This document shows, piece by piece, positions 1 through 64,000 of a stretch of DNA of 64,000 nt (positions within the stretch are counted from its first letter, which is position 1; every line of letters begins with the position of its first letter). The position numbers were made by a program, and so were the translations under genes. The notes under the pieces were generated by a model that was not told the origin of the DNA, searched no databases, and was given only the letters and a program-made list of their open reading frames with translations. The stretch comes from a virus. Location of the stretch: the IMG/VR virus record IMGVR_UViG_3300028029_000002, positions 1 through 64,000 of that record, one strand, 5' to 3'.

Positions 1-746
1 CCTGGTGGGCAGTTGGAAACAAGTAGCGCATTTGTGTTCTGTGGTGATATTCCTGCATCACCGATTCCTCCGGCTAATACCCAGTCTGTAGTCGTGTCTA
101 AAACTTGGGTGCTGGCGTTCGTTGTTTTAACTGCGCTAACGTGAAGTGGATTTGTCACGATAAACCGTTCTCGAATTGTGACTTGCCAGCTTTCGCTGGC
201 GGTGGTGGATGTGCGTAATATCCACCATACGAAGTCTTTGAATGACTGATTTACATAGTCCTCTTTGTTTGAATAGCTGGCTATGTTGCCTACGTTGCCG
301 GGGGCTTTGCGTTGAGATGCTTCGCTCCACGCTGACGCTGGTGCAATATCTCCGTCTATTTTTACTTGGATGATCTGGTCGTGCCCCCGTTCATAGTAAT
401 GCTCGTATCCCAGCCAAAAAACCTTGTCGCCAGCACCTAGAGTCGCCGTGATGGCTGTTTCGATTTCATATTCTGGAATAGATTGACCTACCATTAAAGA
501 ATGCTCGTCTTTTGAAAGATGATAGAATTCATCATTGCTATCATCTCCACCCTGTTTCTCAGTTGTGTTATTATGAACTATGGCCCCACCTAGCCATATC
601 CAGTCAGTTCCACCGTAGACACCAAATCGCTTGGTGTCAGATGCAAAGGCAGTCATTCCTCTCTCTGATGAAAGAGCTTCGATGTTTGCTTTTGTATCTA
701 CGTAATCCACGAGGGGCAGACCGACGACATGGCCATTATGTATCAT
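1..746 (-). CDS. tail fibre / receptor-binding-like protein, 3' end cut by window edge (absent from ORF track)
   Basis: Minus-strand frame open from ATG 746..744 to base 1. ATGA overlap with the stop of 743..1234. N-terminus MIHNGHVVGLPLVDYV...FGVYGGTDWIWL parallels MIHDDRVYGRPLITYK...IGYYAETEWIWI of 1704..2303. Confidence 0.6.
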   Translation of the reverse strand, partial: MIHNGHVVGLPLVDYVDTKANIEALSSERGMTAFASDTKRFGVYGGTDWIWLGGAIVHNNTTEKQGGDDSNDEFYHLSKDEHSLMVGQSIPEYEIETAITATLGAGDKVFWLGYEHYYERGHDQIIQVKIDGDIAPASAWSEASQRKAPGNVGNIASYSNKEDYVNQSFKDFVWWILRTSTTASESWQVTIRERFIVTNPLHVSAVKTTNASTQVLDTTTDWVLAGGIGDAGISPQNTNALLVSNCPP

Positions 747-1234
747 TGTTTTGCTATGTACTCCACTAAGAAGCCTATGAATCCGACACTAGCATTGATT
801 GTGTCGTTTATGTCGTTCCCTTCTCTGGACACGCAGAGAGTAATAACATCATTAACCTCTACATATCGCAATGGCAAAGTATATAGAACGCTGACTTTAT
901 CTATTGTTACTGGAATTGTTATGTTAATACCTTCTGTTTCTATAGTGTTATCGAAGTCCTCACCTATCTCTCCGTATCTCGCGGCGAGCCATCCTCTGTA
1001 GTCACCCGTTGCGAACGGCACAGCTAACGCCTTTACACTAAGATCGGAATGGAAATTTAACGGACAGATAAAATGACCACAGGCGACGCTGATGACATCG
1101 TTAGGTAGCGTCCAACCTCGCACGCTCATTGCGAGATAATCCTTCGGTGTAATTAAGTCCTCTCCGTGATCGGCTGGTACTAAGAATTTGACGGACTTTA
1201 ATGGTGGATAATATGAGATTGGCATTAGCTCCAC
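743..1234 (-). CDS. hypothetical virion/tail-fibre-associated protein (163 aa)
   Basis: ORF tightly packed between fibre-like genes, with overlapping start/stop codons on both sides. Confidence 0.6.
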   Translation of the reverse strand: MELMPISYYPPLKSVKFLVPADHGEDLITPKDYLAMSVRGWTLPNDVISVACGHFICPLNFHSDLSVKALAVPFATGDYRGWLAARYGEIGEDFDNTIETEGINITIPVTIDKVSVLYTLPLRYVEVNDVITLCVSREGNDINDTINASVGFIGFLVEYIAKQ

Positions 1235-1692
1235 ACCTCCATTTCAATGACAGTACCCGCTACGGCGGATGCGAAATATAATGCACCTGACATGAATACG
1301 CCGTCTTTCCAGTACTCGCTATTTGCTTTTAGGGTCTGATACGGTGCGGTTGGCGCGGCGACCTTTCCAGTTACCCAGGCAAAACGTACATCTTCCGACG
1401 AGCGGCAACGGAACGAAATAGCCTTGCAATTGCTAGGTAACGCTTGGGAGTATTCGGTGTTGGCAAGTGTTAACTCGATATTGTATGTAGTTACCGTCGT
1501 TGCCGGAGCTACATTATCTTCATCCGCGACGCCGACGTGCATTACGCCCACGCGCTGCCCATTTATAAGCTCGCTGGTTACAGCACTGAGTAGAGTGGCC
1601 CATAATCCACCTGCTCCGTCAGACTGTGTGAGAAATAACATTTCGCGTTGGTTTGGGCCACCTTCTTGCGGCGCCGCTGGTATATCAGCCAT
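1225..1692 (-). CDS. hypothetical structural protein (155 aa)
   Basis: RBS AAGGAG upstream of ATG; sits in the tail fibre cluster. Confidence 0.65.
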   Translation of the reverse strand: MADIPAAPQEGGPNQREMLFLTQSDGAGGLWATLLSAVTSELINGQRVGVMHVGVADEDNVAPATTVTTYNIELTLANTEYSQALPSNCKAISFRCRSSEDVRFAWVTGKVAAPTAPYQTLKANSEYWKDGVFMSGALYFASAVAGTVIEMEVWS

Positions 1693-1703
1693 TTACATTC
1701 TCC

Positions 1704-2303
1704 TTATGCAATCCCCATAATCGTCAACAGCGTTGATGTAGTTGACGTGTATTCTGTCAGATTGAGCGTGACACTCAAATTTCTAGCTCCCGTAGCTATT
1801 TGATCTATATTCATCCTAAGCAACGTACCAGGCAACAATATCTGTTCTGCGCTAGTTGCAGAAATTGCAGTGTGATTAGTATCATTATACACTAATTCCG
1901 GTTTGTCGGCAAAATCAAACATGCTTACAAATGCGTTTCCACCATCTGACGACTTCTCGATGTCCACAACGGTCGATCCGCTAGATCCCTTCGATTCAAT
2001 ATACAATATGATGGAATTTACTTTGCAGAGTGCCGGGACTACCCAAATCCCGTCAACCTCATCGTATACAGCTAACGGCCCATCAGCATGCCATCTTGCA
2101 ACAACTCTAGATACACCTCTGCTACCAGATGTTCCTCCCGCAGAGTTGATCCATATCCATTCTGTTTCAGCGTAATATCCGATTTTTTGAATATCAGTAG
2201 CGTATGCAAACATCCCCGTCTCTGAATAAGACGATTCTATTTCAATCCGAGTCGCTTTGTATGTAATTAGCGGTCGGCCATACACCCTGTCATCGTGGAT
2301 CAT
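1704..2303 (-). CDS. tail fibre-like protein (199 aa; start refined from ORF 1704..2366)
   Basis: Start moved to MIHDD (ATG 2303..2301), giving an ATGA overlap with the stop of 2300..2893. The N-terminal block is shared with 1..746. The C-terminal block (GSSGSTVVDIE...YNDT...GARNLSV) is shared with 2906..3877. Confidence 0.6.
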   Translation of the reverse strand: MIHDDRVYGRPLITYKATRIEIESSYSETGMFAYATDIQKIGYYAETEWIWINSAGGTSGSRGVSRVVARWHADGPLAVYDEVDGIWVVPALCKVNSIILYIESKGSSGSTVVDIEKSSDGGNAFVSMFDFADKPELVYNDTNHTAISATSAEQILLPGTLLRMNIDQIATGARNLSVTLNLTEYTSTTSTLLTIMGIA

Positions 2304-2893
2304 GTCGCGGACTTCTCGTATATTGCCACGATTACACCACCGCTCCCGCTGACAGCTTTCGCCCATACTGCCTTATAAGTCAAGGACGGCCCAGCAAATT
2401 CATAGCTATCACCTGGGCCAATTGCTATCCCCGAATTATCAACGGGAGCACTGCCGGTATGCAGAAAAATCCAATCCGCCGTATCCATATTCGTGATTCT
2501 CAAAACACTTCTAGTCGCATTTGCCGATACTAAACTTGCGGCGGTCTCGGAAACTGTAGCCGTAGAAGCTATATCCCCGCCTTCGGACACATGTGGAGCT
2601 ACTACCAAACGCCCACGTGAGTCAACAGCGATCTGGACGGCATCACCCTCGTCAACTGATGATGGAGCAGATGTATATTTGCCGCCGATTATTACCGGGT
2701 AACTAATACTGGCATTTCCACTTTGAGCAGGGCCGCCAACTGCCATAGCAGCAAGGGCTTCCCCATCCTCTGTAACAAGATTACTCCCGGCCATGAAGAT
2801 AGCAGCGTCAACGCTCCCAGCATTTACATAACCCAAAAATAATAATGGAAGTCCTGGTGAATCACCACTCTTTGGAGTTGACGGTAATGTCAT
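2300..2893 (-). CDS. hypothetical structural protein (197 aa)
   Basis: RBS TAAGGAGG upstream; Gly/Ala/Ser-rich and beta-rich sequence. Confidence 0.65.
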   Translation of the reverse strand: MTLPSTPKSGDSPGLPLLFLGYVNAGSVDAAIFMAGSNLVTEDGEALAAMAVGGPAQSGNASISYPVIIGGKYTSAPSSVDEGDAVQIAVDSRGRLVVAPHVSEGGDIASTATVSETAASLVSANATRSVLRITNMDTADWIFLHTGSAPVDNSGIAIGPGDSYEFAGPSLTYKAVWAKAVSGSGGVIVAIYEKSAT

Positions 2894-2905
2894 TGCAAAG
2901 CCTCC

Positions 2906-3877
2906 TTAGCTTTCATATCCAACACCGGTTAGTGTAAGTAAGTTTACCGGCATCGTTCTATAGTCATATATTACCACATTCAAACCTCTGGCTCCATCAG
3001 CGACATCTACGATGTCTAAACGTAGCCACATGCCCTCTCGAAATCCTCCGAGACCGACGACCCCATCAGCGACTAACGTGGTATCATTATACGCCAGCGT
3101 TGGCCGTGTAGATAACAACGTCTCCCACGAGCCAGATAAATCATTAGTGCCTTTTATGTCAATCTCAGTTGAACCTGAATTTCCAAGTACATCGCAAGTG
3201 AGTTTAACACCAGCGGGCCTCGTGGTCACCGGTAGATATTTATATCCACCAACACCATCTAGTGCAACCAGTGCCCCGGTGACGTTCCACTCTATTGGTG
3301 GATAGGGTAACTGTAGTTCCTCTTTTGGAATCTTTCTTCCATGTATCCACTGACTCCATGCGCTCTTGATGAAAGAGTTACTTACCGCTCGGACACGGGC
3401 ATACACGGCAGTATATTGCTCCGTTATAAAAGTACATCCCATAGTAACGGCGGCTGTGTGAGCGTCGTTATGATCGTCGACTTCTGATACTTGTACTTCA
3501 TACCCACCGATAAAATCAGGCCACCCCGACCACCGGAAAATAATAATATTTTCCATTTCAATGACTCGAAATCCAGAAGGCATTCTTGTGATGCCTATGC
3601 TATCATTACCATCGCTACTACTCGGAGAGCCGCCGACGCGACGGATTTGTGCAACCCCAGTTGTTATCCAAACTGGTGACCCAATAGGACGCACGCACAC
3701 GATTCTGTCACCTTCGCTTACAGCAAACGGAACGTTTATTTTGACCGTAGTCCCGTCTGTTAGTATAACACGAGCATTATTGCCCGGCGTCATTGAAAGA
3801 ATTGTACCAAGAACAGAGTCGCGGGGTCTAACCTTGTCCATATATTTGTTTAACGCTTGGGTCAACTCATTGCTCAT
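2906..3877 (-). CDS. tail fibre / baseplate-like protein (323 aa)
   Basis: Located in the tail tip cluster. C-terminal domain is paralogous to 1704..2303 (GNSGSTEIDIK...YNDT...GARGLNV). Confidence 0.6.
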   Translation of the reverse strand: MSNELTQALNKYMDKVRPRDSVLGTILSMTPGNNARVILTDGTTVKINVPFAVSEGDRIVCVRPIGSPVWITTGVAQIRRVGGSPSSSDGNDSIGITRMPSGFRVIEMENIIIFRWSGWPDFIGGYEVQVSEVDDHNDAHTAAVTMGCTFITEQYTAVYARVRAVSNSFIKSAWSQWIHGRKIPKEELQLPYPPIEWNVTGALVALDGVGGYKYLPVTTRPAGVKLTCDVLGNSGSTEIDIKGTNDLSGSWETLLSTRPTLAYNDTTLVADGVVGLGGFREGMWLRLDIVDVADGARGLNVVIYDYRTMPVNLLTLTGVGYES

Positions 3878-4991
3878 AATGCCTCGCTGCTATACGAGCT
3901 TTGTAGCTTCCATTTGTTTCAAGTGTAAAATCCCCGGAATTGTGAATCCATTTTTCGCCATTGGCCAAGAAAACATCTCCGGGTTCCATTAAGGGAAAAG
4001 CATATCCCTGAACCTCCAATGTGCGAAAAGTCTCTCTGGATTTGCGTTGAACCCTTTCGGCTTCAATTAATGCACCTTCGTATGTAAGGATGTTTGGATT
4101 CTGGGCTATATTAAATTGTGAACCAACTTTATCAACGGAATCGACATGTAAATATTCAGCTTCGGGTAATGCGCTTACCGCCCGTACAATCCCAGACAAT
4201 GCTCTGTAATTATTGGTTTGGCGTACTCCCCTGGCTTGGTTAATATAATTAATTAAATTGTATTCTGCATCTCTGGGAACCGGGGAATAGTATCTAGCCG
4301 TGCCGTCATACCTAGCAAATAAATGTAATGGTAATCCAAGTACAAGCCGCCCCAATCCGGATGTTACAGATTCTCCTGGATCAACACTTGCATTTTTGGC
4401 GAACCCACCCAGGTCATTTATTTCTATAAGAACTGTACCCGCGTTATCCATGATTAAATACACACTTTCTGAACTAACGTCATAATCCACTTTGATTGCA
4501 TTCGCGGCCACAAGACTATCGCCCACATACACGGCGACGATTTTGTATTCGACGTTCAATTTATAATTTACTATTTCATGAAATAGAATGCGTGCGTATA
4601 CATCTTCGGAGCCGCGAGGCCAGCGTGAACGAGTAGACCCAGTTGAGTCAAAGAATTCTATATGTGCATCCGTAAAGCGTACACCCACTCCGCTTGCAAT
4701 TGCGTCGGGTGGGCCAGAGCCAACCATGTATGACGCGCCATCAATTATCGAACCGCCGATAATAATGTTACCTCCGGCTTTGCAAAGTTTAATTGTCCCG
4801 TAATCGGTCGCTGTAATATGATGGCCTGAGCGCGAAAACACACCACTGGTTTCCCCGTCTGCTATTGTCCAAGGCCTTGCATCATATAAACATTTATGTA
4901 TTCCAGCGATAGATAACAGCGCAGCTATGCCTTCGGCTATACTTAAAGAGAATTGCGTGTCATAACATTGGAATTTATCGAAGTGAATCAT
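3867..4991 (-). CDS. hypothetical tail/baseplate protein (374 aa)
   Basis: Long ORF whose ends overlap both neighbours; follows the 1257-aa tail gene. Confidence 0.65.
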   Translation of the reverse strand: MIHFDKFQCYDTQFSLSIAEGIAALLSIAGIHKCLYDARPWTIADGETSGVFSRSGHHITATDYGTIKLCKAGGNIIIGGSIIDGASYMVGSGPPDAIASGVGVRFTDAHIEFFDSTGSTRSRWPRGSEDVYARILFHEIVNYKLNVEYKIVAVYVGDSLVAANAIKVDYDVSSESVYLIMDNAGTVLIEINDLGGFAKNASVDPGESVTSGLGRLVLGLPLHLFARYDGTARYYSPVPRDAEYNLINYINQARGVRQTNNYRALSGIVRAVSALPEAEYLHVDSVDKVGSQFNIAQNPNILTYEGALIEAERVQRKSRETFRTLEVQGYAFPLMEPGDVFLANGEKWIHNSGDFTLETNGSYKARIAARHYEQ

Positions 4992-7900
4992 ATTTCCACT
5001 TCCGTGTCATTCGAGTCTATTGCGGTAATTCCGTTCCATGTTTCTCCCTTAAAACTATTATCGGGCATATCAAGGTTACCTGTCTTGTTGATAAATATTC
5101 CGTTATCCCAATCGTATAATAATACTCCATTTTGTCCATACAATGTAACATATGGGCGGCTATTTATATACATTATATCAATTCCGGGATAGGGGTCTCC
5201 TATTACATCAGTGGGAATAATAGCGGTATCATGAGTTGCAAATCCATCGTCAGACAAATAAAGATATGCTCTATTCTTACTAATCGCCGCAAACAAACCG
5301 TTTCGCTGTGCGATATTATGTCCTGCCGACGTTATTGTAATTGGTATATCAAGCGGCTCATAATTGCCGGCCCATTTACACGGCCCCTCTAGCTCATCAA
5401 ATGAAATATAATTATACCCATTTCCACCTGGGGTGGGATCACTCATAATCCATCCCGTGTTTCTAAGTCTAGCCAAGGGGGCGACGGCCCAGTTCGGGCA
5501 TACTGCAATGGCAACATCATTGCTCGGTAAAGTACAACAAGCATAATTTGCGACTTGACAATTTCCACATTCTAAATCTTCAAGGTTACCTGAATATCCA
5601 ACTGGTATAGTATTGTGTAGTACCCGCATGGGGACGGTGTCTCCATAAGGAGGATGATAAACTGCGTTGCCTGCTTGGGAACCACTTTTCGCATCAACAG
5701 AACTGAGCAATACCCAGTATCCATGAATCTCCCATTTTGGATGCATGCCCAGTGCCGAGTAATACACCTGTATTCTTGCCCTTGCCCCATGTTCATATTC
5801 ATCCATGTGCTTCCCCGCGCATCTAAGCAAAAATTCCTTTTCGAGCCATACTGTTTTGCTCATGTTCGGCGTTGTGAAAACATATTTATCCTCAAATGTT
5901 TTCGAGCACTCCCAAGATATATCGCCGGAATTATATATTGCTACCATAGGTTCACAACTTCCGGGATGTACTTTATTAGAGGTTGCTGTTATTTTGATCG
6001 ATACACTTTTCCCACCCCCCGTATCGGGAGAGGCTTCTGCCCACCCATAAAGTTTGATATAAGCATAGTATGCCTTTTCATCATTTTCACGTGCCGCGAA
6101 ATCTAGAGTTATAGCGCCCCCGTTATAGCAATGGTTTCCTGGACGCGGCGGAGGGCATTTTTCTGTTTTTTGATACGCGTCCGGAAAATATGTTCTATCT
6201 CCCGGCTCCCCAGAAGATGAAAAGTTAAACGCCCCGCCAGCGGGATCGTTTAATATTGAATGGCCTGCAAAAATTTCGTTTTCGTTATCGTACCAACTAA
6301 GATACCGCGATGCCGGAATACGTTGGAATCCAGCATAGGTAGATTTTGACTTAACGGATTGACCTTTGTAAGCAAATGTAGCATCAACATCTCCACCAAG
6401 ATAGCGAGTACCTTCTGGATCAAACATCAACATTACTCCAGAAGCGTTGGGACTCTGCAATACACGACCGCCAGTCCTGCAATCATCCGGAGAATAGTCT
6501 GAACATATTGGTTCCCAATGATAGTGGTGATAATCTGAATATGCGGCAAATGGATCATATTTAACTGCTGTTCCAGAATATCCACTTAGATACAACCAGT
6601 AATGGCTTGTTCTTGTTCCAAATTGCAAACTAAAGGGGGCATCATATATAGGGATATAACGCATTAGCCATTCTTCTTCTTCTCCTGGTAACTGATGCCA
6701 ATATCCCTGAACGGGAGAAATGTCAATCCACGTCGGGTTCAATGCACCTATATTACGTGTAATATAAATTTTTGTGGTATATGATTTGTTTTCCGTGTGT
6801 ATCACGAATGCCACGATTCCACCGTTCTGTTCTTCTTCAACGGGTGGCTCCCACGGAGGTGGCGGCCACTCCGGGTCCCCTGGCGGGTCGCCCGGATCAT
6901 CAGGCGGCTCCCACGGAGCTTTGGGTTCTGGAATCTTTCCAACGACACCAAAGTGGCCGGGAAACGCGCCTTTCTCGGAGATGGCTTCTAATAGTAACGA
7001 ATAATTTACTCCGTCTGTCGAATAGTACATTCTGTGCAAGGCGTAACGAACTTGGTAACGAAGCCATGCTTCATTTGCCAGACTCGCGCTCACGGAAGCG
7101 AGAACAAATGACTCTAACTCTTGTGATGTATTACGAGTTCCGGGATAATGCGTAATAGCGGCTGTTCCGCTGTCTGGATTCCAGGTAGCTTGGGTGAGAA
7201 TATACGCGGCTACCCCACGGGCCAAGAGGCCAACCATTTCCTCTGAGGCCGAGTCATACTTGTACCAGGCTTGGCAAAATCCATTCAATGCGTCCGGAAC
7301 GAATGTTGAAAATGCAACGACACGCCCCCCTGTAAATTCAGTTGGCTCCAACACGCGTTTCTCTTCGAGTAGTGGTGTATTCCACGATCCCTCGACAGCC
7401 ACGGTATGTGTCATACCTCCGTAGTTTGTATCAGCCTTAGTGTTGTCTCTGTAGTCATCATGTCCACCCGTGAGGGCGGGTATCTCTACGAAATACCCGC
7501 TCTTTCTATCTAACCATGCAAGCACATCGGTTGCATTGATCGTCACGACGTTCCCGCCGCTGGGGGAATTCTCATACGAGATGGTATTACTCTCGCCAAG
7601 AAATACGGCGGTGCGGATCGACTCGTCTGCATAGTGATAACCAATCTCGAATATTAACATGACCGGTTGTTGATCTGCCAAGAAGTCCATCAGTTCCGTG
7701 CTACCGAATAACTTCAATCCGCTCAGCCCCGCTTTAACACGCAGGTTCAGACTCCCTCCGAGTATTAAATCAGTGACATCCATCTGCACGTTTGGGTTGT
7801 GAACGCTGACTCGATAGTTTGCATGCGAACTATACATGACTCCATCGTTACAACAGTACATCCTATCATCCGTCACCGCAAAGAAACTGCGCTGGCCGTC

Positions 7901-8761
7901 TGTTGGCGGGAACCGTAACGGTGTAGGGATCTCCCATGCTCTTCCGTATGTGCTCATGGTAATGGCGAGCATATTATTTCCATAGGCGTCACTTTCATAG
8001 ATGATGCCAACAGATTGTGGGGTAACAAACATGTTCGCGTTTCTCACTATGTGGTTTATATCCGTTTCTCCCGTAGCAACGGTGTAGTGATCCGAGTAAC
8101 GTTCGTTGATGTATATTAACGTGGCGACCATTGTTGTTTTCTTGATAGTCCAGGCCGCATTAATTCCTTGCGCCTCGGCGGCCTGATACGGGATACCTTC
8201 GCCGGAGATAAGCACAACGTCATGATCCTCACGTGCCTTTGCATCAAACGTATTTATCGCGTAAGGCCAATACACCTCAGACATTATGATGTCTGTACCA
8301 TTCCAACACCCCAAACGAGAAACGGAGTCAGAATGTCTAAAGACAAAATGCACTTTGTCCTTAGCCGCGACCCCGATTTTAACAATCGTGGAGGATGGTG
8401 TCGTTTTAAGTGTTGTTGCACCAGTTGTCAGGTCAATTGCATATAACCCGTTGTTGTGTGTGAAGTATCCTAGTTTTTCTCCATCCGCAACACCCAGATT
8501 GCCGGGAGGCGCACCAATGTCGTATGAGCCAGAGGTAACAGTTGTCCCATCCCATCGCCAATAGTCAATCGAATTCTCATTTATTGCTAAGACGATCACT
8601 GTATTAGAATCGTATAAACCTATCGCGCTCACATTATCCGGGACGGCTGTGGCTGATGCGTTCCAAGAAAAACCAAACTTTTCGAGGATCAACTTCGACT
8701 GCGTGTCCCCAGGGCCGGACAATAATTTATCTATTTGAGCCTGTGTTAAATCTGTAATCAA
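4988..8761 (-). CDS. large tail tip / tail-associated protein (1257 aa) with internal Pro-rich linker
   Basis: Second-largest ORF, two genes downstream of the tape measure. Linker PEPKAPWEPPDDPGDPPGDPEWPPPPWEPP is encoded at about 6840-6935. Confidence 0.65.
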   Translation of the reverse strand: MITDLTQAQIDKLLSGPGDTQSKLILEKFGFSWNASATAVPDNVSAIGLYDSNTVIVLAINENSIDYWRWDGTTVTSGSYDIGAPPGNLGVADGEKLGYFTHNNGLYAIDLTTGATTLKTTPSSTIVKIGVAAKDKVHFVFRHSDSVSRLGCWNGTDIIMSEVYWPYAINTFDAKAREDHDVVLISGEGIPYQAAEAQGINAAWTIKKTTMVATLIYINERYSDHYTVATGETDINHIVRNANMFVTPQSVGIIYESDAYGNNMLAITMSTYGRAWEIPTPLRFPPTDGQRSFFAVTDDRMYCCNDGVMYSSHANYRVSVHNPNVQMDVTDLILGGSLNLRVKAGLSGLKLFGSTELMDFLADQQPVMLIFEIGYHYADESIRTAVFLGESNTISYENSPSGGNVVTINATDVLAWLDRKSGYFVEIPALTGGHDDYRDNTKADTNYGGMTHTVAVEGSWNTPLLEEKRVLEPTEFTGGRVVAFSTFVPDALNGFCQAWYKYDSASEEMVGLLARGVAAYILTQATWNPDSGTAAITHYPGTRNTSQELESFVLASVSASLANEAWLRYQVRYALHRMYYSTDGVNYSLLLEAISEKGAFPGHFGVVGKIPEPKAPWEPPDDPGDPPGDPEWPPPPWEPPVEEEQNGGIVAFVIHTENKSYTTKIYITRNIGALNPTWIDISPVQGYWHQLPGEEEEWLMRYIPIYDAPFSLQFGTRTSHYWLYLSGYSGTAVKYDPFAAYSDYHHYHWEPICSDYSPDDCRTGGRVLQSPNASGVMLMFDPEGTRYLGGDVDATFAYKGQSVKSKSTYAGFQRIPASRYLSWYDNENEIFAGHSILNDPAGGAFNFSSSGEPGDRTYFPDAYQKTEKCPPPRPGNHCYNGGAITLDFAARENDEKAYYAYIKLYGWAEASPDTGGGKSVSIKITATSNKVHPGSCEPMVAIYNSGDISWECSKTFEDKYVFTTPNMSKTVWLEKEFLLRCAGKHMDEYEHGARARIQVYYSALGMHPKWEIHGYWVLLSSVDAKSGSQAGNAVYHPPYGDTVPMRVLHNTIPVGYSGNLEDLECGNCQVANYACCTLPSNDVAIAVCPNWAVAPLARLRNTGWIMSDPTPGGNGYNYISFDELEGPCKWAGNYEPLDIPITITSAGHNIAQRNGLFAAISKNRAYLYLSDDGFATHDTAIIPTDVIGDPYPGIDIMYINSRPYVTLYGQNGVLLYDWDNGIFINKTGNLDMPDNSFKGETWNGITAIDSNDTEVEI
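7815..7832. repeat. palindrome copy 1 (TAGTTTGCATGCGAACTA), intragenic
   Basis: Read directly. Lies inside the 1257-aa ORF, where it encodes SSHANY. Confidence 0.85.
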
Positions 8762-9183
8762 GCAGGAGCCTCCAAGTCAACTAACTCTATAGCCACATCG
8801 AATTTATTTAACAATGGATCAAGGTTGTTTATATCAGATATACTTTTAAGCGCAACGCTCTTGATATACCCGGAATGATCCACTCCGTCGTCGACATGTA
8901 CATTGTCTATGAATTCTAACACTTTTCCAAGCAATGTACATAAGTAGTCGTATTCCGCTCGTGTAACCCGTAGCATGAATCGCCAGTCATGATGCACAAC
9001 CGGTAATCCATTCGAGTTTACAACACGGGCCACGTATGTATACCCGGTGTGAGAACGGCTCACGCCTATTTGGGCAGTTGGTATGTCACTGCGTTTAGTA
9101 GCTTTCCACCTTGCCGCTGGTGCATTGTCAATATCGCGTGGAACCAGTGGATCATCTAAGTGTATATGGCACTTAACAGTCAT
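8758..9183 (-). CDS. distal-tail-like small protein (141 aa)
   Basis: Immediately downstream of the tape measure, with overlapping stop/start codons. Confidence 0.5.
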   Translation of the reverse strand: MTVKCHIHLDDPLVPRDIDNAPAARWKATKRSDIPTAQIGVSRSHTGYTYVARVVNSNGLPVVHHDWRFMLRVTRAEYDYLCTLLGKVLEFIDNVHVDDGVDHSGYIKSVALKSISDINNLDPLLNKFDVAIELVDLEAPA

Positions 9184-12100
9184 TAACTTAACTCCAATTC
9201 CTTAGCTATGGATAATCCTTCGACGGCTCCGGCACGGGCATCGTTGGTGTTCACCGAGACGTTCACACTTCTGACATCCTGGCTAACAATCGCTCCTAGT
9301 ATCTGTTGAAGCACGCTGATAACTCGTGGGTCTCCGCTATTAGCCAGTGCGTTCAGATTCGAGTTCGTCAAAGGCCCAACTCTCTGCTCGAAAGTCTTGG
9401 TCAGATTGCTATTCAGGACATACTCACCCGGATGAAGGACAGCCGTGCCACCCTCACCGGTGTATCCGCCGTTCGCGTAATATTTAATCCGCCCCGTGCT
9501 CACGCCACCGCCCAATGCGCTTCTTAATCTGCGGGCCCCGGCTGCGGCGGAGCGCAATGACGCACTGAGCGAACCAAATATCTCAACGCTCCGCGCCCCC
9601 TCATTGGTAATCTTGCTCACGCCAGCCTGGAAGTTCTGGACTGTCATTTGGATTGCCTGGATTGCTCGCTGTTGTGCATAGGTTAACCGTAGGTGCTGCT
9701 GAGCATTTTGCAGGGATCGTTGCTGACGATTGAGTTGGTTCATCGTCATCGCTCGATTGATCGCATTTAGACGCATGCGCAAAGCCGTTTCCTGCTCGAA
9801 GTATGCGTTTTGCCGAGCGAAACGGGTACTCTCCCATTCCATTCTTTTGTTATGCCGATCTTGCGCTGTGTTGAAGTCTTCTTCTGCCCATTGGCGTTGT
9901 ATGTCTAAGCGACTTCTCTGTTCATCTATCTGTGATTGGCCAAGCGCAAACTTGATAGTCCCTCTGTCCTGTTGCCGGAGCAAGGCCCTCCGTTGCCGTC
10001 CCGTGGCGTATTTGAGGTTTTCCTGTATATCCTCCATAGCCCACGCAAAATCGAGCTGGGACGTATTTTGTCTAAAATTCAGATCGCTTTCAGACCAACC
10101 AATTCGCGTCATGCTACGGTTAAAATTCTTTAGCAAGTCATCCATTCCCCATTGCCATTGAATTTCGAATCGGCTCCACGAATCTTGCATTTGTTCGCGC
10201 TGCTTCTGGACGCCGATGTTGAAGAGTTGATCTTGTATATCCAATTTCTCCGGGACAAACTTCAAGTTGTCGGCTAAGTCCTCGAATTGCAGGCTCAGCT
10301 TAAACATGGAGTCTCGATACCCCTCAGCCGCACTTTCGATTTGAAGCTGTTGTAATCCTTTTCCCTCAACGGCCCCGAACGCAGGCATCATTCCGTCACC
10401 CGATCCAAACTTCTCTATGGCGTCCAGCCCTTTGTGGGCAACCTGTATCGGGATAGCATCTTGAGCGAATCCGACAAAAGCGTTGTGCATTGCGGCCTCG
10501 AATGTACCACCTTGTCCTATGTACGACTCTATGCCTTGATACTGTTCACCATCAACTTTGAACCCATATCGCATTGCTTGCCCTAACTCCGTGTCAGAAC
10601 TTGGCAAATTTTCATATCCGATCTGGAATCCGCGAGTTGTCTGTTTCTGGAAAATTGCAGGCATTGATTCCCCACCGCCGAACCAGCTTTGCAATACATC
10701 CGGGAGCGCATCCCATAAGCTCTCGGATTTCATCTTGCTTGCGGCCCATGGATTCCCGGATTGTACTTGCGTGAGCATACGCATCGCGTCGTTTTGCTTC
10801 TGGACAAACTCTTCGTCTACTGGAAGTGTCTGCATACCATACAGGGGGTCTACGCGCCCCGGTACTGCGACCTCCATTCCAGTGACCAAACTTTGCACCT
10901 CTTTAGTCAATAGCGGAAGCGTGTTGAACATTTGCGCTTCGCTTCTGACCAGGGAATCTCTCTGGCTTTGCAGTGGCAACTGTCCGGCTTGAGCAACAAA
11001 AGAATCGTTGTAAGTTAGGCCAAGCGAGCCGAGTGCGTTTGCTGTACTGTAATATTGCGCAAGACCGGCTCGTTCAGTGACGCTCTGGTTTTCTTGAGAA
11101 AAGTCTTCAATAGACTTTGTGACAACTTGTCCCATTCCCTGTTTTGCGCCTGCGTATTGTAGGAAACCGGACATAGCTTGTGGAAGCATGCCTTTAATTG
11201 ACATGTTTTCGTAAGCCGATCCGGTGAATGCTTGTTTGAGGAAATCCAGTTGCGCCGCTTCTGTAGTCTTTCCTTCTCCCATTGCCTGAACCCAGGACAA
11301 ACTCATTTGATATGTAGCTTCGGGAGAAAGGCCAACCAGTCTTGTGTCTAAGACATTACCAAGCATCGTCCCAATTTCAGCCCCCCTGGACTGAAATTCA
11401 TTTCCGGGTACAGCTCTCCGCATACCAGTTGTTGCGACATTTCCCCACAACGATCCGGCTATTTGCAATCGTTCGTCTCTCATTTCTCCGGTTGCGCCAC
11501 CGGAAATTCCAACACGGAGTGATTCAAATTCCTTTCCCCCACGCGAACCGAACATGTACGACCGTGTGGCACCATTTACATTACCGGTTGATTCAAAGTC
11601 CTTTTTTATGTCAGTCCAGTATGGTAAAGCCGCATCATTGTACGCGGATGTATAATTTCCTTGTTTTGCATATTCTCTAGCTACAAACAGACGGTTTGCT
11701 GGCGATGCGTTTCCAGCCGCAACCTCAGCTTTCATTTTATCTGTGTCTTTTGCTTCCCCGGCGACCCGTAACCCTCCGAGCGTTAGGCCGGTCAGAGTGG
11801 TAGCGGCTAATCCGATTGGCCCAGCTGATCCGGCTATCATTGGAAGCATAGATGCAAGATTAGCAGCAACCAACCCAGTACCAATTGCGGCCCCACCTAT
11901 ACCGAGAACATCAGATACAGTTTGACTCCCAAGCCCATCACCGCCAAGCATGCCATTCGCGCCAGCCATTATGTATCCACCGGTGCGCATGCGAGACATT
12001 TTCATCTGTTGTAAATTTTCGACGACGTTCTGGCTACCTCTATCTATACCTGCGCCTCCCATCATACGATAGGCGTTCATTTGGTTTTGATACTGTTGAT

Positions 12101-15100
12101 ACTGTTCCCCGCCGCCAATCAGCGGTTGCAGAAATTGTCTGAACATCCGGGAAGTAAAGAACAGATCGGAACCCAATCCGGTGCGCGGATTTTTAAGTCG
12201 CTCGAAGAATCCTTTAATCCCACCACGTTCCGGTTTATCCCCGAACATACCTATGCCGAGTGAGGCAACATCGCCACGTTCTACAAGTTGTCTTTCCTCA
12301 TCGGACATCTCCCCCGCTTGCCCGGCAATCTCTTTATATTTCCTGAACACTTCGCGCCCGCGTTGAACCTCAGCAACTTCTTCTTTTGTGAGCTTGCGTT
12401 TGTTATTCTCCAAACTCTTGCTCATCTTTTCTAGGTTCTCTACCCACCCGCGCATTACGGGGGTTGCTTTTTTAAGTAAGGCTACGAACTGCTCATCGGT
12501 CTGCGTTTGCGGGCCGTCTATTCTTCTCTGTGCCGATTGCTGAGCGAAGCGGGTCTCTAAACTTGACATAACATCAGGCGATAGCACATTGGAAAACTTT
12601 CTCGCTAGAGTCATGTCGTCTTTTGATACTTCGCCGTTCAGCAATTTGTCGCTGAGAGCGGTGGCCATAGCAAGTGTTTCAGGATTCACCTCCACCTGCA
12701 CGCCACGCGCACCCCCGGATGTAGTCTTTGTCTTGGAGATGCGCCCGCGTATAACGCCACTTGGTTGAGTTGTTTCTGCCGTTGCCGTTTCCACCTCTGT
12801 AGCTACGGCCTCTGTATCCGGGGCGGTGAATTTTTTAGTTGCCGCTTCGAGGTATCGTTTGCGTATGTTTTCTTTTAGTGCCCCGATCTGTTCCGCCATG
12901 CCCGGTATGCCCGTGAACCCCGGCCCGACTTTTTGCAAGTCGCCAAGTGTCAGGGAGTCCGCGTTCTTGAGTAACACGTCAAGCGTTTCTTGTGCGGCGG
13001 CCAAGCGTTCCTCCGAGACTTTCGGCGCGGGTGCGGCTGAGGATTTTGCGTCGCTACCAACGCTCTGTATACGCCGGATACGCCACTGCTCTTCAAATTT
13101 GGCGACCTCTTTTTCCAGTTCCGGCATGCCCTTGGCGCCAGCTTTCGCCGCAGTGATTTCATTATAATTCAGAGAGTCGGAACGCTCGCGTAAGCTCTGC
13201 ATCATAACGTTAGCTGCTTCCTTGCGCTCCGGGGATACATCAACACGGTTCTGCGCCGCGTCTATCACTTGTTGTTCGTATCGCGCTTTGATTTCAGCGA
13301 CCGCCTTTGGGTCTAATGCGCTCTCAACTATTTTCAACGCGGACAGATCTTTCCTAGATAACACATCTCTACTTTGCAATGTGCTCAGAAGTCCTTGCGC
13401 ACGCGCGGCGTCCTGTTGGCTTATCGGGGCTTGTTTCTTTTCCTTCCCCGTTATGGCGGCATCCAATCTCTGTTGTTTGTACAAGGCCTGGATTTCTTCC
13501 AGGTCTGCCAGGCTTACCGCGTCGCCCTGTTCCTTAAGGACGGCCATATCGGTACTTGTAATCTTCTTGCGCTGACGCAAGGCCGCCACTAACGCCGCCG
13601 CTCGCTTCTGTTGTTCGGGCGCCGGCGGGGGCGGCGCGTCAAGAGCTTTTTGCATGTCGTCAATGCTCAAGTACAACGGCGACATTTGTTTCTTCTGCGT
13701 GGTTGTGAGCGGAGTATAGTTCGTGGGCTTTGATTCAGGCCCTGTGATCGCGGCGTTTAATTCCTGTTTGTCGTATCGTTCTTGGATAGCGTCGAATCGC
13801 TCCTGTCCAATAACGCCGATGTACTTCTTTAATGCCGTGATGTCCTTCGATCTGATCTTGTCGCGTTCCTCTAATGTGGAGGCTAACGACAAAGCCATGT
13901 TGCTTATATCTTCCGGTATCTCTTTCACGGCTTCTGCTCCTGCCGTGTATTCCCCGCTCAATATGGCCTCGCTCGTTTTCTGGAAGCTCGGCAATAGTTT
14001 AGCCATAGGCTCCGCAAATGACTCTATGCTTTTAGCTAAATCCTCGAATCCGGCTTCACGCATGGTCTCCGCTGTGGCAAGGATGGCTTTCGAGGAAGTT
14101 TCTAATCTCTCGGTCATCCTGAACCAATCTTGTTTCCCTTGCTGGGAAGTCGGCTCGCCGATAGCCATCATCTCTTGAGCACGTCGTATCTGCCATTGAT
14201 ATGATTGCGCCATCGCGCCACCCTCGCCAAATTGAGAGTACGCGATCTTGCGGGTCATACCGGCATCCATGTACGGATTGCGCCCTGTAGCCGCCAGTAT
14301 ATTTGCTAGGGTATTGGAAGCATTGACTGTGTGAATCGAAGGGGGCTTCACATTGCTGACAAGATCGACAGCCGCGTCAAATTGCCCGGCAACAACAGAT
14401 TTAGTTCTCCGTGCAAGGCCGGGATCGAATTGCCCGGATGCCATTGCGGATAAGCCTTTTAGGAAACGAGGCCCTACGCTGTTGTAATCCACGACGGGTA
14501 ACGTATACCGTCGTGCCATCTCGAAAATCTGAGCCATTATACCGCCCAATTGTTCACCGATGTCGTTCTGTTGCGCGTTTATCTGGGCTTCGGGTTGGGG
14601 TATGTTCTCCGGGGCTGGCGTAGCTGTCACCGCCTGTGTTTCGTCCGGTGTGGGCACAGTGAAATTGGATGCCTTGAAACCAGCAGCTGCGTCTACGGGT
14701 ATATTCTTTCTTTCCTCTGCGCGTTCGTTCAGCAGGACGTTCCGCCGTCTACCGGGATCAAAGCTGGGAGCAGCAGACGCGGAGGCTATTCTGGCAACCT
14801 CGTCCGCTGGCAGTTTCTCTAAATTGCGTAATAGTTTGGCCTCCCCAGTGGAAATTCTGGCATCGAGCATTTCTCCGGGCAAGTTCCTGTTATAGTATTG
14901 CGGAGTAGCGTTGACCACTTCATCTTTCCACACTCCACCGGTTTCATTCATAGCCCTATCAGCTATCGCGTCTAATACCGTACGTGGTACTACCCTTTCT
15001 ATCAAGTCTTTGATTGTTTTAACAACCGGATTGTCTGACAAATGCTCTGTGCCAATAGACATCGCCAATTCTTCTGGGGAGTATGGGAATCGTTGGTTTA

Positions 15101-18100
15101 TCTTGCCCTCTGCTATAGGTGCTTTAATTGCTTTGATCATGCTTCTGACGTAATGCCCTGCATCATCGCCGCTCGTCATACCCCCTATAATATCCCGAAT
15201 GAACCCGGATTTGAAGCCGCCTAACTGCATGCTGATGATATTATCTTGCGGCCCCATCGCACGAACGGACTTGCCCTCGAATGGGTTAAAGAACGTTCTG
15301 GCCGTTCGGTACAAGCGGGATATGGCATCTTCCTCTCGCTTAGTCAGCCCTTTCAAGTCCAAAGACCGCTGGTATAAGTTTGAAGCCTTTGCAATGTCTT
15401 CGTAGGCCTCAAGCATCTCTTTACCCTTGAGTCTCCCTTCGTCAACCGCGTTGAGAAATGCGCCGTTCAGTACGCGCAGGAAGGTATAAGTTGGCCCCAT
15501 ATTACGCTTAGCTTTAACGTAATCTATTGATCCTTGACTGATCTGTGCTGTTGTCGCAAAGAGTTCGTCTGGATCGTTGTTGACGTATTCACCGTCCCCG
15601 TTTCTCTTCACGAGTTTGAGCGACTTAAGGAATCGCTCCATTGGCGTGCCTTGTTCTGACTCGATCAGATCGTTCATGTCGCTGTAAATTGCCGACATCT
15701 GACTACCCGGAGCCGGATTCTCAGAGGCCATCCGCGCTAACGCCCCGGCAAATCGCTCGTCGTCAGATATGAGGTGTAACATTGCCTTGTCATCGGATGG
15801 ATCAACGCCGAAGGTTGCCCCACGTATTCCAGCACGGAATAATGTAACGTATCGATGCGCCTGCTTTATCGTGTCGACCCCTTGAGGTAACGCGCCCATC
15901 TCTAGCAATCTAGCCAAACTGTGTTTCTCAACTTGCCGGGCAGTCATGGCTTTCCCGCCAATATGCGCCTTGCGTAAATCGCCAGTCTCTTTGTCTAGCG
16001 ACACATTGCGCGTGAATTGAAGCAGGGCGGTGTCGAAGTCAACATCCGCCGACGCCGGTTCGTAAATTGAGTCAGAGGCCATTGTGTGTAACTGTTGGGT
16101 CATCGGGGCGTTCATCAATTCGAGAGCTATGTCAGATAATCCCTCTACCTCAAACGGATTGACCATACGCATTGGCAGAACTGAGTACAGAGGATCGGTT
16201 TCCGGTCTGCGGAAGAATGTTACCGCTTCGCCGTCAAGTTGGCTGTATAAATCGGACAGGATGTTCTGTTGCTCCGCAACATTCTCGGCTCGTGCCAGTT
16301 GCCCGCGCAGGCCGGGAACCATTTCTATCAGGTCTCGCGGCGGTATAAACACTCCACCTTCTGGCATGTTCATGTGGTATTGATAACCGACGTACAGCGC
16401 ATTGCGCAACTGCTTGTTTTGCACTCCGACATGTATGGCTTCTGTGTTAGCGAGTTCTTTCAATCTTGCGCGGTATTTGTCGACTCTGTCTATCTGATAC
16501 TCACCTTTGCTAGTCGTACTCGTCAGCAAACCAAACATCTCCCGGCTCGTACGTTCCAACTCTTCACCGGTTGCCGGATCAATGGTAGACATCTGCGCTA
16601 TTGCCGACAACGATGGCAGATAAACGTCGGTTCCCTCAAGGTGAATTGGGGCAACGGTGTCGAGTCCCTCGTATTTGCCTAGCAACTTCCTGAACAAGTC
16701 GGACGATCTGAAATTTGGCCCCTTCTTCTCGCGGATTTCATCCATCACTTCGTTAACAGTTTGAGCGGGAAGGGTCAGAATATGTTCGTCTTCCTTAACT
16801 GGGCTTCCCTCCATTATCTTGTTCGCCCTAATGATGGATGCGTTGGTCAGTTGCGCACGTCGTGCCTTGCGTTGTATCCCTTCGTACATTTCTGGGTTTG
16901 ACACTTTATACAGCATTGCCTCTTCTGAGTTCAATTGCGTGTTACCATGTGTAAACTCTGCCGTAACCGGGAACAAGGCGTCCATAGTCACGAACGAAAC
17001 TTTGTCTTGGTCTCCCATTTTGAGCGCGTATGATGCTGCCTGTGCGCCAGTCGTCAGGGAAATCTCCCCCTCGCCGGTCTGCGCTCGCTCGAAGAGTTGG
17101 CGCGTAGCCTCAATCATCTCTTCTTCGCTATAATCGCTGGTCAGGAAATCGTTAAATGTGTTGTCCCCGATGGCGTCAGCTACAGCCGTGGCAAATGAGG
17201 GCAGAGACTTTATGTCGTCTGATCCCAATACCATCGTCAGTCGTTTTCCGTCCTCACTCAACGCCTCCGCGTCACTCTCGCCAAAAAGCTCTTCTGCCAT
17301 TTCGTACGTGAGTGTACGCATATACGCCTTGATCCCCATGTGTTTGCTAGTAAAGTTTGAGGTGCGTGCTACCAGGGGCAGTGATATGGAAGCACCCTCA
17401 CCCTTGAAACCTTCCGAGGCGCGAAACTCTTTACTGTCTACGTTTAGCCCGACTTCCGAGTACGAGTTCCCCACAGCGAGATGCACGGGGACTTGTACGC
17501 TCTCACCCTTTTTCTGATCCCACTCCTTGCGGAAGCCTATGCGTATACGTCCATCGGCGGTACGGATTGTGTCACCCGATAGGAATTTATCATCCCAAGT
17601 GAATCCGTCTGGTACATCAAACCGTTTGTTCAATTGCGTTTCTGCCATCACTTGCTTGACGCCCTTCGGGAGGATGATATATCCCATACCCTGAGAGATG
17701 GCTCCGGTGTTTAGCACGGCCAGCCTATAATTATTCCCTCTGTTCGGGCGTGATGAAGACGAAGCTCCTTTGGTAACGCCAATCGCGCTTGTAATGCGGT
17801 CTTGCCTGCCAGCAGTCACCGCAAGTGGGCCTTGCGAGCGGAGGGCTTTCCATGCATCCTTTGCAAATTTCACGGCTTTGTACGACGGACGACCGATGAA
17901 ATATCGACCGCTTGCTGCTTTCGTCATGCCGGGGACTCTACTTAGATATTCATCCACAGGGAAGGCTACGATTCTTGATTCTTTGTCTCCGCCCTCCGTA
18001 TTTGTGTCGTTTGCTGGCCGGTACATAAGTCGACCAGGCTTTAGGTCTTGAATGTTTACGCCCCGCAATTGTATACTATTTGCATCCGTCCATGTCCTCA

Positions 18101-19703
18101 CTGGCGGTGCGCCGGGTGATGTATCCGGTCTAGTCAGCCCGCTGTTTTTGCCCTTAATACGGGCCGCCAGTGCGCGTTCCATTGCCTCGAATACACCCAC
18201 GCTTCGCGGAGTCTCAGCCGCCAATGTCGGGTCTACTCCGCGTTCCGGCTTATCAACGATTGGAGTTGCCGCATATCCGCCGATGACCGGGCCGTGCGGC
18301 GTGAGTTTTATGGGGATATTGTAATCTTGTCCACCCTGCGCAACTACCATAACCGAGTAGCCCGGACTGTATTCTCTGAACCCCATAACGGTATACCCGC
18401 CCGGTATTTCGTCACCGGTTTTCACCGTTTCTCCGCCGATACGTAATGCGCTCTGTGGTTTTCCGGCAATATATGTGAGTTCCGGCGAAAATCCGGTGTG
18501 GCTAATAGAAGTCCCCTGCGCTTGTGTGGCGGTAATAAGTCGTAATGCCTGGCTGGGGTCTCCGGCAACATCGTGTTGTATGGACACTCGACTTATGCTG
18601 ACACCACTATTGATCGTGGACAACAGGGCGTTCAAAGTTTCAAATTCTTTCTCCTCGCCGCCAACTGTTGCGGAGAATTTATCGCCCACTCCCACTCTAA
18701 CTGTTATGGGCACGGGTTTAACCGCTTTGGTCTTTCTGCTGAGTTGTACCGGCTTCCGTATTTTGATTTCCGGGACGGAGAACGTGGGTTGTGAAGACTT
18801 TGCGGTGGGGGCGGCTAAGGCAGCCGCTTGTAGAGCTTTCACGTCATCAGACGTAAGCTCTCCCGCTATAGCATGCTCGACAATCGAGGCTATTGCGGAA
18901 CCTGGCAACACGGAAGCGGCTCGTGCCAACCTAGCCTTCGTTTCCCGTGCATATTCTCCCGTGAGTGTCCAGGTACTGCGCTCGGTGGGCTGGCTTTGTT
19001 TCTCGCGCACGGTTTTGCTGTTGACGATGACTCCGCGTACCTCTATGTCGTCCGGGCCGTACTTGTACCAGTCTTTATATTTTGTCCCGGCAAGTATTGA
19101 TTGCCGTTGACCTTCGGGCAAATCGAACCATCTCTGGCGGTACTCGTCAAGTTGGGCTTGGTAGTTTTTTGTGTACCGGGCCGCGTGTGGCCCTTTGAAG
19201 TCGTCTATGACAATATATCTTTTCCCATTCACCTTAAGCAACACTATGGCATCCGGCCTGAAATAGCCTTGTGAGTGTTTCTTTGCAATGCTCTCTGGGA
19301 TAATGTGTTCCTGCGCGAGTTTACGCAGTGAGCTTTCGCGCTCATACTCTGTGGAACCAGATACTTGTCTGTCAAGGATTTTCTTGGCTTCGCTGGGGTC
19401 GCCCACTATATCTTCTAACGCATATTGCATCAGGTTGTGGGCCGTGTAGTTTCCACCACCTGTCGGATTGGACAGGTCTTTATCTATTGCGTTGTGGATT
19501 ACACTACCGGCTTGGAGCCATTCGGGGTTTACTTCTTCTAATCCGAGGGCACGCCGCAACAGATTACTGGCCTCTAGCGCGGCTGCTCTGTTGTCACGTG
19601 TTACGTTGTTTAGAACATAGTTTACTACTTGAAATACAGCGTCGGTATCAGTCTCGGTGTAACCTAACGAACTGGGCCATATCCCGTTTATATCGAACTT
19701 CAT
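9183..19703 (-). CDS. giant tape-measure-like protein (3506 aa) with a long non-TMP-like N-terminal region
   Basis: Single uninterrupted ORF. It has a Gly-rich hydrophobic segment (GIGGAAIGTGLVAANLASMLPMIAGSAGPIGLAATTL) and a Q/R-rich coiled-coil C-terminus. It sits after the chaperone-like gene and before the tail tip genes. Confidence 0.75.
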   Translation of the reverse strand: MKFDINGIWPSSLGYTETDTDAVFQVVNYVLNNVTRDNRAAALEASNLLRRALGLEEVNPEWLQAGSVIHNAIDKDLSNPTGGGNYTAHNLMQYALEDIVGDPSEAKKILDRQVSGSTEYERESSLRKLAQEHIIPESIAKKHSQGYFRPDAIVLLKVNGKRYIVIDDFKGPHAARYTKNYQAQLDEYRQRWFDLPEGQRQSILAGTKYKDWYKYGPDDIEVRGVIVNSKTVREKQSQPTERSTWTLTGEYARETKARLARAASVLPGSAIASIVEHAIAGELTSDDVKALQAAALAAPTAKSSQPTFSVPEIKIRKPVQLSRKTKAVKPVPITVRVGVGDKFSATVGGEEKEFETLNALLSTINSGVSISRVSIQHDVAGDPSQALRLITATQAQGTSISHTGFSPELTYIAGKPQSALRIGGETVKTGDEIPGGYTVMGFREYSPGYSVMVVAQGGQDYNIPIKLTPHGPVIGGYAATPIVDKPERGVDPTLAAETPRSVGVFEAMERALAARIKGKNSGLTRPDTSPGAPPVRTWTDANSIQLRGVNIQDLKPGRLMYRPANDTNTEGGDKESRIVAFPVDEYLSRVPGMTKAASGRYFIGRPSYKAVKFAKDAWKALRSQGPLAVTAGRQDRITSAIGVTKGASSSSRPNRGNNYRLAVLNTGAISQGMGYIILPKGVKQVMAETQLNKRFDVPDGFTWDDKFLSGDTIRTADGRIRIGFRKEWDQKKGESVQVPVHLAVGNSYSEVGLNVDSKEFRASEGFKGEGASISLPLVARTSNFTSKHMGIKAYMRTLTYEMAEELFGESDAEALSEDGKRLTMVLGSDDIKSLPSFATAVADAIGDNTFNDFLTSDYSEEEMIEATRQLFERAQTGEGEISLTTGAQAASYALKMGDQDKVSFVTMDALFPVTAEFTHGNTQLNSEEAMLYKVSNPEMYEGIQRKARRAQLTNASIIRANKIMEGSPVKEDEHILTLPAQTVNEVMDEIREKKGPNFRSSDLFRKLLGKYEGLDTVAPIHLEGTDVYLPSLSAIAQMSTIDPATGEELERTSREMFGLLTSTTSKGEYQIDRVDKYRARLKELANTEAIHVGVQNKQLRNALYVGYQYHMNMPEGGVFIPPRDLIEMVPGLRGQLARAENVAEQQNILSDLYSQLDGEAVTFFRRPETDPLYSVLPMRMVNPFEVEGLSDIALELMNAPMTQQLHTMASDSIYEPASADVDFDTALLQFTRNVSLDKETGDLRKAHIGGKAMTARQVEKHSLARLLEMGALPQGVDTIKQAHRYVTLFRAGIRGATFGVDPSDDKAMLHLISDDERFAGALARMASENPAPGSQMSAIYSDMNDLIESEQGTPMERFLKSLKLVKRNGDGEYVNNDPDELFATTAQISQGSIDYVKAKRNMGPTYTFLRVLNGAFLNAVDEGRLKGKEMLEAYEDIAKASNLYQRSLDLKGLTKREEDAISRLYRTARTFFNPFEGKSVRAMGPQDNIISMQLGGFKSGFIRDIIGGMTSGDDAGHYVRSMIKAIKAPIAEGKINQRFPYSPEELAMSIGTEHLSDNPVVKTIKDLIERVVPRTVLDAIADRAMNETGGVWKDEVVNATPQYYNRNLPGEMLDARISTGEAKLLRNLEKLPADEVARIASASAAPSFDPGRRRNVLLNERAEERKNIPVDAAAGFKASNFTVPTPDETQAVTATPAPENIPQPEAQINAQQNDIGEQLGGIMAQIFEMARRYTLPVVDYNSVGPRFLKGLSAMASGQFDPGLARRTKSVVAGQFDAAVDLVSNVKPPSIHTVNASNTLANILAATGRNPYMDAGMTRKIAYSQFGEGGAMAQSYQWQIRRAQEMMAIGEPTSQQGKQDWFRMTERLETSSKAILATAETMREAGFEDLAKSIESFAEPMAKLLPSFQKTSEAILSGEYTAGAEAVKEIPEDISNMALSLASTLEERDKIRSKDITALKKYIGVIGQERFDAIQERYDKQELNAAITGPESKPTNYTPLTTTQKKQMSPLYLSIDDMQKALDAPPPPAPEQQKRAAALVAALRQRKKITSTDMAVLKEQGDAVSLADLEEIQALYKQQRLDAAITGKEKKQAPISQQDAARAQGLLSTLQSRDVLSRKDLSALKIVESALDPKAVAEIKARYEQQVIDAAQNRVDVSPERKEAANVMMQSLRERSDSLNYNEITAAKAGAKGMPELEKEVAKFEEQWRIRRIQSVGSDAKSSAAPAPKVSEERLAAAQETLDVLLKNADSLTLGDLQKVGPGFTGIPGMAEQIGALKENIRKRYLEAATKKFTAPDTEAVATEVETATAETTQPSGVIRGRISKTKTTSGGARGVQVEVNPETLAMATALSDKLLNGEVSKDDMTLARKFSNVLSPDVMSSLETRFAQQSAQRRIDGPQTQTDEQFVALLKKATPVMRGWVENLEKMSKSLENNKRKLTKEEVAEVQRGREVFRKYKEIAGQAGEMSDEERQLVERGDVASLGIGMFGDKPERGGIKGFFERLKNPRTGLGSDLFFTSRMFRQFLQPLIGGGEQYQQYQNQMNAYRMMGGAGIDRGSQNVVENLQQMKMSRMRTGGYIMAGANGMLGGDGLGSQTVSDVLGIGGAAIGTGLVAANLASMLPMIAGSAGPIGLAATTLTGLTLGGLRVAGEAKDTDKMKAEVAAGNASPANRLFVAREYAKQGNYTSAYNDAALPYWTDIKKDFESTGNVNGATRSYMFGSRGGKEFESLRVGISGGATGEMRDERLQIAGSLWGNVATTGMRRAVPGNEFQSRGAEIGTMLGNVLDTRLVGLSPEATYQMSLSWVQAMGEGKTTEAAQLDFLKQAFTGSAYENMSIKGMLPQAMSGFLQYAGAKQGMGQVVTKSIEDFSQENQSVTERAGLAQYYSTANALGSLGLTYNDSFVAQAGQLPLQSQRDSLVRSEAQMFNTLPLLTKEVQSLVTGMEVAVPGRVDPLYGMQTLPVDEEFVQKQNDAMRMLTQVQSGNPWAASKMKSESLWDALPDVLQSWFGGGESMPAIFQKQTTRGFQIGYENLPSSDTELGQAMRYGFKVDGEQYQGIESYIGQGGTFEAAMHNAFVGFAQDAIPIQVAHKGLDAIEKFGSGDGMMPAFGAVEGKGLQQLQIESAAEGYRDSMFKLSLQFEDLADNLKFVPEKLDIQDQLFNIGVQKQREQMQDSWSRFEIQWQWGMDDLLKNFNRSMTRIGWSESDLNFRQNTSQLDFAWAMEDIQENLKYATGRQRRALLRQQDRGTIKFALGQSQIDEQRSRLDIQRQWAEEDFNTAQDRHNKRMEWESTRFARQNAYFEQETALRMRLNAINRAMTMNQLNRQQRSLQNAQQHLRLTYAQQRAIQAIQMTVQNFQAGVSKITNEGARSVEIFGSLSASLRSAAAGARRLRSALGGGVSTGRIKYYANGGYTGEGGTAVLHPGEYVLNSNLTKTFEQRVGPLTNSNLNALANSGDPRVISVLQQILGAIVSQDVRSVNVSVNTNDARAGAVEGLSIAKELELS

Positions 19704-20408
19704 GCGTGTTCCCGTTCGTATCTAGCTGCTATCTCGCGGTTGAGTTCAGCTAGTTTGGCGGCTTCCACCTCAAGTTGAAAGGCGGCTTCATAGTACATGG
19801 AGAGAACGTGCGGAAGCTCTAAATATGGGGTCGGTGCGGATTTGTTATGTTGATAGAGCACCCATTCGTAGGGCACTCTATCAACAGATTCGGGTTCATT
19901 TAGTATTTTTTCTACCGTAGCTTTGAAGTGGTCTATTCGTTGTGTCAGTTTCTTCGTCTCGAAACGGATCCCATGTTGGGTTGGCCCGCCATACCACTTC
20001 CATGATCATGTCCCGAATTGAATACTTTTTCATGTCGACTTTTCCATCTTTTGGTCGCCATGTCATCATCTGTTTGTCGAGATCGGTTAACCCCCACACC
20101 TTCCGGTATTCCGTGAATGTCAGAGATTCCTTGAAGATCAAATCGCCGTTCTCGTCAACGATGTCGGTTTCAACGGACGCGCAGAAAGCGTCAACCATGC
20201 TACGATAAAGGGCGGGGAGCATTGAAACTTTGTAACTCCCATCGTTGTCAGACGCGGGACTCCAAGTGTTAGTCAAAAGCTCTCCGCGTCTGATGTTCAA
20301 CTCAGAGCTTGCTTGCTTAGCCTGAATGGTGATCGTGTCTCCACTGTCGAGTGTGAATATCTGCGTAGCGGTTAGTGGTACGTCTAGCTTATGGATTAGT
20401 ACAGCCAT
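19700..20408 (-). CDS. putative +1 frameshift fusion product of the chaperone gene (G-T-like)
   Basis: An A6 run (plus-strand T6 at 19906-19911) lies 3 codons before the stop. The +1 frame stays open for about 70 codons (ILNEPESVDRVPYEW...ARYEREHA) and ends in an ATGA overlap with the TMP start codon. Confidence 0.35.
19896..20408 (-). CDS. tail assembly chaperone-like protein (170 aa)
   Basis: RBS AAGGAG. Lies directly upstream of the tape measure. An A6 run sits near its stop, and an open overlapping frame continues to the TMP start. Confidence 0.55.
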   Translation of the reverse strand: MAVLIHKLDVPLTATQIFTLDSGDTITIQAKQASSELNIRRGELLTNTWSPASDNDGSYKVSMLPALYRSMVDAFCASVETDIVDENGDLIFKESLTFTEYRKVWGLTDLDKQMMTWRPKDGKVDMKKYSIRDMIMEVVWRANPTWDPFRDEETDTTNRPLQSYGRKNTK

Positions 20409-20436
20409 TTTTATCTCCTTGCAATGTGATATTGTG

Positions 20437-20445
20437 ATTGTATCA
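20437..20445 (-). promoter_or_regulatory. extended -10 promoter element TGATACAAT
   Basis: Minus strand reads gtgTGATACAATcaca 28 nt upstream of ATG 20408. The same motif lies upstream of terL. Confidence 0.4.
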
Positions 20446-20456
20446 CACTTTTGGGA

Positions 20457-20726
20457 TTAGAAGAAGTACGCGCTGTCTTCCTCCGCATCTGGCATAACCA
20501 CCATCACTCCACTCCCCGTTGCGCGGAAGCTGCTTAACGCCCGTTGTTTCAGGTGGAATATAGTGTTCGCCGCGACATCAATACCTTGAGCCGGGGCTGT
20601 GACCGGATCGCTTCCCCACCATAATTTAGCAGAACTTTTCACTTGAATGGTTGCTCCATACATACCTGCGGCCCCAGGGACGATGCTGTCTTCCGGATCG
20701 GATGTTAGCGTAATTGCTATTGACAT
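20457..20726 (-). CDS. hypothetical small structural protein (89 aa)
   Basis: RBS GAGGTG; lies between the major tail candidate and the chaperone. Confidence 0.6.
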   Translation of the reverse strand: MSIAITLTSDPEDSIVPGAAGMYGATIQVKSSAKLWWGSDPVTAPAQGIDVAANTIFHLKQRALSSFRATGSGVMVVMPDAEEDSAYFF

Positions 20727-20738
20727 AGTTCACCTCAA

Positions 20739-20758
20739 ATAGTTCGCATGCGAACTAT
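20739..20758. repeat. palindrome copy 2 (ATAGTTCGCATGCGAACTAT, perfect 20 bp)
   Basis: Read directly; intergenic between 20800..23091 and 20457..20726. Adjacent to hairpin ATGGGCTAC/GTAGCCCAT at 20757-20780. Confidence 0.9.
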
Positions 20759-20799
20759 GGGCTACATAACGGTAGCCCATAGTGCATACGAGAGTTAAG

Positions 20800-23091
20800 T
20801 TACGGAGTTTGTGGGACATCGTCGCCGTAGGGGGTGGAGCGGGAGTTGGTGATGGTGATAACGGAATAGTGAGATTCAATAACAAACGTGTCGCCGGTGG
20901 CAGGAGCGGTAATCCACGGACGTTGCGGGATGACAGTACCTTCGCTCGTGCCGTCACGATACCCGGCAATGAAACGAACTTGCCCGGCCCCGTTCCCGGA
21001 TGTGATGCGGATAAACTTCCCGATCACGTCGTCTTCGGATAAGGCGTCGAGGTCTGCGTGGGTCAACGCGCCGGTGACAATGTTAGCGTCTGCCGCCAAA
21101 GTCATCGGGCCGTAAATCGGGTTATTCGTACCACAGGGCTGAACGGGGCGACCGACGAACTCAAGTTCAACAATGTCGTTACCCTGCAACCTCGGAGCAC
21201 CCTGCAATTCCCAGACAGTCTCCGGGAAGTACCCCTCGATACCGAACACTTCATTCGTTCCGGTAATCTTTTGCGGAGACACACAACGGAAGTAGCTATC
21301 GGATTTGAACACATCAGGAGAGAACCGACGCATCACCTGAGTAATGCTTCCACCCGTTGCAATCAAGGAGAACAGTTCGTGAGAACGTACGCGATAGGTG
21401 TAGCGCAACTCCGCGCTGGCTCCTTGAACCGTGATGTCGTCCTGCTCATAAGCACCGACCAACATCTCTTGGGCTGCGTCCAATGCCTGATACGCATAAT
21501 TCACGGTCAACTGGCGAACCGGCAACTTCCGACCGGCAAAAGGTTCCTTGAATGTCTTGAAGACACTTTCGGGAATAGAGGTTTTTGGAATAGTGATGGG
21601 ACACTCAGCCTCAAGCCAATTCACGTCAACTTCTTCCATGAAAATAGCGTAAGCCATAGCAGATGTAGGAGCCAGAGCAAAAGAGCCGTCAACATGGGCC
21701 GTAGTAGTCCCGGCAACAATACCGGAGATTACATACATACCCACGGAATCGCCGTTAGCATCCCACACCTCGATCCAGTGACCCTTGTACAAATCATCGG
21801 TCGTGAAGGCCGCACTGTCCACAACGCTGGTGAGCGTGCCACCAGTCGGGTGCGTAGAATCCAAGATGATGTAGTAGTCGCCATTTTCGCACTCTTCAAA
21901 CATTTCGCCATCAACGCGCAATACGTAGTTACCATCAGAATCAACGACCTTCTGATTTACACGGCGCGTACCTTTGCCGAGGATACTAATCCAGTCGTTC
22001 ACGTTAACAGCAGCGTACACGTCAGGCTGTACGTAAATTTGGCGGATGTTCCCACCAAGAGCTTGCGCACCCAGCGCATACATCGCGCCGGACGACACGA
22101 CAACGGCAGGTGGTTCAAATGTGATTACGGTTGCGGTATTCGTAGTAACCGTTCGCCAGCCCACACCTTCAATATAGACACCGGCGCCGACGAGAGAATC
22201 AACGGCGTAAGAAGCCGCACTGTCAGTCAGGGTTGTCGCCGTCGTGTCTGCCGTGGTCGCGGCCCACATCGGAGCATCAACCAAGTAGTCAGTTCCGGTC
22301 GCAATCAGAGCACTGGCAGCGGGGCTGAACGTAATCTCAGTCGTGGTGTGGGAAACGATAGTTCTCCACCCCACGCCGTCAATATAAACGCGCATCCCCA
22401 CAAGCCCCACGAAGTTGGCGGTCGAATCAATCAACGTGTTAACTGTACCGTCAGAGTCCGTAGTGCTCATTGTGGTCGCAGAAGTGGGGGCCTTCGGGCC
22501 AATCAAACTAGAGCGATCAACAAACTTCATCGCTCCGTTAATCCCGAACACCCGTGCCCGCTGGTTAATATCCACCGTCATCAATCCAGCGGCAGGAATA
22601 TTCAGGACCGCCGAGATAATACGGGAATCCTCGTGAACCTCAAGTGCGTCCGAGGCCGGGCCGATACCGGGCAAGTACTTGAAGAAGGAAAGCCACGGCA
22701 AATTACCGGCCCGTGAACTTTCGTCCAGCATAAACGAGTGCTCGCCAATCCCCGTGCCTTCATACTCAGACAGGATCGCGCCGCTCAAAGCGTATAGAAT
22801 CCACCCGAAAGTGTCTTCCATACGTGGTTGCAAGGTATAAGACCCAGCGACGTTGTACCCCGCACGATACGCGCCCGTGGGGAACATCGTCCCGCCAATT
22901 TCAGCCTCAAGCATCCGCTGGTCAATTTGCGGGGACACATCAACAGTCGTGGCATTGAAAGTTAATATATTGCCACCAGTTGGGTAGTACGTAATAGCAT
23001 CGGGGGACGGAGAACCGTCCTTCGACAAGTACCCCAAACGGTTACTTTGTAACAAAAAACCCATCCTTCCTTTAGTCGAGATCAGAGCCAT
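20800..23091 (-). CDS. major tail (tube) protein candidate with four inserted ~55-aa repeats (763 aa)
   Basis: Lies after two connector-sized genes and before the chaperone and TMP. Internal repeats include DSTANFVGLVGMRVYIDGVGWRTIVSHTTTEITF and DSAASYAVDSLVGAGVYIEGVGWRTVTTNTATVITF. Confidence 0.45.
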   Translation of the reverse strand: MALISTKGRMGFLLQSNRLGYLSKDGSPSPDAITYYPTGGNILTFNATTVDVSPQIDQRMLEAEIGGTMFPTGAYRAGYNVAGSYTLQPRMEDTFGWILYALSGAILSEYEGTGIGEHSFMLDESSRAGNLPWLSFFKYLPGIGPASDALEVHEDSRIISAVLNIPAAGLMTVDINQRARVFGINGAMKFVDRSSLIGPKAPTSATTMSTTDSDGTVNTLIDSTANFVGLVGMRVYIDGVGWRTIVSHTTTEITFSPAASALIATGTDYLVDAPMWAATTADTTATTLTDSAASYAVDSLVGAGVYIEGVGWRTVTTNTATVITFEPPAVVVSSGAMYALGAQALGGNIRQIYVQPDVYAAVNVNDWISILGKGTRRVNQKVVDSDGNYVLRVDGEMFEECENGDYYIILDSTHPTGGTLTSVVDSAAFTTDDLYKGHWIEVWDANGDSVGMYVISGIVAGTTTAHVDGSFALAPTSAMAYAIFMEEVDVNWLEAECPITIPKTSIPESVFKTFKEPFAGRKLPVRQLTVNYAYQALDAAQEMLVGAYEQDDITVQGASAELRYTYRVRSHELFSLIATGGSITQVMRRFSPDVFKSDSYFRCVSPQKITGTNEVFGIEGYFPETVWELQGAPRLQGNDIVELEFVGRPVQPCGTNNPIYGPMTLAADANIVTGALTHADLDALSEDDVIGKFIRITSGNGAGQVRFIAGYRDGTSEGTVIPQRPWITAPATGDTFVIESHYSVITITNSRSTPYGDDVPQTP

Positions 23092-23638
23092 AATATTTAC
23101 TCCTATAAGGGTTGTAATAAGCGGACGCCTCCCAGAACACGAAGTACGTCCATATCCATGACTTGTCGCCGCCCTGTTCTTTTACATCAACATGATCAAC
23201 GACAATATCCATAACTGACCACCGTCCGTCTGTACTAGAGAACACGTCCGGCATTACATTGATAATGTCCTGCGTCTGAGCTTTGTAATACTCGGCTTCG
23301 ACCAGGGCTTCCTCGCGTGCCTTCTTACTGCGGGCGAAGTTGAATTGTAGATGAGCTACGCCGCGCAATAACCAAGCTTGGTTTCCACCAATCTCGTCAT
23401 CTGCCATTTTGAACCTGCGTTTGTCTGTAGGGACGGTGGCATAACGCCGGTCAATCCATCCACTGCTCAGAGATGACGGATCCATGTCCCGTAGCGTGAT
23501 CGCCTGAACGGTTTTCACTGGAGATGCGTGTAGCGGGCCTTTCTTGATAATCCCGGTATCGTTTCCTAGCGCGTCTTGTAACGCTTTTAGCATACGATCC
23601 GAAATATCAACCTTCACGCTGTTAACGATTTCGGCCAT
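23072..23638 (-). CDS. head-tail connector/completion-like protein (188 aa)
   Basis: Position between the capsid and tail genes; overlapping ends. Confidence 0.45.
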   Translation of the reverse strand: MAEIVNSVKVDISDRMLKALQDALGNDTGIIKKGPLHASPVKTVQAITLRDMDPSSLSSGWIDRRYATVPTDKRRFKMADDEIGGNQAWLLRGVAHLQFNFARSKKAREEALVEAEYYKAQTQDIINVMPDVFSSTDGRWSVMDIVVDHVDVKEQGGDKSWIWTYFVFWEASAYYNPYRSKYYGSDLD

Positions 23639-24269
23639 AAGTACCTCTCGGATTAGGTAACATCAGTTCCCGTTTCTGTTTAGGCCAGTGGCGCATTTCC
23701 TCTTCGTATTGATCGCGCAGGAATTTAATTGCAAGGATAAGCGGAATGTCTTCCGGATTCCCACTATCAAGCCCTGTGTTGAATTGGTTTAGCGTGCTGT
23801 CAGATATTACTTTAGGGAACTGCATGTAGGCTGATGATAACAACAAAACACCCTTGACCGACCAGGCCGGAATCGGGATAATCAGATTCTTATCTTCCGG
23901 GTCAATGATTTGCGGGTAATACGAGTAGTAAAAGACTTGCACTTCGCCCGTGAAGTTAACGAAATGCAATGTGCCAGACGGAAATTCGTACCAACCCAAC
24001 GCATCATCATCATCATCGGGGATGGACGGATAGCGAATCATCAACAAGCCTTCGCCAACCGCCCGTACCCCGTGCATTTGAAGATAGTCGGACGGCATCA
24101 ACAACGACCCCGTATTGGTTACGGTGGCGTTATAGATTCCACCGTAAGCCCAATGCGAAGCCAGTGTGCGCAATGCTGCATTGACTGAGGATACACCGTT
24201 TGACTCCGGCAACGTATCTTCGTCAATTTCGGCTGCTATCAGCCGCTCCAACTCTCCCCAAGTTAACAT
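23622..24269 (-). CDS. head-tail adaptor-like protein (215 aa)
   Basis: Immediately downstream of the capsid candidate, start abutting its stop. Confidence 0.45.
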   Translation of the reverse strand: MLTWGELERLIAAEIDEDTLPESNGVSSVNAALRTLASHWAYGGIYNATVTNTGSLLMPSDYLQMHGVRAVGEGLLMIRYPSIPDDDDDALGWYEFPSGTLHFVNFTGEVQVFYYSYYPQIIDPEDKNLIIPIPAWSVKGVLLLSSAYMQFPKVISDSTLNQFNTGLDSGNPEDIPLILAIKFLRDQYEEEMRHWPKQKRELMLPNPRGTYGRNR

Positions 24270-25828
24270 TAGAACGTCAGTGCCGCCGCGCGATTACCGA
24301 AGCTGCCAGCGCAGAAGTAAACCTCGTAGAGATCAGGGTTCCACACATTCGGCGCACCGCGCATATTCCAGGACATGCGCCACATTGCCTCGAAATCGTC
24401 AACGGGCACTGGTTCGTGGAACTTCACCTTTTGCGTCATAGCAAATACGTGAGCACCACGCGCCGCGTTGATGACTACGGGGTGAATATGTTGTGCTTTG
24501 GTCAAGAAGGCAACGACACTCCGGTCTGCCGTGATCGTTGTGGTTGTTCCGTTAGCGGAGTCCGCAATAGGAACAGATGCGCCACTCGCCGCAATCTCGG
24601 TGGTGTAATCGAGCAATACTGGGGTGCGGAAGGTGATCTTCGTCAAGGCGTCCCCGCTTTCGGTGACATTCTCAACGCTTTCAACTTCCAACGTATGCGT
24701 CATGCCATCGTACCATGCGACGCCGTAGTTGATGCCGAAATAATCGTAACCCAGCGTCCCAGAAGGCAACGTTTGGACGGTGTGCAAGGTAACTCGCTCG
24801 CCCGGCACAATGGTTCCCGCTGCAAGTTGCGACACTAGAATATAGTGCATCGCCTTGTCTGAACCGAGGCCAACATATTGATACCCATCTACTGCCCGTA
24901 CCTCCGGGTCTGGTGCGCCATCATTAGCCACGATACCGCTATCAGTTCCACGAGTTGCAACAAAATTCGTGTCCGTTGATAGATACTTATATACCAACGC
25001 CTGCGCATCAACCATGCCGGAGTTCCACAGCGCAGATACATCCCACGGCCCCTCAGCAAAGGTAAAGCCCTTGTAGTCAATTTGGCTTCCGCGCACCAAC
25101 AAGCGAGGATCGCGCAAGGTGCGTAAGTCAACCATGAAGTCGTTCTTTTGGTTCCACAAGTCATGAATGACACCGGGGGTGGTCATCGCAAGCAGTTGCC
25201 CGGCTTTACCGGGGATTGGTTGCAAGTATGTACCATACTGTTGCATAGTCGCCTGAACTCGTGCGCTCAAGCGGAGTTTGATTTGCCCAAGCATGGACAA
25301 TTGGAATGTGCTTTGGGTGTCCCGGCCAATATCGGCGAAGGAACTACCTTGCCCTTGCGGGCCGTAGAATTGATGTAACGCACGACGCAGGAATTGATTG
25401 CGTGCAATATGTTCCATCGTCCAGACTACGGAGTAGCCAAGTTGCTGTGCGGCAACCGACATCAGCAACTGTTCTTTGCTGATACCACCTTCAATCCACT
25501 GGTTCAACAATGGGTCGAGGTCGTGCATTTGAACTTTTTGCCCGTAGTGTTTGTGGCCCGTCAGTTTCTTGTTTCTCGATCCCCAGGTCATAGGATCAAC
25601 ATAAAGCTGACGAGTCCCAATCGGATTCGCGTTAACCATTCCCGGCAAAGCCTCAAAAGCTGTGACCGTATTCTTTTCCGGTGATGCTTTCAGGTCAACG
25701 TATTGCAACATCGGCGACCAGAAAGCGGCTTTGTGAAAGCCGGTAGCTAGAATCGCGTCATAGACATCCCATTGGTTTCTATCGAATACCTCAACGGGAT
25801 TCGCGCTGTAATAAGCGTCAAGTGACAT
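24269..25828 (-). CDS. major capsid protein candidate (519 aa)
   Basis: RBS GGAGG; directly follows a coiled-coil scaffold-like gene. Call rests on size and position in the head module. Confidence 0.6.
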   Translation of the reverse strand: MSLDAYYSANPVEVFDRNQWDVYDAILATGFHKAAFWSPMLQYVDLKASPEKNTVTAFEALPGMVNANPIGTRQLYVDPMTWGSRNKKLTGHKHYGQKVQMHDLDPLLNQWIEGGISKEQLLMSVAAQQLGYSVVWTMEHIARNQFLRRALHQFYGPQGQGSSFADIGRDTQSTFQLSMLGQIKLRLSARVQATMQQYGTYLQPIPGKAGQLLAMTTPGVIHDLWNQKNDFMVDLRTLRDPRLLVRGSQIDYKGFTFAEGPWDVSALWNSGMVDAQALVYKYLSTDTNFVATRGTDSGIVANDGAPDPEVRAVDGYQYVGLGSDKAMHYILVSQLAAGTIVPGERVTLHTVQTLPSGTLGYDYFGINYGVAWYDGMTHTLEVESVENVTESGDALTKITFRTPVLLDYTTEIAASGASVPIADSANGTTTTITADRSVVAFLTKAQHIHPVVINAARGAHVFAMTQKVKFHEPVPVDDFEAMWRMSWNMRGAPNVWNPDLYEVYFCAGSFGNRAAALTF

Positions 25829-25840
25829 TGTATGCCTCCA

Positions 25841-26446
25841 TTATTTTCTGATGACGGCCATTCGTTCGGAGGACAACCGCATTACGGTATTAGTGTCTCC
25901 GCTAAAGATAGCCTGTTGAATTTCGTTGTCGATCTCGTCAAGAGTGCGAGCTTTCCCGAAGGCCGCCGCACCGTTCTGTGTCGGAGGTTGCTGCGGTAAC
26001 GCGGACTCCTCCTCCTTCTTGGCCTCCGGTTGCGCAACAGGTTCGGGTTTAACCTCGTCCGATTGCGGCGCGGGTTTCAAGAAGGCTTCGAGTTTAGGTA
26101 AAGACTCCGCCAGTTCCTCGACGGGCAGGGTGCTTGACAATACTAAGTCGCGCACAGCCGCACTGCTCATAAGTTCCGCATGATCGGCGAGGGCGGACAG
26201 TCTTTCGTACTTCTTGCGAGCGGCTTCTAACTCTGGGATAGCCTCAAGTCGTTTGGCTTGCTCTTCCAGCTTCGTCGTGAGATCGGTAACGATCTTTGAT
26301 TCTTCGGTTAATCGTTGCTGTAGTTGTTCCTGCGTGCCTTTGTATCCATTGACGGCATCTGCATGCTTGGCAATAGCGGCTTCCGCTTTGCTTAACTGAG
26401 CAACGAGTTCATCGAGTTTTTCTTGAGTAAGGTCTTTCAACTTCAT
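25841..26446 (-). CDS. scaffolding-like protein (201 aa)
   Basis: A/E/K/L-rich helical sequence; RBS AAGGAG; immediately upstream of the capsid candidate. Confidence 0.55.
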   Translation of the reverse strand: MKLKDLTQEKLDELVAQLSKAEAAIAKHADAVNGYKGTQEQLQQRLTEESKIVTDLTTKLEEQAKRLEAIPELEAARKKYERLSALADHAELMSSAAVRDLVLSSTLPVEELAESLPKLEAFLKPAPQSDEVKPEPVAQPEAKKEEESALPQQPPTQNGAAAFGKARTLDEIDNEIQQAIFSGDTNTVMRLSSERMAVIRK

Positions 26447-26661
26447 GATTCTCCTTTGAATGTCACGGCCTGTTCGGTCATGGCTCTATTGGCATCTCTA
26501 GTGATCGCCTGTTGTGCTTGGACTATAACGTCCGACCAGCCATTCTCACGGGCCGCATCGAGAATGATGTGCAATACTCGGATTGCCGGGATTCTCTTCG
26601 CGTGCCGTTGTGTAATAGCAAGCAAGGCATTACGTCGTGTGCTTACGTCAATTCCATACAT
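26443..26661 (-). CDS. hypothetical protein (72 aa)
   Basis: ORF packed within the head module, overlapping the scaffold gene start. Confidence 0.5.
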   Translation of the reverse strand: MYGIDVSTRRNALLAITQRHAKRIPAIRVLHIILDAARENGWSDVIVQAQQAITRDANRAMTEQAVTFKGES

Positions 26662-26666
26662 ACGAA

Positions 26667-27044
26667 TTAACCAAACGCAACAATACGCACGTGCGCGGTT
26701 TGGTCTCCGGCTGGAAGTTCAACAGTCAGGGCGAATGGGGACGCAACGCTCATGCCGGGATTGTCTAGCCCGGTAGCGAAGAATGGATACGCTCCCAAAA
26801 CTGCGGTTTCGCCGGTGGCCGTGGTGACGTTCGCCACAACGCCATCGCGGTCAGATTTCACCAAAATGAACTTTGCTTTAGATGCCACACCTAACTGCGC
26901 AAGAATTGCCTCAAGCGCAATGGCGGAAGCCCCAGGCGCAACGTTGAGCGTTTGCTGGGCCAGTTCGTTGTATTCGGTTGCGTGGGTGACGTTTTCAGTA
27001 ACGTCGTTACTCGCAATACCTAATGTAATATTAGCAGTAGCCAT
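26667..27044 (-). CDS. hypothetical head-module protein (125 aa), paralog of 27055..27468
   Basis: RBS AAGGAG. Shared C-terminal block LGAYPFFATG...GMSVASPF...TAHVRIVAFG. Confidence 0.65.
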   Translation of the reverse strand: MATANITLGIASNDVTENVTHATEYNELAQQTLNVAPGASAIALEAILAQLGVASKAKFILVKSDRDGVVANVTTATGETAVLGAYPFFATGLDNPGMSVASPFALTVELPAGDQTAHVRIVAFG

Positions 27045-27054
27045 GTTTCACTCC

Positions 27055-27468
27055 TTAATAAAAAGCTATAACTCGCAGGTGCGCGGTCTCATCGCTTGCA
27101 GCTACGGGTAAAACTACGCCAAATTCAAATGGAGTCGCAACGCTCATACCGGCCTCGGACGCGGTAAAGAAGAATGGATACGCGCCAGTCACAACGATGT
27201 TGTCATCGTCAGTTGCTAAGTCAGCCATAGTTTTAAGCTGAACGAGCACTCCATCAATATCAGATGATACAAACAACGCCTTGATCTTCGTCGGCGCCCC
27301 CATCTGAGCCAAAATCGCGGTTAGGTCAGTAACCGTATCGTCCGGTTTCAGGTTAAGGCGATGGTCTAGTTTCTCGGCAAAATCAAAAGTTTTATCGACT
27401 TCATGTTCGCCGACAACCACACCACCATCCGTATCCGTGAGAACCATGTGCATTCTTGTCTGTGGCAT
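27055..27468 (-). CDS. hypothetical head-module protein (137 aa), paralog of 26667..27044
   Basis: Shared block VTGAYPFFFT...GMSVATPF...TAHLRVIAFY. Confidence 0.65.
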   Translation of the reverse strand: MPQTRMHMVLTDTDGGVVVGEHEVDKTFDFAEKLDHRLNLKPDDTVTDLTAILAQMGAPTKIKALFVSSDIDGVLVQLKTMADLATDDDNIVVTGAYPFFFTASEAGMSVATPFEFGVVLPVAASDETAHLRVIAFY

Positions 27469-27821
27469 TAACTAGCCTCCTTTGCTATCACGAGGCGGAT
27501 TTCAGTACCGGAATCCGCAGACACAAGAATACCCTTAGGAAAGAACCCATGCACAAAGAAGAAGTCTGTGACGTGCCCCTCAATGCTGATACCGTAGTAT
27601 ACGGTGATGGGTTTGCTCGCCCGTAGGTAAATAAGATTTGCTCCAATCGTCATTGCCATTTGTTTACGCTTCAATAGTCCGGTAGTCATTACGTCAATAA
27701 CATGCTCGGACATTTGCATCTTCAAGGCAATGTCGTCAAGATGAAAAGGGCCTTCTTGCGCATCACGAGTGATGCGCATCTGCCCGGTTACTTCAAGTAG
27801 TTGCGGTGGGGTATCAGCCAT
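27468..27821 (-). CDS. hypothetical protein (117 aa)
   Basis: ORF packed between the portal and scaffold genes. Confidence 0.55.
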   Translation of the reverse strand: MADTPPQLLEVTGQMRITRDAQEGPFHLDDIALKMQMSEHVIDVMTTGLLKRKQMAMTIGANLIYLRASKPITVYYGISIEGHVTDFFFVHGFFPKGILVSADSGTEIRLVIAKEAS

Positions 27822-28083
27822 TGTTTACGTACCTGAAAATACCAACGAGTGCGCCTTTGGTGACAGATATTACCTTGACGCTCATTCCCGGCAGGATTTT
27901 CGTTCCACCAGCAGGAATCACTATATCGAAGTCTGACGTACTGATCGCTGTCTTTACGTCCCGCATACATACCAATATATCGTCCGCTGCTTCACCGCTC
28001 GAAATTACAACATCTCGCGGTTGTGACGAAGCGAACTCATAAAAGTCATTCAGCGTTCCCGTTGTCTTGATCGGCTTTTCCAT
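27814..28083 (-). CDS. hypothetical protein (89 aa)
   Basis: ORF overlapping the portal 3' end. Confidence 0.5.
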   Translation of the reverse strand: MEKPIKTTGTLNDFYEFASSQPRDVVISSGEAADDILVCMRDVKTAISTSDFDIVIPAGGTKILPGMSVKVISVTKGALVGIFRYVNNG

Positions 28084-29503
28084 CGTTCTCTTTACCTCCT
28101 TGTATAATTTGTTCTTCGGCCCGGATTATTTCTTGTTCTTCAATGGGATCAGGGATGTCACCGAATTGTTGCATTGCTCTCAGCTGACTTATCAAACCGG
28201 CTGATCGTCGTTGCACCATTTCATTTAGCAACTCCAACCTGTCTTGCGGTAACATGTCGGGCCATGTTTGGCTTATGCTGGTATCGTTGCCGTTAGACGA
28301 AGCGATACCTAAGGCATGTAAACCCAATATTGTGATGCGGGCTAATTCGTTTAACCCACGTTCGGCGTACGTGCGCTCCACTGTACTGTGCGCAACAAGG
28401 GGCCAGAATCGGGATCGTAATGTCATACTGCTACGCTGTGACCCTTCGTCTACACCCAATGCTACTAGGGGGATGCGGCTGAGATACAAAATCATATCCC
28501 ACATCCAATCAGCGAACGCCGCCCCGTCCTTGATCGTGCTACCGGAACTCATAGTCTCGATATGCGGAGCACGGCGACTATCAAGGTTTTCTCCAAGCGC
28601 GTACACTTTGCGTCGTCCGAAATATATTTGTTCGGGGGCCGCTACGTTATATCCCCATGCCTCAAACGTGGCTCCGTCGCGCACGCTGTCACTTACATCT
28701 GCGACTCTGGCATTGAACTCTTTAATGAGGGCATCTATTCCCAGCAATTGGCTCTGTCCCCACTCGGAGGATTTGCGGAGATGAGGAATATACACGGCAG
28801 GCGCGACACCAAAAATATTTTCGCCCTTCATCTTGTTTCCGTCGCTGTAGTACGCCGTTCGGTTGTTGATCCGCACCTCATATCGCCGGGGATTCCAATA
28901 CTCCGTATAGTACGGAACTTCATGATCCGGGATCGTAACCCCGTAAATCCAGCGTGCTTCTGAATGTGTAATACGTCGGTGAATGAAGAATTCGATCACG
29001 TTGTTTCGGGAGTCGAGGATTGGGTAGAATTCCATTGGGGGGATAGGCTCGTACATAATCGGTATTCCGCCACGTCCCTTTTGAATCCGTGCCATAAGCC
29101 CATATCCACCGTATACATTCGTGTTGTAGAATAAAGTCCACATCAGGGACGGGTCACTATTCCGCCATGCCTCGGCAATGTACTCAGTGAATTTGATTGC
29201 GCGTTTCTGCGCACGCTTAGTCGCCCCGGTAAATAGTGTGATGGGCGGCATGTTTCCGCCGTCCCCAACCACCATAGTCGCGTGCGTCTCGCACACAAAG
29301 TCATACAGGTCGATCTCTAGCGGGTAGAGCGGGTCTCGTGTACGCGGGTCTTTCGCCTTCAACGCCATGCCACTGATAAGCATTTGCGCCTTCGCGTACT
29401 GTAATTGTGCTACTCCCCATCTCTCCGTAGGCCACGGGCCAGCAAAGCCGAAGTCATTCGGGTTGAACGCGCTGAGCGGCGAACTTGAAAAATCAGAAGG
29501 CAT
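28046..29503 (-). CDS. portal protein candidate (485 aa)
   Basis: RBS AGGAG. First large gene after terL. Call rests on size and order. Confidence 0.55.
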   Translation of the reverse strand: MPSDFSSSPLSAFNPNDFGFAGPWPTERWGVAQLQYAKAQMLISGMALKAKDPRTRDPLYPLEIDLYDFVCETHATMVVGDGGNMPPITLFTGATKRAQKRAIKFTEYIAEAWRNSDPSLMWTLFYNTNVYGGYGLMARIQKGRGGIPIMYEPIPPMEFYPILDSRNNVIEFFIHRRITHSEARWIYGVTIPDHEVPYYTEYWNPRRYEVRINNRTAYYSDGNKMKGENIFGVAPAVYIPHLRKSSEWGQSQLLGIDALIKEFNARVADVSDSVRDGATFEAWGYNVAAPEQIYFGRRKVYALGENLDSRRAPHIETMSSGSTIKDGAAFADWMWDMILYLSRIPLVALGVDEGSQRSSMTLRSRFWPLVAHSTVERTYAERGLNELARITILGLHALGIASSNGNDTSISQTWPDMLPQDRLELLNEMVQRRSAGLISQLRAMQQFGDIPDPIEEQEIIRAEEQIIQGGKENDGKADQDNGNAE

Positions 29504-29517
29504 GTATTCTCCTAGTA

Positions 29518-29559
29518 AACGAAAAGCGGGCCGTGTGGTTATTGGCTCACACGGCCCGC
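29518..29559 (-). terminator. intrinsic terminator-like hairpin upstream of portal
   Basis: Minus strand reads GCGGGCCGTGTG-agccaataac-CACACGGCCCGC followed by TTTTCGTTT. Confidence 0.55.
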
Positions 29560-29575
29560 TGAAAATGCGTAACGA

Positions 29576-29866
29576 TTACTGATTAAATCTAGTGATGGGA
29601 ACTGACAGTCCGATAATTATGCTCGGAACTGAATTCGCAGTTTCAAGTCGTATCCCTGCGATACTTCCAACGACATATTCCCTTCCATCACTGCGATTTT
29701 TTAGATAGACGGTATTTGATTTGAAATCAAGCCTCAATAAGGGCTGGTCTCTCTGTTGCGCTGAACCATCCGCCCGCTTTACTCCACGAGGGATGACGAC
29801 CAAACCGTCCCTTTTCATCGCTAAGTGAATAATAGCAGGTTGTTTGTTGTTTGTCAAGTTTTTCAT
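29576..29866 (-). CDS. hypothetical protein (96 aa)
   Basis: ORF overlapping the terL stop. Confidence 0.5.
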   Translation of the reverse strand: MKNLTNNKQPAIIHLAMKRDGLVVIPRGVKRADGSAQQRDQPLLRLDFKSNTVYLKNRSDGREYVVGSIAGIRLETANSVPSIIIGLSVPITRFNQ

Positions 29867-31620
29867 CTTTCGTGCCCTCTGGTACGAGTCGCGTCATGAC
29901 TGCCGTGTCTCTGAGTAAGTATGTATTGCTGAACGGCGTCTTCAACTTGTTGCTTGGCAAATGCACGGAGAGAATCCGACGATGTGGCCGCTCTACGCCA
30001 ATCCGCAAACACCATCATCATAGATATGAGGTCTTGCGGGAGGCTCTTGTTTGAATCGCTCCAAGTGTAACTCCGCATCTGACGCCGGAAGTACGAGTAA
30101 TTAGGAACTCGAATCAGGCCAGATGTTGCGTCTTCTCTGAGCATAACTTGTATGGAGCGTTTTATATTTGCTGGGTACGCACAACCTAATAAGCGCGTGG
30201 ACACATCAGCTAACTCAGTGCGACCGAGTATCAAGTATTGCGGCCCAGTCGTGTCAATGCTGGCTGTACAAGCATATAAGTCAATCCATTCTCTTATTTT
30301 GTATAGGTAGTGTGTGGGATCGCCCTCTATAATCGCACCCCAGTATAGCCCGACTAGATAAGTGCTGTTCAAATCTGTAACATCCCACACCCCAATCGTC
30401 GGCGCGTTTCTGCGCGGGGCGAACGAGACGCCTGGATCAACTGAGATGGTGTAACGATGCCCGGACATAGGCGGAATGAAGAACTCAAAATTCCCGCTTC
30501 CTTGAGAGCCATACAGACTGCGGACGACATATTCAGTTATGTCGTACCCGCTATCTACGGTGCGCTCAATTGTAGCTTTCGAGAACACTTCCCCGCCACC
30601 AATTGAGTCCTGACTACCGCTCAGAATTGCCTCGGCATCCTCTATATCTCCATGCTGAGCAACGACGGCGGCTATCACTCGATCTCGCACGATGGCTCCC
30701 TGTGTTTGCGTGATTGCCTTGTTTGAGTCAGTGGACACTTCCATGACCTTGAATCCGGGAGCGGTTGCAGTGTAATTGACAAATTCATCCCAGGCAATAT
30801 TGTTCGGGTTTGGATTTGAAATGAGGAGCATCATTGTGATGCGTTCGCCGTTGGGATATGTAATGCCACGCGGTGTGCCATCAGAGCGCGTCCCGCGCAT
30901 ACGAGTGCCCAATACCTGGAAGTTTACAGGGAAACGTTCATCAATACCGGCCTCATCGTATGCGCCTGCGTCGCCCTCTTTCCCTAAATTCTTTGTGCCA
31001 GCGCGTGCGCCACCGGCAAATGCACTCGTGGTGAATAGTTGTGTAGATGATCCGTTCTTGAATTTGATGACCAGGGGTTTGTTCGCGGTCTTGGCAGATA
31101 TGTCAGTTTCCAGAAATACTTGGCTGAACCGTGTCCCGTGAAAGTGTTTCACGGCCTCTCTCAATACCGCGCTGTTCTGCTCTGATGTCGGGGCGGGACA
31201 CAGGCCGATGAATCCGGGGTTCAATGCACCCCACATCATATTCGCGGTCGCCAGCAAAAGACTCTTGCCACACCCCGGCCCGCCGAGTATGGTGATGGTG
31301 TGGGCCGGGTTCCCGTACATATCCTCCATGTTTCCCATTATGACATTCACTTGCCACGGGAACAGTTGCAGTCCACGCCGTATCCAATATCCCCCTGAGT
31401 GCTTTTTGGGATACCGGCATGTGCCAGACCCACATTGGCAAATCCGACAGTACTGTTGATCTTCCCCGCCTCGCAATGTCCAATATCCCAAAAATATATT
31501 CGGGTCATCGGCCTCATTTGCGCGGATACACACCTCAAACTCGTGCGCGGAAATGACTTCGCGGGCCAGCAGTTCTTCGAGATGGTGAATTCCGCTTTTG
31601 CTGATCAATCTGTTTGCCAT
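29863..31620 (-). CDS. terL: terminase large subunit (585 aa)
   Basis: Walker A ILGGPGCGKS. Size and position at the head of the packaging/head module. Cys-rich insert CRICQCGSGTCRYP near the N-terminus. Confidence 0.8.
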   Translation of the reverse strand: MANRLISKSGIHHLEELLAREVISAHEFEVCIRANEADDPNIFLGYWTLRGGEDQQYCRICQCGSGTCRYPKKHSGGYWIRRGLQLFPWQVNVIMGNMEDMYGNPAHTITILGGPGCGKSLLLATANMMWGALNPGFIGLCPAPTSEQNSAVLREAVKHFHGTRFSQVFLETDISAKTANKPLVIKFKNGSSTQLFTTSAFAGGARAGTKNLGKEGDAGAYDEAGIDERFPVNFQVLGTRMRGTRSDGTPRGITYPNGERITMMLLISNPNPNNIAWDEFVNYTATAPGFKVMEVSTDSNKAITQTQGAIVRDRVIAAVVAQHGDIEDAEAILSGSQDSIGGGEVFSKATIERTVDSGYDITEYVVRSLYGSQGSGNFEFFIPPMSGHRYTISVDPGVSFAPRRNAPTIGVWDVTDLNSTYLVGLYWGAIIEGDPTHYLYKIREWIDLYACTASIDTTGPQYLILGRTELADVSTRLLGCAYPANIKRSIQVMLREDATSGLIRVPNYSYFRRQMRSYTWSDSNKSLPQDLISMMMVFADWRRAATSSDSLRAFAKQQVEDAVQQYILTQRHGSHDATRTRGHER

Positions 31621-31626
31621 GCTGAC

Positions 31627-31655
31627 ATTGTATCACAAGTTACGGTGACTGGCAA
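31627..31655 (-). promoter_or_regulatory. sigma70-like promoter (-35 TTGCCA, 17 nt spacer, TG-extended -10 TACAAT) abutting the terL ATG
   Basis: Minus strand reads TTGCCAgtcaccgtaacttgTGaTACAATgtcagcATG. Only 6 nt separate the -10 from the start codon, and no SD is present. Confidence 0.5.
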
Positions 31656-31685
31656 AGAAATACCCCCTGGTGTGCCACCAGGGGG
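31654..31685 (-). terminator. intrinsic terminator after the early leftward operon
   Basis: Minus strand reads CCCCCTGGTG-gca-CACCAGGGGG followed by TATTTCTTT. Confidence 0.7.
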
Positions 31686-31702
31686 TCACTCAGGAGGAGC
31701 GT

Positions 31703-32386
31703 CTACGCAAGAACTCGCGCCAATGGATGCTCTTGCGGTAAGACCCAATAGCTACCTTTGCGTTTAAGCTCAAAGGCCCCGAACGCTGTGCCGACTGTAA
31801 TATCATGTTCGCGCAGAGCTTTCCGGCTGTGCGACCCGTTATAATAATGGAGCGTACCTACGTTTGCTAGGCGTTCGATCTCGTTCCACTTCGCAATCCA
31901 ATGAGATAGCGGGATTAGATAGGCATGTCGTTTATCTCTTGCGGCACGAGTGGAAAAACTTTGCGGGGGTGTGTCGTCTTCATAGCCCCACAGGAAAATC
32001 CAATAAGCAGCCCCCCAAGTCGTCTTTTCAGCCCACTGTAGTTGATTCTCCCGCAGAGTTTTTCGCTTTAAGGCCCCATAGAAGCCTTTTACTTCCACAG
32101 CGAGGGCTACAGGGATTCCGCCCTTCGCTGGGAGGCAGACGAATAGGTCGGGCTTGCCAGATTCTTGCAGATGTCGGCTAAACAGAGATGAGAGCCGACG
32201 TGTTATTTCCGCCACGGCCCCTCTAATATGCGGATTTGACTGCCCGACACCTTGCAATGTATTCCGAACGTCGTTGACGATAGCGACTATATTAGTCGTC
32301 GGCGACACTGTAAATCCTTCGGCCCAAGAGTTAATAGATCGAGTCGCTTCTGATCTTGCGTATTTTACTTCTGCTCCGACATTCAC
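31703..32386 (-). CDS. VRR-NUC / PD-(D/E)xK-like nuclease (227 aa)
   Basis: Motif GKPDLFVCL...VALAVEVKG...LRENQLQW matches the VRR-NUC pattern (PD...ExK...Q..W). Confidence 0.55.
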   Translation of the reverse strand: MNVGAEVKYARSEATRSINSWAEGFTVSPTTNIVAIVNDVRNTLQGVGQSNPHIRGAVAEITRRLSSLFSRHLQESGKPDLFVCLPAKGGIPVALAVEVKGFYGALKRKTLRENQLQWAEKTTWGAAYWIFLWGYEDDTPPQSFSTRAARDKRHAYLIPLSHWIAKWNEIERLANVGTLHYYNGSHSRKALREHDITVGTAFGAFELKRKGSYWVLPQEHPLARVLA

Positions 32387-32772
32387 TGTTTCATCTCTCC
32401 TAGCAATCGTTTAAAATTGCGGTTGAAGTGGGCCGCGTTGACATTGGCGGCTTTTACTGCGGCGGTGGCAATAGCTGGGGCATAGAGGAATTTCCGCTCA
32501 ATCTGCAACAAGACAACAACGATTCCGCTTAGCATGTCGGCTGGCCCCGCGTAACTGCCGACTGGCATACCCGGCTCGAAGTATTCCAGGGACGCTAGAC
32601 AAATCCCACTTATCTTGACGGCCAGATCGTCGTAGCTCCCGCCGCTTTTCATGTATTCCGTCATCATTTCCAACGCGGTGATGGCGACTCTCTGCGGTTT
32701 TATTCCAGGAAGTTCTTTTCGGGCGAGTGCATGCGCGGCCTTAAAATCAATTACGACTTTCCTCTTTCTCAT
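32383..32772 (-). CDS. hypothetical protein (129 aa)
   Basis: ORF with overlapping stop/start codons inside the operon. Confidence 0.55.
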   Translation of the reverse strand: MRKRKVVIDFKAAHALARKELPGIKPQRVAITALEMMTEYMKSGGSYDDLAVKISGICLASLEYFEPGMPVGSYAGPADMLSGIVVVLLQIERKFLYAPAIATAAVKAANVNAAHFNRNFKRLLGEMKQ

Positions 32773-33104
32773 TTCTGGCTTTCCTCATTCGCCCAGGCAA
32801 ACAACCGGGCATTAGCTATCACGAGGGCGCGGAGCACACCGGCTTTCGACTTCTTTGTGATGGCGGCGAGCCTCGCTAGTTTTTGCACAACTGGTTTCGG
32901 GCTGTGCCCGCCATTGAACTGATACTCCCCCGCCTTTCCGACCGTTTTCCCCACGGCCTTCTTGACATGTTCCGGTGTAGCCATCATGACCAATATGCGT
33001 AAAAGCGAAGCTACCGGGACTCCCAGTAGCTTCGCCTGGCGTTTCATCTCTGTGTATTCTTCAATGGTGCATGTTCCACCAATATATCTCGTAACTTTCC
33101 TCAT
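32769..33104 (-). CDS. putative tandem ribbon-helix-helix DNA-binding protein (111 aa)
   Basis: RBS AAGGAG. Two RHH-like segments: CTIEEYTEMKRQAKLLGVPVASLLRILV and VVQKLARLAAITKKSKAGVLRALVIANA. Confidence 0.4.
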   Translation of the reverse strand: MRKVTRYIGGTCTIEEYTEMKRQAKLLGVPVASLLRILVMMATPEHVKKAVGKTVGKAGEYQFNGGHSPKPVVQKLARLAAITKKSKAGVLRALVIANARLFAWANEESQK

Positions 33105-33113
33105 CCAATCTCC

Positions 33114-33311
33114 TTATTTGATACCGTGCATACTAAACCATTCGCCGTTAAGCCCTTCGGCTGAGCACACACCGTTCCGAACCTCAAAATGTGTATTCGG
33201 GAATACTTCACGGTACTGATCGCACATCCGATGCTCTCCGTGAAGTACTCCCGCCGCTAACCCGGCAATCAATAGGGCGCATGTTAGTATTAGCAGGGCG
33301 ATAACCTTCAT
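33114..33311 (-). CDS. small secreted/membrane protein (65 aa)
   Basis: N-terminal hydrophobic segment MKVIALLILTCALLIAGLAAGVL. Confidence 0.55.
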   Translation of the reverse strand: MKVIALLILTCALLIAGLAAGVLHGEHRMCDQYREVFPNTHFEVRNGVCSAEGLNGEWFSMHGIK

Positions 33312-33523
33312 GTGTTGTGTCCTTGAAAATAAAAGCCGATTGACCCCCAGGGGATTATTATACCCAATAATCCGAGTATAATTCCGCGCATGACATGCTT
33401 CGACATTTTAAGCGATACAGAGATGATGTTAGACATTGCATAGGTCTTTTGGCCCAACACAACCCGTGCGCTTGTTACATGAACACTACCATCCTGGTAA
33501 TATGTCTTTTCATCCTGTGCCAT
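33308..33523 (-). CDS. small membrane protein (71 aa)
   Basis: C-terminal TM-like segment GIILGLLGIIIPWGSIGFYF. Confidence 0.55.
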   Translation of the reverse strand: MAQDEKTYYQDGSVHVTSARVVLGQKTYAMSNIISVSLKMSKHVMRGIILGLLGIIIPWGSIGFYFQGHNT

Positions 33524-33792
33524 TATCCTTTTCTCCCTTGTTGTAGTTCCACAATTTCAATGTCTTCGACGACCACGCCGAACTTTCGCGGGGTAGTGGG
33601 TACATCTATCTTTGCCCCAAAGTCTGACATTGCCGAGTTAACAGCCACCATGTATGTCGTTATCGGATCTCCAATGAGGTCTGTGATTTCCCCATCGTCG
33701 AACAGATGCTTGCATAGTATGTGCGTCGCTTTGGTGCTTTTGCCGTCCGTATCGATCATCTCTGCCGTGTATGTGAATTTTAATCCATGCAT
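33523..33792 (-). CDS. hypothetical protein (89 aa)
   Basis: ORF packed within the operon. Confidence 0.55.
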   Translation of the reverse strand: MHGLKFTYTAEMIDTDGKSTKATHILCKHLFDDGEITDLIGDPITTYMVAVNSAMSDFGAKIDVPTTPRKFGVVVEDIEIVELQQGRKG

Positions 33793-33807
33793 GTTTGTGC
33801 CTCATCC

Positions 33808-34050
33808 CTATTCTACTACCTCTTTCTTAGTAGTCAACTTGTCTATGATGTACTGCCATCCGTTAGGCCCATGCGGGATTAAACAATTTGAGCAATCCTT
33901 TACGCCGTTTTCTAGGATTGTATAGTTTCCACCACAATCCATATTATAGAGGGGACAGAAGCAGAACAGGCAATTCACCTCATCTATCCCCTTATGGCAT
34001 GGATAGTATTGGCACTCTTTGTTGCTAAAGAACTTGAAAGACGATTTCAT
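33808..34050 (-). CDS. cysteine-rich small domain protein (80 aa)
   Basis: Pattern ECQYYPCH...NCLFCFCPLY...CGG...GVKDCSNCLIPH matches the 'cysteine-rich small domain' family (PF04071-like) as I recall it. Confidence 0.55.
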   Translation of the reverse strand: MKSSFKFFSNKECQYYPCHKGIDEVNCLFCFCPLYNMDCGGNYTILENGVKDCSNCLIPHGPNGWQYIIDKLTTKKEVVE

Positions 34051-35695
34051 CTTCTGGCACTTTTGAACATTCTTTGCAAGCGACTAGCGGCTCTTCTTCA
34101 CGGCTCTGGGCGCGATAGACAATGATGTTCTTGATCCCGTTTTCCCATGCGTAGCTCACGGCAAACTCAACGTCGGCTTCCGTCGCATCGTATGGCATGT
34201 TCACAGTCTTTGAGATGGACTCCGTGATGAACGCTTGGGCGGATGCCACAATAGACAGGTGTTCAACGATGTTCAACTCGTGGGCGGCTACAAATGCAGG
34301 ATAGCGCGTCAAGGCCGTTCCTTCAATCGCTTGGGAACCATCACCGAAGTTCCTGACATAGCCCGGAGCGAAAATCGGTTCGATGCCGTAACCTTCTGTA
34401 CTCATGGTCTGACTCCCGAATGAACTGGGAGCGGCTACGGTAAATCCGCAGTTACGGATACCATCGGGTAGGTGCCGCTCGACGATTTCCCAATCTAGGT
34501 ATGGACGATTAAAGTCGTAATGTTCCTTGTTCCACGGGCGCGGTTTCTCCCATTCTCCGTAAGCATATATGCTATCTTCAAACAACGGGAAAGCTCCACG
34601 TTCTACGGCTAACTTTTCGCTCTCAAGCATGGAATGATAGAGGATGAATTCGTACAATTGTCCTACTAAATCAACGCTCTCGTCACTGCCGTATTTGATT
34701 CCCATCAATACCAGCATGTCCGCAAAGCCGGTGATGCCATTCCCCATTCGGCGCGTTTGTTTGGCAATGCGGCTCATTTCAGGCACGCTCGGAATATAAT
34801 GATTGGCGTCAATCAAATCGTCCATTGCACGTGTGGCAATACGTACAGTTTTCGCAAGTTTATCCCAATTCACTTTGCCCTGTTTTACAAACTTCGTCAT
34901 GTTGATGTATCCGGGTTGGCATGATTCGCTGCTGAACAGGAAGAACTCAGAACACGGGTTCGTTCCTTGCAATGGGCCGTATCCGGGAATAGCATTGTGC
35001 CGGTTGGCGGTGTCGATGAACTGCACGCCAATCCCGCCGTTGACCCACATTGCATGGATCAGCGCGTTCCACACTACGGGATCTGGGTTTTCCATGAACG
35101 AATCCGTGACCAGGAGGTTCGTGTTGAATACGCTCAAGGAGTTCTCGTCAAGTTTCGCGTTGATAAAGCGCAAGAGTTCTTTCTGATCGGGGTAATCACT
35201 GTGCAGGGCCACATTATTCGCGCCCTGCAAGTATCCACCCTGCTGAACGGTTTTTAAGATCGGGACAAAGGATTTAATGAATTCCAATGGCCCTGTGGCT
35301 CTACCACCAGTACTTCGCACAATGTCGCCCGGAGGACGTAGATTTGATACGCCCCATCCGACGCCGCTACCGAGTTGCTGTGCTGACAGTGCTTTCTTGA
35401 GAGTGTTGACAATGGAATCGGCCCCGTCTATGAAGCTGTCTTCCATCTCGAAAAACGTACACGCCGATGTTAATCCCGTGCGTCCAGCTCCGAACCACGC
35501 CGGGCGATTAGGAACCCATTCCAGGTTGTGCATCACACGATGTAGGAACGGGTAAAATTTACCGGGATGATAATCGTAAGTGGCGATTGCCATTGCGACG
35601 CGCTCGAATGAGGTTTCAACTGATTCAATCACGTTGCCGTTGATGTCCCGACGAAGGTACTTCTGGAAAATCCTCTTTGCTTGCTCTGTTAACAT
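34025..35695 (-). CDS. nrdJ: ribonucleotide reductase, class II-like (556 aa)
   Basis: Active-site block GTNPCSEFFL...SCQPGYINM (the NPC-E thiyl Cys/Glu motif). C-terminal Cys pair ACKECS. RBS AAGGAG. Confidence 0.7.
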   Translation of the reverse strand: MLTEQAKRIFQKYLRRDINGNVIESVETSFERVAMAIATYDYHPGKFYPFLHRVMHNLEWVPNRPAWFGAGRTGLTSACTFFEMEDSFIDGADSIVNTLKKALSAQQLGSGVGWGVSNLRPPGDIVRSTGGRATGPLEFIKSFVPILKTVQQGGYLQGANNVALHSDYPDQKELLRFINAKLDENSLSVFNTNLLVTDSFMENPDPVVWNALIHAMWVNGGIGVQFIDTANRHNAIPGYGPLQGTNPCSEFFLFSSESCQPGYINMTKFVKQGKVNWDKLAKTVRIATRAMDDLIDANHYIPSVPEMSRIAKQTRRMGNGITGFADMLVLMGIKYGSDESVDLVGQLYEFILYHSMLESEKLAVERGAFPLFEDSIYAYGEWEKPRPWNKEHYDFNRPYLDWEIVERHLPDGIRNCGFTVAAPSSFGSQTMSTEGYGIEPIFAPGYVRNFGDGSQAIEGTALTRYPAFVAAHELNIVEHLSIVASAQAFITESISKTVNMPYDATEADVEFAVSYAWENGIKNIIVYRAQSREEEPLVACKECSKVPEDEIVFQVL

Positions 35696-35710
35696 TCACT
35701 GCTCCTTATA

Positions 35711-35747
35711 TAAAATAAACCGCACGAGTTTTCTGGACTCGTGCGGG
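35711..35747 (-). terminator. intrinsic terminator upstream of the RNR gene
   Basis: Minus strand reads CCGCACGAG-tccagaaaa-CTCGTGCGG followed by TTTATTTTAT. Confidence 0.65.
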
Positions 35748-35758
35748 TGTCAACTCGA

Positions 35759-36175
35759 TTATTGGTCTCGTAACACTGCGTACTCTCTATAACTACTTAT
35801 CGCGGCCCAAAATTCCGCCTCGATTTCCGTAGTGGCCGCGCCGTTACTGCGTAGCACAAACGCATTTCGTGTGTGCTGTAGCGAATCCATAAAATGAATA
35901 TTCGCATCCTCGACACACTTCCCCACTTTGAATTGCTTGGCTTCTTTGATTAGACTGTCCATATCGTTCAAAATGTCGAATATCGGAACTTCATGATAAT
36001 TGTATTCATCCATAATAAACGATACTTGCTCATACGCGAGTTCTGTCTGAGTATAATAATCATCTTTGTTGCACTGCCTCTCGGAATTACCTAAAGCAAG
36101 TACTGTAAGTCCGGCTGTCGCCACCATCATCACGATTACAGCAACTATTAACATTAACACTTTAGTGCTTTTCAT
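35759..36175 (-). CDS. membrane-anchored protein (138 aa)
   Basis: RBS AGGAG. N-terminal TM segment VLMLIVAVIVMMVATAGLTVLAL. Confidence 0.6.
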   Translation of the reverse strand: MKSTKVLMLIVAVIVMMVATAGLTVLALGNSERQCNKDDYYTQTELAYEQVSFIMDEYNYHEVPIFDILNDMDSLIKEAKQFKVGKCVEDANIHFMDSLQHTRNAFVLRSNGAATTEIEAEFWAAISSYREYAVLRDQ

Positions 36176-36681
36176 TTGTTTTCTCCTGCTATCTTACGGA
36201 TTAGTTGTAATACGGTATGAGCTTCTTCTAACCGTGTACATAGTCCCTCTCTCTTTGCAACTACAGCGAGGGAGTATTTCTTGAAATCCCGTGTGGTATA
36301 GTCCCACTTCGCGTTATATTCAGCGTACAGTTCGCTGATGTCAAAGCCGATATATGGATACACCCAGCGCAGTCCATTGTGTCTGGCCGTTTGCTTGAGT
36401 GCATTCATATTACAATCCAGATGATACGCGCAGACCATACGATTGGCTATATATTTGCGGAGGTTGTAATGCACGTCTTCGTAGTGGCGTTCTCCTCGTG
36501 CGCACGGAGCATCTCTAGCGGGCTGTACCGCTCCGTAGACTCCATAGGCATTTGTGTCGGCTTCGACCGTGCATATAAAGGTCACGTCGCCTTCATCGTT
36601 GGTTTTGAGGCTTAATACAACGGGGTTTCTACTTAAAATGTCACGCGCCAACTCTACGTCGGTCAGGTGATTAGTTCGCAT
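36172..36681 (-). CDS. hypothetical protein (169 aa; start refined from ORF 36172..36762)
   Basis: ATG 36681..36679 is preceded by GGAG and lies in the centre of palindrome copy 3. The upstream part of the track ORF overlaps 36671..37117. Confidence 0.5.
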   Translation of the reverse strand: MRTNHLTDVELARDILSRNPVVLSLKTNDEGDVTFICTVEADTNAYGVYGAVQPARDAPCARGERHYEDVHYNLRKYIANRMVCAYHLDCNMNALKQTARHNGLRWVYPYIGFDISELYAEYNAKWDYTTRDFKKYSLAVVAKREGLCTRLEEAHTVLQLIRKIAGENK

Positions 36682-37117
36682 GCAAACTCCTACTCCTTTG
36701 ATACTCTTCCATTTCCCGCAATAATGTTTCTGCGGCTGTGTAATTGAGGGCCGGGGAACCATTATATCCCACCGTGCGCAATTTGGCGATCTGTTCGCCT
36801 GTTGCTAGTTTGACTCTACAATCATCATACAGTACACACTTGCCATTTGCTGGGTATCTTGCTGTATGTCCGTCCGGCCACTCTGCCATACGCGGGCTAA
36901 TCTTTACAAGTACTTCAAGCAAATCTTCCATGTGCATCAATGTCCCTAATCTATCGGCCTCGATAAATTCGTCGCCAATTTTCAGGTTCTTGAATAGGAT
37001 CATTACTTGGTCGTACACTGTGTACTGGCAATGGTCACACGCTATCGCCCCAGCCGTTTGTTCCATTATGCCGTTCCTGCAACGTGGGCACTCGCACCCA
37101 GCTTCCAACACTTTCAT
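36671..37117 (-). CDS. zinc-ribbon protein (148 aa)
   Basis: CxxC pairs CECPRC...CDHC; RBS AGGAG. Confidence 0.6.
   Translation of the reverse strand: MKVLEAGCECPRCRNGIMEQTAGAIACDHCQYTVYDQVMILFKNLKIGDEFIEADRLGTLMHMEDLLEVLVKISPRMAEWPDGHTARYPANGKCVLYDDCRVKLATGEQIAKLRTVGYNGSPALNYTAAETLLREMEEYQRSRSLHAN
36672..36689. repeat. palindrome copy 3 (TAGTTCGCATGCAAACTC; 2 mismatches to TAGTTCGCATGCGAACTA)
   Basis: Read directly. On the minus strand it contains the stop codon of 36671..37117 and the start codon of 36172..36681. Confidence 0.85.
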
Positions 37118-37506
37118 TCTAACTCCTGTGTGCGAACGGTGAGTTTCCGACCATTGTCTAAACGCACGGTCGTTTCTCGTGCGTTGCTTCTCACTACAGT
37201 CACTGGTACACCTCGGTATGTCCGTTCTTCTCCAACTACGCTGTGTGCCATGCGTTTTATCACTCTTTCCCCGGCTAGTGTCAACTTACCATCTTCCACC
37301 AACTCGCGATCTCTCAGTTTCTTAATCCCTTTACTTTTGCCCTGCTTGACTTTACTCAATCCCTCCTCCTCCGCTTTGGTCAGAGCTAACACCATGACGT
37401 ATCCCTCTTGTTTTCCTCGACATACGGGACACTCTGTCATGTGTATCTCGTTCCCACATACCGGGCAAATCCCATCCTCAACTATCGCAAATCTGATCTT
37501 GTCCAT
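37114..37506 (-). CDS. zinc-ribbon protein (130 aa)
   Basis: CPVC...CPVC; RBS GGAGG. Confidence 0.6.
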   Translation of the reverse strand: MDKIRFAIVEDGICPVCGNEIHMTECPVCRGKQEGYVMVLALTKAEEEGLSKVKQGKSKGIKKLRDRELVEDGKLTLAGERVIKRMAHSVVGEERTYRGVPVTVVRSNARETTVRLDNGRKLTVRTQELE

Positions 37507-37539
37507 TTCCTTGCCTCCATACTATGGTTGTTATCTCTA

Positions 37540-37905
37540 TTATCCACCTCCTATGCTTTTGTCAATAAATACAGCCATTGTGATCCCATCTACATACCGG
37601 AAGTATAAACATATCCCTCCTTCACAATATATCGAGGTCTCTGGCGCGGCTTTGATCATTTGCGCGGCTTCATGTATCCCTATTGCCTTCGTCCTGATCT
37701 CAATCCCGTTCCCAATTGCAATGTCTGTATATCGCTTCACTACCATATCTAGCACATCGGTCGGTAGTGCGGTCAACGGTACATCCACTCGTACCTCCCG
37801 CTTCTTTACCTTCGTTCGCTCGCCGGTGTCCAGTAGGTAGACGCGACCGTTGCCTATGTAGATACCTTCGCCCTTTGGGGTGGTTACGGTTGTGCCTTGT
37901 TTCAT
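37540..37905 (-). CDS. hypothetical protein (121 aa), paralog of 37915..38262
   Basis: RBS AAGGAG. MKQGTTVTTPKGEGIYIGNGRVYLLD...GNGIEIRT is shared with the neighbouring gene. Confidence 0.65.
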   Translation of the reverse strand: MKQGTTVTTPKGEGIYIGNGRVYLLDTGERTKVKKREVRVDVPLTALPTDVLDMVVKRYTDIAIGNGIEIRTKAIGIHEAAQMIKAAPETSIYCEGGICLYFRYVDGITMAVFIDKSIGGG

Positions 37906-37914
37906 ATTGGCTCC

Positions 37915-38262
37915 TTATTCCATAATTCTGTCTATGAGTACGGCGGTCATGATGTCTCCCCGCTCCACAAAATACAAACACACTTCTCCTTTGCAATATG
38001 GAGTCGTGATGTCCGGTGTGGCTTTGATCTCTATCTTCGGCGTTCGGATTTCTATTCCGTTCCCAGTTACTACCCGCGTGTAACGACGGATTGCTAGGTC
38101 TAACACGTTGCTCGGTAAGGCCATCGCCGAAAAGTCAATCTTGACCTCGCGGCGTAATCGCTTCACTCGCTCGTATGTCCCTCTGTCTATTATGTATACG
38201 AGATCGTCTCCAATATAAATGCCGTTCCCGCGTGGCGTGCTGACGAATGTTCCTTTTTTCAT
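37915..38262 (-). CDS. hypothetical protein (115 aa), first gene of the leftward operon
   Basis: RBS GGGAG. MKKGTFVSTPRGNGIYIGDDLVYIID...GNGIEIRT. Confidence 0.65.
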   Translation of the reverse strand: MKKGTFVSTPRGNGIYIGDDLVYIIDRGTYERVKRLRREVKIDFSAMALPSNVLDLAIRRYTRVVTGNGIEIRTPKIEIKATPDITTPYCKGEVCLYFVERGDIMTAVLIDRIME

Positions 38263-38289
38263 ACATACTCCCGGTACTGTGGTATTGAT

Positions 38290-38317
38290 AGTATAACACG
38301 GGTAGAGGGATTGTCTA
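38290..38317 (-). promoter_or_regulatory. sigma70-like leftward promoter (-35 TAGACA, 16 nt, TGt-TATACT)
   Basis: Minus strand reads TAGACAatccctctacccgTGtTATACT, 27 nt upstream of ATG 38262, in an AT-rich divergent region. Confidence 0.55.
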
Positions 38318-38427
38318 GTTTAAATTTTTTTTCGCGGGAAGAGAGGATTAGTGTCTGGTTCACGATGTCAAAGTGAACCGGGGGGTATCTTTATATCTCT
38401 CATGGACGCTTGGATGTTGTCAGCAAA

Positions 38428-38709
38428 CCCACCTAGCAATAGGAAGGGACAATAAGAACACAAGCCGGGACGCCTGATGAGGGAAATACCCGTGAAGTTG
38501 TTCGACCACCACGTTGTGATACTCGCGTGGCTAAACAAGTCTAGTATCACCCCACGTTTCACAGGGTAGCGTGGTTAATCTTCACCCTGGTGTCGTTGTT
38601 CGCCGTTGACAAAGCTTCGGTCAACCGCGTGTAGTATCCAGAAGCCGTTGTGCTGATGCCTCACCGCAAGGGAGGAACAAGTAGGCATGACGCAACCATG
38701 GAGGTTGAA
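38428..38709 (+). ncRNA. conserved structured leader element, copy 1
   Basis: Shares blocks with 39529..39817: an identical 21-mer, the loop ACGCCTGATGAGGGAA and an identical 38-mer. At least three helices show compensatory differences between copies. Confidence 0.6.
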
Positions 38710-39030
38710 ATGTATTCCAATAAAGAAATTCGTGCCACGTCGTCCGCTAAGGTTGTTCAGATGCTGTTTGTTATTGCTGCAATCATTGTGTTTGTGGCGA
38801 TAGCGGTTCCGTATGTTCTCTCGACCGTTCGCACGGTCGAAGTCGCCAGCGGTGGCGACTTAACGGCGGTGGGTTGTCAGGCGGAGTACACCACCTGGCA
38901 AGATGGGGGCGAATTCCCCTCACAGACGTGCTCCGAAAGCACGTCCGGTATTGAGTTGTGGTGTGAGAACCACAACGTTACCGATGGAAAAATGGCGCAG
39001 GCATGCGCCAACGTCAAGGCGGGTAAGTAA
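38710..39030 (+). CDS. membrane-anchored Cys-containing small protein (106 aa; start refined)
   Basis: GGAGGT-5 nt-ATG at 38710. TM segment VVQMLFVIAAIIVFVAIAVPYVL. Confidence 0.6.
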   Translation: MYSNKEIRATSSAKVVQMLFVIAAIIVFVAIAVPYVLSTVRTVEVASGGDLTAVGCQAEYTTWQDGGEFPSQTCSESTSGIELWCENHNVTDGKMAQACANVKAGK

Positions 39031-39031
39031 G

Positions 39032-39223
39032 ATGGCCCGCCTTGAAGCGTCATCGAACGGCGTGTTCCTCTTCACGTGGGAAGGGGAGATCGTGCGGGAG
39101 AAAACAGCCGCAGTGCGTTATGCGCTGTGGCACGGTGTCCGTATTTCAGCCGAGGCTCGGAAATTGCTTGCGGCTGAGATCGCCCTCGTCATGTCCGAAT
39201 TGGAGGCGCAGTATGACCTCTAA
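39032..39223 (+). CDS. hypothetical protein (63 aa)
   Basis: ATG lies 1 nt after the preceding stop; in-frame portion of track ORF 38903..39223. Confidence 0.45.
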   Translation: MARLEASSNGVFLFTWEGEIVREKTAAVRYALWHGVRISAEARKLLAAEIALVMSELEAQYDL

Positions 39224-39467
39224 TTCAGTCGTGGCGCACCGGGTCACACCAGACCCGGTGTTGGACGAATGGTTCCCCCGCCAGCATAACGTCAGTGCGA
39301 TTGACGTTATGCTGGCACACGCCCTGTCAGAGAAACGGCAGGGCGTTCGGGTTGAATGGGACGTGTATCAAGCGGCCCAGCACGAGGGGTATACCCTCAA
39401 GAACGTTGTGGTGGTGGGTGCGCCGATGCCCCCGAAGCCGCAACGGCGGGGGCTACGTTGGCGGTAG
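39213..39467 (+). CDS. hypothetical protein (84 aa)
   Basis: GGAGG-6 nt-ATG at 39213; in-frame portion of track ORF 39042..39467. Confidence 0.5.
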   Translation: MTSNSVVAHRVTPDPVLDEWFPRQHNVSAIDVMLAHALSEKRQGVRVEWDVYQAAQHEGYTLKNVVVVGAPMPPKPQRRGLRWR

Positions 39468-39484
39468 CCCCCATTCATGCGTAG

Positions 39485-39511
39485 CCCCCTCACATTGCGA
39501 TGTAGAGGGGG
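39485..39511 (+). terminator. terminator-like hairpin
   Basis: CCCCCTC(acat tgcg atgta)GAGGGGG followed by TTGGTGTTGG. Confidence 0.5.
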
Positions 39512-39528
39512 TTGGTGTTGGCATAAAG

Positions 39529-39817
39529 CCCACCTAGCAATAGGAAGGGCGTATATAGGACACTAGCCTGGGACGCCTGATGAGGGAAGTACCCAGGAAG
39601 CATGTCCGCACACCACGTATGTTCTGACGTGGCTAAACAATGTGCAGAACACCCCCACGTTCTATAGGGTAGCGTGGTTAATCTTCACCCTAGCGGATGT
39701 CCATCCAATCCATTGCAGAGATTACTCCGCTTGGCAATGTGTGCGTTAGGAGTTGCCGTGCTGATGCCTCACCGCAAGGGAGGAACAAGTAGGCACGGTA
39801 TGACCCAGGAGGTCGAA
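39529..39817 (+). ncRNA. conserved structured leader element, copy 2
   Basis: See copy 1. It precedes the RNAP-like gene directly and ends in GGAGGT-5 nt-ATG. Confidence 0.6.
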
Positions 39818-42097
39818 ATGTCCAAGATTTATAAAGCAGTAGAGTTGGTAGTTAAGAATACCTCGATCACGATTGAGGATAAGGGCAGCACTAATGCCGC
39901 CCGTGATGACCGCATGAAGCGGTACATCACATCCGAGGTAGAGAGAGAGTGTCTAGCCGCCCACATCGGGTGGTTGGACAGCAGCACTTTCGTCAGTATC
40001 CCCCACACGGGCGTCGATGGCAAAGCAATTGACGTTGACTCCTACCAGCAGTTATTGGTAGGGGCACAGGGTAGTGGCGTATTAGTCGCCACACAAAGTG
40101 GCGAAAAGGCGGGGAACTACATCCGCCTGACCGCCGAGGCGTGGGAGCGGTTCGCCGCGCCCCTGCGGGGGAAAGTCAGGGGCGCGAAAGCCTTGCAGGT
40201 GGCGGGGTTGTTATTCTCCGCCACGACGAAGGATCAATATTCCGTTGAGTCCGCAGTCGTCATCACCCCCGGCCATCCCCTTGACCGGGGGCAAGATGGT
40301 AATGGGATGGCCCCGAAATCCCTGACCCCCACCACCGTCCAGGTGCGGTTCGCCGCCCTGGACGCGGCTGGCGAAGTTGACGCCAGCCGTGTGGGTAAGG
40401 GGATTCTCAGCCCCACGTCCCCCGATGGGAGGGTGTATTTGCACCACTCCCAATTGAAAGGGGCATGGGACATTGCCCCCTGGGAAGAAGGACAAGAGGA
40501 AATCGTTGTCAGCGTCCTCGTTCTTCGGAATGAGGGCGTTTCCGCTGAGCGCATTATGCGCGACCCGGAGACCGGAAAGGTCTCACTCCGCGCAAAGCGG
40601 AGTTGGATGAGCAGTGAAGTCACCGCCCTCTTCTCACCGTCAGCCAATCTTCACCTGGCGGAAGGCGGGGAGGGGATTCATTCCCAGAAAGTCCGCCGTG
40701 AGGTCGAGAACCTCACGGGGATGTTCAGCGAGGAGGGGCGTGTTTCCCTTCTCAAACGCTGGGGCGGGCTAGAGTTGGACGAGGAGGGCCATTTGCTGCC
40801 CTCCAAGAACGCGGGCATTGAGGCTCTTCGTACCCCCCTGCCCTGGTGCAGGGAAGTAGAGGAATTGCTGGGGCGTTTCGCTGTACCAGAAGTGGTACAG
40901 ATAGCTCACGGGGCTGGCATCCCCGTGAAGGTATCGCTTCTCGTCCAAGACGAGAAGTACGGACGCAAGCCCATCTCCCTGAAAGCCGCCCTGAAGAGGG
41001 TGGCGGAAGGGAAGCGGGTTTGGGGACTCTATCGGGTTCCCGTAACGGGCACACAGGCGATCCAGTGGTTCACCCGCGCCCCTTATAAGAGGGGTATCGG
41101 GTTCGTGATCGCTCCGTCCGCCGCGAAAGGCATGGACGGGGATAGCGACGGAGACCCCGGATACCAAATTGACCCAAAGGACGCGCCCGCAGTGGCGCAG
41201 TCCCTGGATACGCGCTTGAGCGGGTCTGGCAAGCCCGCTAAACAGGCGAAGCCGGATTTTCCGCTCAATAGTATGTCCGTCTTGGAGTATTGGATGGACA
41301 TGCTTGTCCATCACCCCCTCGTGGGGCGTGCCACGACCCTGTCGTGGCGTCTCATGCGGGATGGTCGCCACGAGGACGCTGTGTTAGCGTCCACGGCGGC
41401 CAACGCCGCCCCGATGCTGGCGAAGCATCGGGTGGACATTGACGGCGAAGCCGTCTCCGACATCGTGTACCGTCTTTCGGAGGAGGAACGTGCCCGCGCT
41501 CCGAAGACCGGAGATGGATACTCCATCATTGCGCCATTGCAATGGCGCGATTGGAAGGCGGCGTCGAAGCCGCTCCGTTCCCTGCGCCAAATGGCGTGGG
41601 GCAACGGTTCCCCGGAGAGCGTTCTCGACGAGTTGTCCATCGTCGCCACCCGCGCTGTCGAAGCGTGGGCGGCGAAGCCCGTTGGGGAACTCACGTTCAG
41701 CCGCACCGCCCGGTTGGTCTTCGCCCGTCGAGGGCGGTTGTTGCCGGGATGGGCGGTGCGCTCCGCCGCTCGGATCCGGGCCGAGTGGGCGAACTTCTGG
41801 ATCGCCCACATCCGCCGCGAAGGAGATAAAGTCTCCTTCATCGGCAATGATTTTGATACGATCTACAACGCCGTCCGCGAGTGGGGCGCGGCGGCTGATG
41901 TAGAGAGTCTTGCGGCATTGATGTCGCACCGCCGCAAGAGCGGCGAATCAATGCGGCTCAAGTGGGCCGCAATCTTCGACACCCACCGAGGTGTCGAAGT
42001 GTTGGGCCTCCACCCAGCGGTGGAGGAGGCATTGGGCGCGGACTACAAACGCGCCAAGTTAGTGGACGCGCTGGTTGCGTCCCTTGAAGAGGAGTAA
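39818..42097 (+). CDS. YonO / RdRP-like single-subunit two-barrel RNA polymerase candidate (759 aa; start refined from 39674)
   Basis: Motif ...GLYRVPVTGTQAIQWF...GFVIAPSAAKGMDGDSDGD, with DSDGD encoded at 41141-41155. This resembles the R-x-P...aP....DxDGD catalytic loop of the DPBB RNAP/RdRP family. Size is similar to YonO. Confidence 0.55.
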   Translation: MSKIYKAVELVVKNTSITIEDKGSTNAARDDRMKRYITSEVERECLAAHIGWLDSSTFVSIPHTGVDGKAIDVDSYQQLLVGAQGSGVLVATQSGEKAGNYIRLTAEAWERFAAPLRGKVRGAKALQVAGLLFSATTKDQYSVESAVVITPGHPLDRGQDGNGMAPKSLTPTTVQVRFAALDAAGEVDASRVGKGILSPTSPDGRVYLHHSQLKGAWDIAPWEEGQEEIVVSVLVLRNEGVSAERIMRDPETGKVSLRAKRSWMSSEVTALFSPSANLHLAEGGEGIHSQKVRREVENLTGMFSEEGRVSLLKRWGGLELDEEGHLLPSKNAGIEALRTPLPWCREVEELLGRFAVPEVVQIAHGAGIPVKVSLLVQDEKYGRKPISLKAALKRVAEGKRVWGLYRVPVTGTQAIQWFTRAPYKRGIGFVIAPSAAKGMDGDSDGDPGYQIDPKDAPAVAQSLDTRLSGSGKPAKQAKPDFPLNSMSVLEYWMDMLVHHPLVGRATTLSWRLMRDGRHEDAVLASTAANAAPMLAKHRVDIDGEAVSDIVYRLSEEERARAPKTGDGYSIIAPLQWRDWKAASKPLRSLRQMAWGNGSPESVLDELSIVATRAVEAWAAKPVGELTFSRTARLVFARRGRLLPGWAVRSAARIRAEWANFWIAHIRREGDKVSFIGNDFDTIYNAVREWGAAADVESLAALMSHRRKSGESMRLKWAAIFDTHRGVEVLGLHPAVEEALGADYKRAKLVDALVASLEEE

Positions 42098-42397
42098 AAT
42101 CCTCCCCCCTGACACCGTGGGGGTCACAGCAAAGGTGTCGGTGCGCCGCATTGCGGTTCCTGTGCAACTCAGGATTAAAGCACCGTGTCGGTAGTCAAAC
42201 CGACGCTCAGGTTGGTGTAAGCAAGCATTTGCCGTGTCCTGACTTCCTGGGAAGCAGAACATAGCAAATGTGCGGTAGGACAACGGGACGATCTCCTGGG
42301 AGACGCGAAGTTGTTCCTGCCCGCTTGCACCAACCTGCCGCTCCACAGGAGTGGGGCCAGGGGTATGGTCAGCGATTGCGTAAGACCTCCTCCTTAA

Positions 42398-42441
42398 GGG
42401 GGATACAAGGTATAACGCAGCCTTGTATCCCCCGCTTTTTC
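42398..42441 (+). terminator. intrinsic terminator
   Basis: GGGGGATACAAGG-tataacgcag-CCTTGTATCCCCC followed by GCTTTTTCT. Confidence 0.75.
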
Positions 42442-42549
42442 TAAGGGACGGTGAACAGGCGGGCGCATGAAGCAGCTTGCCATATCACCGCCCCTTAGAA
42501 AAGGCCGGGAGGATCGGCCTATTATTCATTATAACCTGGGAGGTTTATT

Positions 42550-42855
42550 ATGTTTTCCATTAGCTATACGAAACATGGTGATGTTGAGACTGTGGTGTAT
42601 CAATGTGGCTGCGTGAAAGTCAACAATCAATTGCGTCGTTGTGCCGCGCATCAACGCGAGCACGAACGGCAAGTTGAGGCCAAACGCCTGCGCTTGCAAG
42701 CACGAGCCGTGCTGCACTTGCGCTCCCCACTGTCGTTTAGCGAGGGCGCATGGGTCGTCCGCACCCTCCGTGGAAAGAGTACTGTTGCGGAGTACCGCAA
42801 CCTCGTCACCCTGCACCGCACGCCGCGTGAAGCGGCGCGTGCGGTGTGTCATTAG
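42550..42855 (+). CDS. hypothetical protein (101 aa)
   Basis: RBS GGGAGG upstream of ATG. Confidence 0.6.
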   Translation: MFSISYTKHGDVETVVYQCGCVKVNNQLRRCAAHQREHERQVEAKRLRLQARAVLHLRSPLSFSEGAWVVRTLRGKSTVAEYRNLVTLHRTPREAARAVCH

Positions 42856-42973
42856 TCTGATTTGGGGGCGGGTAGCAATACTCGCCCCCAACCTTTTTCT
42901 CGGCCCATCACCCGCTGGTAGGCCGAGAAAAGGGCTGCTGTTCCTGCCCCTCACACACCATATAGGAGATATT

Positions 42974-43387
42974 ATGACAACCAAGAAGCAAGTATTCACC
43001 ACTATCGCCGTCGAGCGCGGCGATATTATCACCGGCGTTTACAAGACGCCGGGGCGTCCCAAGCAAACCGTGACTCTCGAAGTTGAAGCGGTCGTGAAAA
43101 CCGACCGTCGAGAGTACGTGATCGGCACCCCCCTGTCCGGGATGGACTGGGCGGGTTCTCGTGTGGCCTTGAAGCCTCAGTGCTTCTGGGCCAGCACGCT
43201 AGAGGTGTCGAAGGGCACGGCGGATCTCCGCCCGTTGCCCGAAAACCTGTTCGTTTTCGCCTCCTACTCCGCGTCCTTCGGGATGATGGAAGAGGTAGAA
43301 GATGAAGACGTTGCGGAAGCCGAGATTCAGGGCGGTGTCCGCATTGAAACCTTGCTCGTCCCGTTCGCGGAGATGAAGCAACTGTAG
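42974..43387 (+). CDS. hypothetical protein (137 aa; start refined from 42641)
   Basis: RBS AGGAG-6 nt-ATG at 42974. Confidence 0.6.
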   Translation: MTTKKQVFTTIAVERGDIITGVYKTPGRPKQTVTLEVEAVVKTDRREYVIGTPLSGMDWAGSRVALKPQCFWASTLEVSKGTADLRPLPENLFVFASYSASFGMMEEVEDEDVAEAEIQGGVRIETLLVPFAEMKQL

Positions 43388-43397
43388 TACATACCCT

Positions 43398-43429
43398 ACA
43401 GCCCCCAGCAATTCACCGCTGGGGGCTGT
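43398..43429 (+). terminator. strong hairpin (terminator candidate, weak U-tract)
   Basis: ACAGCCCCCAGC-aattcacc-GCTGGGGGCTGT. Confidence 0.45.
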
Positions 43430-43443
43430 GAGGTGCGTATTAC

Positions 43444-43471
43444 TTGCACCCTGCGGGCGTTGTGCTATCAT
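43444..43471 (+). promoter_or_regulatory. sigma70-like promoter (-35 TTGCAC, 16 nt, TGc-TATCAT)
   Basis: Read directly. Palindrome copy 4 starts about 14 nt downstream of the -10. Confidence 0.45.
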
Positions 43472-43484
43472 TGTGATAGTACAT

Positions 43485-43502
43485 TGGTTCGCATGCGAAC
43501 TA
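43485..43502. repeat. palindrome copy 4 (TGGTTCGCATGCGAACTA) followed by TTTTT
   Basis: Read directly. Confidence 0.85.
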
Positions 43503-43744
43503 TTTTTAAGGCCGGAGCGTGCCTCCCTCTAGCACAGGGGCATGACGCTTGAGTACCGGCCAAAATCATTGCTAGGTGAGTGCTAGACACCCAGCAAGCG
43601 GTAGTGGCTTTCATCGCGGGTATCTGCCACCGTTTACACGGCAATCCTGTGTCCCGTCAGGTAAGCCACCCCGCACAAGGGCGACCGCGGCCCAATCGAG
43701 TTACCCCAGCCCCGTGGTGCAAGCTGGGATAAAAAGGAGAAAAG

Positions 43745-44062
43745 ATGGAATTTGTCAATCTAACACCTCATACGATCAATATTCACAACGAGAGCGATGA
43801 ACTCGTTCTCACCGTTCCCCCCAGCGGAAAAGTAGCGCGAGTAGCAGCCCCGCGTCGTCAGTTCGCCCAGATCGACGGCGTCGGCATCTACACCGTCGCC
43901 TACGGGGAGATCGAAGGTCTCCCCGCGCCCCAAGAGGGCGTCCGTTACATCACCAGCGGTCTCGTGCGCACTCGCGCCGACCGCAGTGATGTATTCTCCC
44001 CCGGCCCGCTGTTGCGGGACGAGGACGGTCGCCCGATGGGGTGCATCGGGCTGAATGGATGA
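43745..44062 (+). CDS. hypothetical protein (105 aa)
   Basis: RBS AAGGAG; preceded by a leader of about 270 nt. Confidence 0.65.
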   Translation: MEFVNLTPHTINIHNESDELVLTVPPSGKVARVAAPRRQFAQIDGVGIYTVAYGEIEGLPAPQEGVRYITSGLVRTRADRSDVFSPGPLLRDEDGRPMGCIGLNG

Positions 44063-44406
44063 AATTCTGGCATTACGCCAGAGTGCCAGACACCGTCATG
44101 GCCAGCGATGAATACGCGCTGGTGGACGGTGAGTTCTGGTATTTTCCCGAACTCGACATCCCAGAGGAGGCAACGCGAGTTGTGTTCGCCGCCCCTGTGG
44201 GATACGGGTGGTGGAAAAGAGATCGGCGCGAACACCTGATCGTCATCGATGTTCCCGATGACACGCTGGTGTTTGCCGGGTTCCCCAGCCGCAAGCGGGT
44301 CAAGATGACCGCCCGCGAAGCGGCTCAGTTGCCTGTAGAAGTAACAACGGGCAACTGGGATGGGTACGAGGTCATCATTCCAGAGGATTTAGTACAGCGC
44401 GTCTAA
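44059..44406 (+). CDS. hypothetical protein (115 aa; start refined)
   Basis: ATGA overlap with the preceding stop. Confidence 0.55.
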   Translation: MKFWHYARVPDTVMASDEYALVDGEFWYFPELDIPEEATRVVFAAPVGYGWWKRDRREHLIVIDVPDDTLVFAGFPSRKRVKMTAREAAQLPVEVTTGNWDGYEVIIPEDLVQRV

Positions 44407-44428
44407 CCCACGCGCTGTACTTTTTTTT
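44392..44428 (+). terminator. intrinsic terminator
   Basis: GTACAGCGCG-tctaaccca-CGCGCTGTAC followed by TTTTTTTT. Confidence 0.8.
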
Positions 44429-44650
44429 ACCGGCCCTACACCTGTTTCTGGGCTTTCCAGAGACCCTCACGTCGTGCCACGATGCGGAGGTGCTTACCAC
44501 ACCTCGCGGCTACAGGGGAGTTATGCCCCCCTAATGAGGCCCGACTCGCCACCGGGTATAAACCGCGTGAGGGTTTTCGGAAAGGTTGGAAACCGGCTAG
44601 AGGGCGTTAGGCAAAACTTGGAGAATGGTTGGAACAAAAGGAGAAAAACA

Positions 44651-44959
44651 ATGGATAAAATGAAATTCAATGAGCTGCTCGACATTGCGAACGCCGAGAT
44701 CAATGACGACCATAGCTTCTACCTAATCGCCGCGTTGCGAGCGTGCAACAACGGCGATTTGCAGGAGGCGGCGAATCTCGTAGTGCTAGAAATAGCACGA
44801 GCGAGGCTGTTGAATACCCCACCGAACCGGATTGGTCATACAGAGTACATCTCTGTAGAAATCACAGGAACCATCGCTTCCTGTAAATACGGAGATAAAG
44901 ACCACACTGTAGACATCAGCGTAGACATCAGCGATGTAGCTGATTTCTACATGCCTTGA
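44651..44959 (+). CDS. hypothetical protein (102 aa; start refined)
   Basis: RBS AAGGAG-8 nt-ATG at 44651. Confidence 0.6.
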   Translation: MDKMKFNELLDIANAEINDDHSFYLIAALRACNNGDLQEAANLVVLEIARARLLNTPPNRIGHTEYISVEITGTIASCKYGDKDHTVDISVDISDVADFYMP

Positions 44960-44965
44960 TGAAAG

Positions 44966-45349
44966 ATGACTCGCAAATCCACCAGATTTGCCAACTTCGT
45001 GTTTCAGCTAGTTGCAGCGGCTGAATACACCGGGCAAATCTCTGACCTGCAAGCCACCAACTTCCTGCGCGGGCTACTGAAAGCGTGGCACGTGCAGGAT
45101 GACGAGGTGGCCGAGTTCCTGTGGCGCACCTACACCCGCTATCTCAGCAATGGATACGCGGGCGGTGCGCTAATTGACGCCGAAAGCGCACGCTGGATTG
45201 TTAACCAGCTTGTCGCCAAAGGCGTAGACGTGGATTGGGAGCGGCTGGCAGTGTCCTTGTACCTATCCCGCCGCACGTCAAAAGCCGATGGACGCGAGTC
45301 TCTAGCATCGCGTCCGCATGGGCAGTGGTGGGTTGCCGTCTGCGAATAG
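44966..45349 (+). CDS. hypothetical protein (127 aa)
   Basis: ORF directly following the previous gene; weak RBS. Confidence 0.5.
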   Translation: MTRKSTRFANFVFQLVAAAEYTGQISDLQATNFLRGLLKAWHVQDDEVAEFLWRTYTRYLSNGYAGGALIDAESARWIVNQLVAKGVDVDWERLAVSLYLSRRTSKADGRESLASRPHGQWWVAVCE

Positions 45350-45380
45350 TAGTGTATACTATCAAGTAGATAGCACGTTT

Positions 45381-45442
45381 ACACCCGAAATGCACGAATT
45401 TGCACGCTTTTGTGTGATTTTGTCGCCTTTTCGGGTGTTTTT
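45381..45442 (+). terminator. long-loop hairpin with U-tract (terminator candidate)
   Basis: ACACCCGAAA ... TTTCGGGTGT followed by TTTT, with a 38-nt loop. Confidence 0.35.
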
Positions 45443-45542
45443 ACACAGAGGATAGCGTAAGTCGACCAAGTCAACACATTCCGACCACTTTCTATCCATC
45501 GCCGAGTTACGATCCTCGGTTCGCAACTCGAATAGGAGGAGC

Positions 45543-46100
45543 ATGAAAAGCTACATTGACCGATACAGCGACGCTGTATACAATTTCAACGAGGCTTGGT
45601 TCAGATACTTCTCTGAACTAAAGAAACTCGTGGGCGAGAAAGCCCACACCCACAAAGTCTGTCCAACCTGCGGCAACAGCATCGCCCGCACGGAAAACGG
45701 ATACAAGTGCGAGTGTGGATGGACAGTAGAGTGGCGGATGGTACACCACTCAGGAGGTATAGAAGACTATTCCATGCGCGGGGAGGTAGTAGGGTCTATC
45801 TATATGGACGCCTACTCACGCAAAGAGCGGTTCGGAACTCCCCCACGAATCGTACAGACGGAGTGGGAAGACGAAGACGGAGTAACCCGCGCCGCGTATC
45901 CAGTCTTCGGACGAGGAGTAAGCTCCTCATACTACTGGATAGAGAGGGGGCACAAAGAAAACCCCTCCCTATACGAGGAATATCTGAATTTCATATTAAC
46001 GACCCGCCCGCCAGAGATCACGGGGCCGTTAACATTTGAGGAGGCGTGCGATATAGCAAGGGCGGCCTCCCCAATAAACAAAGCAAGGATTGTGCCATGA
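45543..46100 (+). CDS. zinc-ribbon protein (185 aa)
   Basis: RBS AGGAGGAG; CPTCG...CECG. Confidence 0.65.
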   Translation: MKSYIDRYSDAVYNFNEAWFRYFSELKKLVGEKAHTHKVCPTCGNSIARTENGYKCECGWTVEWRMVHHSGGIEDYSMRGEVVGSIYMDAYSRKERFGTPPRIVQTEWEDEDGVTRAAYPVFGRGVSSSYYWIERGHKENPSLYEEYLNFILTTRPPEITGPLTFEEACDIARAASPINKARIVP

Positions 46101-46447
46101 AAAACATTCTATTCAAATATGCCCAGCATCTATCCCAGCACCGAGAGAGCATACTGTACATCGACATGCTCTCTCTCCACGGAACAAGATACGAGAAGCC
46201 ATATATCACCCAAGTCCCAGCAGACGCACAATGCGTCGTGCTAGACAAGGGGACAAACGGGAAACGACCCTTGTATTATATCTGGGATAAGACATCCCAG
46301 TGGTTCGGGATCGGGACATACTTCGGACGGCAGTCTTCATTTTATGTCGTCCAACGACTCGAAAAAGTAGCAAAGCGGCTATTGCCACTATCCGTCCAAA
46401 ACCGTCTACTGGCAAGGATGGAAATTGATCCCTGGTGGCCGCAATGA
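46097..46447 (+). CDS. hypothetical protein (116 aa; start refined)
   Basis: ATGA overlap with the preceding stop. Confidence 0.55.
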   Translation: MKNILFKYAQHLSQHRESILYIDMLSLHGTRYEKPYITQVPADAQCVVLDKGTNGKRPLYYIWDKTSQWFGIGTYFGRQSSFYVVQRLEKVAKRLLPLSVQNRLLARMEIDPWWPQ

Positions 46448-46755
46448 ACGGGAGTCATATCATGACCATCCCGTCCGACGTATATGAGCACTGGATACAC
46501 CAGAAAGTGCTGAGTGACCCAGAGCCAACATCCAGGTGGTTTACTTGGCGAGAAGCAGAGGCCGCTGTTCAGTGGGAAGCTCTCTACGCCTTGCGAAGCG
46601 TGGAAGAGGGAAACGACGACGACTGGGACACTATCAACGAAGATGGTATCATCACCAGACATATAGCAGAAAAGGCTCTGGTAGAAGCCACCACGCTATA
46701 TAAGTCAGGCGAAACAGTATACCGTCTGACACTACAACTAGGAATAAGAAGATAA
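46444..46755 (+). CDS. hypothetical protein (103 aa; start refined)
   Basis: ATGA overlap with the preceding stop. Confidence 0.55.
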   Translation: MNGSHIMTIPSDVYEHWIHQKVLSDPEPTSRWFTWREAEAAVQWEALYALRSVEEGNDDDWDTINEDGIITRHIAEKALVEATTLYKSGETVYRLTLQLGIRR

Positions 46756-46757
46756 CA

Positions 46758-47123
46758 ATGACAATTAAGAAATTTGAAGACTGGGATTTCACGCTGGCTG
46801 TACCGAGCAATTATGCGACCATATATGCCGCTGAACGCGATAATCGCACCGCTCCATCACCGGAATACGAGAGTAAGATATTCCGAGAAGATGAAGTGGA
46901 CGACATTATCAGAACCGCTATCCAAGCGGCACTGAAAAATGTCAAACGAAACAAAAGAGGGAACCCTTCGTTCCCAAAAGAGGCCACATACGGCGGGATC
47001 ACCGTAGAGTGGAAAAAGAAACACTGGCAGTTAAGAGCATCGGCTTTATACAACTCCCACAGAGGAGTGATGAAAGCCACTCTAACAGTGTTCGTGCCAG
47101 GCGTAACAAACTTGCGACGATAA
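46758..47123 (+). CDS. paralog family A member 1 (121 aa)
   Basis: Shares the P.PEY....I...E.D.I...A and LRASALY blocks with 47135..47686. Confidence 0.6.
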   Translation: MTIKKFEDWDFTLAVPSNYATIYAAERDNRTAPSPEYESKIFREDEVDDIIRTAIQAALKNVKRNKRGNPSFPKEATYGGITVEWKKKHWQLRASALYNSHRGVMKATLTVFVPGVTNLRR

Positions 47124-47134
47124 AGGAACTACTC

Positions 47135-47686
47135 ATGACGCTAAAACAAATCAGCTTGAAAAATTTATCTCTATATTTCATTCCCATCATGCCAAGTGAA
47201 ATATGGACAGTCGAAATTGCACGCGCTATCAACCAGAACGAGGTCAATGCGACCACACACGCCGTTAACCTAGGCGTACATGTTACAATCCCGATGCCGG
47301 AATACGACCAGCCAATTCTGGATCGTGACAAAGTGGACGCCATCGTCACAACTGCGGCCTACGACGCATTAGATAACGTAGAGATTAACGAACGCCATCA
47401 ACCCGTCGTAAAAGAGGGATGGTATGGCGATGTGTACATCGAGAAACATCGGCACTATCTACGTGCATCCGCGCTATACGAAACGCATGAAAGCATTAGG
47501 AAAGTAACGCTCTCTCTCAACATAGCAGTACAAAGCCGCCCGCTCCGAGAATCCGACGTATCGCCCGAAGAATGGGAACAAGTACAGAAAGCTCGCGCAA
47601 AATACCGCGAAGAGCAAGAGAGGATAAACACTCGCTTTCAACAACGCGAGCGCGAAAGACTCTTAGAAAAATTCGGAGGAAATTAA
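47135..47686 (+). CDS. paralog family A member 2 (183 aa; start refined)
   Basis: IPMPEYDQPILDRDKVDAIV and HYLRASALYETH. The C-terminal tail EEWEQVQKARAKYREEQ...LLEKFG parallels member 3. Confidence 0.6.
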   Translation: MTLKQISLKNLSLYFIPIMPSEIWTVEIARAINQNEVNATTHAVNLGVHVTIPMPEYDQPILDRDKVDAIVTTAAYDALDNVEINERHQPVVKEGWYGDVYIEKHRHYLRASALYETHESIRKVTLSLNIAVQSRPLRESDVSPEEWEQVQKARAKYREEQERINTRFQQRERERLLEKFGGN

Positions 47687-47687
47687 G

Positions 47688-47918
47688 ATGAAGACAAATA
47701 CTTTCATCTGTCCCACATGCGGGAAACTGAAAAGCTCAGGCGCGTGGAATACTCCACACTGCCAATGTGGGGCGGAGATGGTCTCGCTCGGAGCGAGAGA
47801 AGAAGCGGCGGCATCCACGCAAATCAAGGGTGACGCCAAGCGGTTGAAATGGTTTCGCGCCGGGTGCAAATATCGGCGCGAGAACGGTCGTCGTAAGTGG
47901 CGACCAGTATTCAAGTAA
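47688..47918 (+). CDS. zinc-ribbon protein (76 aa)
   Basis: RBS GGAGG; CPTCG...CQCG. Confidence 0.6.
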   Translation: MKTNTFICPTCGKLKSSGAWNTPHCQCGAEMVSLGAREEAAASTQIKGDAKRLKWFRAGCKYRRENGRRKWRPVFK

Positions 47919-47934
47919 GGAGGAGGCCAACGCA

Positions 47935-48504
47935 ATGAAACCATACGTTGATCTTGAAAACGAAACCGTCTACATAGTAGACAAAAGAGCGTTCAACTAC
48001 TGCCACCGCGCTTATCCCACCAACCTCGACACCATCCGCGAAGTCAAACGCGCACGCCATTTGGGGATCAATGCAACAATTCCAGAGCCAGTCTACCACA
48101 GCCCAATCCTAGGGTCACGCGCCCAGGCAGAAAAGGCCGTGATAGACACGATGGATAAGCTGTTGGGCAAAATGGAGATCCGCTTAGATAAAGAGGACTA
48201 CCCATACATAGCCAATATTCATACGGGCGAGATCGATCAGTGCCACGTATGGCACAGCAGAGGAGATGACGAAGGAACATTCGCCGTACAAGCCGACTTC
48301 GCTGAAGACGGACGTGTGTATACACAAACATGTCGTATTGACTTAGGCATCTACGGACGGGACATCAAGGAAACTGATGTCCCACCAGAAACCTGGCAAG
48401 CAATTCAGGCGAAGCGTCAACAAGAAACCGCCGACTACGAGGAAACACGGCGGCGGATCAAGCAGGCGGAATACGAATACTTGCTAGAGAAGTATGGGAA
48501 ATAA
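47935..48504 (+). CDS. paralog family A member 3 (189 aa)
   Basis: RBS AAGGAGGAGG; IPEPVYHSPILGSRAQAEKAVI and ETWQAIQAKRQQE...LLEKYG. Confidence 0.65.
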   Translation: MKPYVDLENETVYIVDKRAFNYCHRAYPTNLDTIREVKRARHLGINATIPEPVYHSPILGSRAQAEKAVIDTMDKLLGKMEIRLDKEDYPYIANIHTGEIDQCHVWHSRGDDEGTFAVQADFAEDGRVYTQTCRIDLGIYGRDIKETDVPPETWQAIQAKRQQETADYEETRRRIKQAEYEYLLEKYGK

Positions 48505-48515
48505 GGAGAACAATA

Positions 48516-48785
48516 ATGTTGATTATCAATTACTCGAAACCCATTACGGAAAATCATGTCCATCAGATATGCAACACTCTGAACAAGGATGAAACATACC
48601 CCACGATCTTCAATGCCCCCCGTGCGGTAACAGAAAAGCCGTTGCTGTATTCGGGTGATGTGATTGTTCTACCTGAAAGTTCCATAACTGCAAAACGGAT
48701 TATGGACAACTTAACAAACGCCCTCTACGCACTTCCGCCAGTTTTCCAAATCGTGAACGGAAAGCTGACGCAACTAAACGGGTAA
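48516..48785 (+). CDS. small protein, tandem paralog B1 (89 aa)
   Basis: RBS AAGGAG; N-terminus MLIINYSKPIT. Confidence 0.65.
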   Translation: MLIINYSKPITENHVHQICNTLNKDETYPTIFNAPRAVTEKPLLYSGDVIVLPESSITAKRIMDNLTNALYALPPVFQIVNGKLTQLNG

Positions 48786-48789
48786 AACC

Positions 48790-49116
48790 ATGATCATCAT
48801 CCTCAATACGTCCCACAATCTGTCAAATTACACACTACAACAAATCAATGCCGTCCACCCCACCAATTGCCTCATCACCGAAATCATCGAACCAGTCCCG
48901 TATCAGAAGCTGATTCCTCAAGTCCGCGCCCTCGTGGACAAAGTAATCGAGGAACACGGAGTCGTAGGTTGCCCAGAGGATATTGATTGTCTGATCCTGG
49001 CGGGTATCCCGGATTTTGATGCAGTGTTAGCCCGAATGTTACCGTGGGCTAATATCCTGCGTATTCACCACGGAGCTTTGTTGGAAACAATCCATCCGCG
49101 AGAGATTAAGGAGTAA
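48790..49116 (+). CDS. small protein, tandem paralog B2 (108 aa)
   Basis: N-terminus MIIILNTSHNLS. Confidence 0.6.
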   Translation: MIIILNTSHNLSNYTLQQINAVHPTNCLITEIIEPVPYQKLIPQVRALVDKVIEEHGVVGCPEDIDCLILAGIPDFDAVLARMLPWANILRIHHGALLETIHPREIKE

Positions 49117-49117
49117 G

Positions 49118-49423
49118 ATGTCCACTCTAGTTATTAACTTTTCGAGAACGTCTTTGTCACCCTCTGCCATCAAAACCGCAGAACAGGTGATCAAAGATAA
49201 AGTTGTCGAGTTATTCGTAATCGTCCGCAATAAGACCATCAAGGAGATGGCGGACGAATTCGAGAAGAATCTTGGCAATGCGATCATCTTGCCAGAAAAC
49301 CCAGTGCTTGCCGCACTCCTGTTGGTCGAGTTAAGCATTGGACAATCTGACGCTTTCGCGCCACTACATCCGCCTGTGCTTGAGTTAGACTCACGCGGGA
49401 ACCCAGTGGGGTATTTCGAGTAA
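49118..49423 (+). CDS. small protein, tandem paralog B3 (101 aa)
   Basis: RBS AAGGAG; N-terminus MSTLVINFSRTSLS; ...IILPENPVLAALLLVEL. Confidence 0.65.
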   Translation: MSTLVINFSRTSLSPSAIKTAEQVIKDKVVELFVIVRNKTIKEMADEFEKNLGNAIILPENPVLAALLLVELSIGQSDAFAPLHPPVLELDSRGNPVGYFE

Positions 49424-49455
49424 AGTACCCACCACTCTCAACGCAAAGGAGCAAT

Positions 49456-49791
49456 ATGAAATACACCGATGTCGTAACCAACCATGCTCTTCCCACAAAC
49501 AACCTCGCCATCCACAGCACACGAAAGTCCGGGCACACGCCACCTACTCCACAATACATATCCGATGTAGCCAGTTCATACGAAGACGCAATTCGTATCC
49601 TAGACAAGTTCACATTGAATGTGCTAGACCCAACTATGCATGTCAATGGCGAACTACACATGCCAGTCGCCATCAAGCATGGCGGCGAAATCAACATCAC
49701 GGCAACTATGGGAATTACCATTCTCCAAGTTGCTTACAACGATGACGGATGGGTGCGAAGCATAGCGCGAACCATCAACACCATACCGTAA
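49456..49791 (+). CDS. hypothetical protein (111 aa)
   Basis: RBS AAGGAG. Confidence 0.65.
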   Translation: MKYTDVVTNHALPTNNLAIHSTRKSGHTPPTPQYISDVASSYEDAIRILDKFTLNVLDPTMHVNGELHMPVAIKHGGEINITATMGITILQVAYNDDGWVRSIARTINTIP

Positions 49792-49799
49792 GGAGAATA

Positions 49800-50276
49800 A
49801 TGACACTCAATATAGACGAAGAAATCAGAGCCATAGAATCAATGTTCCTCACTTCTGAACAGATAGAAGGTTACATCGATATGGCCCTTCACCCGAAAGA
49901 GGGCTGGCTTGACAACCTAGCATTCTCAAGCGCATGCATGGCATCGCAAATCAGAATGGAACGGTTCAAAAAAGGTTTTCCGTTAGAAAGCTTTGTCACT
50001 CAACGGGCCGCAACAGAGGCAGTTAAATGTCTCTATATGTCACAGCAAGACAAAGAGCGGGCACTGGCGATCATACGCGAGAGAACTATATCGCAAGCCA
50101 ATGTAGCAGTCGCGTTTGCGAGAGCAAGTTCACTCCTATCAATTCTGGACGAGATCGAAGAACTCGACCTCGACCACAACGATTACGGCGAATTGTTAAG
50201 AATCTTATATCACACTCCGCCATGCGAATACGCCGATGTATTAAAGTCCGCAAAGCGTAAATACGTACGGAATTAG
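49800..50276 (+). CDS. hypothetical protein (158 aa; start refined)
   Basis: RBS AAGGAG-5 nt-ATG. Its stop codon TAG is the first triplet of palindrome copy 5. Confidence 0.6.
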   Translation: MTLNIDEEIRAIESMFLTSEQIEGYIDMALHPKEGWLDNLAFSSACMASQIRMERFKKGFPLESFVTQRAATEAVKCLYMSQQDKERALAIIRERTISQANVAVAFARASSLLSILDEIEELDLDHNDYGELLRILYHTPPCEYADVLKSAKRKYVRN

Positions 50277-50291
50277 TTCGCATGCAAACTA
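50274..50291. repeat. palindrome copy 5 (TAGTTCGCATGCAAACTA)
   Basis: Read directly. The 5' flank CGGAAT is shared with copy 6. Confidence 0.85.
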
Positions 50292-50315
50292 TTCTAAATT
50301 GAAGGAGAACAAAAA

Positions 50316-50786
50316 ATGAACACAGAAGAAAGAATTTTCAACCGCTACTATGGCACAAACACGACAGAATATTTCCGTGATTCAAAAACGGAAGCCATCT
50401 CGAAGTGGCTAAGCGGAAAACCTACAAATGAGTTCGCAGAATTATATAGCGACTGGTGTGAACTCAACCGCGTCACGGAAACCGACGTTGAACAATGCAA
50501 CCTAGCACGATTCACGCAAGACAAAGCTGATGAATACACAAAGTTCACGCGCTACTTCCCGTTTGCCGACAACGGGGACTTATGCGACGGGGATTCGTTC
50601 ATCATAGAGTGGAATGACGATTGCGAAGACTACGGAAAAGTTTCTCGCATCGTCGGATACCGGGTTCCCCACTACGTAGGAAACCGCCCCGCCAATGTGA
50701 AAAATTGGGCCGGGTTTTCAAGTCAAGATCAAGCTTTCGCACTCGACTTGAAAACGGCACTCGAAATTCTCCGAGTGAATTCATAG
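50316..50786 (+). CDS. hypothetical protein (156 aa)
   Basis: RBS GAAGGAG. Confidence 0.65.
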   Translation: MNTEERIFNRYYGTNTTEYFRDSKTEAISKWLSGKPTNEFAELYSDWCELNRVTETDVEQCNLARFTQDKADEYTKFTRYFPFADNGDLCDGDSFIIEWNDDCEDYGKVSRIVGYRVPHYVGNRPANVKNWAGFSSQDQAFALDLKTALEILRVNS

Positions 50787-50794
50787 GAGACGTA

Positions 50795-51178
50795 ATGTAC
50801 AAAATCACCAGTGCGACCATCTCAATATATCCAACGCAAGTTAAGCAAAACAATATTTTTTCAATATTCTCTACACCCGTCACCACACTCACTAACAGCG
50901 TGAGTGCTGGGGATATTGTACACATTCGTCTTCCTCAAGGAGTATTGACTATCTTCATATATGAAATAGTCGAGGATAGTCAAGCTGTCAACCTAACCGG
51001 CCCCGTAACATGGACGGGAACGAAAGAGGAGCTGAATAATCTACCAGAGGGAGTAGATATGATCCACACACGCCCTGTACAGATCACGGAGTCGAACATC
51101 CACAGCTATATCATGATGTTAGAGTTTCGACTTCTAACCCTGGAAGTCGAGGAAAGGCAAAAACCAGATGATATATAA
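50795..51178 (+). CDS. hypothetical protein (127 aa; start refined), paralog of 51168..51440
   Basis: RBS AGGAG; MYKITSATISIY versus MIYKIANATIYL. Confidence 0.6.
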   Translation: MYKITSATISIYPTQVKQNNIFSIFSTPVTTLTNSVSAGDIVHIRLPQGVLTIFIYEIVEDSQAVNLTGPVTWTGTKEELNNLPEGVDMIHTRPVQITESNIHSYIMMLEFRLLTLEVEERQKPDDI

Positions 51179-51440
51179 AATCGCCAATGCCACCATCTAC
51201 TTATCCAACAGGAAGAAATGGCACGACGCCATTCTATTCAAGTTCCAGGAAGTAGCCAGAATAGAAGAAATCGAGCCAGGCGACGTGATCCAGGCCATCA
51301 CGCTATTCAGCCGAATCGTCATTGGCGTAAATAGCGTTGAAATCGCTGGCAGCATAGCGAAAGTAGAGGGTTCCGTGATCTGGCATGGATTGCGAAAACT
51401 TCCCGACAACATGGAGATTGAAAATGATAAAACTCTTTGA
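51168..51440 (+). CDS. hypothetical protein (90 aa)
   Basis: Overlaps the preceding gene end; N-terminal similarity to 50795..51178. Confidence 0.55.
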   Translation: MIYKIANATIYLSNRKKWHDAILFKFQEVARIEEIEPGDVIQAITLFSRIVIGVNSVEIAGSIAKVEGSVIWHGLRKLPDNMEIENDKTL

Positions 51441-51861
51441 GACCCCGCACAACGATCACCACTGCGCAGGATCGAGCGTGACCATCCGCCAAATCTCTGA
51501 CGAATTAGGCATTGTTATTGCCGGGGTAAGCTGTACCGTTTGCGGGGACGGCTCTTCCACAATCAAAATCGGCAGTACAGTACAGTTGCCGACTTGGGAA
51601 GAAATCACAGCAGAATACAAATGGTCACTCAATACCCCAGTATGGTTACACGGATACCAAGAATACCCATTCACGATCCTCGAATTAATGGATCAACACA
51701 TTGGGGCAATGGTAAATTCTTGGTCTATTCTAACTCGCGGGATGACAGCGTGGGAAGTAGCAGCCGCCCCCACCGGATACTCCCACGACTTAGATAAAGA
51801 AGCATTGGTTGGGCCAGACTGCTCTCTGGTCAAACCACAATATCTACATATTAAGGAATAG
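51424..51861 (+). CDS. hypothetical protein (145 aa; start refined)
   Basis: GGAG-7 nt-ATG at 51424. Confidence 0.55.
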   Translation: MIKLFETPHNDHHCAGSSVTIRQISDELGIVIAGVSCTVCGDGSSTIKIGSTVQLPTWEEITAEYKWSLNTPVWLHGYQEYPFTILELMDQHIGAMVNSWSILTRGMTAWEVAAAPTGYSHDLDKEALVGPDCSLVKPQYLHIKE

Positions 51862-51864
51862 CTA

Positions 51865-52530
51865 ATGTTTTATAAATTCCCCCGCACACCACATCTGAGA
51901 TGGCTAAGCAGTTCACCAATCAAGGATGATCGCCTTTTAAGCGACGCACAGAGAAAAGACATCCTCAGCAGCCCACTAATCATCGAAGAGAAAATTGACG
52001 GAGCCAATCTCGGATTCTCCCTATCCGAGGATGGGAAAATTCTAGCTCAGAAACGGGGGGCGTATATAGACTCTGTTGGACAGTTCGCGGAACTCGACAG
52101 ATGGCTGAGAACACACGAAGATCATCTATTCGATGCCATCTCAACCAATTTGATTCTGTTCGGTGAATGGTGCGCTATAAAACACAGTCTGTACTATACA
52201 AAATTGCCAGACTTGTGGATCATGTTCGACGTATACGACATCAACGAAGAAAAATTCTATAACGCCGAACGAAGAAACACCCTCGCTAGAAACGCCGGGG
52301 TGAGCACTGTTCATCGCATAGCAACAAGGCGGTTCACAGAACACGAATTATTAGATTTGCTAGGCACAGATAGTACCTACAAAAAAGGAGCTATCGAGGG
52401 TCTAGTGATACGCTCCGAGAATGAAAGGTGGCTGGAAAAACGCGCAAAATTAGTCCGACCTGAATTCACTCGAATCTCTACCCACTGGACACGAAAACGA
52501 TGGGTGAGAAATACAATACAAAGGAGGTAA
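51865..52530 (+). CDS. ATP-dependent RNA (or DNA) ligase-like nucleotidyltransferase (221 aa)
   Basis: N-terminal FPRTPHL and motif I EEKIDGANLG (KxDG), then GEWC. This matches the pattern of the small RNA_ligase family. Confidence 0.6.
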   Translation: MFYKFPRTPHLRWLSSSPIKDDRLLSDAQRKDILSSPLIIEEKIDGANLGFSLSEDGKILAQKRGAYIDSVGQFAELDRWLRTHEDHLFDAISTNLILFGEWCAIKHSLYYTKLPDLWIMFDVYDINEEKFYNAERRNTLARNAGVSTVHRIATRRFTEHELLDLLGTDSTYKKGAIEGLVIRSENERWLEKRAKLVRPEFTRISTHWTRKRWVRNTIQRR

Positions 52531-52533
52531 TTA

Positions 52534-52713
52534 ATGACATACATGAAACCCTGGGACAAGATGGACAACGACGAGAAAACTGAAATCCGCGTCATTGCCG
52601 AGAAGATGTTCTGTAGTATCGAAACTGCCCAATATATCAACGGGCTAGAAAATCGATTACATCGGATCGAGCAACGACTAAAGGAATTGTGGGATGACTA
52701 TCAACAACGATAA
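52534..52713 (+). CDS. small hypothetical protein (59 aa; below ORF-track cutoff)
   Basis: RBS AAGGAGG-7 nt-ATG; fills the gap between genes. Confidence 0.5.
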   Translation: MTYMKPWDKMDNDEKTEIRVIAEKMFCSIETAQYINGLENRLHRIEQRLKELWDDYQQR

Positions 52714-53056
52714 GATTTTACAGCTACCAGTAAATACAATCGTCTGCTTAAGCAAATCAACTCGTCCGAGCAGACGAACGCCAAAACTCGGAGATAAGGG
52801 GTATCGAATCACCCGCCACGGCATAGAAAGTGTTGTGTTCACAAACAAGGTGGCTTATATTCCAATCGATCCGCCCGCATGGATCGCGGACTTCGCAGGA
52901 TTTGAACGTCTGTACTGGTACGGCGACCGCCTAATGGTAAGTGATTACCCTCCACGCATAAATGCAAAAACATTCGACTACTACGACTTTACTAAAAGCG
53001 GAGCAACCTGCCTAGTGGCAGACAGAGATGGATTTTTATACTTAGGAGCATCATGA
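52694..53056 (+). CDS. hypothetical protein (120 aa)
   Basis: ORF in the packed array. Confidence 0.55.
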   Translation: MTINNDKILQLPVNTIVCLSKSTRPSRRTPKLGDKGYRITRHGIESVVFTNKVAYIPIDPPAWIADFAGFERLYWYGDRLMVSDYPPRINAKTFDYYDFTKSGATCLVADRDGFLYLGAS

Positions 53057-53649
53057 CAAAAAATGAAATAATCACCAAAATTGACGACTGTACAGTATAC
53101 ACAGTTACATTTCACCTTCACTTCCGCACGAGACCAGCAAGCCCAGACAACGCGAATGAACGCTATACCGCCATAGCCGCGAGACATTATGGATTCGACG
53201 TCGACATTCCCGATCCCATCTACTCAAATGGAATATTAGATAGCGAGAAAGAAGCAAGGGAAATAATCACTAAAGCTCTACACAAAATTTGGGAACACTC
53301 TACATTTATCCCAGAAAACAACTTTCTCCAAACCCCAGACTTCGTCTTTCCGTTTGTGAGAACCAGAAAACTGGAAATCGACATAGATAGGGGAATACCA
53401 GAACTGCGGCAACTAATAGCAAGTGCAGATTATCGCTGGGGTAAAAGCATAAAAACATTAGAGGGAATTCTTGATATACTACCGGAGCAAGAGCTTCTAA
53501 CGCTACGCAACGCCAAACGGTTTGGAGTGTCGCTGAAGAAGGCGGAACAGATCATAATCTCCTCAGAGACCATGCACGAAAGTCTCGAAACTTTACATAC
53601 AAATAGCAAAATGAATACCCTGTACTTGTACACTCAGAAATGCGCGTAG
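53053..53649 (+). CDS. paralog family A member 4 (198 aa)
   Basis: DIPDPIYSNGILDSEKEAREII block matches members 1-3. Confidence 0.55.
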   Translation: MTKNEIITKIDDCTVYTVTFHLHFRTRPASPDNANERYTAIAARHYGFDVDIPDPIYSNGILDSEKEAREIITKALHKIWEHSTFIPENNFLQTPDFVFPFVRTRKLEIDIDRGIPELRQLIASADYRWGKSIKTLEGILDILPEQELLTLRNAKRFGVSLKKAEQIIISSETMHESLETLHTNSKMNTLYLYTQKCA

Positions 53650-53705
53650 CTTTACGTCAGTGGCTGTGCGTAGCGTTGCATAATGGTATAAACCAAAGGA
53701 GTAAA

Positions 53706-54050
53706 ATGACCGGAAAGTTCAGCATCGTAATAAAATACGATGAATATTGGGACAATAACGGACAAGCTGAATACGATGGTACACTGTGGGAGTTATCCCG
53801 AATATACAGTGTTGAACACGGGGTAGTCGATCTATACGAGTTAACAGCTTTCTTAGACTTGGCCTGCGATAAAAACGCCCTCATTTACGCAGAGCTTGAC
53901 GGTGCGCTTATGCACCCGCGATTTACGCTCAAACATCGCCTGTATACAACAAGCGAAATCGTTGCAGAGATTCTGCAACGATGCGAGCCACATTCCCGCA
54001 ACGATGAAAACGCCATCGCCTGGTTAACAGCAATGGATGTCTCCAAATGA
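53706..54050 (+). CDS. hypothetical protein (114 aa; start refined)
   Basis: RBS AAGGAG-5 nt-ATG. Confidence 0.6.
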   Translation: MTGKFSIVIKYDEYWDNNGQAEYDGTLWELSRIYSVEHGVVDLYELTAFLDLACDKNALIYAELDGALMHPRFTLKHRLYTTSEIVAEILQRCEPHSRNDENAIAWLTAMDVSK

Positions 54051-54406
54051 AACAAAGTAAAGAGAAACTCATGCTTTACGCCAGGCAGATCGCACAAAAC
54101 AAAAACGAACTACCCGCCAAGCCAGTTACCGCGCTTCGCAAGTTGTTCTACCAAGAGAAGCGCGACTGGTCGCAACCATCCGGCCCACAGATCGGATGGA
54201 AGCGCGGGGAATTATTCGAGGTCGCCGACGCCATTCTCACTCATGGCAACATAGCTTCCGAGTGGGGAGATGTTGGATATTATATTGCACAGACTTGGCA
54301 ATGGCTATGGGAGTTATACGATTTTGTTACCCCGCAAGCCATCATAGACAATGCTGTTGCCAAGTTTCAAAACAGGGCGGCTAAAGGAGCACAACATGAT
54401 CGTTAA
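54047..54406 (+). CDS. MazG-like NTP pyrophosphohydrolase candidate (119 aa)
   Basis: Acidic helix pattern GELFEVADAI...EWGDVGYYI resembles the MazG E..E/D..D motifs. ATGA overlap with the preceding stop. Confidence 0.35.
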   Translation: MKQSKEKLMLYARQIAQNKNELPAKPVTALRKLFYQEKRDWSQPSGPQIGWKRGELFEVADAILTHGNIASEWGDVGYYIAQTWQWLWELYDFVTPQAIIDNAVAKFQNRAAKGAQHDR

Positions 54407-54485
54407 GACCGTTATTGCCACACACACCTTTATTGACAACACATATCGACTGGGACAATCTGCTCACAGAGGCAAATAAGCCATT

Positions 54486-54746
54486 ATGAACACGATAATC
54501 ATATCCAACGTGCTGAAACAACACATATCACCAGTACTCGTCATCCGGAATGTTCCGAATAAAGAAAGCGTGCTGACAATTAAACGCCTCTATCTCCAAG
54601 CTGGATTATTAGACCCACAAAACGACGCTAGCAACATAATGATACAAACTGCTTCCGAGGCAGAAAGTAACATAATAGGACTGGCTCGAAAAGCTCCAAC
54701 AATCGATTGGAGCGATCTACTCACAAAGGCAAACAAACCACTATGA
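54486..54746 (+). CDS. hypothetical protein (86 aa) flanked by ~45-bp direct repeats
   Basis: ORF. Its last 15 codons are repeated, degenerate, immediately upstream of its own start. Confidence 0.55.
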   Translation: MNTIIISNVLKQHISPVLVIRNVPNKESVLTIKRLYLQAGLLDPQNDASNIMIQTASEAESNIIGLARKAPTIDWSDLLTKANKPL

Positions 54747-55033
54747 AGTTTAACCCAGATCACATCACCATGGAGGTTTTCACCCCATACGATAACGGTG
54801 AACCCACTCTGGTTCGCTCATACCACGAGTTGTTTACGACTCTGGCCGAAATGACCAAACCGCACCCGCATGACGATACAGTCATTCCGGGGCAATCAAG
54901 TTTCGGTCAGGTCGAGATTTATGTCGCATGGTATCGCTCGTACGACGAGTGGGAACGACTACACCATGATCCAGAATTCGATTCGTCAACACGAGTAATT
55001 CTCGACATTGACAACATTTATCCACCAAAGTAA
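54743..55033 (+). CDS. hypothetical protein (96 aa; start refined)
   Basis: ATGA overlap with the preceding stop. Confidence 0.55.
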   Translation: MKFNPDHITMEVFTPYDNGEPTLVRSYHELFTTLAEMTKPHPHDDTVIPGQSSFGQVEIYVAWYRSYDEWERLHHDPEFDSSTRVILDIDNIYPPK

Positions 55034-55047
55034 AAAAGGAGTTTTCC

Positions 55048-55161
55048 ATGCTAAAGAATATCATCATTCTGTTTACCATTCTAATCGGTATCCTATTCTT
55101 CATCTTCATCACATACTGGATTATGCAGTTCTGGTTTGCGATTGGGCTGGGGGTATACTAA
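55048..55161 (+). CDS. small hydrophobic membrane peptide (37 aa; below ORF-track cutoff)
   Basis: RBS AAGGAG-7 nt-ATG. Sequence MLKNIIILFTILIGILFFIFITYWIMQFWFAIGLGVY. TAATG overlap with the next gene. Confidence 0.5.
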   Translation: MLKNIIILFTILIGILFFIFITYWIMQFWFAIGLGVY

Positions 55162-55397
55162 TGTATATCCGAACATACGACAAAGGGCTTATGGACATAA
55201 CTAATTGTTACCTCTATATTTTTCGGTTCCACGGAGATAAGTGCGCCGTCCTAGTAAGGAATCTCACCAACGCCAATGAGGATAGCGAAGACCCCGCCGT
55301 ATATTATGGTACAGAGAAGCAGTGTATAGCATATCTCGATATCGTATCTGAGTCATTGCTAACGTTCGATAAACTATTAATGCAAAGGAGAAGTTAA
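55161..55397 (+). CDS. hypothetical protein (78 aa; start refined), paralog of 55397..55642
   Basis: DITNCYLYIF...AVLVRNLTNANEDSEDP versus EVTNCRIYIN...VVVIENLANPNENIDPP. Confidence 0.55.
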   Translation: MYIRTYDKGLMDITNCYLYIFRFHGDKCAVLVRNLTNANEDSEDPAVYYGTEKQCIAYLDIVSESLLTFDKLLMQRRS

Positions 55398-55642
55398 TGT
55401 TTGTAGAGACGACTAGCGGAGAAATTATAGAAGTAACTAATTGTCGTATCTATATCAACGATATATACCGAGATGGAGAAATGAAATTCGTTGTCGTCAT
55501 TGAGAACCTAGCTAATCCCAACGAAAACATCGATCCGCCAATCGCATGTATCGGAACAAGAGAGGTATGCGAAAAATACATGTCGGAGTTCAGAAAATCA
55601 TTGATAAACCTCTCGGAATTGATGGTACGTATAGGAAAATAA
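55397..55642 (+). CDS. hypothetical protein (81 aa)
   Basis: RBS AAGGAG; paralog of the preceding gene. Confidence 0.6.
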   Translation: MFVETTSGEIIEVTNCRIYINDIYRDGEMKFVVVIENLANPNENIDPPIACIGTREVCEKYMSEFRKSLINLSELMVRIGK

Positions 55643-55644
55643 CT

Positions 55645-55869
55645 ATGTCAAAACGACCAGAAATCAAATACTTCGGACTCGACCTCGACAGATTGTTCGA
55701 CGATCTATTCTTCGAGATGGAACGAGTACAAGACGGGCGTGGCTCCCACACCATTGCAATGTTGGGAACAAACAGATACAAGGCTGCTGCGAGCTTGGCA
55801 AATCAACTAATACATTTCTTGTCAACGAGAATGTATCCGTCAGATGAGTATGGTCAGGAGAAAGAGTAA
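55645..55869 (+). CDS. hypothetical protein (74 aa; start refined), paralog of 58945..59298
   Basis: YFGLDLDRLFDDLFFEMERVQDGRGSHTI versus HYGIDLDVFADTWWDAMLCVQDGRDRHNI. Confidence 0.55.
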   Translation: MSKRPEIKYFGLDLDRLFDDLFFEMERVQDGRGSHTIAMLGTNRYKAAASLANQLIHFLSTRMYPSDEYGQEKE

Positions 55870-56297
55870 TGAATGACTATGCAGTATATACCCCAGAGCA
55901 CATGCACTCCCCAGTTTTCGAGTCCGATAACATTTGGGGAAACCTCAAGAAAAACGGCATCGCAGTAGATAGCGACCCGTTTATCACCCGCACCGACGAA
56001 TTTGTGTTTAACACTTTCAACACGCAGCCGAAGGCAATTTTCGGCAAGTCGGTTCAGGGACGCGGGCTATACTTGAGAGAAGATGCTACTCTTGACGAGT
56101 TCGATTTGACAGGGATCAAATACTATGAAATCTCCAACCCCGAAATCAAACAGCACCTAGAAGCAGCCGGAGCGACCCCAGGCAAGAATTTCCCGGCAAC
56201 TTCCTATCAGATGTTTACCGGGACGCAGGGAAACAGCTATCTGGTGGTCGATCAGTTTCCGGATGTGTATCTGGTTACATGCATTAACGAATATTAA
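55869..56297 (+). CDS. hypothetical protein (142 aa), tandem paralog
   Basis: RBS GGAG; FNTFNTQPKAIFGK...LVTCINEY. Confidence 0.65.
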   Translation: MNDYAVYTPEHMHSPVFESDNIWGNLKKNGIAVDSDPFITRTDEFVFNTFNTQPKAIFGKSVQGRGLYLREDATLDEFDLTGIKYYEISNPEIKQHLEAAGATPGKNFPATSYQMFTGTQGNSYLVVDQFPDVYLVTCINEY

Positions 56298-56306
56298 AGG
56301 AGAACT

Positions 56307-56756
56307 ATGACTGTATATTACGTATACGACGACGATCTCAATTACATTTTTGAAAGTCCCGCTCCACTCGAAGATTTTGAAGATTACGGGATCATGAAAG
56401 CGGATCCAATTATTATTGAAAGCGAAGACACAATTTTCCGAACTTTCAACCTAAACCCGGTGGCGATCTTTGGCAAGATGCTTACCGGGCAAGGACTGCG
56501 TTTACAAGAAGCACAAACGCTCAACAAGTTCGACATTGCCGGGCTACCATACTACGACATTGATGATCCAGACACCGAAGAGGCCCTAAAACGACTAGGA
56601 GCGTCTCAGGGGACTCAACGGAACGCACATGTTAAATTGGCAGACACACCTAGCAAATGTTACATCTATATCGACAACAATGAAGTTGCCGGATATAACA
56701 TGCGCGTCATTCTCGTGACATGCATTAACCGAGGAACGCTCGTGTGGTACAAATAA
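56307..56756 (+). CDS. hypothetical protein (149 aa), tandem paralog
   Basis: RBS AAGGAG; FRTFNLNPVAIFGK...LVTCINRG. Confidence 0.65.
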   Translation: MTVYYVYDDDLNYIFESPAPLEDFEDYGIMKADPIIIESEDTIFRTFNLNPVAIFGKMLTGQGLRLQEAQTLNKFDIAGLPYYDIDDPDTEEALKRLGASQGTQRNAHVKLADTPSKCYIYIDNNEVAGYNMRVILVTCINRGTLVWYK

Positions 56757-56764
56757 TCCACACC

Positions 56765-56791
56765 GCCCGGCCTGTAATACGCAGGCCGGGC
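56765..56791 (+). terminator. GC-rich hairpin (terminator/processing candidate, no U-tract)
   Basis: GCCCGGCCTG-taatacg-CAGGCCGGGC, immediately upstream of the tRNA. Confidence 0.35.
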
Positions 56792-56797
56792 AATTAT

Positions 56798-56870
56798 GCG
56801 GGTATAGCCTAATGGATAAGGCGACTGTCTTCTAAACAGTAGAGTGCAGGTTCGAGTCCTGCTACCCGTA
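56798..56870 (+). tRNA. tRNA-Arg (anticodon UCU)
   Basis: Cloverleaf read by eye: acceptor GCGGGTA/TACCCGT (one G-U), D stem GCCT/AGGC, anticodon stem ACTGT/ACAGT with loop CTTCTAA, T stem GCAGG/CCTGC with loop TTCGAGT, discriminator A. Confidence 0.85.
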
Positions 56871-56894
56871 CATCCTAGTAAAGGAGAAAATATT

Positions 56895-57296
56895 ATGAAA
56901 TACGATCAAGTAGATAAACAAATTTCGAGCAAGATTTTCAACGAGGCTGTCTGCCCATACTGCCACGGCGATGGGTGCAAAGAGTGTAACAACGCTGGAC
57001 ATATTTTCTATCAATACCCAAGTAGTCGCAGGAAATATAACCTCAGTTCATCCCTGACCGACAGAGTTTCATTCGATGAAGCCATTGAACAATATACAGA
57101 ATTCAAGCTAGAAGCACTAACGGTCTCTGAAATTGCAGAGATCGACACCGAAGACTTTATCGAAGATATTTGTGAATCACTCCTGAATGAAACCTGTACC
57201 GATGACACAAGCGAGGCTTATGCGCGGTGTATGTACACAGCCCGCCGAACCACGAAATCGGCAATCAAAGCACTCAAGGAAGAAGCCAATGAATAA
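56895..57296 (+). CDS. hypothetical protein with CxxCxGxG zinc-finger motif (133 aa; start refined)
   Basis: RBS AAGGAG-8 nt-ATG; CPYCHGDGCKEC. The track ORF start at 56844 lies inside the tRNA. Confidence 0.6.
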   Translation: MKYDQVDKQISSKIFNEAVCPYCHGDGCKECNNAGHIFYQYPSSRRKYNLSSSLTDRVSFDEAIEQYTEFKLEALTVSEIAEIDTEDFIEDICESLLNETCTDDTSEAYARCMYTARRTTKSAIKALKEEANE

Positions 57297-57717
57297 GCAA
57301 CTACGCCTCAACCTCAAAGTCGCCCTAACTGTGGGGTATGGATGGTACGCATTGAAGGACACACCGAGCAACAAGAAAGTCGCTTGTCTACGCAAAACGA
57401 ACGGGAGGGACGAAAGCTGGGTGTATCTCGGACACTCCTTCCAACCGCCTCGTGGCTACAGACGCACATCCGGGTGGGAAGCAGACATTCCCGACTATTG
57501 CCGCGATCTCAACTTAGCAATAACGCTGGCTGAGCCAGATTGGAAGTTCGCATTCACCGAATACGAAGATCATTTTAACGTCATGGTATTAACAGAGCAC
57601 GTCTTCAACGTAGACTTCAATTTAGACTATGATAACTACGAATCCAGACGCGAGATGTACGCCACTGCGCGTTGTCTTGCATGGTTACAATATTACAGCG
57701 ATGAAAGGATGGAATAA
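57289..57717 (+). CDS. hypothetical protein (142 aa; start refined)
   Basis: ATG overlaps the end of the preceding gene. Confidence 0.5.
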   Translation: MNKQLRLNLKVALTVGYGWYALKDTPSNKKVACLRKTNGRDESWVYLGHSFQPPRGYRRTSGWEADIPDYCRDLNLAITLAEPDWKFAFTEYEDHFNVMVLTEHVFNVDFNLDYDNYESRREMYATARCLAWLQYYSDERME

Positions 57718-57718
57718 C

Positions 57719-58141
57719 ATGTCACAAATCAAACTGAGCGACAATGTATACAACATCACCAACATTTATAACGAAAACCTTCACGTCGTCATCGAAACAG
57801 AATCCGGCACTATCTTCTGGGCATTTAACGACGACAACACATACAAAGAAATATACGCACATTTCAAAGATATGCTACATCAGTCGCCGAGTGAATTCAT
57901 GGCAACATTCGGGGATAAAACCCCAGAAATGGCTTGGCGACTAGGTATTGCTCACGAACAGGTGCGCCGCACTAATGACTACTCCGGGATCACAGAATTA
58001 GATAGCCCTCTTTACTTCTTCTCATCCGATCTCGACGATTACGAATTCGAGGGATACAGAGAAGAGGAAACAGACGAGTGGGGTGAAGCTCCATTCCCAT
58101 TCGAGATCACCGAAACGTCAGAAATCTACGCGCGGAATTAG
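57719..58141 (+). CDS. acidic hypothetical protein (140 aa; start refined)
   Basis: ATG lies 1 nt after the preceding stop. Its stop codon TAG is the first triplet of palindrome copy 6. Confidence 0.55.
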   Translation: MSQIKLSDNVYNITNIYNENLHVVIETESGTIFWAFNDDNTYKEIYAHFKDMLHQSPSEFMATFGDKTPEMAWRLGIAHEQVRRTNDYSGITELDSPLYFFSSDLDDYEFEGYREEETDEWGEAPFPFEITETSEIYARN

Positions 58142-58156
58142 TTCGCATGCGAACTA
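58139..58156. repeat. palindrome copy 6 (TAGTTCGCATGCGAACTA, perfect)
   Basis: Read directly. Confidence 0.9.
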
Positions 58157-58160
58157 ATAC

Positions 58161-58219
58161 AAAAAACCAAGAAGGAGAACACGAGCAAGAAGTTTTGACC
58201 GCGTTCCTTCTTGGTTTTC
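58161..58219. terminator. possible bidirectional terminator hairpin (long loop)
   Basis: AAAAAACCAAGAAGGA ... TCCTTCTTGGTTTT: a 12-bp stem with A-tract and T-tract flanks and a 28-nt loop. Confidence 0.4.
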
Positions 58220-58274
58220 TCTCGGCCACAATCGTAGCCGGGATTATATATCTAATCATACCATAAGGAGAAAT

Positions 58275-58628
58275 ATGGAATTCACATGGTTGCTTAGCGA
58301 CGGAACGGAAACCCAAGAAAGATATGGATATTGCGCGTTCGGTATTCTGTTAAACAAACCCGAACTTATAGCCCCGGCATTTGAAGATGGAACCATTCTC
58401 ATTAGGATTCCGCAAAAGGGGCATGTCCATATAATAAAGGGCAAAGAAGCTCCGACAGTAGCTCAACGCGATGCGCTAGAAAAATTCATCGGCGAAAACA
58501 CTATCGAATTAAAAATAACCAGATACGACACCCCGGAACAATATATATTCGATAACACAAAAGCGGGACTACTCTATCTGCTTGACCCAATCGCATACTA
58601 CGTAGCCGTACAATACAATGAAATCTAA
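58275..58628 (+). CDS. hypothetical protein (117 aa)
   Basis: RBS AAGGAG. Confidence 0.65.
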   Translation: MEFTWLLSDGTETQERYGYCAFGILLNKPELIAPAFEDGTILIRIPQKGHVHIIKGKEAPTVAQRDALEKFIGENTIELKITRYDTPEQYIFDNTKAGLLYLLDPIAYYVAVQYNEI

Positions 58629-58842
58629 AATCCTATCGAGAACAATAGATACAAAGGCCAAGGTCGAAGCCCGTTTAATAGAAACCGAAAAAACCTATGC
58701 TGTCGGCGTATTCGATTTAGACGCGCAGGAGTATTACCCGCCCCTGCAAATATATCCGAAAAGCATACCGCTCGCCCTGGAAAAAGCAACTGAGCAGTAT
58801 GCACATTGCAAGGAGATATATGAACATATCAAAACTAATTAA
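58618..58842 (+). CDS. hypothetical protein (74 aa)
   Basis: ORF overlapping the preceding gene end. Confidence 0.5.
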   Translation: MKSKILSRTIDTKAKVEARLIETEKTYAVGVFDLDAQEYYPPLQIYPKSIPLALEKATEQYAHCKEIYEHIKTN

Positions 58843-58945
58843 ACTAGGACAAGCTGCATCCAATACATTCCCACTCGTGACATATCTAGCATTTGCCGTG
58901 TTACTAGACGACAACATGGTTTCTGATTTGCTGAGGTTACTATAA
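58820..58945 (+). CDS. small hypothetical protein (41 aa; below ORF-track cutoff)
   Basis: RBS AAGGAG-5 nt-ATG; TAATG overlap with the next gene. Confidence 0.4.
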   Translation: MNISKLIKLGQAASNTFPLVTYLAFAVLLDDNMVSDLLRLL

Positions 58946-59298
58946 TGAATCACTACGGGATCGACCTCGATGTATTCGCTGACACTTGGTGGGATGCCAT
59001 GCTCTGCGTCCAAGACGGCAGAGACCGGCACAACATCATGATTGAGGGTAACTCATTGGAAGAAGCCGCACAAACGTTGTCCATGCGATTAACGCACTAC
59101 CTGAAATCGCTAATGTACATCGCCGACGAGGATGGCAACCTTGCAAAGATGCAAAAATACACCGTGCTCTATACAGGAACCAGAGACGGATTACGCATTA
59201 ACGCAATGAACGAAAACAATGCGGCGTTCATTGCCAATGAGAAGCGTCCGGGGAAACCCTTTAGAATCACCAGGATTATCGAAATGGACATATCGTAA
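58945..59298 (+). CDS. hypothetical protein (117 aa), paralog of 55645..55869
   Basis: Shared N-terminal block (see 55645..55869). Confidence 0.6.
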   Translation: MNHYGIDLDVFADTWWDAMLCVQDGRDRHNIMIEGNSLEEAAQTLSMRLTHYLKSLMYIADEDGNLAKMQKYTVLYTGTRDGLRINAMNENNAAFIANEKRPGKPFRITRIIEMDIS

Positions 59299-59342
59299 AA
59301 CTGCTGTATACTATCAATATCACAGTACAACATGGAGGTATA

Positions 59343-59498
59343 ATGGAAAAAGCAAACATTCTATACGAAGTAGCACTCGAAGCAATTCAGGAATTATTCG
59401 CGTTAACGTCTATAACTATAGACGAGACCAAAGATTATCTTAACGATCTCATCGGCGAGATCGAAATAATGTTGGAAAGCATGGAAAGAGACGAATGA
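59343..59498 (+). CDS. small hypothetical protein (51 aa; below ORF-track cutoff)
   Basis: RBS GGAGG-5 nt-ATG; ATGA overlap with the next gene. Confidence 0.45.
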   Translation: MEKANILYEVALEAIQELFALTSITIDETKDYLNDLIGEIEIMLESMERDE

Positions 59499-60130
59499 TG
59501 TTTAAGTTACTGGGAACTGCCGGGCTGTACTTTGCCACTAAGGCAATGCGGCTGTCACGCCACAGTAGGGGGGATAGTTCCACCCTTCTCAGAGAGGGCG
59601 ATATTCTCGGCCCGGAAGACAGAAAGCTACTAGAAAACCTGATCCTTGCCGGGGACTCCCACGCGAAGGCTCTGCGCATCGCAAAGATTTTCTTCGAGGT
59701 AACGGGAACACTCTCGTGGTGGCATCATTTCGACACCTACCGCTATGACGTATTCGCTCCATCATTTGACTCCGAATTGGGATTTGAGGCCGACGCTGCA
59801 TCAGAGTCAACGATGTACACGCTCAAGAAGACCATAGAAAATGGCAACCTAGACGAGATTACCTCTCTATTCAGCGACAAGGTTTTCCCGTCAACCGTTA
59901 AAAATTTCGTCAGGCGTGTAAAGCGTGACAATCTCTCTATCGCAGAAATCAGAGCAAATCTACCCTGGGGCTTTCTGCAAACGCGGATCGGCGCAATGTC
60001 GTATACAGCAGCGCGGAGAATTTATCTTGACCGACACACGCATGCATTGCAAGAATGGCGTGTGTTTTGCCAGGACATGATTAAGCAAGTGCCATACAGC
60101 CATTTACTCAAGCTGACGAAGGAGAAATAG
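59495..60130 (+). CDS. divergent ThyX-like (flavin-dependent thymidylate synthase fold) protein (211 aa)
   Basis: Blocks LILAGDSHAKALRIAKIFFEVTGTLSWWHHFDTYRY and LPWGFLQTRIGAMSYTAARRIYLDR...QEWR follow the ThyX layout. The canonical RHRxxS motif is replaced by HHFDTY. Confidence 0.35.
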   Translation: MMFKLLGTAGLYFATKAMRLSRHSRGDSSTLLREGDILGPEDRKLLENLILAGDSHAKALRIAKIFFEVTGTLSWWHHFDTYRYDVFAPSFDSELGFEADAASESTMYTLKKTIENGNLDEITSLFSDKVFPSTVKNFVRRVKRDNLSIAEIRANLPWGFLQTRIGAMSYTAARRIYLDRHTHALQEWRVFCQDMIKQVPYSHLLKLTKEK

Positions 60131-60877
60131 ATGAACAAACTGATAGCGTTCGACATCGAAACGGCGCACGAAGCAGGATATAAAAATTGGAACGAGTCGC
60201 CGGGCATTACATGTATTAGCGCATCACTTTTCTCTGCTGGTCAACACACTGTGCTTACCGCGCATAGCAATTATCAGCCCGTGATGACACAGAAAGACAT
60301 CCATCACTTCGTCGACAGTCTACATGACAGGTACAGGGATGGATATGATGTGGTAGCAATCAACATGACTGGATTCGACTCCCGTGTTCTGTTCTTAGAA
60401 TCAGACAGAGAACATCGAAGAAAAATTCAGGAGTTTACACTGTTCGGCTACGATCCATACTGGACTGTGTTTTGTCAACGCGGGTATGGCCCAGGTCTGC
60501 AAGCCATGGCGGACGGAATGGGCGTAGAAGGAAAACTCGACGGAATGAACGGGCTTGAAGCTATCACTGCATGGCAAGAGAATCGTGAGCGACAACAGCT
60601 TGTACTGCACTATGTGGAACAAGACGCAAGAGCTACATTAGACGTATTCAGAGCAATACGAAAATCTGGCGGGAGCATCTACTGGACGAGCAAACGAGGA
60701 AACCAAATGGGCTGCCACGCTGGTAGAAACGTGATTGATTCACTGGGTTATCCAAAACCCAACACGTCATGGATGACGAACCCGCGCACGCGAGAAAGCA
60801 CAATTGGATGGATGTTGGAGGAATCCAACGAATTCTCGGAATTACTTACGCAAGAACTGGAGAAAACAAATGGCTAA
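60131..60877 (+). CDS. DEDD-family 3'-5' exonuclease-like protein (248 aa)
   Basis: Exo I motif IAFDIET; a later HYVEQDARATLDVF resembles Exo III. RBS GAAGGAG. Confidence 0.55.
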   Translation: MNKLIAFDIETAHEAGYKNWNESPGITCISASLFSAGQHTVLTAHSNYQPVMTQKDIHHFVDSLHDRYRDGYDVVAINMTGFDSRVLFLESDREHRRKIQEFTLFGYDPYWTVFCQRGYGPGLQAMADGMGVEGKLDGMNGLEAITAWQENRERQQLVLHYVEQDARATLDVFRAIRKSGGSIYWTSKRGNQMGCHAGRNVIDSLGYPKPNTSWMTNPRTRESTIGWMLEESNEFSELLTQELEKTNG

Positions 60878-61034
60878 AATCACAGATGAATACGAAGAAC
60901 TCACCTTATACGAAAAACAACGTATTGACAAAATCATGAAATTCTACGAGTGCAATTTACGAGCCGCGTTATACATTAACGCTCTCGAAAAATACATCGG
61001 ACTCGGAAAAGATGAAGATATTCCGCTGGAATGA
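60870..61034 (+). CDS. small hypothetical protein (54 aa; start refined)
   Basis: GGAG-8 nt-ATG. Confidence 0.45.
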   Translation: MAKITDEYEELTLYEKQRIDKIMKFYECNLRAALYINALEKYIGLGKDEDIPLE

Positions 61035-61621
61035 TTAAACGGAATCAGCTACCAGATATATGCAACAATGTCGAATCCGCCATCAATACACTTGGCTGTA
61101 AGGGCCGTATTGATAGCGGAACACTCTCTGTAGACGAGAACGAGTTAGTATTGCATTACATCCCAGCCCCACAGATACGCTTCTCAACAGTGCAATCTGC
61201 CTGTGGGAAGCTGGGGCTTCAAGCTGTTGACAACAACGGTATCATAGAAATAAGGGAAGGATACATGAAAACAATTATCACCAACGCTTTCTCGCTAAAC
61301 ATGCTCGACCGAAAGCGGGGCCAAACAAAATTCGTGTTCACGCCAATCTCTCTGCGCGAAGCGGTTATTATTGCTAGGCGCACAAACAATTTAACGGTTG
61401 GGATTGGACACGAGAATACAGCCGCTATCGTTGCGGAACTGCTTAATCGTAAAGCTGATACTAAAGCCTGGCAAGCGATTGCGAAGACGCGACCAAATGT
61501 CAGCGCAAATGACAACCAGTTACTCGTGGCTCAATACACCGGGCCGCGATTACAAGAAGGAGCCAAACAACTACCAGAAGGAGCCGTAATTGAATTCTGG
61601 CACATCGTGGAGGAAAAATAA
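61031..61621 (+). CDS. acrIII-1: AcrIII-1 / DUF1874-like viral ring nuclease with a 78-aa N-terminal extension (or internal start at 61265)
   Basis: The C-terminal 118 aa (MKTIITNAFSLNML...GIGHENTAAIVAELL...LLVAQYTGPRLQEGA...IEFWHI) match the blocks I recall from SIRV1 gp29: NAFSINML, SIGHDSTIQLINSL, LYVVQISQRLEEG, QFFEI. Confidence 0.65.
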   Translation: MIKRNQLPDICNNVESAINTLGCKGRIDSGTLSVDENELVLHYIPAPQIRFSTVQSACGKLGLQAVDNNGIIEIREGYMKTIITNAFSLNMLDRKRGQTKFVFTPISLREAVIIARRTNNLTVGIGHENTAAIVAELLNRKADTKAWQAIAKTRPNVSANDNQLLVAQYTGPRLQEGAKQLPEGAVIEFWHIVEEK

Positions 61622-62112
61622 TGGAAGACACACAAGCCCTATCCGCTAACGACGTTATGCGACTCAATGATATTTACACCATGAAAATGCAAAGTCTCAG
61701 CAATGTGTTCAACGCTCTCGTTCTAAGATGGCCCGGTGATACAGGAGTAAGTTACCTCATCGACAATGACGCGCCCGTAATATCGCTTGCGCAACTATCG
61801 AGAATTGCATACAATACATACGACGCTGACTTGTACGAACAGTACCCAGTCATCAAAGTTTTTCACCGTGATGGCAATACTCTGCGCCCCGGCCCGTACC
61901 CGCCAATTCCGTATCTTAAGGTTGAACGCATCGAAGAAGATAATTCGCGTTCGTTTTATTATGTCAAGCTCAAAGATATGGATTCCTACGATCACATCAC
62001 ACTGGCGAACTTTATGGATTATGCTCTGACTCGCCCTCCGGCCCCGAAAATCATGGAACCCGGAGGCGTCATTGTAAAAACGCTAAAATACTATTCATCG
62101 ACAAGTACATAA
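61621..62112 (+). CDS. hypothetical protein (163 aa)
   Basis: RBS GGAGG; TAATG overlap with the preceding gene. Confidence 0.65.
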   Translation: MEDTQALSANDVMRLNDIYTMKMQSLSNVFNALVLRWPGDTGVSYLIDNDAPVISLAQLSRIAYNTYDADLYEQYPVIKVFHRDGNTLRPGPYPPIPYLKVERIEEDNSRSFYYVKLKDMDSYDHITLANFMDYALTRPPAPKIMEPGGVIVKTLKYYSSTST

Positions 62113-62220
62113 CGGGCAGTTATCAGGCGACAAAAACGCTTGATAAATGAGCTGATACAAATTAACCAGCAGGCGTTTTTATTCGCTTACATAACATTGT
62201 TATACGATTTGGAGGCAATT

Positions 62221-62430
62221 ATGAAACTTAAAGAAGGTGGCGCACTTAGTAATTTAATTAGACACGACGGAAGCCCAAAACAGCGGCTTGAATCAATAAG
62301 GGTAAGCCCAGGTGATGGACATTTAGAACTCTGGTTAAATGATGATATGTTAAGTTATTTAAGCCTGACGGAAGCAATTGAATTAAGAAATGAACTTAAT
62401 CAAGGAATTAAAGAAGCCACTGGAGTATAA
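62221..62430 (+). CDS. hypothetical protein (69 aa; start refined) in a low-GC insert
   Basis: RBS GGAGG-6 nt-ATG; flanked by hairpins. Confidence 0.5.
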   Translation: MKLKEGGALSNLIRHDGSPKQRLESIRVSPGDGHLELWLNDDMLSYLSLTEAIELRNELNQGIKEATGV

Positions 62431-62520
62431 CATGTGGTACACTTCCGTTCACCACATTAACAAGCGAATAGAAGCCAGCAGAGTTTGTGTTCTACCGGCT
62501 TTTATATTCAGGAATATAAT

Positions 62521-62712
62521 ATGACAATACAAAGATTTCAAGAACTCGTCGAGAAAAATTCCCCAACGCTTTCAGTAAACACCCTGATGAATTCTGCATT
62601 CATAGCAAATGAGAGTCCACTGCTCGGACTCGATTTTGTTATGGTAATAACATCAGTATTGGCAAAACGCATGAATATAGATGAATTCACGGCGTTTTGT
62701 AGTAAACTATAA
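62521..62712 (+). CDS. hypothetical protein (63 aa; start refined)
   Basis: ATG preceded by AGGAA. Confidence 0.45.
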   Translation: MTIQRFQELVEKNSPTLSVNTLMNSAFIANESPLLGLDFVMVITSVLAKRMNIDEFTAFCSKL

Positions 62713-62725
62713 ATAGGAGGTATGA

Positions 62726-63115
62726 ATGGACACGTTTGAACTGTTAACGAACGCACACAACCAATATGCAGAAGCATTAACCCGCCATCAGGACGCGCTA
62801 GAGTTGGTACATGAGGCACAGCACGATCTCGATCTTGTAGTACACAAAACGGTGATTGAGCAATTTGATGTACTGACAAGCGCGAGAAATGAACGCGAAT
62901 ACAAGTTACGTTATGCTAAATACATTGACGGAAACGAAGCTGTAACCGAAGCTCGCGCCGCGTTTGTTGATGCACAAATCTACGCTACTGAAACGGAAGC
63001 GAATAAGAAGGTGGCGTACGACTGGACACTGATGGCGAGAACATTCGTCAATTCCCTATCGCAACAGGGAACTATCACCACAGGAGACTTAAATGGAAAT
63101 CCACGCGCCGAATGA
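62726..63115 (+). CDS. hypothetical helical protein (129 aa)
   Basis: RBS AGGAGG. Confidence 0.65.
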   Translation: MDTFELLTNAHNQYAEALTRHQDALELVHEAQHDLDLVVHKTVIEQFDVLTSARNEREYKLRYAKYIDGNEAVTEARAAFVDAQIYATETEANKKVAYDWTLMARTFVNSLSQQGTITTGDLNGNPRAE

Positions 63116-64000
63116 CAACAAAGTCGATTTTCTATATGTCGGGGTTGTAGGAGACCCCGGCTCTGGAAAAACCCAACTATGCGGAACTATTCCGCACGCC
63201 TTCTTCATTGATGCTGACGACGGGGCCAGCAACATCAACCGTCCCTCCGTCACATTCCCATATAATGCACGCGGGTATGAAGAAATCAAGCAACTCGTGC
63301 AAGCTATGGTCAGGCTCCAACCCGATGAAAACAACATGCTGACCGTCCCCGGAACAAGCTACAAGTTCCGAACCCTCGTGATCGACACACTTAACCTCGT
63401 GCAACAACGACTCGCCATCTCTATCCCGCCAGAGCGAAACACAATGCGCTGGTATGGAAAACTGCTGAAAACGCTAGTAGATGACATTATCACGCCGACC
63501 AAGCAAATCAATGCAAACGTTGTACTGATTATGCACAGCGCGAAGGAAGAGACTGAAAGCCTCAAGCTGGAAAGTCGCGGCGAGGTAAAAGAACGAGAGC
63601 TAGACGGAACGCTTTCGCTTCCCTCTATGAAAATCTCCCTAGCGGGTTCCATCAGCAAGTTATTGCCGGGTCTGTTCGACGCAACCGCATACATCGCTCT
63701 TACCCAAACTGGCAAGCGGCTCATCATCACGCAACCCCGCCAGATCGGAACGCGGTACATCAGCGGAGACGTAGCAAAAGACCGCTACTATCTGTTTGGC
63801 GGACGTGACATCGAATGGACGTTCGTGAACGGGAAACCTAACACCGATGTATTTGCCAAGATTTTCGAGAAAACTCGCGGCGGCACACGTGATGCGTCCA
63901 AGCAAGCGGTCGTTGACGAACAAACCGCAATCGTCCTAGAAGCCGCGAAAGAAGCAGGCTTCTATAATAAGGGACAGATTGCAGGTGATAACACTATGGA
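63093..64000 (+). CDS. Sak4-like / AAA_24-type RecA-fold ATPase, 3' end cut by window edge (absent from ORF track)
   Basis: GGAG-6 nt-ATG at 63093; frame open to base 64000. Walker A GVVGDPGSGKT, then FFIDADDG and a hydrophobic strand ending in D (FRTLVIDTLN). Confidence 0.6.
   Translation, partial: MEIHAPNDNKVDFLYVGVVGDPGSGKTQLCGTIPHAFFIDADDGASNINRPSVTFPYNARGYEEIKQLVQAMVRLQPDENNMLTVPGTSYKFRTLVIDTLNLVQQRLAISIPPERNTMRWYGKLLKTLVDDIITPTKQINANVVLIMHSAKEETESLKLESRGEVKERELDGTLSLPSMKISLAGSISKLLPGLFDATAYIALTQTGKRLIITQPRQIGTRYISGDVAKDRYYLFGGRDIEWTFVNGKPNTDVFAKIFEKTRGGTRDASKQAVVDEQTAIVLEAAKEAGFYNKGQIAGDNTM

Follow-up and report, generated by a model that had tools for sequence, protein, structure and literature searches.

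The window, that is, the whole 64,000-nt stretch of DNA analysed (positions 1 to 64,000 of the IMG/VR record IMGVR_UViG_3300028029_000002), carries at 39818..42097 a coding sequence (stop included) for a 759-aa protein, which is described here as a predicted single-chain two-barrel RNA polymerase (RNAP) on the basis of its ORF, its homologs, an AF2 model and Foldseek matches. The gene lies on the plus strand, as do the leaders, the hairpin, the RNA element and the protein parts whose coordinates are given below. The longest frame opens at GTG 39674, and all homologs align from the Met encoded by ATG 39818. Direct reading of the sequence places a Shine-Dalgarno GGAGG at 39808..39812, 5 nt before this ATG and within the final hairpin of the folded leader. 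The G+C content of the gene is 61.2% vs 49.0% in the remainder of the window, in agreement with the GC-richer island described in a first-pass annotation of this DNA. The ORF, the peptide quoted from it and the position of its DSDGD motif (41141-41155) were also found to be correct when the sequence was read again. DSDGD is the sole D.DGD across the six frames of the window, where 0.23 would be expected by chance (0.01 inside the 759-aa protein), and by itself it is weak evidence for a polymerase. It is raised above chance because it is conserved across 29 relatives with identities of only 23-53%.

The putative polymerase gene heads a rightward array of small ORFs beside a divergent junction. 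In the window and in the loci L001, L008 and L010 it is situated 2-6 genes past the divergent junction and outside the structural arm, where it leads a long series of small ORFs on the same strand. The portal and tail genes of the window are far from it and on the opposite strand. A sigma-70 scan of the rightward arm revealed no convincing promoter upstream, a result to be read with the proviso that the consensus may not be that of the host. Consensus sigma-70-type promoters were detected inside the polymerase-bearing arm of L001, so that at least part of such genomes is transcribed by the host polymerase, a point against the phage-transcriptase reading set out below.

An ORF of 3,506 aa occupies the tape-measure position of the window. 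It is the sole basis for the earlier description of the virus as a long-tailed phage, and the ORF itself has no family match in Pfam or PHROG. A second, virion-type polymerase within the same ORF ('RRPETDP...ADVDFDT', about aa 1170-1226) was considered and rejected as unsupported. The one DxDxD is close to chance (0.53 expected), hhalign against the polymerase family profile returned nothing, BLASTP against the gp96 RNAP domain found no similarity, and neither a match among PDB sequences nor any homolog was retrieved.

The gene is preceded by a structured 5' leader, as the first-pass annotation had noted, and this leader is duplicated. Copy 1 (about 38410-38712) stands before the gene that opens the rightward arm (38710-39030), and copy 2 (about 39512-39820) directly upstream of the polymerase gene. 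Both are recognised as duplicates with a shared fold of about 300 nt, in which 12 of the 73 predicted pairs show compensatory changes. Upstream of the homologs, blastn did not find the leader sequence conserved, while a search of the leader and the 3' region against Rfam yielded no match even at E<=1. Long non-coding gaps follow the polymerase gene in all loci compared. In the window the gap amounts to 452 nt of hairpin-rich sequence between the stop and the next called gene at 42550, much as had been reported (about 450 nt). Within it, an intrinsic-terminator-like hairpin at 42398..42443, identified by consensus match and consisting of a 14-bp stem followed by GCTTTTTCTA, probably ends the transcript that carries the polymerase gene. 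Closer to the gene, 41 nt past the stop, a covariance model delineates a conserved structured RNA element (42138..42208). This element of about 70 nt occupies the equivalent position in four independent loci, one of which encodes a polymerase only 31% identical. In the element, 96% of the cells are paired vs 28-45% in slid controls, and 11 of 21 pairs are compensatory; the observed values were reached by 0 of 500 shuffles.

A profile search run exhaustively over 1.84 billion proteins retrieved 44 relatives in total, all of them unnamed or labelled "hypothetical protein". The query has no match in Pfam, PHROGs or PDB sequences (phmmer), the family profile gave only noise against PDB sequences (bL9m, EndoU), and tblastn with P0001, P0009 and P0018 found no match in 50,697 phage records, among them that of SPbeta. 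Searches of IMG/VR and of GTDB representative genomes with close-subfamily patterns did not find the family, and a metagenome scan produced 3 short loci only. The phage RNAP survey table of PMC10770324 contains no DSDGD, DADGD or DGDGD motif, which speaks weakly for the family being outside that survey. Phage RNAPs of the general two-barrel kind are already known. The family itself is new, and the 759-aa protein is the founder of this rare, unannotated group confined to uncultured tailed phages.

Conservation was assessed in an alignment of 29 members. D442, D444 and D446 are invariant in 29/29, P408, G445, K194, G195, K214 and K472 are each conserved in at least about 90% of the members, and R406 is found in most of them. 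The AF2 model built from the same 29 sequences reached a pLDDT of 90.7 and a pTM of 0.88 and was used throughout, while an earlier model from 6 sequences (pLDDT 52.8) was set aside. The two-barrel assignment rests on this one predicted structure together with motif conservation. The parts of the protein described below are candidates.

Towards the N-terminus, a helix (aa 122-131) with a conserved GLLFS motif (aa 122-137, 40181..40228) forms a conserved block in 27 sequences and appears as a helix in the model. Its position matches, by eye and by hhalign, the duplex-binding helix of gp64 and QDE-1 in the published structure-based alignment, which makes it a candidate for a duplex-binding helix that runs into the first barrel. 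This candidate beta-like barrel (DPBB-B) corresponds to a beta-rich domain at aa 141-263 (40238..40606), with strands of pLDDT >90 and the conserved motifs D160-G-N-G163 (40295-40306), Q175-x-R177, K194-G195 (40397-40402) and K214 (40457-40459). According to hhalign these are collinear with the GDG / QVR / KG of gp64, and K194-G195 aligns with the KG of the DPBB-B beta4 strand in gp64, gp96, QDE-1, beta and PolD in the published alignment. Additionally, the relative P0010 matches Pfam RdRP positions 167-324 over this region, and aa 141-263 are covered by the Foldseek alignments to QDE-1 and gp64, which extend over the full length. The model thus suggests a second, beta-like barrel with conserved basic residues, including the KG motif, N-terminal to the DxDGD barrel.

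The latter, a candidate beta-prime-like barrel (DPBB-A), extends over aa 369-477 (40922..41248) and is delineated by the invariant triad, by hhalign and by matches of family members to Pfam RdRP positions of about 426-506. Its motifs are R406-x-P408 (41033-41041), D442-S-D444-G-D446 and K472-P-x-K475 (41231-41242), with the predicted metal-binding DxDGD loop following an R-x-P strand; hhalign matches this loop to its counterparts in gp64, gp96 and YonO. From R-x-P to DxDGD the spacing is 36 residues. In the beta-prime of E. coli, NRAPTLH and NADFDGD are spaced by about 35 residues. The possibility that DSDGD belongs to a disordered, variable loop is contradicted by its invariant aspartates and by its place between a helix and a strand with a pLDDT of about 94-97.

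Downstream of the barrels, the model contains two long helices, at 485-514 and 518-535. The first is a candidate bridge helix (aa 485-514, 41270..41359). Its residues G503 and T506 are invariant, and in hhalign the former falls opposite gp64 G381, within the published gp64 bridge helix. The second belongs to a candidate trigger-loop-like helix and loop (aa 518-541, 41369..41440) with the segment A528-N-A-x-P532-M-x-x-K536, a mapping made by eye only. Among the 29 sequences P532 and K536 never vary and A528 and M533 are kept in at least 90%, and the segment resembles, by eye, 'NAPVDNAK' of crAss gp66 as well as the basic trigger-loop residue of gp64, gp96 and QDE-1. The remaining helical domain (aa 546-759, 41453..42094), with helices in the model and the conserved W576, R590, W617, W657 and W661, may correspond by analogy to the clamp/C-terminal region.

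In the Foldseek search against the PDB, all 50 matches listed are two-barrel RNAPs, with nearly full-length alignments; QDE-1 and crAss gp66, both named beforehand as references, are among them. Together with the confident model and the invariant triad, this argues for the two-barrel RNAP reading proposed in the first-pass annotation. The best structural matches are QDE-1 and RDR2 (PF05183), with E 7e-12 to 1e-9, TMq 0.43-0.51 and about 830-980 columns; QDE-1 tops the list (E 7e-12, TMq 0.45-0.51), and plant RDR2 has E 6e-11. They resemble the 759-aa protein in being a single chain with the beta-like barrel first, the beta-prime-like barrel second and a DxDGD loop. However, identity is 11-13%, the phage protein is about 170-300 residues shorter than the solved chains, and the QDE-1/RDR enzymes are eukaryotic. 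Furthermore, QDE-1 forms homodimers and takes both RNA and DNA as templates.

The closest phage enzymes by structure are P23-45 gp64 and P74-26 gp62 (PDB 8F72, 8F5M; E 5e-9 to 4e-8), with E 5e-9 and TMt 0.50-0.53 for gp64 and E 3e-8 for gp62. Structural matches in BFVD also include gp64 (A7XX94), along with a phage protein named 'RNA dependent RNA polymerase'. Common to gp64 and the 759-aa protein are the free-standing single chain, the predicted crab-claw-type layout, a gene in the early, non-structural region and collinear motifs (gp64/here: GDG/DGN, QVR/QxR, KG/KG, RxP, DxDGD and bridge-helix LG/VG). A giant tail-region ORF is present both in the P23-45-type phage and in the phage studied here. 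In contrast, identity is 12-13%, gp64 has 616 aa vs 759 aa, and its motif is DYDGD rather than DSDGD. Moreover, the giant ORF of the window yielded no supported polymerase domain that would make it a virion RNAP partner of the 759-aa protein.

Ranking after the Thermus-phage RNAPs are beta-prime, gp96 and crAss-like gp66. The two-barrel core is shared with crAss-like phi14:2 gp66 (6VR4) and P23-45 gp96 (8H2N; Foldseek E 7.6e-4 each), but global superposition is poor (TM 0.20-0.24), and both are domains of giant virion proteins, unlike the free-standing 759-aa protein encoded in a non-structural arm. Multisubunit beta-prime was matched with E of about 2e-4 and TM of about 0.1. The KG motif of beta is common to the 759-aa protein, which is a single chain without the many lineage-specific domains of multisubunit RNAPs.

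At the sequence level the family is distinct, and its links to known families are each below significance, with hhalign probabilities of 1-6%. The only recurring Pfam signal is PF05183 (RdRP), matched by 7 of 29 members at 12-20 bits (best E 3.6e-4), collinear in both barrels. All members score below the gathering threshold of 23.8 bits and the query itself has no match at E<=1, so that by the Pfam threshold the family falls outside PF05183; no search placed it in an unrelated family. Against the gp64 family (A3 vs A6), hhalign aligned 114 columns with E 0.0075 and a probability of 5% (N-terminal half alone: 116 columns, E 0.028). This profile-profile similarity is below significance, and the structural likeness (TMt 0.50-0.53) is real but lies at superfamily level. 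The comparison with gp96 covered 111 columns over RxP...DxDGD (E 0.006). For YonO, only 34 columns around the motif were aligned (E 0.013, probability 3%), which places the 759-aa protein outside the YonO family, and YonO does not appear among the Foldseek matches listed. The earlier label "YonO/RdRP-like" is corrected accordingly, the structurally nearest groups being QDE-1/RDR and Thermus-phage gp64. YonO is nevertheless a single-chain phage two-barrel RNAP, similar in size as had been stated (839 aa vs 759 aa). The catalytic role of its aspartate triad has been demonstrated, and no trigger loop is recognisable in it (PMC5467207). The motifs of the 759-aa protein agree with the published structure-based alignments (PMC10770324).

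Taken with the model, these findings indicate that the 759-aa protein is very probably a working RNAP of the cellular-type "two-barrel" design. Gene position at the head of the array beside the divergent junction, kept in distant relatives, thus points to a non-virion enzyme with a DNA template, and we consider it likely, with good confidence, that the protein is a catalytically competent single-chain two-barrel (DPBB) RNAP acting as a non-virion DNA-dependent transcriptase. What the analysis shows is the fold, the invariance of the active-site residues, how rare and distinct the family is, and the conserved position of the gene; activity, DNA template, timing and promoters are what we infer for this putative RNAP. 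The order of parts would be typical of single-chain two-barrel enzymes, namely N-terminal domain, GLLFS helix, beta-like barrel and helical connector, then beta-prime-like barrel, bridge helix (G503, T506), trigger-loop-like segment (P532, K536) and helical C-terminal domain. By analogy, K194 and K214 of the first barrel would interact with the NTP and with the 3' end of the RNA, while the R406-x-P408 strand and the D442-x-D444-G-D446 loop would hold the catalytic Mg2+. The enzyme would be an early product of the leading end of the rightward array, beside the divergent junction, and may then transcribe the genes of the phage without recourse to the host polymerase, like P23-45 gp64 and SPbeta YonO. 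Experimentally, gp64, gp96 (PMC10770324) and YonO (PMC5467207) are DNA-dependent RNAPs relying on the aspartate triad, and the 3D>3N mutant of YonO provides a precedent for the loss of RNA synthesis upon mutation of the triad (PMC5467207), as do the assays of gp64 and gp96 (PMC10770324).

The same fold could instead act mainly on RNA or single-stranded DNA templates, in the manner of QDE-1/RDR, which we regard as unlikely. Such an enzyme might have a particular RNA to copy or lengthen, might produce antisense or double-stranded RNA, or might prime synthesis; as template or recognition site it would use the 3' RNA element or the structured leaders. The best structural matches are indeed RNA-dependent or dual-template enzymes, the sole recurring Pfam signal is an RdRP family, four loci have a covarying RNA element directly past the gene, and long non-coding gaps follow the gene in all. 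However, Foldseek rank within one superfamily is no predictor of template choice, the characterised phage two-barrel enzymes (YonO, gp64, gp96 and crAss gp66) are all DNA-dependent (PMC10770324, PMC5467207), and a regulatory or stability role in the 3' UTR is a simpler explanation of the RNA element.

It is very unlikely that the protein is packaged in the virion and injected with the DNA for the first genes, like crAss-like gp66 or P23-45 gp96. Some phage two-barrel RNAPs are virion proteins (PMC10770324), and the sigma-70 scan upstream of the rightward arm agrees with such a role, subject to the proviso on the host consensus. Against it stand the location of the gene in the non-structural arm, on the other strand and distant from the portal and tail genes, the free-standing protein with its full C-terminal (clamp-type) region, and a fit to gp64 far above that to the flat, clamp-less gp96 (TM 0.20) or to gp66 (TM 0.24). 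A two-barrel DNA polymerase or primase with PolD-like chemistry, serving replication, is highly improbable: PolD also has a two-barrel core and the DNA-polymerase-like match in the window is only fragmentary, but PolD chains are absent from the 50 best structural matches and the overall architecture fits RNAPs. Finally, the notion that DSDGD is a chance match in a protein that is no polymerase, to which the modest rarity of the motif and the lack of a significant HMM match to any family lend some colour, is effectively refuted by a triad invariant over 29 divergent sequences and a confident model that matches polymerases only, over its full length.

All cellular genomes are transcribed by an enzyme whose minimal relatives are the single-chain two-barrel RNAPs, and studies so far cover only a few of these (YonO, QDE-1, crAss gp66 and P23-45 gp64/gp96). 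A very rare, compact family offers an extra data point for reconstructing the evolution of the two-barrel core. It also helps to link phage enzymes with the eukaryotic RNAi polymerases, which, along with the Thermus-phage enzymes, are among its nearest structural neighbours, and it may be useful for finding small orthogonal transcription enzymes.

The tightly linked, covarying 3' RNA element and the palindromes of each genome are testable candidates for signals that regulate or target the enzyme. The intergenic junctions carry perfect, genome-specific palindromes, which are candidate promoters of the RNAP. A broader proposal is that the family works with dedicated, co-travelling nucleic-acid signals, forming a phage transcription system that is complete in itself and includes an RNA component. 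The enzyme would then bind or copy the 3' RNA element and the duplicated leaders, resulting in autoregulation or, by analogy with QDE-1, in RNA-templated synthesis, and the intergenic palindromes would be co-evolving promoters or terminators. We regard this proposal as unlikely. In the window, the palindrome TAGTTCGCATGCGAACTA occurs, for example, at 43485, 50274 and 58139.

The polymerase gene of the window lies in a frame that is open from 39674 to 42097 on the + strand, and its start at ATG 39818, behind a GGAGG at 39808-39812, yields the 759-aa protein proposed in the first-pass annotation; every homolog aligns from that methionine. The peptide quoted there is correct, DSDGD lies at 41141-41155 as claimed and is the sole D.DGD across the six frames of the window, and the gene's surroundings were also described accurately as a GC-richer island with a structured leader upstream and a hairpin-dense non-coding tract downstream, so that the observation as a whole is confirmed. 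The gene has 61.2% G+C versus 49.0% in the remainder of the window (GC3 72.5%), and 452 hairpin-rich nt follow it before the next called gene at 42550. Since it is GC-richer than the rest of the locus in all six loci compared (the window and L001, L005, L006, L008 and L010, which carry relatives), the island is a trait of the gene family, beyond a single phage.

The 759-aa query matched nothing in Pfam, PHROGs or the chain sequences of the PDB, and tblastn against 50,697 deposited phage genomes found nothing. Only five full-length relatives (44-52% identity) were present in a collection of 5.8 billion proteins, and when 1.84 billion cluster representatives were searched exhaustively with an HMMER profile, no more than 44 proteins passed E<=1e-3, roughly 26 being full-length; relatives whose names were looked up had none or were called 'hypothetical protein'. 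In an alignment of 29 members (23-53% identity to the query), D442, D444, D446, G503, T506, P532, K536 and W576 are invariant, and K194, G195, K214, P408, G445 and K472 are at least 90% conserved. This residue conservation gives a catalytic-loop consensus of (G/R)D(S/A/G)DGD in essentially all members, with R-x-P 36 residues upstream. Weak matches to PF05183 (eukaryotic cellular RdRP/QDE-1) were obtained individually for 7 of the 29 members (best E 3.6e-4), with scores of 12-20 bits, under the 23.8-bit cut-off; they are collinear, the DxDGD region falling at profile positions ~426-506 and the N-terminal barrel region of one member, P0010, at positions 167-324.

With six sequences as input, AlphaFold2 gave a poor model (pLDDT 52.8); with the 29-sequence alignment, the mean pLDDT rose to 90.7 and the pTM was 0.88, with 557 of 759 residues above 90. 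Among the 50 Foldseek matches listed against the PDB, two-barrel RNA polymerases appeared exclusively, including QDE-1 (E 7e-12 to 1e-9, TMq 0.44-0.51, alignments of 920-980 columns), Arabidopsis RDR2 (E 6e-11), Thermus phage P23-45 gp64 (8F72; E 5e-9, TMt 0.50-0.53), P74-26 gp62 (8F5M; E 3e-8), bacterial beta-prime (E about 2e-4) and, both at E 7.6e-4, P23-45 gp96 and crAss-like phi14:2 gp66. A viral predicted-structure library agreed, with matches to P23-45 gp64 (A7XX94) and to a phage protein named 'RNA dependent RNA polymerase', among others. The first-pass annotation had named three outcomes that would count against its reading, and on all three the sequence and structure results favour it: instead of a predicted structure lacking two double-psi beta-barrel (DPBB) domains, the best 50 matches listed are two-barrel enzymes alone; instead of placement in an unrelated family, there is no Pfam or PHROG match and the relatives' weak matches are to PF05183; and instead of a disordered, non-conserved loop around DSDGD, the triad is invariant in 29 members. 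The interpretation is thus supported.

The domain anatomy was derived from the secondary structure of the model, conservation and published structure-based alignments of two-barrel enzymes (gp64, gp96, QDE-1, gp66, beta/beta-prime and PolD; supplement of PMC10770324). An N-terminal domain (aa 1 to ~120) is followed by a helix with a conserved GLLFS motif in the presumed position of the duplex-binding helix (aa 122-137), a beta-rich domain (aa 141-263) with D160-G-N-G, Q175-x-R177, K194-G195 and K214, a helical connector (aa 266-365), the second barrel (aa 369-477) with R406-x-P408 and D442-S-D-G-D446, two long helices (aa 485-514) with the invariant G503 and T506, a helix-loop (aa 518-541) with P532 and K536, and a helical C-terminal domain. 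K194-G195 matches the KG of strand beta4 in the beta-like barrel (DPBB-B) of gp64 (AWKGVIV), gp96, QDE-1 (SAKGMWV), beta and PolD, the long helices would correspond to the bridge helix (gp64 'ILGRVE', QDE-1 'LGMCT'), and the helix-loop resembles the gp66 trigger-loop 'NAPVDNAK'. The further barrel with a conserved Lys/Arg, which the first-pass annotation had proposed to look for, was found by alignment in the beta-rich domain, where K194 and K214 are at least 90% conserved; the psi-loop topology and the exact spatial placement of conserved residues would likewise be those suggested by the alignment.

Profile comparisons with the known enzymes are collinear and statistically weak. Against the gp64 family, 114 columns were aligned, starting at RxP, taking in DxDGD and ending at the bridge-helix glycine (E 0.0075, probability 5%), and the N-terminal halves alone paired DGN with GDG, QxR with QVR and KG with KG over 116 columns (E 0.028); the comparison with gp96 covered 111 columns (E 0.006) and that with YonO only 34 (E 0.013). 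By its predicted fold the protein belongs to the two-barrel RNA polymerase superfamily, and it would probably work like these enzymes. Of the proposed YonO/RdRP-like two-barrel polymerase, the superfamily assignment by fold therefore stands, and membership of the YonO family (34 columns) and of Pfam RdRP (below threshold) does not; the gp64 comparison was not significant either. At the sensitivities used, the family was absent from deposited phage genomes, IMG/VR and GTDB representative genomes, the phage RNAP survey table in PMC10770324 holds no DSDGD, DADGD or DGDGD motif, and no paper describing the family was found. Given these failed family tests and absences, we place it within the known superfamily as a new family of its own. 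This previously unannotated family is genuine and intact and consists of single-chain two-barrel RNA polymerases from phages; it is of interest to specialists, yet its kind is already known. The leads of greatest novelty are the linked RNA element and the palindromes discussed below.

The tailed phage represented by the window has a very novel genome: apart from the genes named below, hardly any of its ORFs matched PHROGs, and its portal protein has its best deposited relative in a Streptomyces phage (26% identity). The - strand arm runs leftwards from about 37.9 kb and carries the portal protein, the large subunit of ribonucleotide reductase (34025-35695, -) and a 3,506-aa ORF in tape-measure position (9183-19703, -). 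The latter had no Pfam or PHROG match; around aa 1170-1226 it has one polymerase-like 'RRP...ADVDFD' site, no more than chance would give (0.53 expected), and hhalign, BLASTP against gp96, PDB sequences and a homolog search gave no support for a second polymerase. The + strand arm, from 38.7 kb rightwards, holds some 45 ORFs, most of them small, of which hardly any matched PHROGs, the exceptions being an RNA ligase-like protein (51865-52530, +), a DNA-polymerase-like fragment and a tRNA-Arg(TCT) (56798-56871, +). The polymerase is the fourth gene of this arm, and in L001, L008 and L010, with relatives down to 24-31% identity, it likewise lies 2-6 genes past the divergent junction, heading a same-strand array of small ORFs with unusually long non-coding gaps behind it. 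By analogy with P23-45 gp64, this is the position expected for an early-expressed, non-virion enzyme. In L001, near-consensus sigma-70-type promoters (CCCCTTGACA-17-TATAAT; 14633-14665 and 18146-18178) are repeated within the rightward arm, which makes it probable that some of that genome is transcribed by host RNAP. A small gene with a Pfam match to the Acb2/Tad1 hairpin (anti-defence sponge) was also seen in L008 (6166-6399) and L009 (184-417), a few kilobases away from the gene encoding the distant family member P0025.

We consider it likely that the protein is a single-chain RNA polymerase of the two-barrel type, catalytically competent and DNA-dependent, which would be made early in infection and would let phage genes be transcribed without host RNAP. 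The predicted two-barrel fold, the invariant catalytic triad with the basic residues and the conserved gene position are shown here, and activity, DNA template and timing would follow the precedents of gp64, gp96 and YonO (PMC10770324; PMC5467207). A QDE-1-like role on RNA or single-stranded DNA templates would agree with the RdRPs being the nearest structural neighbours and with the conserved RNA element tied to the gene, and appears improbable to us. An enzyme packaged in the virion is quite unlikely, as both the gene position and a resemblance to gp64 that far exceeds the one to gp96 or gp66 speak against it, and a PolD-like DNA polymerase or primase, with no PolD among the matches listed, even more so. 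That DSDGD is a chance motif is hardly credible, even if taken alone it is unremarkable (0.23 D.DGD expected in the six frames of the window, 0.01 within the 759-aa protein).

Regarding the RNA accompanying this presumed DNA-dependent polymerase, a structured element of ~70 nt begins 41 nt past the stop codon (42138-42208, +; single copy in the window). It occupies the same site in four independent loci, the window and three others (L005 3547-3616; L001 12320-12383; L010 7731-7803 with L011 5019-5091), even in L010/L011 despite a protein identity of only 31%. It folds into an outer stem around two hairpins and UAAA, with a 7-bp hairpin behind; 96% of cells are paired, compared with 28-45% in slid controls, compensatory changes affect 11 of 21 pairs, and none of 500 shuffles reached the observed values. 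Upstream, the structured leader of ~300 nt is present in two copies (38410-38712 and 39512-39820, +), one ahead of the gene that opens the rightward arm and one ahead of the polymerase gene, with blocks of 86-92% identity separated by variable helices, compensatory changes in 12 of 73 predicted pairs of the shared fold, and a last hairpin overlapping the Shine-Dalgarno sequence. Neither element matched Rfam, and blastn upstream of the homologs found no leader. L004 (Logan SRR8439058), a 79.4-kb contig in which this phage was assembled independently, begins 52 nt upstream of the polymerase ATG, inside the duplicated leader, which suggests an assembly break at the repeat. Downstream, a similar pair of strong terminator-like hairpins with 13-14-bp stems (42398-42443 and 42862-42901, +) is in each case followed by C(C/G)CTTTTTCT, and an inverted repeat with 25-nt arms (42430-42509) overlaps the first.

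Finally, a perfect palindrome recurs, mainly at intergenic junctions, in every contig that carries the polymerase gene; its sequence differs from contig to contig, and in none of them would chance account for more than 0.02 copies. That of the window, TAGTTCGCATGCGAACTA, occurs in six 18-nt copies with at most two mismatches (7815, 20740, 36672, 43485, 50274 and 58139; 0.01 expected), mostly in intergenic gaps, beside terminator-like hairpins or some 10-25 nt ahead of a ribosome-binding site. The counterparts are CTTCTAACATGTTAGAAG in L001 (3 copies; 5948, 13126 and 17373), TRTCGATCGAYA in L008 (14 copies, e.g., 9875, 14663 and 16470) and TCCTGCTNNAGCAGGA in L010 (7 copies, e.g., 3313, 3348 and 9607). 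These palindromes are candidate operators, or candidate promoters or terminators of the phage polymerase.

Follow-up and report, generated by a model that had tools for sequence, protein, structure and literature searches.

What are the three small genes that lie end to end at positions 48516-49423 of an uncultured virus genome, and what might they do for the phage that carries them? The source record, IMGVR_UViG_3300028029_000002, is an 80,642-bp IMG/VR virus with direct terminal repeats (DTR) and an estimated completeness of 100%; the window analysed here is its stretch from position 1 to 64,000 (64,000 nucleotides). An initial annotation had described three adjacent ORFs of similar size, called them clearly related and minimal, and suggested a weak resemblance to the CRISPR-associated protein Csx15. 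Their adjacency and sizes are as it had them:

48516-48785, + strand: B1, a tail-less Csx15-like ORF of 89 aa
48790-49116, + strand: B2, a tail-less Csx15-like ORF of 108 aa
49118-49423, + strand: B3, a tail-less Csx15-like ORF of 101 aa

The three co-directional genes form a tight operon, with gaps of 4 nt (B1 stop to B2) and 1 nt (B2 stop to B3), and sit in a co-directional small-gene arm of the 80.6-kb phage. AAGGAG Shine-Dalgarno sites precede B1 (8 nt upstream of its start codon) and B3, and B2 looks translationally coupled; all three reading frames are intact, tightly packed and served by good ribosome sites. The calculated pI values are neutral to acidic (6.7 for B1, 5.4 for B2, and 4.9 for B3). 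The neighbouring genes are all orphans. In sequencing runs, a second study of epibiont metagenomes contains the same phage, at low depth and almost unchanged, which leaves no variation for judging selection, and no RNA run was listed as containing it.

How the three proteins are related depends on the means of comparison. Directly compared, they share 13-29% identity, BLASTP found no significant pair, and in a shuffle test solely B1-B3 stood out (local z 4.1; 5 of 1000 shuffles), with B1-B2 and B2-B3 at background. By profiles, in contrast, they belong together: leave-one-out HMMs each time recovered the left-out protein as the best non-training ORF (E 1.5e-6 for B1, 3.1e-3 for B2, and 0.02 for B3), the next ORF following at E 0.2-0.6. 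Moreover, of 600 phage ORFs (at least 40 aa, six frames), exactly B1, B2 and B3 contain N-[FYT]-S directly behind three hydrophobic residues. The claim that they are clearly related goes further than direct comparison bears out; the relatedness appears via a common family, Csx15. A tree of the trio and Csx15 was saturated (end branches of 10) and did not reject a grouping of the three (p-AU 0.84), a result that does not prove duplication within the phage.

The link to Csx15 was established by several profile comparisons. Run with hmmsearch against 1.84 billion representative proteins, the trio profile gave a single small match outside the trio, P0005 (E 7.4e-4), which spans profile positions 1-85 against residues 1-103 and is a bona fide Csx15 by NF040560 (E 2.5e-28; 98.8 bits, cut-off 35). 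A second match, P0004, covering a 27-residue stretch of a 3108-aa protein, was discounted as spurious. Against 118 Csx15 sequences, hhalign aligned the trio over 80 columns (96.3% probability, E 1.8e-9) and B1 over 74 columns (91.5% probability, E 8.7e-7), while B2 aligned by its N-terminal 52 residues only (84.7% probability, E 6.6e-6); B3 scored 23.0 (12.8% probability, p 0.002), above all 60 shuffles and all 27 control proteins. Among the 30 small proteins of the arm, B1, B2 and B3 ranked 1-3 with scores of 40.2, 36.6, and 23.0, and none of the controls, comprising the 27 other small proteins and 180 shuffles (shuffled mean 12, sd 2.2, maximum 20), approached the real scores. A home-built Csx15 HMM, run over the 600 phage ORFs, placed B1 at rank 1 (E 2.4e-5), B2 at rank 2 (E 0.0091) and B3, the weakest of the trio by sequence, at rank 5 (E 0.93), and no other phage ORF matched this model. 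Most of the Csx15 sequence signal falls in the N-terminal 25-50 residues. B2 shares 20-31% identity with Csx15 sequences (alignment A5), and in 12 viral loci the trio profile picked Csx15 ORFs only. The suggested resemblance is borne out by the P0005 match and the trio hhalign result: all three proteins belong, though highly diverged, to the Csx15 family of Rossmannoid nucleotide sensors akin to CARF and SAVED domains.

Curated and pairwise searches were mostly silent. NF040560 matched B1 with E 0.09 and 13 bits (residues 2-59 against profile positions 1-56), below its 35-bit cut-off, and listed neither B2 nor B3 at E <= 10; a six-frame search of the phage with this model also gave nothing at E <= 10. 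At the same threshold, Pfam was silent for all three proteins and no Csx16 or Csx20 model was among the NCBIfam scan matches. PHROGs gave nothing significant, tblastn against 50,697 GenBank phages and IMG/VR pattern scans gave no match, and 5.8 billion proteins searched by word index yielded self matches only, both for B3 by itself and for the aligned trio. A PADLOC scan matched B2 residues 29-79 weakly to CARF1--CARF_HEPN (E 0.024). Matches in a profile search of PDB sequences were at chance level, to reverse transcriptases. Since no orthologues were found anywhere searched, conservation cannot confirm which residues matter.

The silence of BLASTP between the pairs and of Pfam and PHROGs, together with the sub-threshold NF040560 score, is what one would see if the Csx15 likeness were chance and these were unrelated small alpha/beta proteins that happen to begin with a short hydrophobic-N-x-S stretch. 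This is very improbable, as the database-wide profile match to a true Csx15 covers the full length, 27 control proteins and 180 shuffles never came near the real scores, three adjacent ORFs take ranks 1, 2, and 5 among 600, and a B3 model made free of any alignment matches Csx15 clusters.

That model, from the ESM Atlas (pLDDT 0.81, pTM 0.77; MSA-free), resembles a cluster of "putative CRISPR-associated protein Csx15" (TM 0.73) and a Chloroflexota cluster of 126 aa (TM 0.75). For B2, an AlphaFold2 model (pLDDT 71, pTM 0.59), built with the Csx15 alignment and hence not independent of Csx15, has the five-strand Rossmannoid order b1-a1-b2-a2-b3-a3-b4-b5. In the ESM Atlas, the clusters nearest to B2 by features are viral, with PF27247 (MJ1673), and those nearest by structure are CRISPR-associated and SAVED clusters (TM 0.62-0.63, from a low-confidence Atlas model). 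The B2 model had no Foldseek match at E <= 0.001 in the PDB and BFVD, and 9TEU and 9TET (Csx15) and 9YLU, 9YLV, and 9YLX (CbCash) were absent from the fold-search matches, whose library reached 8 April 2026 and may not include those entries. An AlphaFold2 model of B3 from a three-sequence alignment was poor (pLDDT 50) and led Foldseek to generic Rossmann designs only. Together, the B2 and B3 models predict a Rossmannoid core, a five-stranded sheet flanked by helices. By the initial annotation, its proposal would fall if HMM or structure searches showed no Rossmann-like CARF-type fold; the topology of the B2 model and the match of the B3 Atlas model to Csx15 did not refute it. With 89-108 aa, each of B1-B3 is one domain, not the fused pair of CARF/Csx15-like subdomains that marks SAVED.

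What such proteins can do follows from how Csx15 works. Only in 2026 was Csx15 shown to bind and cleave cyclic oligoadenylates of type III CRISPR through a head-to-tail filament. It is the head surface that touches the cyclic tetra-adenylate ring, and in the HaCsx15 tetramer crystal the head holds the ligand by itself, its residues H8 and F106 still contacting adenines; the H8A mutant retains ligand-induced multimerisation (bioRxiv 10.64898/2026.10.26.761840). The tail residues R118, R122, and R125 are required for filament assembly or catalysis, R118A or R125A alone abolishing activity; an active site is made whole by arginines from the tail of the next dimer, which also drive the growth of filaments, and mixing complementary inactive mutants restores activity (same source). 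The head catalytic His is H8 in HaCsx15 and in CsCsx15, which that preprint also covers, and H13 in CliCsx15. A central His corresponds to H82 in PfCsx15 and H90 in CliCsx15, in which H90A nearly abolishes activity, and PfCsx15, which is naturally non-enzymatic, acts as a cA4 sponge whose binding depends mainly on the head His; the CliCsx15 and PfCsx15 structures are PDB 9TEU and 9TET (bioRxiv 10.64898/2026.01.21.700848).

In the alignment, B1, B2 and B3 all keep the N-terminal head motif N-x-S-(H/K/R), including the invariant Asn and adjoining Ser of the head loop, and the catalytic position holds His in one of the three (H9 in B2; K8 in B1, R10 in B3). Both motifs pointed out by the initial annotation have a place in Csx15, the hydrophobic strand with (N)FS being its beta1 "NFSHP" head loop and the later LP-x-x-x-x-x-A its "VVLPxxxxxAA" beta3-alpha3 segment, carried by B3 as ILPENPVLAALLLVEL. 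The head motif of B1 is N5-Y-S7-K8-P9-I-T11, and this protein keeps VLP and PP. B2, the most Csx15-like by residues, has N6, S8, H9, and an R-M remnant of GRMG, together with R91/H93 at the positions of Csx15 R97/R99 and a shortened helix alpha3. B3 (N7-F-S9-R10) has an insertion of 4-5 residues before PP and is the only one with a counterpart, Y99/F100, of the adenine-contacting Csx15 aromatic (F106 in HaCsx15). The central histidine of ELHGRMG is missing from all three (T in B1, S in B3, the stretch deleted in B2), and so is the C-terminal arginine helix, the tail (R118/R122/R125 in HaCsx15). The word "minimal" was apt because all three proteins end before this helix.

Because these catalytic and tail residues are missing, canonical ring-nuclease activity is unlikely on the evidence of the alignment. 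Another reading would make B1-B3 active ring nucleases, a divergent AcrIII-3, in a mixed assembly to which B2 contributes the head His and in which other basic residues (candidates are R104/K107 in B2, R93 in B3, and K83 in B1) replace the tail arginines. B2 does keep H9, with R91/H93 at the R97/R99 positions, viral Csx15 has been proposed to be a ring nuclease, and the regained activity of mixed HaCsx15 mutants means that composite sites from different subunits are possible. Nevertheless, we judge this improbable: the whole R118/R122/R125 helix is gone in all three proteins, when R118A or R125A alone kills activity, the central His (the H90 whose mutation nearly abolishes CliCsx15 activity) is lost, and the head His, too, is absent from B1 and B3.

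As the tail arginines of Csx15 complete the active site and drive filaments, the tail-less B1-B3 would be "head-only" units. Our best reading, held tentatively, is that they are tail-less Csx15 members acting as head-only decoys (sponges) for cA4 and other cyclic oligonucleotides. They would most likely bind cA4 or related cyclic oligonucleotides of type III CRISPR or CBASS without efficient cleavage and without Csx15-type filaments, and would keep the signal from host effectors alongside an AcrIII-1-like gene of the same arm. Where Csx15 has its catalytic His, B1 has Lys and B3 has Arg, which would fit binding without catalysis, while B2, with its head His kept, may retain some activity or act in a mixed oligomer with B1 and B3.

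Context that counts for the decoy reading includes the operon layout, the AcrIII-1-like gene and tail loss in other viral copies. The AcrIII-1-like gene, which the initial annotation had also placed in this arm, is weakly seen: positions 61277-61561 match PF08960 (AcrIII-1 family) with E 7.1e-4, below the cut-off, and for this gene Pfam was silent at E <= 0.01 and PDB phmmer gave no match. Among IMG/VR viral Csx15 examples, 10 of 12 (L002-L010 and L012) are single and have the Csx15 C-terminal region, nine of these ten being stand-alone and Csx15-sized. The other two (L011 and L013) are, like B1-B3, without the tail helix; both have the head His, and neither has relatives in IMG/VR. No tandem array was found in the 12 loci. 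Counting against the decoy reading, a neutral to acidic pI is unusual for binders of a polyanionic ligand, the adenine-stacking aromatic has its counterpart in B3 only, and cA4 sequestration by PfCsx15 goes with a tail-arginine stacking that is absent here, so binding may be weak.

Extreme divergence (13-29% mutual identity, saturated tree branches), the loss of most function-conserved Csx15 residues, the lack of orthologues in collections of 5.8 billion and 1.84 billion proteins, and the orphan neighbours might instead be explained if the Csx15 fold had been re-used outside cyclic-oligonucleotide signalling (for another small ligand or host takeover), or if these were decaying copies with little function. 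We consider this unlikely, though it deserves weight. What all three proteins retain is precisely the head loop that contacts the ligand, its catalytic position occupied by His or a basic residue; the frames are intact and tightly packed, with good ribosome sites, and the AcrIII-1-like gene lies in the same arm.

A further possibility starts from the dependence of Csx15, Cash, and SAVED effectors on head-to-tail filaments in which the ligand is sandwiched. Here B1-B3 would be chain terminators (dominant-negative caps): a ligand-bound head-only unit would dock on the tail face of a host Csx15, Cash, or SAVED effector, stop polymerisation, and block activation. Having a head and no tail would suit B1-B3 to this role, and three diverged copies could suit different host partners. 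We give it a slim chance. It is a purely inferential idea, blocking a host Csx15 ring nuclease would raise cA4 and harm the phage, and cA4 in CbCash touches the bound dimer only, so that the geometry may not permit capping. Equally slim is the chance that B1-B3 form a mixed "split-SAVED-like" assembly, with asymmetric pockets for cA3/cA4/cA6 and CBASS trinucleotides and/or with capping of host Csx15/Cash/SAVED filaments.

The novelty here lies in a complete, DTR-bounded phage with three tandem, very diverged Csx15 copies that have shed the tail half of a composite site and kept its head loop. If B1-B3 bind cyclic oligoadenylates, they would stand for a minimal decoy of cyclic nucleotides, head-only and descended from a host regulator, would reveal which half of Csx15 is enough to capture the ligand, and, beside an AcrIII-1-like gene, would bring the kinds of anti-type-III-CRISPR protein to three. 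Should capping prove true, the phage would be halting signalling filaments by chain termination, and no such anti-defence mechanism has yet been described. Pfam, PHROGs, BLAST, and curated cut-offs all miss this family, and phage decoys of a similar kind are therefore probably going unnoticed.

Compared with known systems, B1-B3 share the proposed action of the phage sponges Acb2, Tad1, and Tad2, small proteins that sequester immune second messengers; the folds of these sponges are unrelated, and neither sequence nor structure comparisons matched B1-B3 to them. CARF proteins (Csm6, Card1, Can2) differ in having an extra alpha-beta unit and both motifs on one face, and SAVED (SAVED-CHAT 8TL0, Cap4, Cap5, and the viral SAVED AcrIII-2 9R8S) is a fused pair of such domains where B1-B3 are single. 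With Csx15 (NF040560) they have in common a small stand-alone form, the core order b1-a1-b2-a2-b3-a3-b4-b5, the M-hhh-N-[FY]-S-x-P-h-T head loop, the hhVLP-xxxxx-AA beta3/alpha3 segment, and the PP-x-V start of beta4. They are, however, about 20-35 residues shorter, without the R118/R122/R125 helix and the ELHGRMGYF His, and are phage-encoded and three in tandem, whereas Csx15 is single and at or near a type III CRISPR locus. Viral Csx15 (vCsx15, "AcrIII-3") was proposed in October 2026 from a Lokiarchaeota virus Skoll protein and about 20 metagenomic viral sequences, which were reported as rare, single, and mostly in prophage regions, with a ring-nuclease role proposed. As Csx15 homologues in a virus genome, B1-B3 would fall under this term, both being virus-encoded Csx15-type proteins presumed to interfere with cyclic-oligoadenylate signalling, but the reported viral proteins are single and have the C-terminal region, and B1-B3 are tandem and tail-less. 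While PfCsx15 has tail residues R116, R120, and R123 and stacks head-to-tail on cA4, in a manner not open to B1-B3, it sequesters rather than cleaves its ligand and is the closest functional analogy for B1-B3.

The phage that carries the three adjacent small open reading frames (ORFs) B1, B2 and B3 comes from an epibiont metagenome and is represented in IMG/VR by a record of 80,642 bp with direct terminal repeats and a completeness estimate of 100%, of which the window covers bases 1-64,000. The same phage was present at low depth in a second metagenome study with essentially no differences, apart from a lone C>T at position 49236 of the window (depth 2; B3 Thr40Ile), which may be a sequencing error. 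The trio lies within a long array of small plus-strand genes (the arm) extending from about 43 kb on, and the initial annotation had described its three ORFs exactly in coordinates and sizes:

48516-48785, plus strand: B1, ORF of 89 aa with an AAGGAG ribosome site
48790-49116, plus strand: B2, ORF of 108 aa, placed for coupled translation
49118-49423, plus strand: B3, ORF of 101 aa with an AAGGAG ribosome site

Gaps of 4 nt (B1 to B2) and 1 nt (B2 to B3) separate the genes, no terminator-like sites were found on the plus strand from about 45.4 kb to the end of the trio, and the placement is that of an operon. Among the 600 phage ORFs of at least 40 aa, only these three carry an N-terminal pattern of three hydrophobic residues followed by N-[FYT]-S. 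They had been called clearly related, which direct comparison did not bear out: BLASTP gave nothing for any pair, and in a shuffle test only B1 and B3 rose above background together (z 4.1, 5/1000 shuffles), with B1/B2 and B2/B3 at background.

Family identity emerged from profile methods. For the three proteins, a Pfam scan gave no match at E <= 10, PHROGs nothing significant, GenBank phages and IMG/VR nothing, and word-indexed searching across 5.8 billion proteins self matches alone; faint signals linked B1 residues 2-59 to positions 1-56 of NCBIfam NF040560 (Csx15; E 0.09) and B2 to a PADLOC CARF model (E 0.024). An exhaustive HMMER search with the trio profile against 1.84 billion representative proteins returned one small non-self match, P0005 (127 aa, E 7.4e-4), in an alignment that starts at residue 1 and covers 85 profile positions; the other non-self match, confined to a short part of a protein of 3108 aa, was discounted. 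By the NF040560 model, P0005 is unambiguously a Csx15 (E 2.5e-28, 98.8 bits vs a cut-off of 35), with 709 relatives, several annotated as Csx15 and many from Chloroflexota. This Csx15, the closest to the trio, derives from a JGI metagenome contig of 3675 bp and has a long branch in the family tree, and its head His is replaced by Arg (N-F-T-R-P), as in B3.

With an HMM made, like the alignment A4, from 118-120 P0005 relatives, the three proteins took ranks 1 (B1, E 2.4e-5), 2 (B2, E 0.0091) and 5 (B3, E 0.93) among the 600 phage ORFs. The trio aligned to A4 in hhalign with 96.3% probability (E 1.8e-9, 80 columns), and the single proteins with 91.5% (B1), 84.7% (B2) and 12.8% (B3). As controls, the trio occupied ranks 1-3 among 30 small arm proteins (next protein, 1.1% probability), and its real scores of 40.2, 36.6 and 23.0 compared with 12 +/- 2.2 (maximum 20) for sixty shuffles per protein. 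With leave-one-out HMMs, each trained on Csx15 and two trio members, the top-scoring non-training ORF was in every case the protein left out (E 1.5e-6, 3.1e-3 and 0.02; next ORF 0.2-0.6), and in reverse the trio profile selected Csx15 ORFs alone in 12 IMG/VR loci. The P0005 match, hhalign, the leave-one-out HMMs and the controls vindicate the initial guess of Csx15 as to family: B1-B3 are Csx15 family members by homology and by fold, and a chance resemblance is unlikely.

The MSA-free ESM Atlas model of B3 is confident (pLDDT 0.81, pTM 0.77), with a "putative CRISPR-associated protein Csx15" cluster (TM 0.73) and a Chloroflexota 126-aa cluster (TM 0.75) as neighbours; that of B2, also MSA-free, is weak (pLDDT 0.57), with CRISPR-associated PF27247 and SAVED clusters among its neighbours. 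AlphaFold2 performed poorly on B3 from three sequences only (pLDDT 50), and its B2 model (pLDDT 71; order b1-a1-b2-a2-b3-a3-b4-b5) depends on the Csx15 alignment and so lends no independent support. The predicted structures are consistent with a Csx15/SAVED/CARF-type Rossmannoid fold, though not decisive alone.

The Csx15 family alignment has four conserved elements: a head loop (M-I-L-L-N-F-S-H-P-L-T), beta3/alpha3 (I-L-V-V-L-P ... A-A), a central motif (A-E-L-H-G-R-M-G-Y-F-P-P) and a C-terminal helix, the tail, with three conserved arginines. The cA4 adenines are contacted by the head His H8 and the aromatic F106, and R118/R122/R125 from the tail of the next dimer complete a composite active site and make filaments grow head to tail; in the H8A mutant catalysis is lost and ligand-induced assembly retained, whereas R118A abolishes both (bioRxiv 10.64898/2026.10.26.761840). 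The central His is also required (H90 in CliCsx15; bioRxiv 10.64898/2026.01.21.700848). Compared with Csx15, all three phage proteins retain the invariant Asn and adjoining Ser, and the H8 position holds His in B2, Lys in B1 and Arg in B3. The beta3 and beta4 signatures are present throughout, degenerate in B2 (LILAG for VVLP, no PP), which has R91 and H93 for R97 and R99; an aromatic aligned with F106 occurs in B3 only (Y99/F100). The central His is absent from all three, and each protein ends after beta5 and lacks the arginine helix altogether. With the head loop retained and the tail helix and central His lost, B1-B3 are "head-only" Csx15 cores.

Because loss of the tail and central motif is derived and common to B1-B3, the sequences suggest one truncated ancestor, then duplication. 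A tree constrained to a trio clade was not rejected (p-AU 0.84) and even outperformed the free search, in a dataset that is saturated and where long-branch effects are possible. Each of the 12 viral loci has a single Csx15 copy, and the C-terminal region is present in 10; two divergent copies are:

L011:1767-2120: Csx15 of 117 aa without the arginine helix and ELHGRMG His, head His kept
L013:2995-3351: Csx15 of 118 aa without the arginine helix and ELHGRMG His, head His kept

These copies lie in mobile-element settings, with a Bro-N and an actin-like protein among the neighbours, and no IMG/VR relatives of either copy were found. Judging from these sequences, Csx15 without the tail may be a form that recurs in viruses.

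Several neighbouring genes deserve mention. Directly upstream of the trio is a second tandem paralog set (46758-48504, plus strand), no member of which matched Pfam: the 47009-47686 and 47935-48504 proteins are clearly related (BLASTP E 1e-13, 26% identity, 164 aa), the 46758-47123 protein is a possible third paralog (E 0.007), and a zinc-ribbon-like small ORF (47688-47918) lies between. Downstream of the trio, at a distance of 2.4 kb, is an RNA ligase (PF09414, E 2.9e-30; 51865-52530, plus strand). RNA ligases of phages can mend tRNAs cut by host defence nucleases. Cash, a cA4-activated Csx15-Schlafen effector, cuts tRNAs (PMC13462974), and a thematic link of the ligase to such cutting is speculative. 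The initial annotation had also placed an AcrIII-1-like gene in the same arm. The phage has a single, weak PF08960 (STIV_B116-like / AcrIII-1) match (E 7.1e-4, 15.9 bits, below the cut-off of 26), at 61277-61561 within ORF 61031-61621 and on the same strand as the trio (plus); scanning against Pfam (E <= 0.01) and PDB phmmer gave no match for the ORF. Just upstream of this ORF lies an RNase H superfamily protein (PF13482, E 5.3e-5; 60131-60877, plus strand).

The most likely putative role of B1-B3 is cyclic-oligonucleotide sequestration, which we infer because in the crystal of the HaCsx15 tetramer the ligand is bound through the head surface alone (bioRxiv 10.64898/2026.10.26.761840) and PfCsx15 is a natural non-enzymatic cA4 sponge (bioRxiv 10.64898/2026.01.21.700848); the AcrIII-1-like match counts as supporting context. 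B1-B3 would sequester cA4 or related cyclic oligonucleotides, would form no Csx15-type filaments and would cleave little or not at all, and Lys in B1 and Arg in B3 at the catalytic position would fit phosphate binding without catalysis. A re-used or decaying Csx15 fold is possible, if unlikely; a mixed-subunit ring nuclease and caps that terminate host signalling filaments are both improbable. Against sequestration, the proteins are acidic to neutral, and no orthologues that could show constraint were found in the collections searched. Sequestration is also disfavoured by comparison with PfCsx15, as the tail arginines that aid its cA4 sequestration are absent from B1-B3. The Csx15 family and its viral copies were known already: about 20 viral sequences, rare and mostly from prophage regions, were reported under the proposed name AcrIII-3 (bioRxiv 10.64898/2026.10.26.761840), which no second paper in the literature searched uses. 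New here is a complete phage genome with Csx15 derivatives that are tandem, tail-less and extremely diverged, and that routine annotation misses.

Follow-up and report, generated by a model that had tools for sequence, protein, structure and literature searches.

A phage DUF1874 ring-nuclease domain in one frame with an orphan N-terminal region and preceded by a strong internal Shine-Dalgarno-like sequence

The window analysed here comprises positions 1 to 64,000 (64,000 nucleotides) of the IMG/VR virus record IMGVR_UViG_3300028029_000002. It is the genome of a tailed phage, and very few of its genes can be recognised. The window encodes a 196-aa protein in which residues 79-196 are a member of the DUF1874/AcrIII-1/Crn2 family by profile, fold and active-site residues. 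We consider it likely that this protein is a phage DUF1874 ring nuclease to which a small gene has been joined, that it has dual translation starts, and that it would serve in the removal of cyclic tetra-adenylate (cA4). AcrIII-1 is the best-known viral enzyme that erases cyclic-oligoadenylate immune signals. Among 28,114 curated phage genomes, only 36 were found to have it (10.1101/2024.09.24.614671). The protein described here adds a divergent bacterial-phage member to this family, with no more than 49% identity to anything in a collection of 5.8 billion proteins. The coordinates of the features are given in Table 1.

Table 1. Features of the ring-nuclease ORF and its surroundings (positions in the window unless another contig is named)
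Feature	Position	Strand	Basis or remark
Upstream 54-aa gene	60870..61034	+	TGA (61032-61034) overlaps ATG 61031 as ATGA
Full ORF, 196 aa	61031..61621	+	ATG start, TAA stop 61619-61621; orphan N-terminal region followed by DUF1874 domain
N-terminal 78 residues, orphan region, predicted small alpha-beta-beta-alpha-beta-beta domain	61031..61264	+	Codon usage; AF2
Shine-Dalgarno-like AAGGGAAGGA before internal ATG 61265	61252..61261	+	Anti-SD duplex -7.5 kcal/mol
TAC = Tyr78, proposed stop-codon-loss site	61262..61264	+	Directly before the ATG; one substitution from TAA/TAG
DUF1874 / AcrIII-1-type ring-nuclease domain, residues 79-196	61265..61618	+	PF08960 homologues, profile, Foldseek
His127 (CAC), equivalent of catalytic SIRV1 gp29 H47	61409..61411	+	Invariant alignment column, 82 sequences
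8-residue insert relative to family consensus, residues 133-140	61427-61450		Between the catalytic His and R154
Downstream 163-aa gene	61621..62112	+	Begins within the TAA stop of the ORF (TAATG); same tightly packed operon
SIRV1 N8 -> N85			Alignment
SIRV1 S11 -> S88			Alignment
SIRV1 N13 -> N90			Alignment
SIRV1 H47 -> H127			Alignment
SIRV1 S49 -> N129, changed			Alignment; bacterial/phage relatives mostly have Asp or Asn
SIRV1 T50 -> T130			Alignment
SIRV1 R66 -> R154			Alignment
SIRV1 Q81 -> Q168			Alignment
SIRV1 R85 -> R173			Alignment
DUF1874 gene with shared 76-aa N-extension, contig L013 (IMG/VR large phage contig, 204 kb)	L013:2788-3315		
DUF1874 gene with shared 76-aa N-extension, contig L064 (IMG/VR large phage contig)	L064:2788-3318		

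To place the C-terminal domain in a family, we searched the 5.8 billion proteins and found 81 relatives with 31-49% identity, all annotated PF08960 and all covering approximately residues 79-196 only. When the query and these relatives were aligned and each of the 82 sequences was scanned individually, 78 of them matched PF08960 at E<=1e-3. The single-sequence Pfam scan of the query itself gave PF08960 with an E value of 0.006; its score was 17.1 bits, where the gathering score is 26, and the precomputed annotation of the 196-aa protein in the collection lists PF08960 as 'weak'. This sub-threshold score is probably explained by the 8-residue insert. Family membership rests on the profile and on structure. 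The profile, which was built from the alignment of the query and its 81 relatives, matched SIRV1 gp29 (2X4I, E 2.8e-18), the complex of SIRV1 gp29 H47A with cA4 (6SCF, E 1e-16), STIV B116 (2J85, E 7e-16), AFV3-109 (2J6B, E 8.4e-15) and Marinitoga Csx1-Crn2 (8Y7F, E 6e-5). Among the PHROGs, the best match was phrog_5063 (E 3e-8, residues 80-177), a family without functional annotation, which is informative only about the phage distribution. An AlphaFold2 (AF2) model of the full protein showed a mean pLDDT of 83, with 86-97 in the blocks of the C-terminal domain. In a Foldseek comparison with the PDB, ranks 1-17 were all AcrIII-1 or Crn2 structures (6scf, 2j6b, 2j85, 2x4i and 8y7f at the top), the probability was 1.00 for the top 16, and the target-normalised TM scores for the stand-alone viral structures were 0.60-0.72. 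A DARPin match in the single-sequence PDB search was rejected as a coincidental short helical repeat. An earlier sequence-only reading of this DNA had assigned residues 79-196 to DUF1874, had described a block-by-block likeness to SIRV1 gp29 and had proposed a Pfam search as a check. Our alignments confirmed the likeness, and the assignment stands by profile and structure, although the single-sequence Pfam search did not reach the gathering score.

In SIRV1 gp29, H47 is the absolutely conserved general acid, and cA4 is contacted by N8, S11, N13, S49, T50, R66, Q81 and R85 (10.1101/778746). The conserved His that the sequence-only reading had expected was found in the alignment as H127, and the equivalents of the contact residues are listed in Table 1. 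The 8-residue insert is common only to the query and its closest relative (P0002), and AF2 predicts an extra helix in the insert region, at residues 141-151, adjoining the cA4-contact residue R154. The replacement of S49 by Asn and the insert, which may affect the binding site, count against our main explanation. If it works like its homologue SIRV1 gp29, the C-terminal domain would dimerise and bind cA4 at the dimer interface, and two opposite phosphodiesters of cA4 would then be cut with His127 acting as the general acid, with A2>P and A2-P as the expected products of rapid cleavage. The loss of cA4 would remove the second messenger of type III CRISPR, and CARF-family effector nucleases would consequently not be switched on.

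The ORF as a whole consists of 196 uninterrupted codons. The closest in-frame stop before it, at 61013, is followed by ATG 61031 as the earliest start codon; the other in-frame starts before or at the beginning of the DUF1874 part are TTG 61151, GTG 61190 and ATG 61265. As the sequence-only reading had noted, the frame runs without a stop from ATG 61031 to the internal ATG, and the first ATG does overlap the stop of the previous gene. An identical 196-aa protein was called independently on an 80.6-kb ENA metagenome contig (k141_1023144), the 11.8 kb that this contig and the window have in common are identical, and the protein is common to three sources. The ENA contig stops at about position 62848 of the window, which continues for about 1.15 kb more (62850-64000); a RecA/AAA-like ORF in this last region appears to run off the end of the window. 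Because the window runs past the sole contig returned for the 196-aa protein, it represents another assembly of the same phage.

We then evaluated whether the 78 codons before the internal ATG resemble a gene. Their codon-usage log-odds were +0.11 per codon in the ORF frame versus -0.54 and -0.63 in the other frames. In-frame windows of the other genes of the phage had a mean of 0.18 ± 0.10, so that the 78-codon stretch falls at the 11th percentile, and this position on the low side for genes counts against our main explanation. Only 6.4% of the wrong-frame 78-codon windows were stop-free and only 0.7% of the wrong-frame windows reached the codon-usage score of the N-terminal part; thus, 78 open codons of this kind are unlikely to have arisen by chance. 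Intergenic gaps were unusable as a negative control for coding potential, as several of them score as coding in one frame. For the gaps between gene calls at 54407-54742 and 55162-55396 (+), one forward frame was gene-like (+0.12 and +0.07), and these gaps may contain uncalled small genes. The alternative that 61031-61264 is a non-coding leader or RNA was also considered and rejected, since the region had no Rfam match and the gene contains no promoter or terminator on the + strand; no sigma-70-like promoter was found on this strand anywhere in 60461-62316. Judged from its frame and codon composition, the coding-like stretch of residues 1-78 is probably translated.

The N-terminal part is also predicted to fold. 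In the full-length AF2 model, residues 1-78 have a pLDDT of 58-80 and form a helix (4-20), two strands (32-35 and 38-43), a second helix (51-60) and two further strands (63-68 and 71-76). A stand-alone AF2 model from the single sequence was compact, with the same topology; its overall pLDDT was 67, rising to about 80 in the C-terminal half and the last hairpin. The linker between the two parts is very short, with three residues separating strand 71-76 from the DUF1874 strand 80-84. No relative of residues 1-78 was found in a word-indexed search of the 5.8 billion proteins, and HMMER against 1.84 billion cluster representatives returned only the protein itself and two repeat proteins. These matches, to TPR and HYR/PKD repeat proteins at E values of about 1e-5, were rejected as repeat artefacts because their scores are sums of matches over many repeats. 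Pfam and PHROGs gave only noise for this region (Tau95_N, E 0.14; phrog_37420, E 0.04), and Foldseek, run with the stand-alone model on the PDB and BFVD, yielded nothing at E<0.05; weak resemblances to RRF, to the GspL/PulL C-domain and to small phage proteins were not significant. In addition, when 150 DUF1874 loci of IMG/VR and GTDB genomes were searched by tblastn, no similar separate gene was found upstream. The sequence-only reading had proposed a novel N-terminal part of 78 residues, and the continuous frame, the coding-like codon usage and the lack of any relative in these searches bear it out.

The two possible starts differ markedly in their predicted pairing with the anti-Shine-Dalgarno (anti-SD) sequence. 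A pairing as strong as that of the internal ATG 61265 occurs at only 4.4% of the 412 internal in-frame ATGs in the window, and the median of 81 first-ATG starts is -6.3 kcal/mol. The claim that the internal start has an SD of its own was therefore sound. At ATG 61031 the pairing is -1.0 kcal/mol, and about 15% of putative starts are this weak or weaker; in most genes of the block, a clear site of the AGGAG type precedes the ATG by 4-8 nt. The alternative starts TTG 61151 and GTG 61190 lack an SD. The first Met of the domain, Met79, coincides with the normal N-terminus of the family and aligns exactly with the Met of the stand-alone relatives. Given the strong SD and the alignment of Met79 with the first Met of the relatives, the short, canonical 118-aa enzyme is very probably translatable from 61265.

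These observations could also mean that there are functionally two genes, that only the 118-aa protein matters, and that the upstream 78 codons are decaying or irrelevant, or are linked to the enzyme only through a variant or a consensus error at 61264. The difference in SD strength (-7.5 vs -1.0 kcal/mol), the location of Met79 exactly at the N-terminus usual for the family, and the absence of relatives of the N-terminal part are all in keeping with this scenario, as is the junction, which resembles a normal stop-start arrangement with TAC replacing the stop and in which the last 25 nt before the internal ATG contain TAG, TAA and TGA in the +1 frame. We nevertheless find it doubtful, though possible. 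The 196-aa protein occurs in three sources with an identical 11.8 kb ENA overlap, the usage of the 78 codons is gene-like in the ORF frame only, and AF2 predicts a compact alpha/beta domain. Moreover, the weak SD at ATG 61031 has a counterpart in ATGA coupling at other genes here: the ATGA overlap is also found at three other junctions, and one of them (54047) is equally poor in SD. It is plausible that the overlap at 61031 would allow termination-reinitiation coupling and thereby production of the long form. Under our preferred explanation of a joined gene with dual starts, 61265 would probably still give rise to the canonical 118-aa enzyme, since neither the original ribosome-binding site nor its ATG has been lost. 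Translation coupled to the upstream gene would start at 61031 and yield the 196-aa fusion, so that short and long forms may both be possible.

The junction itself suggests how the fusion may have arisen. Its layout is AAGGGAAGGA-TAC-ATG, and a native junction two genes upstream, between the genes for a 211-aa and a 248-aa protein, has the same layout, GAAGGAGAAA-TAG-ATG, at 60128-60133. From this likeness we infer that the 78 N-terminal residues most likely represent a small, unrelated phage gene that was joined by stop loss, in which a change of TAA or TAG to TAC would have let it read into the ring-nuclease gene. Against this origin, no supporting relative was found in the collections searched: in the search for an unfused ancestor, blastn of 6 kb (58000-64000) against GenBank phages revealed no phage relative, and neither tblastn of the protein nor a search with the neighbouring proteins in IMG/VR revealed a close one. 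The junction would look no different if 61264 were a base-call error or a population variant, and the agreement of the sources argues mildly against this. If the stop-loss explanation is correct, the junction might be a snapshot of gene fusion by loss of a stop codon, with the old ribosome-binding site kept.

An opposite view of the same frame is that the protein is a bifunctional anti-defence fusion, in which the long form is the main product and the N-terminal domain provides a second activity or targets the enzyme to a type III complex, to a CARF effector or to another defence. The frame is continuous and coding-like, the N-terminal domain is predicted to fold, and the linker from strand 71-76 to strand 80-84 is very short, all of which would suit such a protein. 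Extensions also occur elsewhere in the family. Of the 81 relatives, 22 are at least 130 aa long, most of them with C-terminal tails; C-terminal extensions are present in P0004, P0017, P0027, P0047 and P0052, and further extended relatives are L057, L048 and P0051. An examination of 78 IMG/VR loci showed that many seemingly open N-terminal extensions are read-through, rich in Arg and Pro, in genomes of high GC content, and that some look real. In particular, two genes on the contigs L013 and L064 have an N-terminal extension in common that is 60.5% identical, versus 88% for the core; over its 76 codons, the first, second and third positions are identical in 54, 59 and 40 cases. Since third positions vary most, this extension appears to be under purifying selection as protein. 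These two contigs, which belong to a jumbo-phage lineage, represent a second, unrelated N-terminal architecture in the family. In addition, Csx1-Crn2 provides an example of functional coupling by fusion. The sequence-only reading had considered a fusion unusual for this family; in view of Csx1-Crn2 (PMC7293037) and of the 76-aa extension in L013 and L064, it is less so than was claimed.

We regard the bifunctional fusion as unlikely all the same. No second example of the N-terminal domain was found in our searches, and for this reason there is no evidence of selection on the domain or on the fusion. The retained SD and ATG suggest that the fusion is recent or accidental, and neither fold nor family (Pfam, PHROGs, Foldseek) gave a hint of a function for the N-terminal domain. 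The extensions of the other DUF1874 relatives contain no Pfam domain, and none of them resembles residues 1-78. A more elaborate scenario, which we put forward as a quite improbable speculation, is a two-part weapon in which the N-terminal domain would dock the enzyme onto a host immune component or inhibit that component, the two starts would give a tunable mixture of long and short forms and hence mixed dimers, and variable appendages, which about a quarter of the metagenomic relatives have, would be a general, undescribed mode by which phages diversify this enzyme.

The genomic context is that of a phage. The recognisable genes in the window encode a portal protein, the large subunit of ribonucleotide reductase (RNR), an RNA ligase and an RNase H-fold exonuclease, together with a tRNA-Arg (anticodon TCT; 56798-56871, +), which lies inside the early/middle block of small genes. 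The sole match of the portal protein, with 26% identity, is from a Streptomyces phage, and no relative of 58000-64000 at the DNA level was found among GenBank phages by blastn. A giant ORF of 3505 aa (9183-19703, -) had no Pfam match, nor had several ORFs of 760-1260 aa (4988-8761, -; 20800-23091, -; 39674-42097, +). The 1256-, 807- and 762-aa ORFs were also without a PHROG match, and the phage is largely 'dark matter'. The ring-nuclease gene belongs to a long co-oriented block of densely packed small genes of no known function. For its downstream neighbour of 163 aa, searches of Pfam and PHROGs found no family. Two genes upstream, the 248-aa protein (60131-60877, +) has a DnaQ-like RNase H fold (PF13482, E 5e-5) and, among the PHROGs, aligns with a DNA polymerase family in its exonuclease portion; the gene before it (59495-60130, +) encodes a phrog_6721 protein of no assigned function (E 4e-21).

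This context bears on the role of the enzyme. The portal, RNR, RNA ligase and tRNA genes and the packed, co-oriented small genes show that the ring nuclease is virus-encoded, as an anti-CRISPR would be, and IMG/VR contigs contain 107 relatives. A scan of the neighbours revealed no cas gene, and the reading of the gene as a Crn2, that is, a host regulator, thus does not apply. The nearest cellular DUF1874 genes come from Chloroflexota, CPR, Clostridia, Proteobacteria and Myxococcota; they are scattered and share at most 44% identity with the query, and allow no inference about the host. The sequence-only reading had taken the gene to imply a type III CRISPR system or another cOA-signalling defence in the host; it is reasonable to suppose that cA4 signalling may be in use there. 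Protection of the phage by the enzyme would require sufficiently early expression. For SIRV2 gp37, which is closely homologous to SIRV1 gp29, a preprint describes the absence of an anti-CRISPR effect in native infection, attributed to late expression, and a second role (10.1101/2023.01.10.523387). On account of that preprint, 'anti-CRISPR' is to be read for the present protein as its likely activity class and not as a phenotype.

The same homologue raises the question of whether the DUF1874 protein acts here in some way other than as an anti-CRISPR, by binding or inhibiting a host protein or by degrading cA4 from a non-CRISPR source. Such a role would agree with the lack of a native anti-CRISPR effect and the interaction with a host lysine methyltransferase that are reported for SIRV2 gp37 (10.1101/2023.01.10.523387) and with the position of the gene among DNA-metabolism genes and genes without known function, which do not form a recognisable anti-defence island. 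We think it improbable, for three reasons. First, the conservation of the catalytic and cA4-contacting residues argues for selection on cA4 cleavage. Second, the methyltransferase partner is limited to Crenarchaeota. Third, cA4 cleavage is the only activity that has been tested in bacterial and phage members of the family (10.1101/778746). A putative anti-CRISPR benefit from cA4 cleavage is part of the explanation that we prefer.

There is nothing out of the ordinary in the identification of the core domain. The fusion amounts to a modest curiosity and would be of interest only if the long form is functional. If both forms are indeed made, the gene would provide a simple natural system in which to test the effects of an N-terminal appendage on this enzyme family.

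Compared with the characterised AcrIII-1 proteins, namely SIRV1 gp29, STIV B116 and AFV3-109, the present protein belongs to the same family by profile and predicted fold, is likewise encoded by a virus, has a core of about 115 aa, and conserves the catalytic His and the cA4 contacts N/S/N/T/R/Q/R. It differs from the archaeal-virus proteins in that it is only about 21-27% identical to them, and it falls in the bacterial/phage branch, with the motifs NAFSLNML, GHxxTA and VAQYTGPRLxEGAxxLPEGA. Further differences from characterised AcrIII-1 are the Asn in place of SIRV1 S49, the 8-residue insert (as in P0002) and the 78-residue N-terminal extension. The extended genes of L013 and L064 lack both an internal Met and an SD where the domain begins; the present gene has kept the two. 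In Csx1-Crn2 of Marinitoga, the DUF1874 domain is C-terminal and the fused ring nuclease is still active (PMC7293037). The present protein is similar to Csx1-Crn2 (8Y6Z/8Y7F/8Y7G) in that the partner is fused at the N-terminal side of the DUF1874 domain. However, the partner in Csx1-Crn2 is a 430-aa CARF-HEPN effector, encoded in a host type III-B locus and acting as a self-limiting regulator, while here it is a 78-aa orphan region in a phage. Like the present protein, other metagenomic phage DUF1874 proteins consist of the core and an appended sequence of no assigned function.
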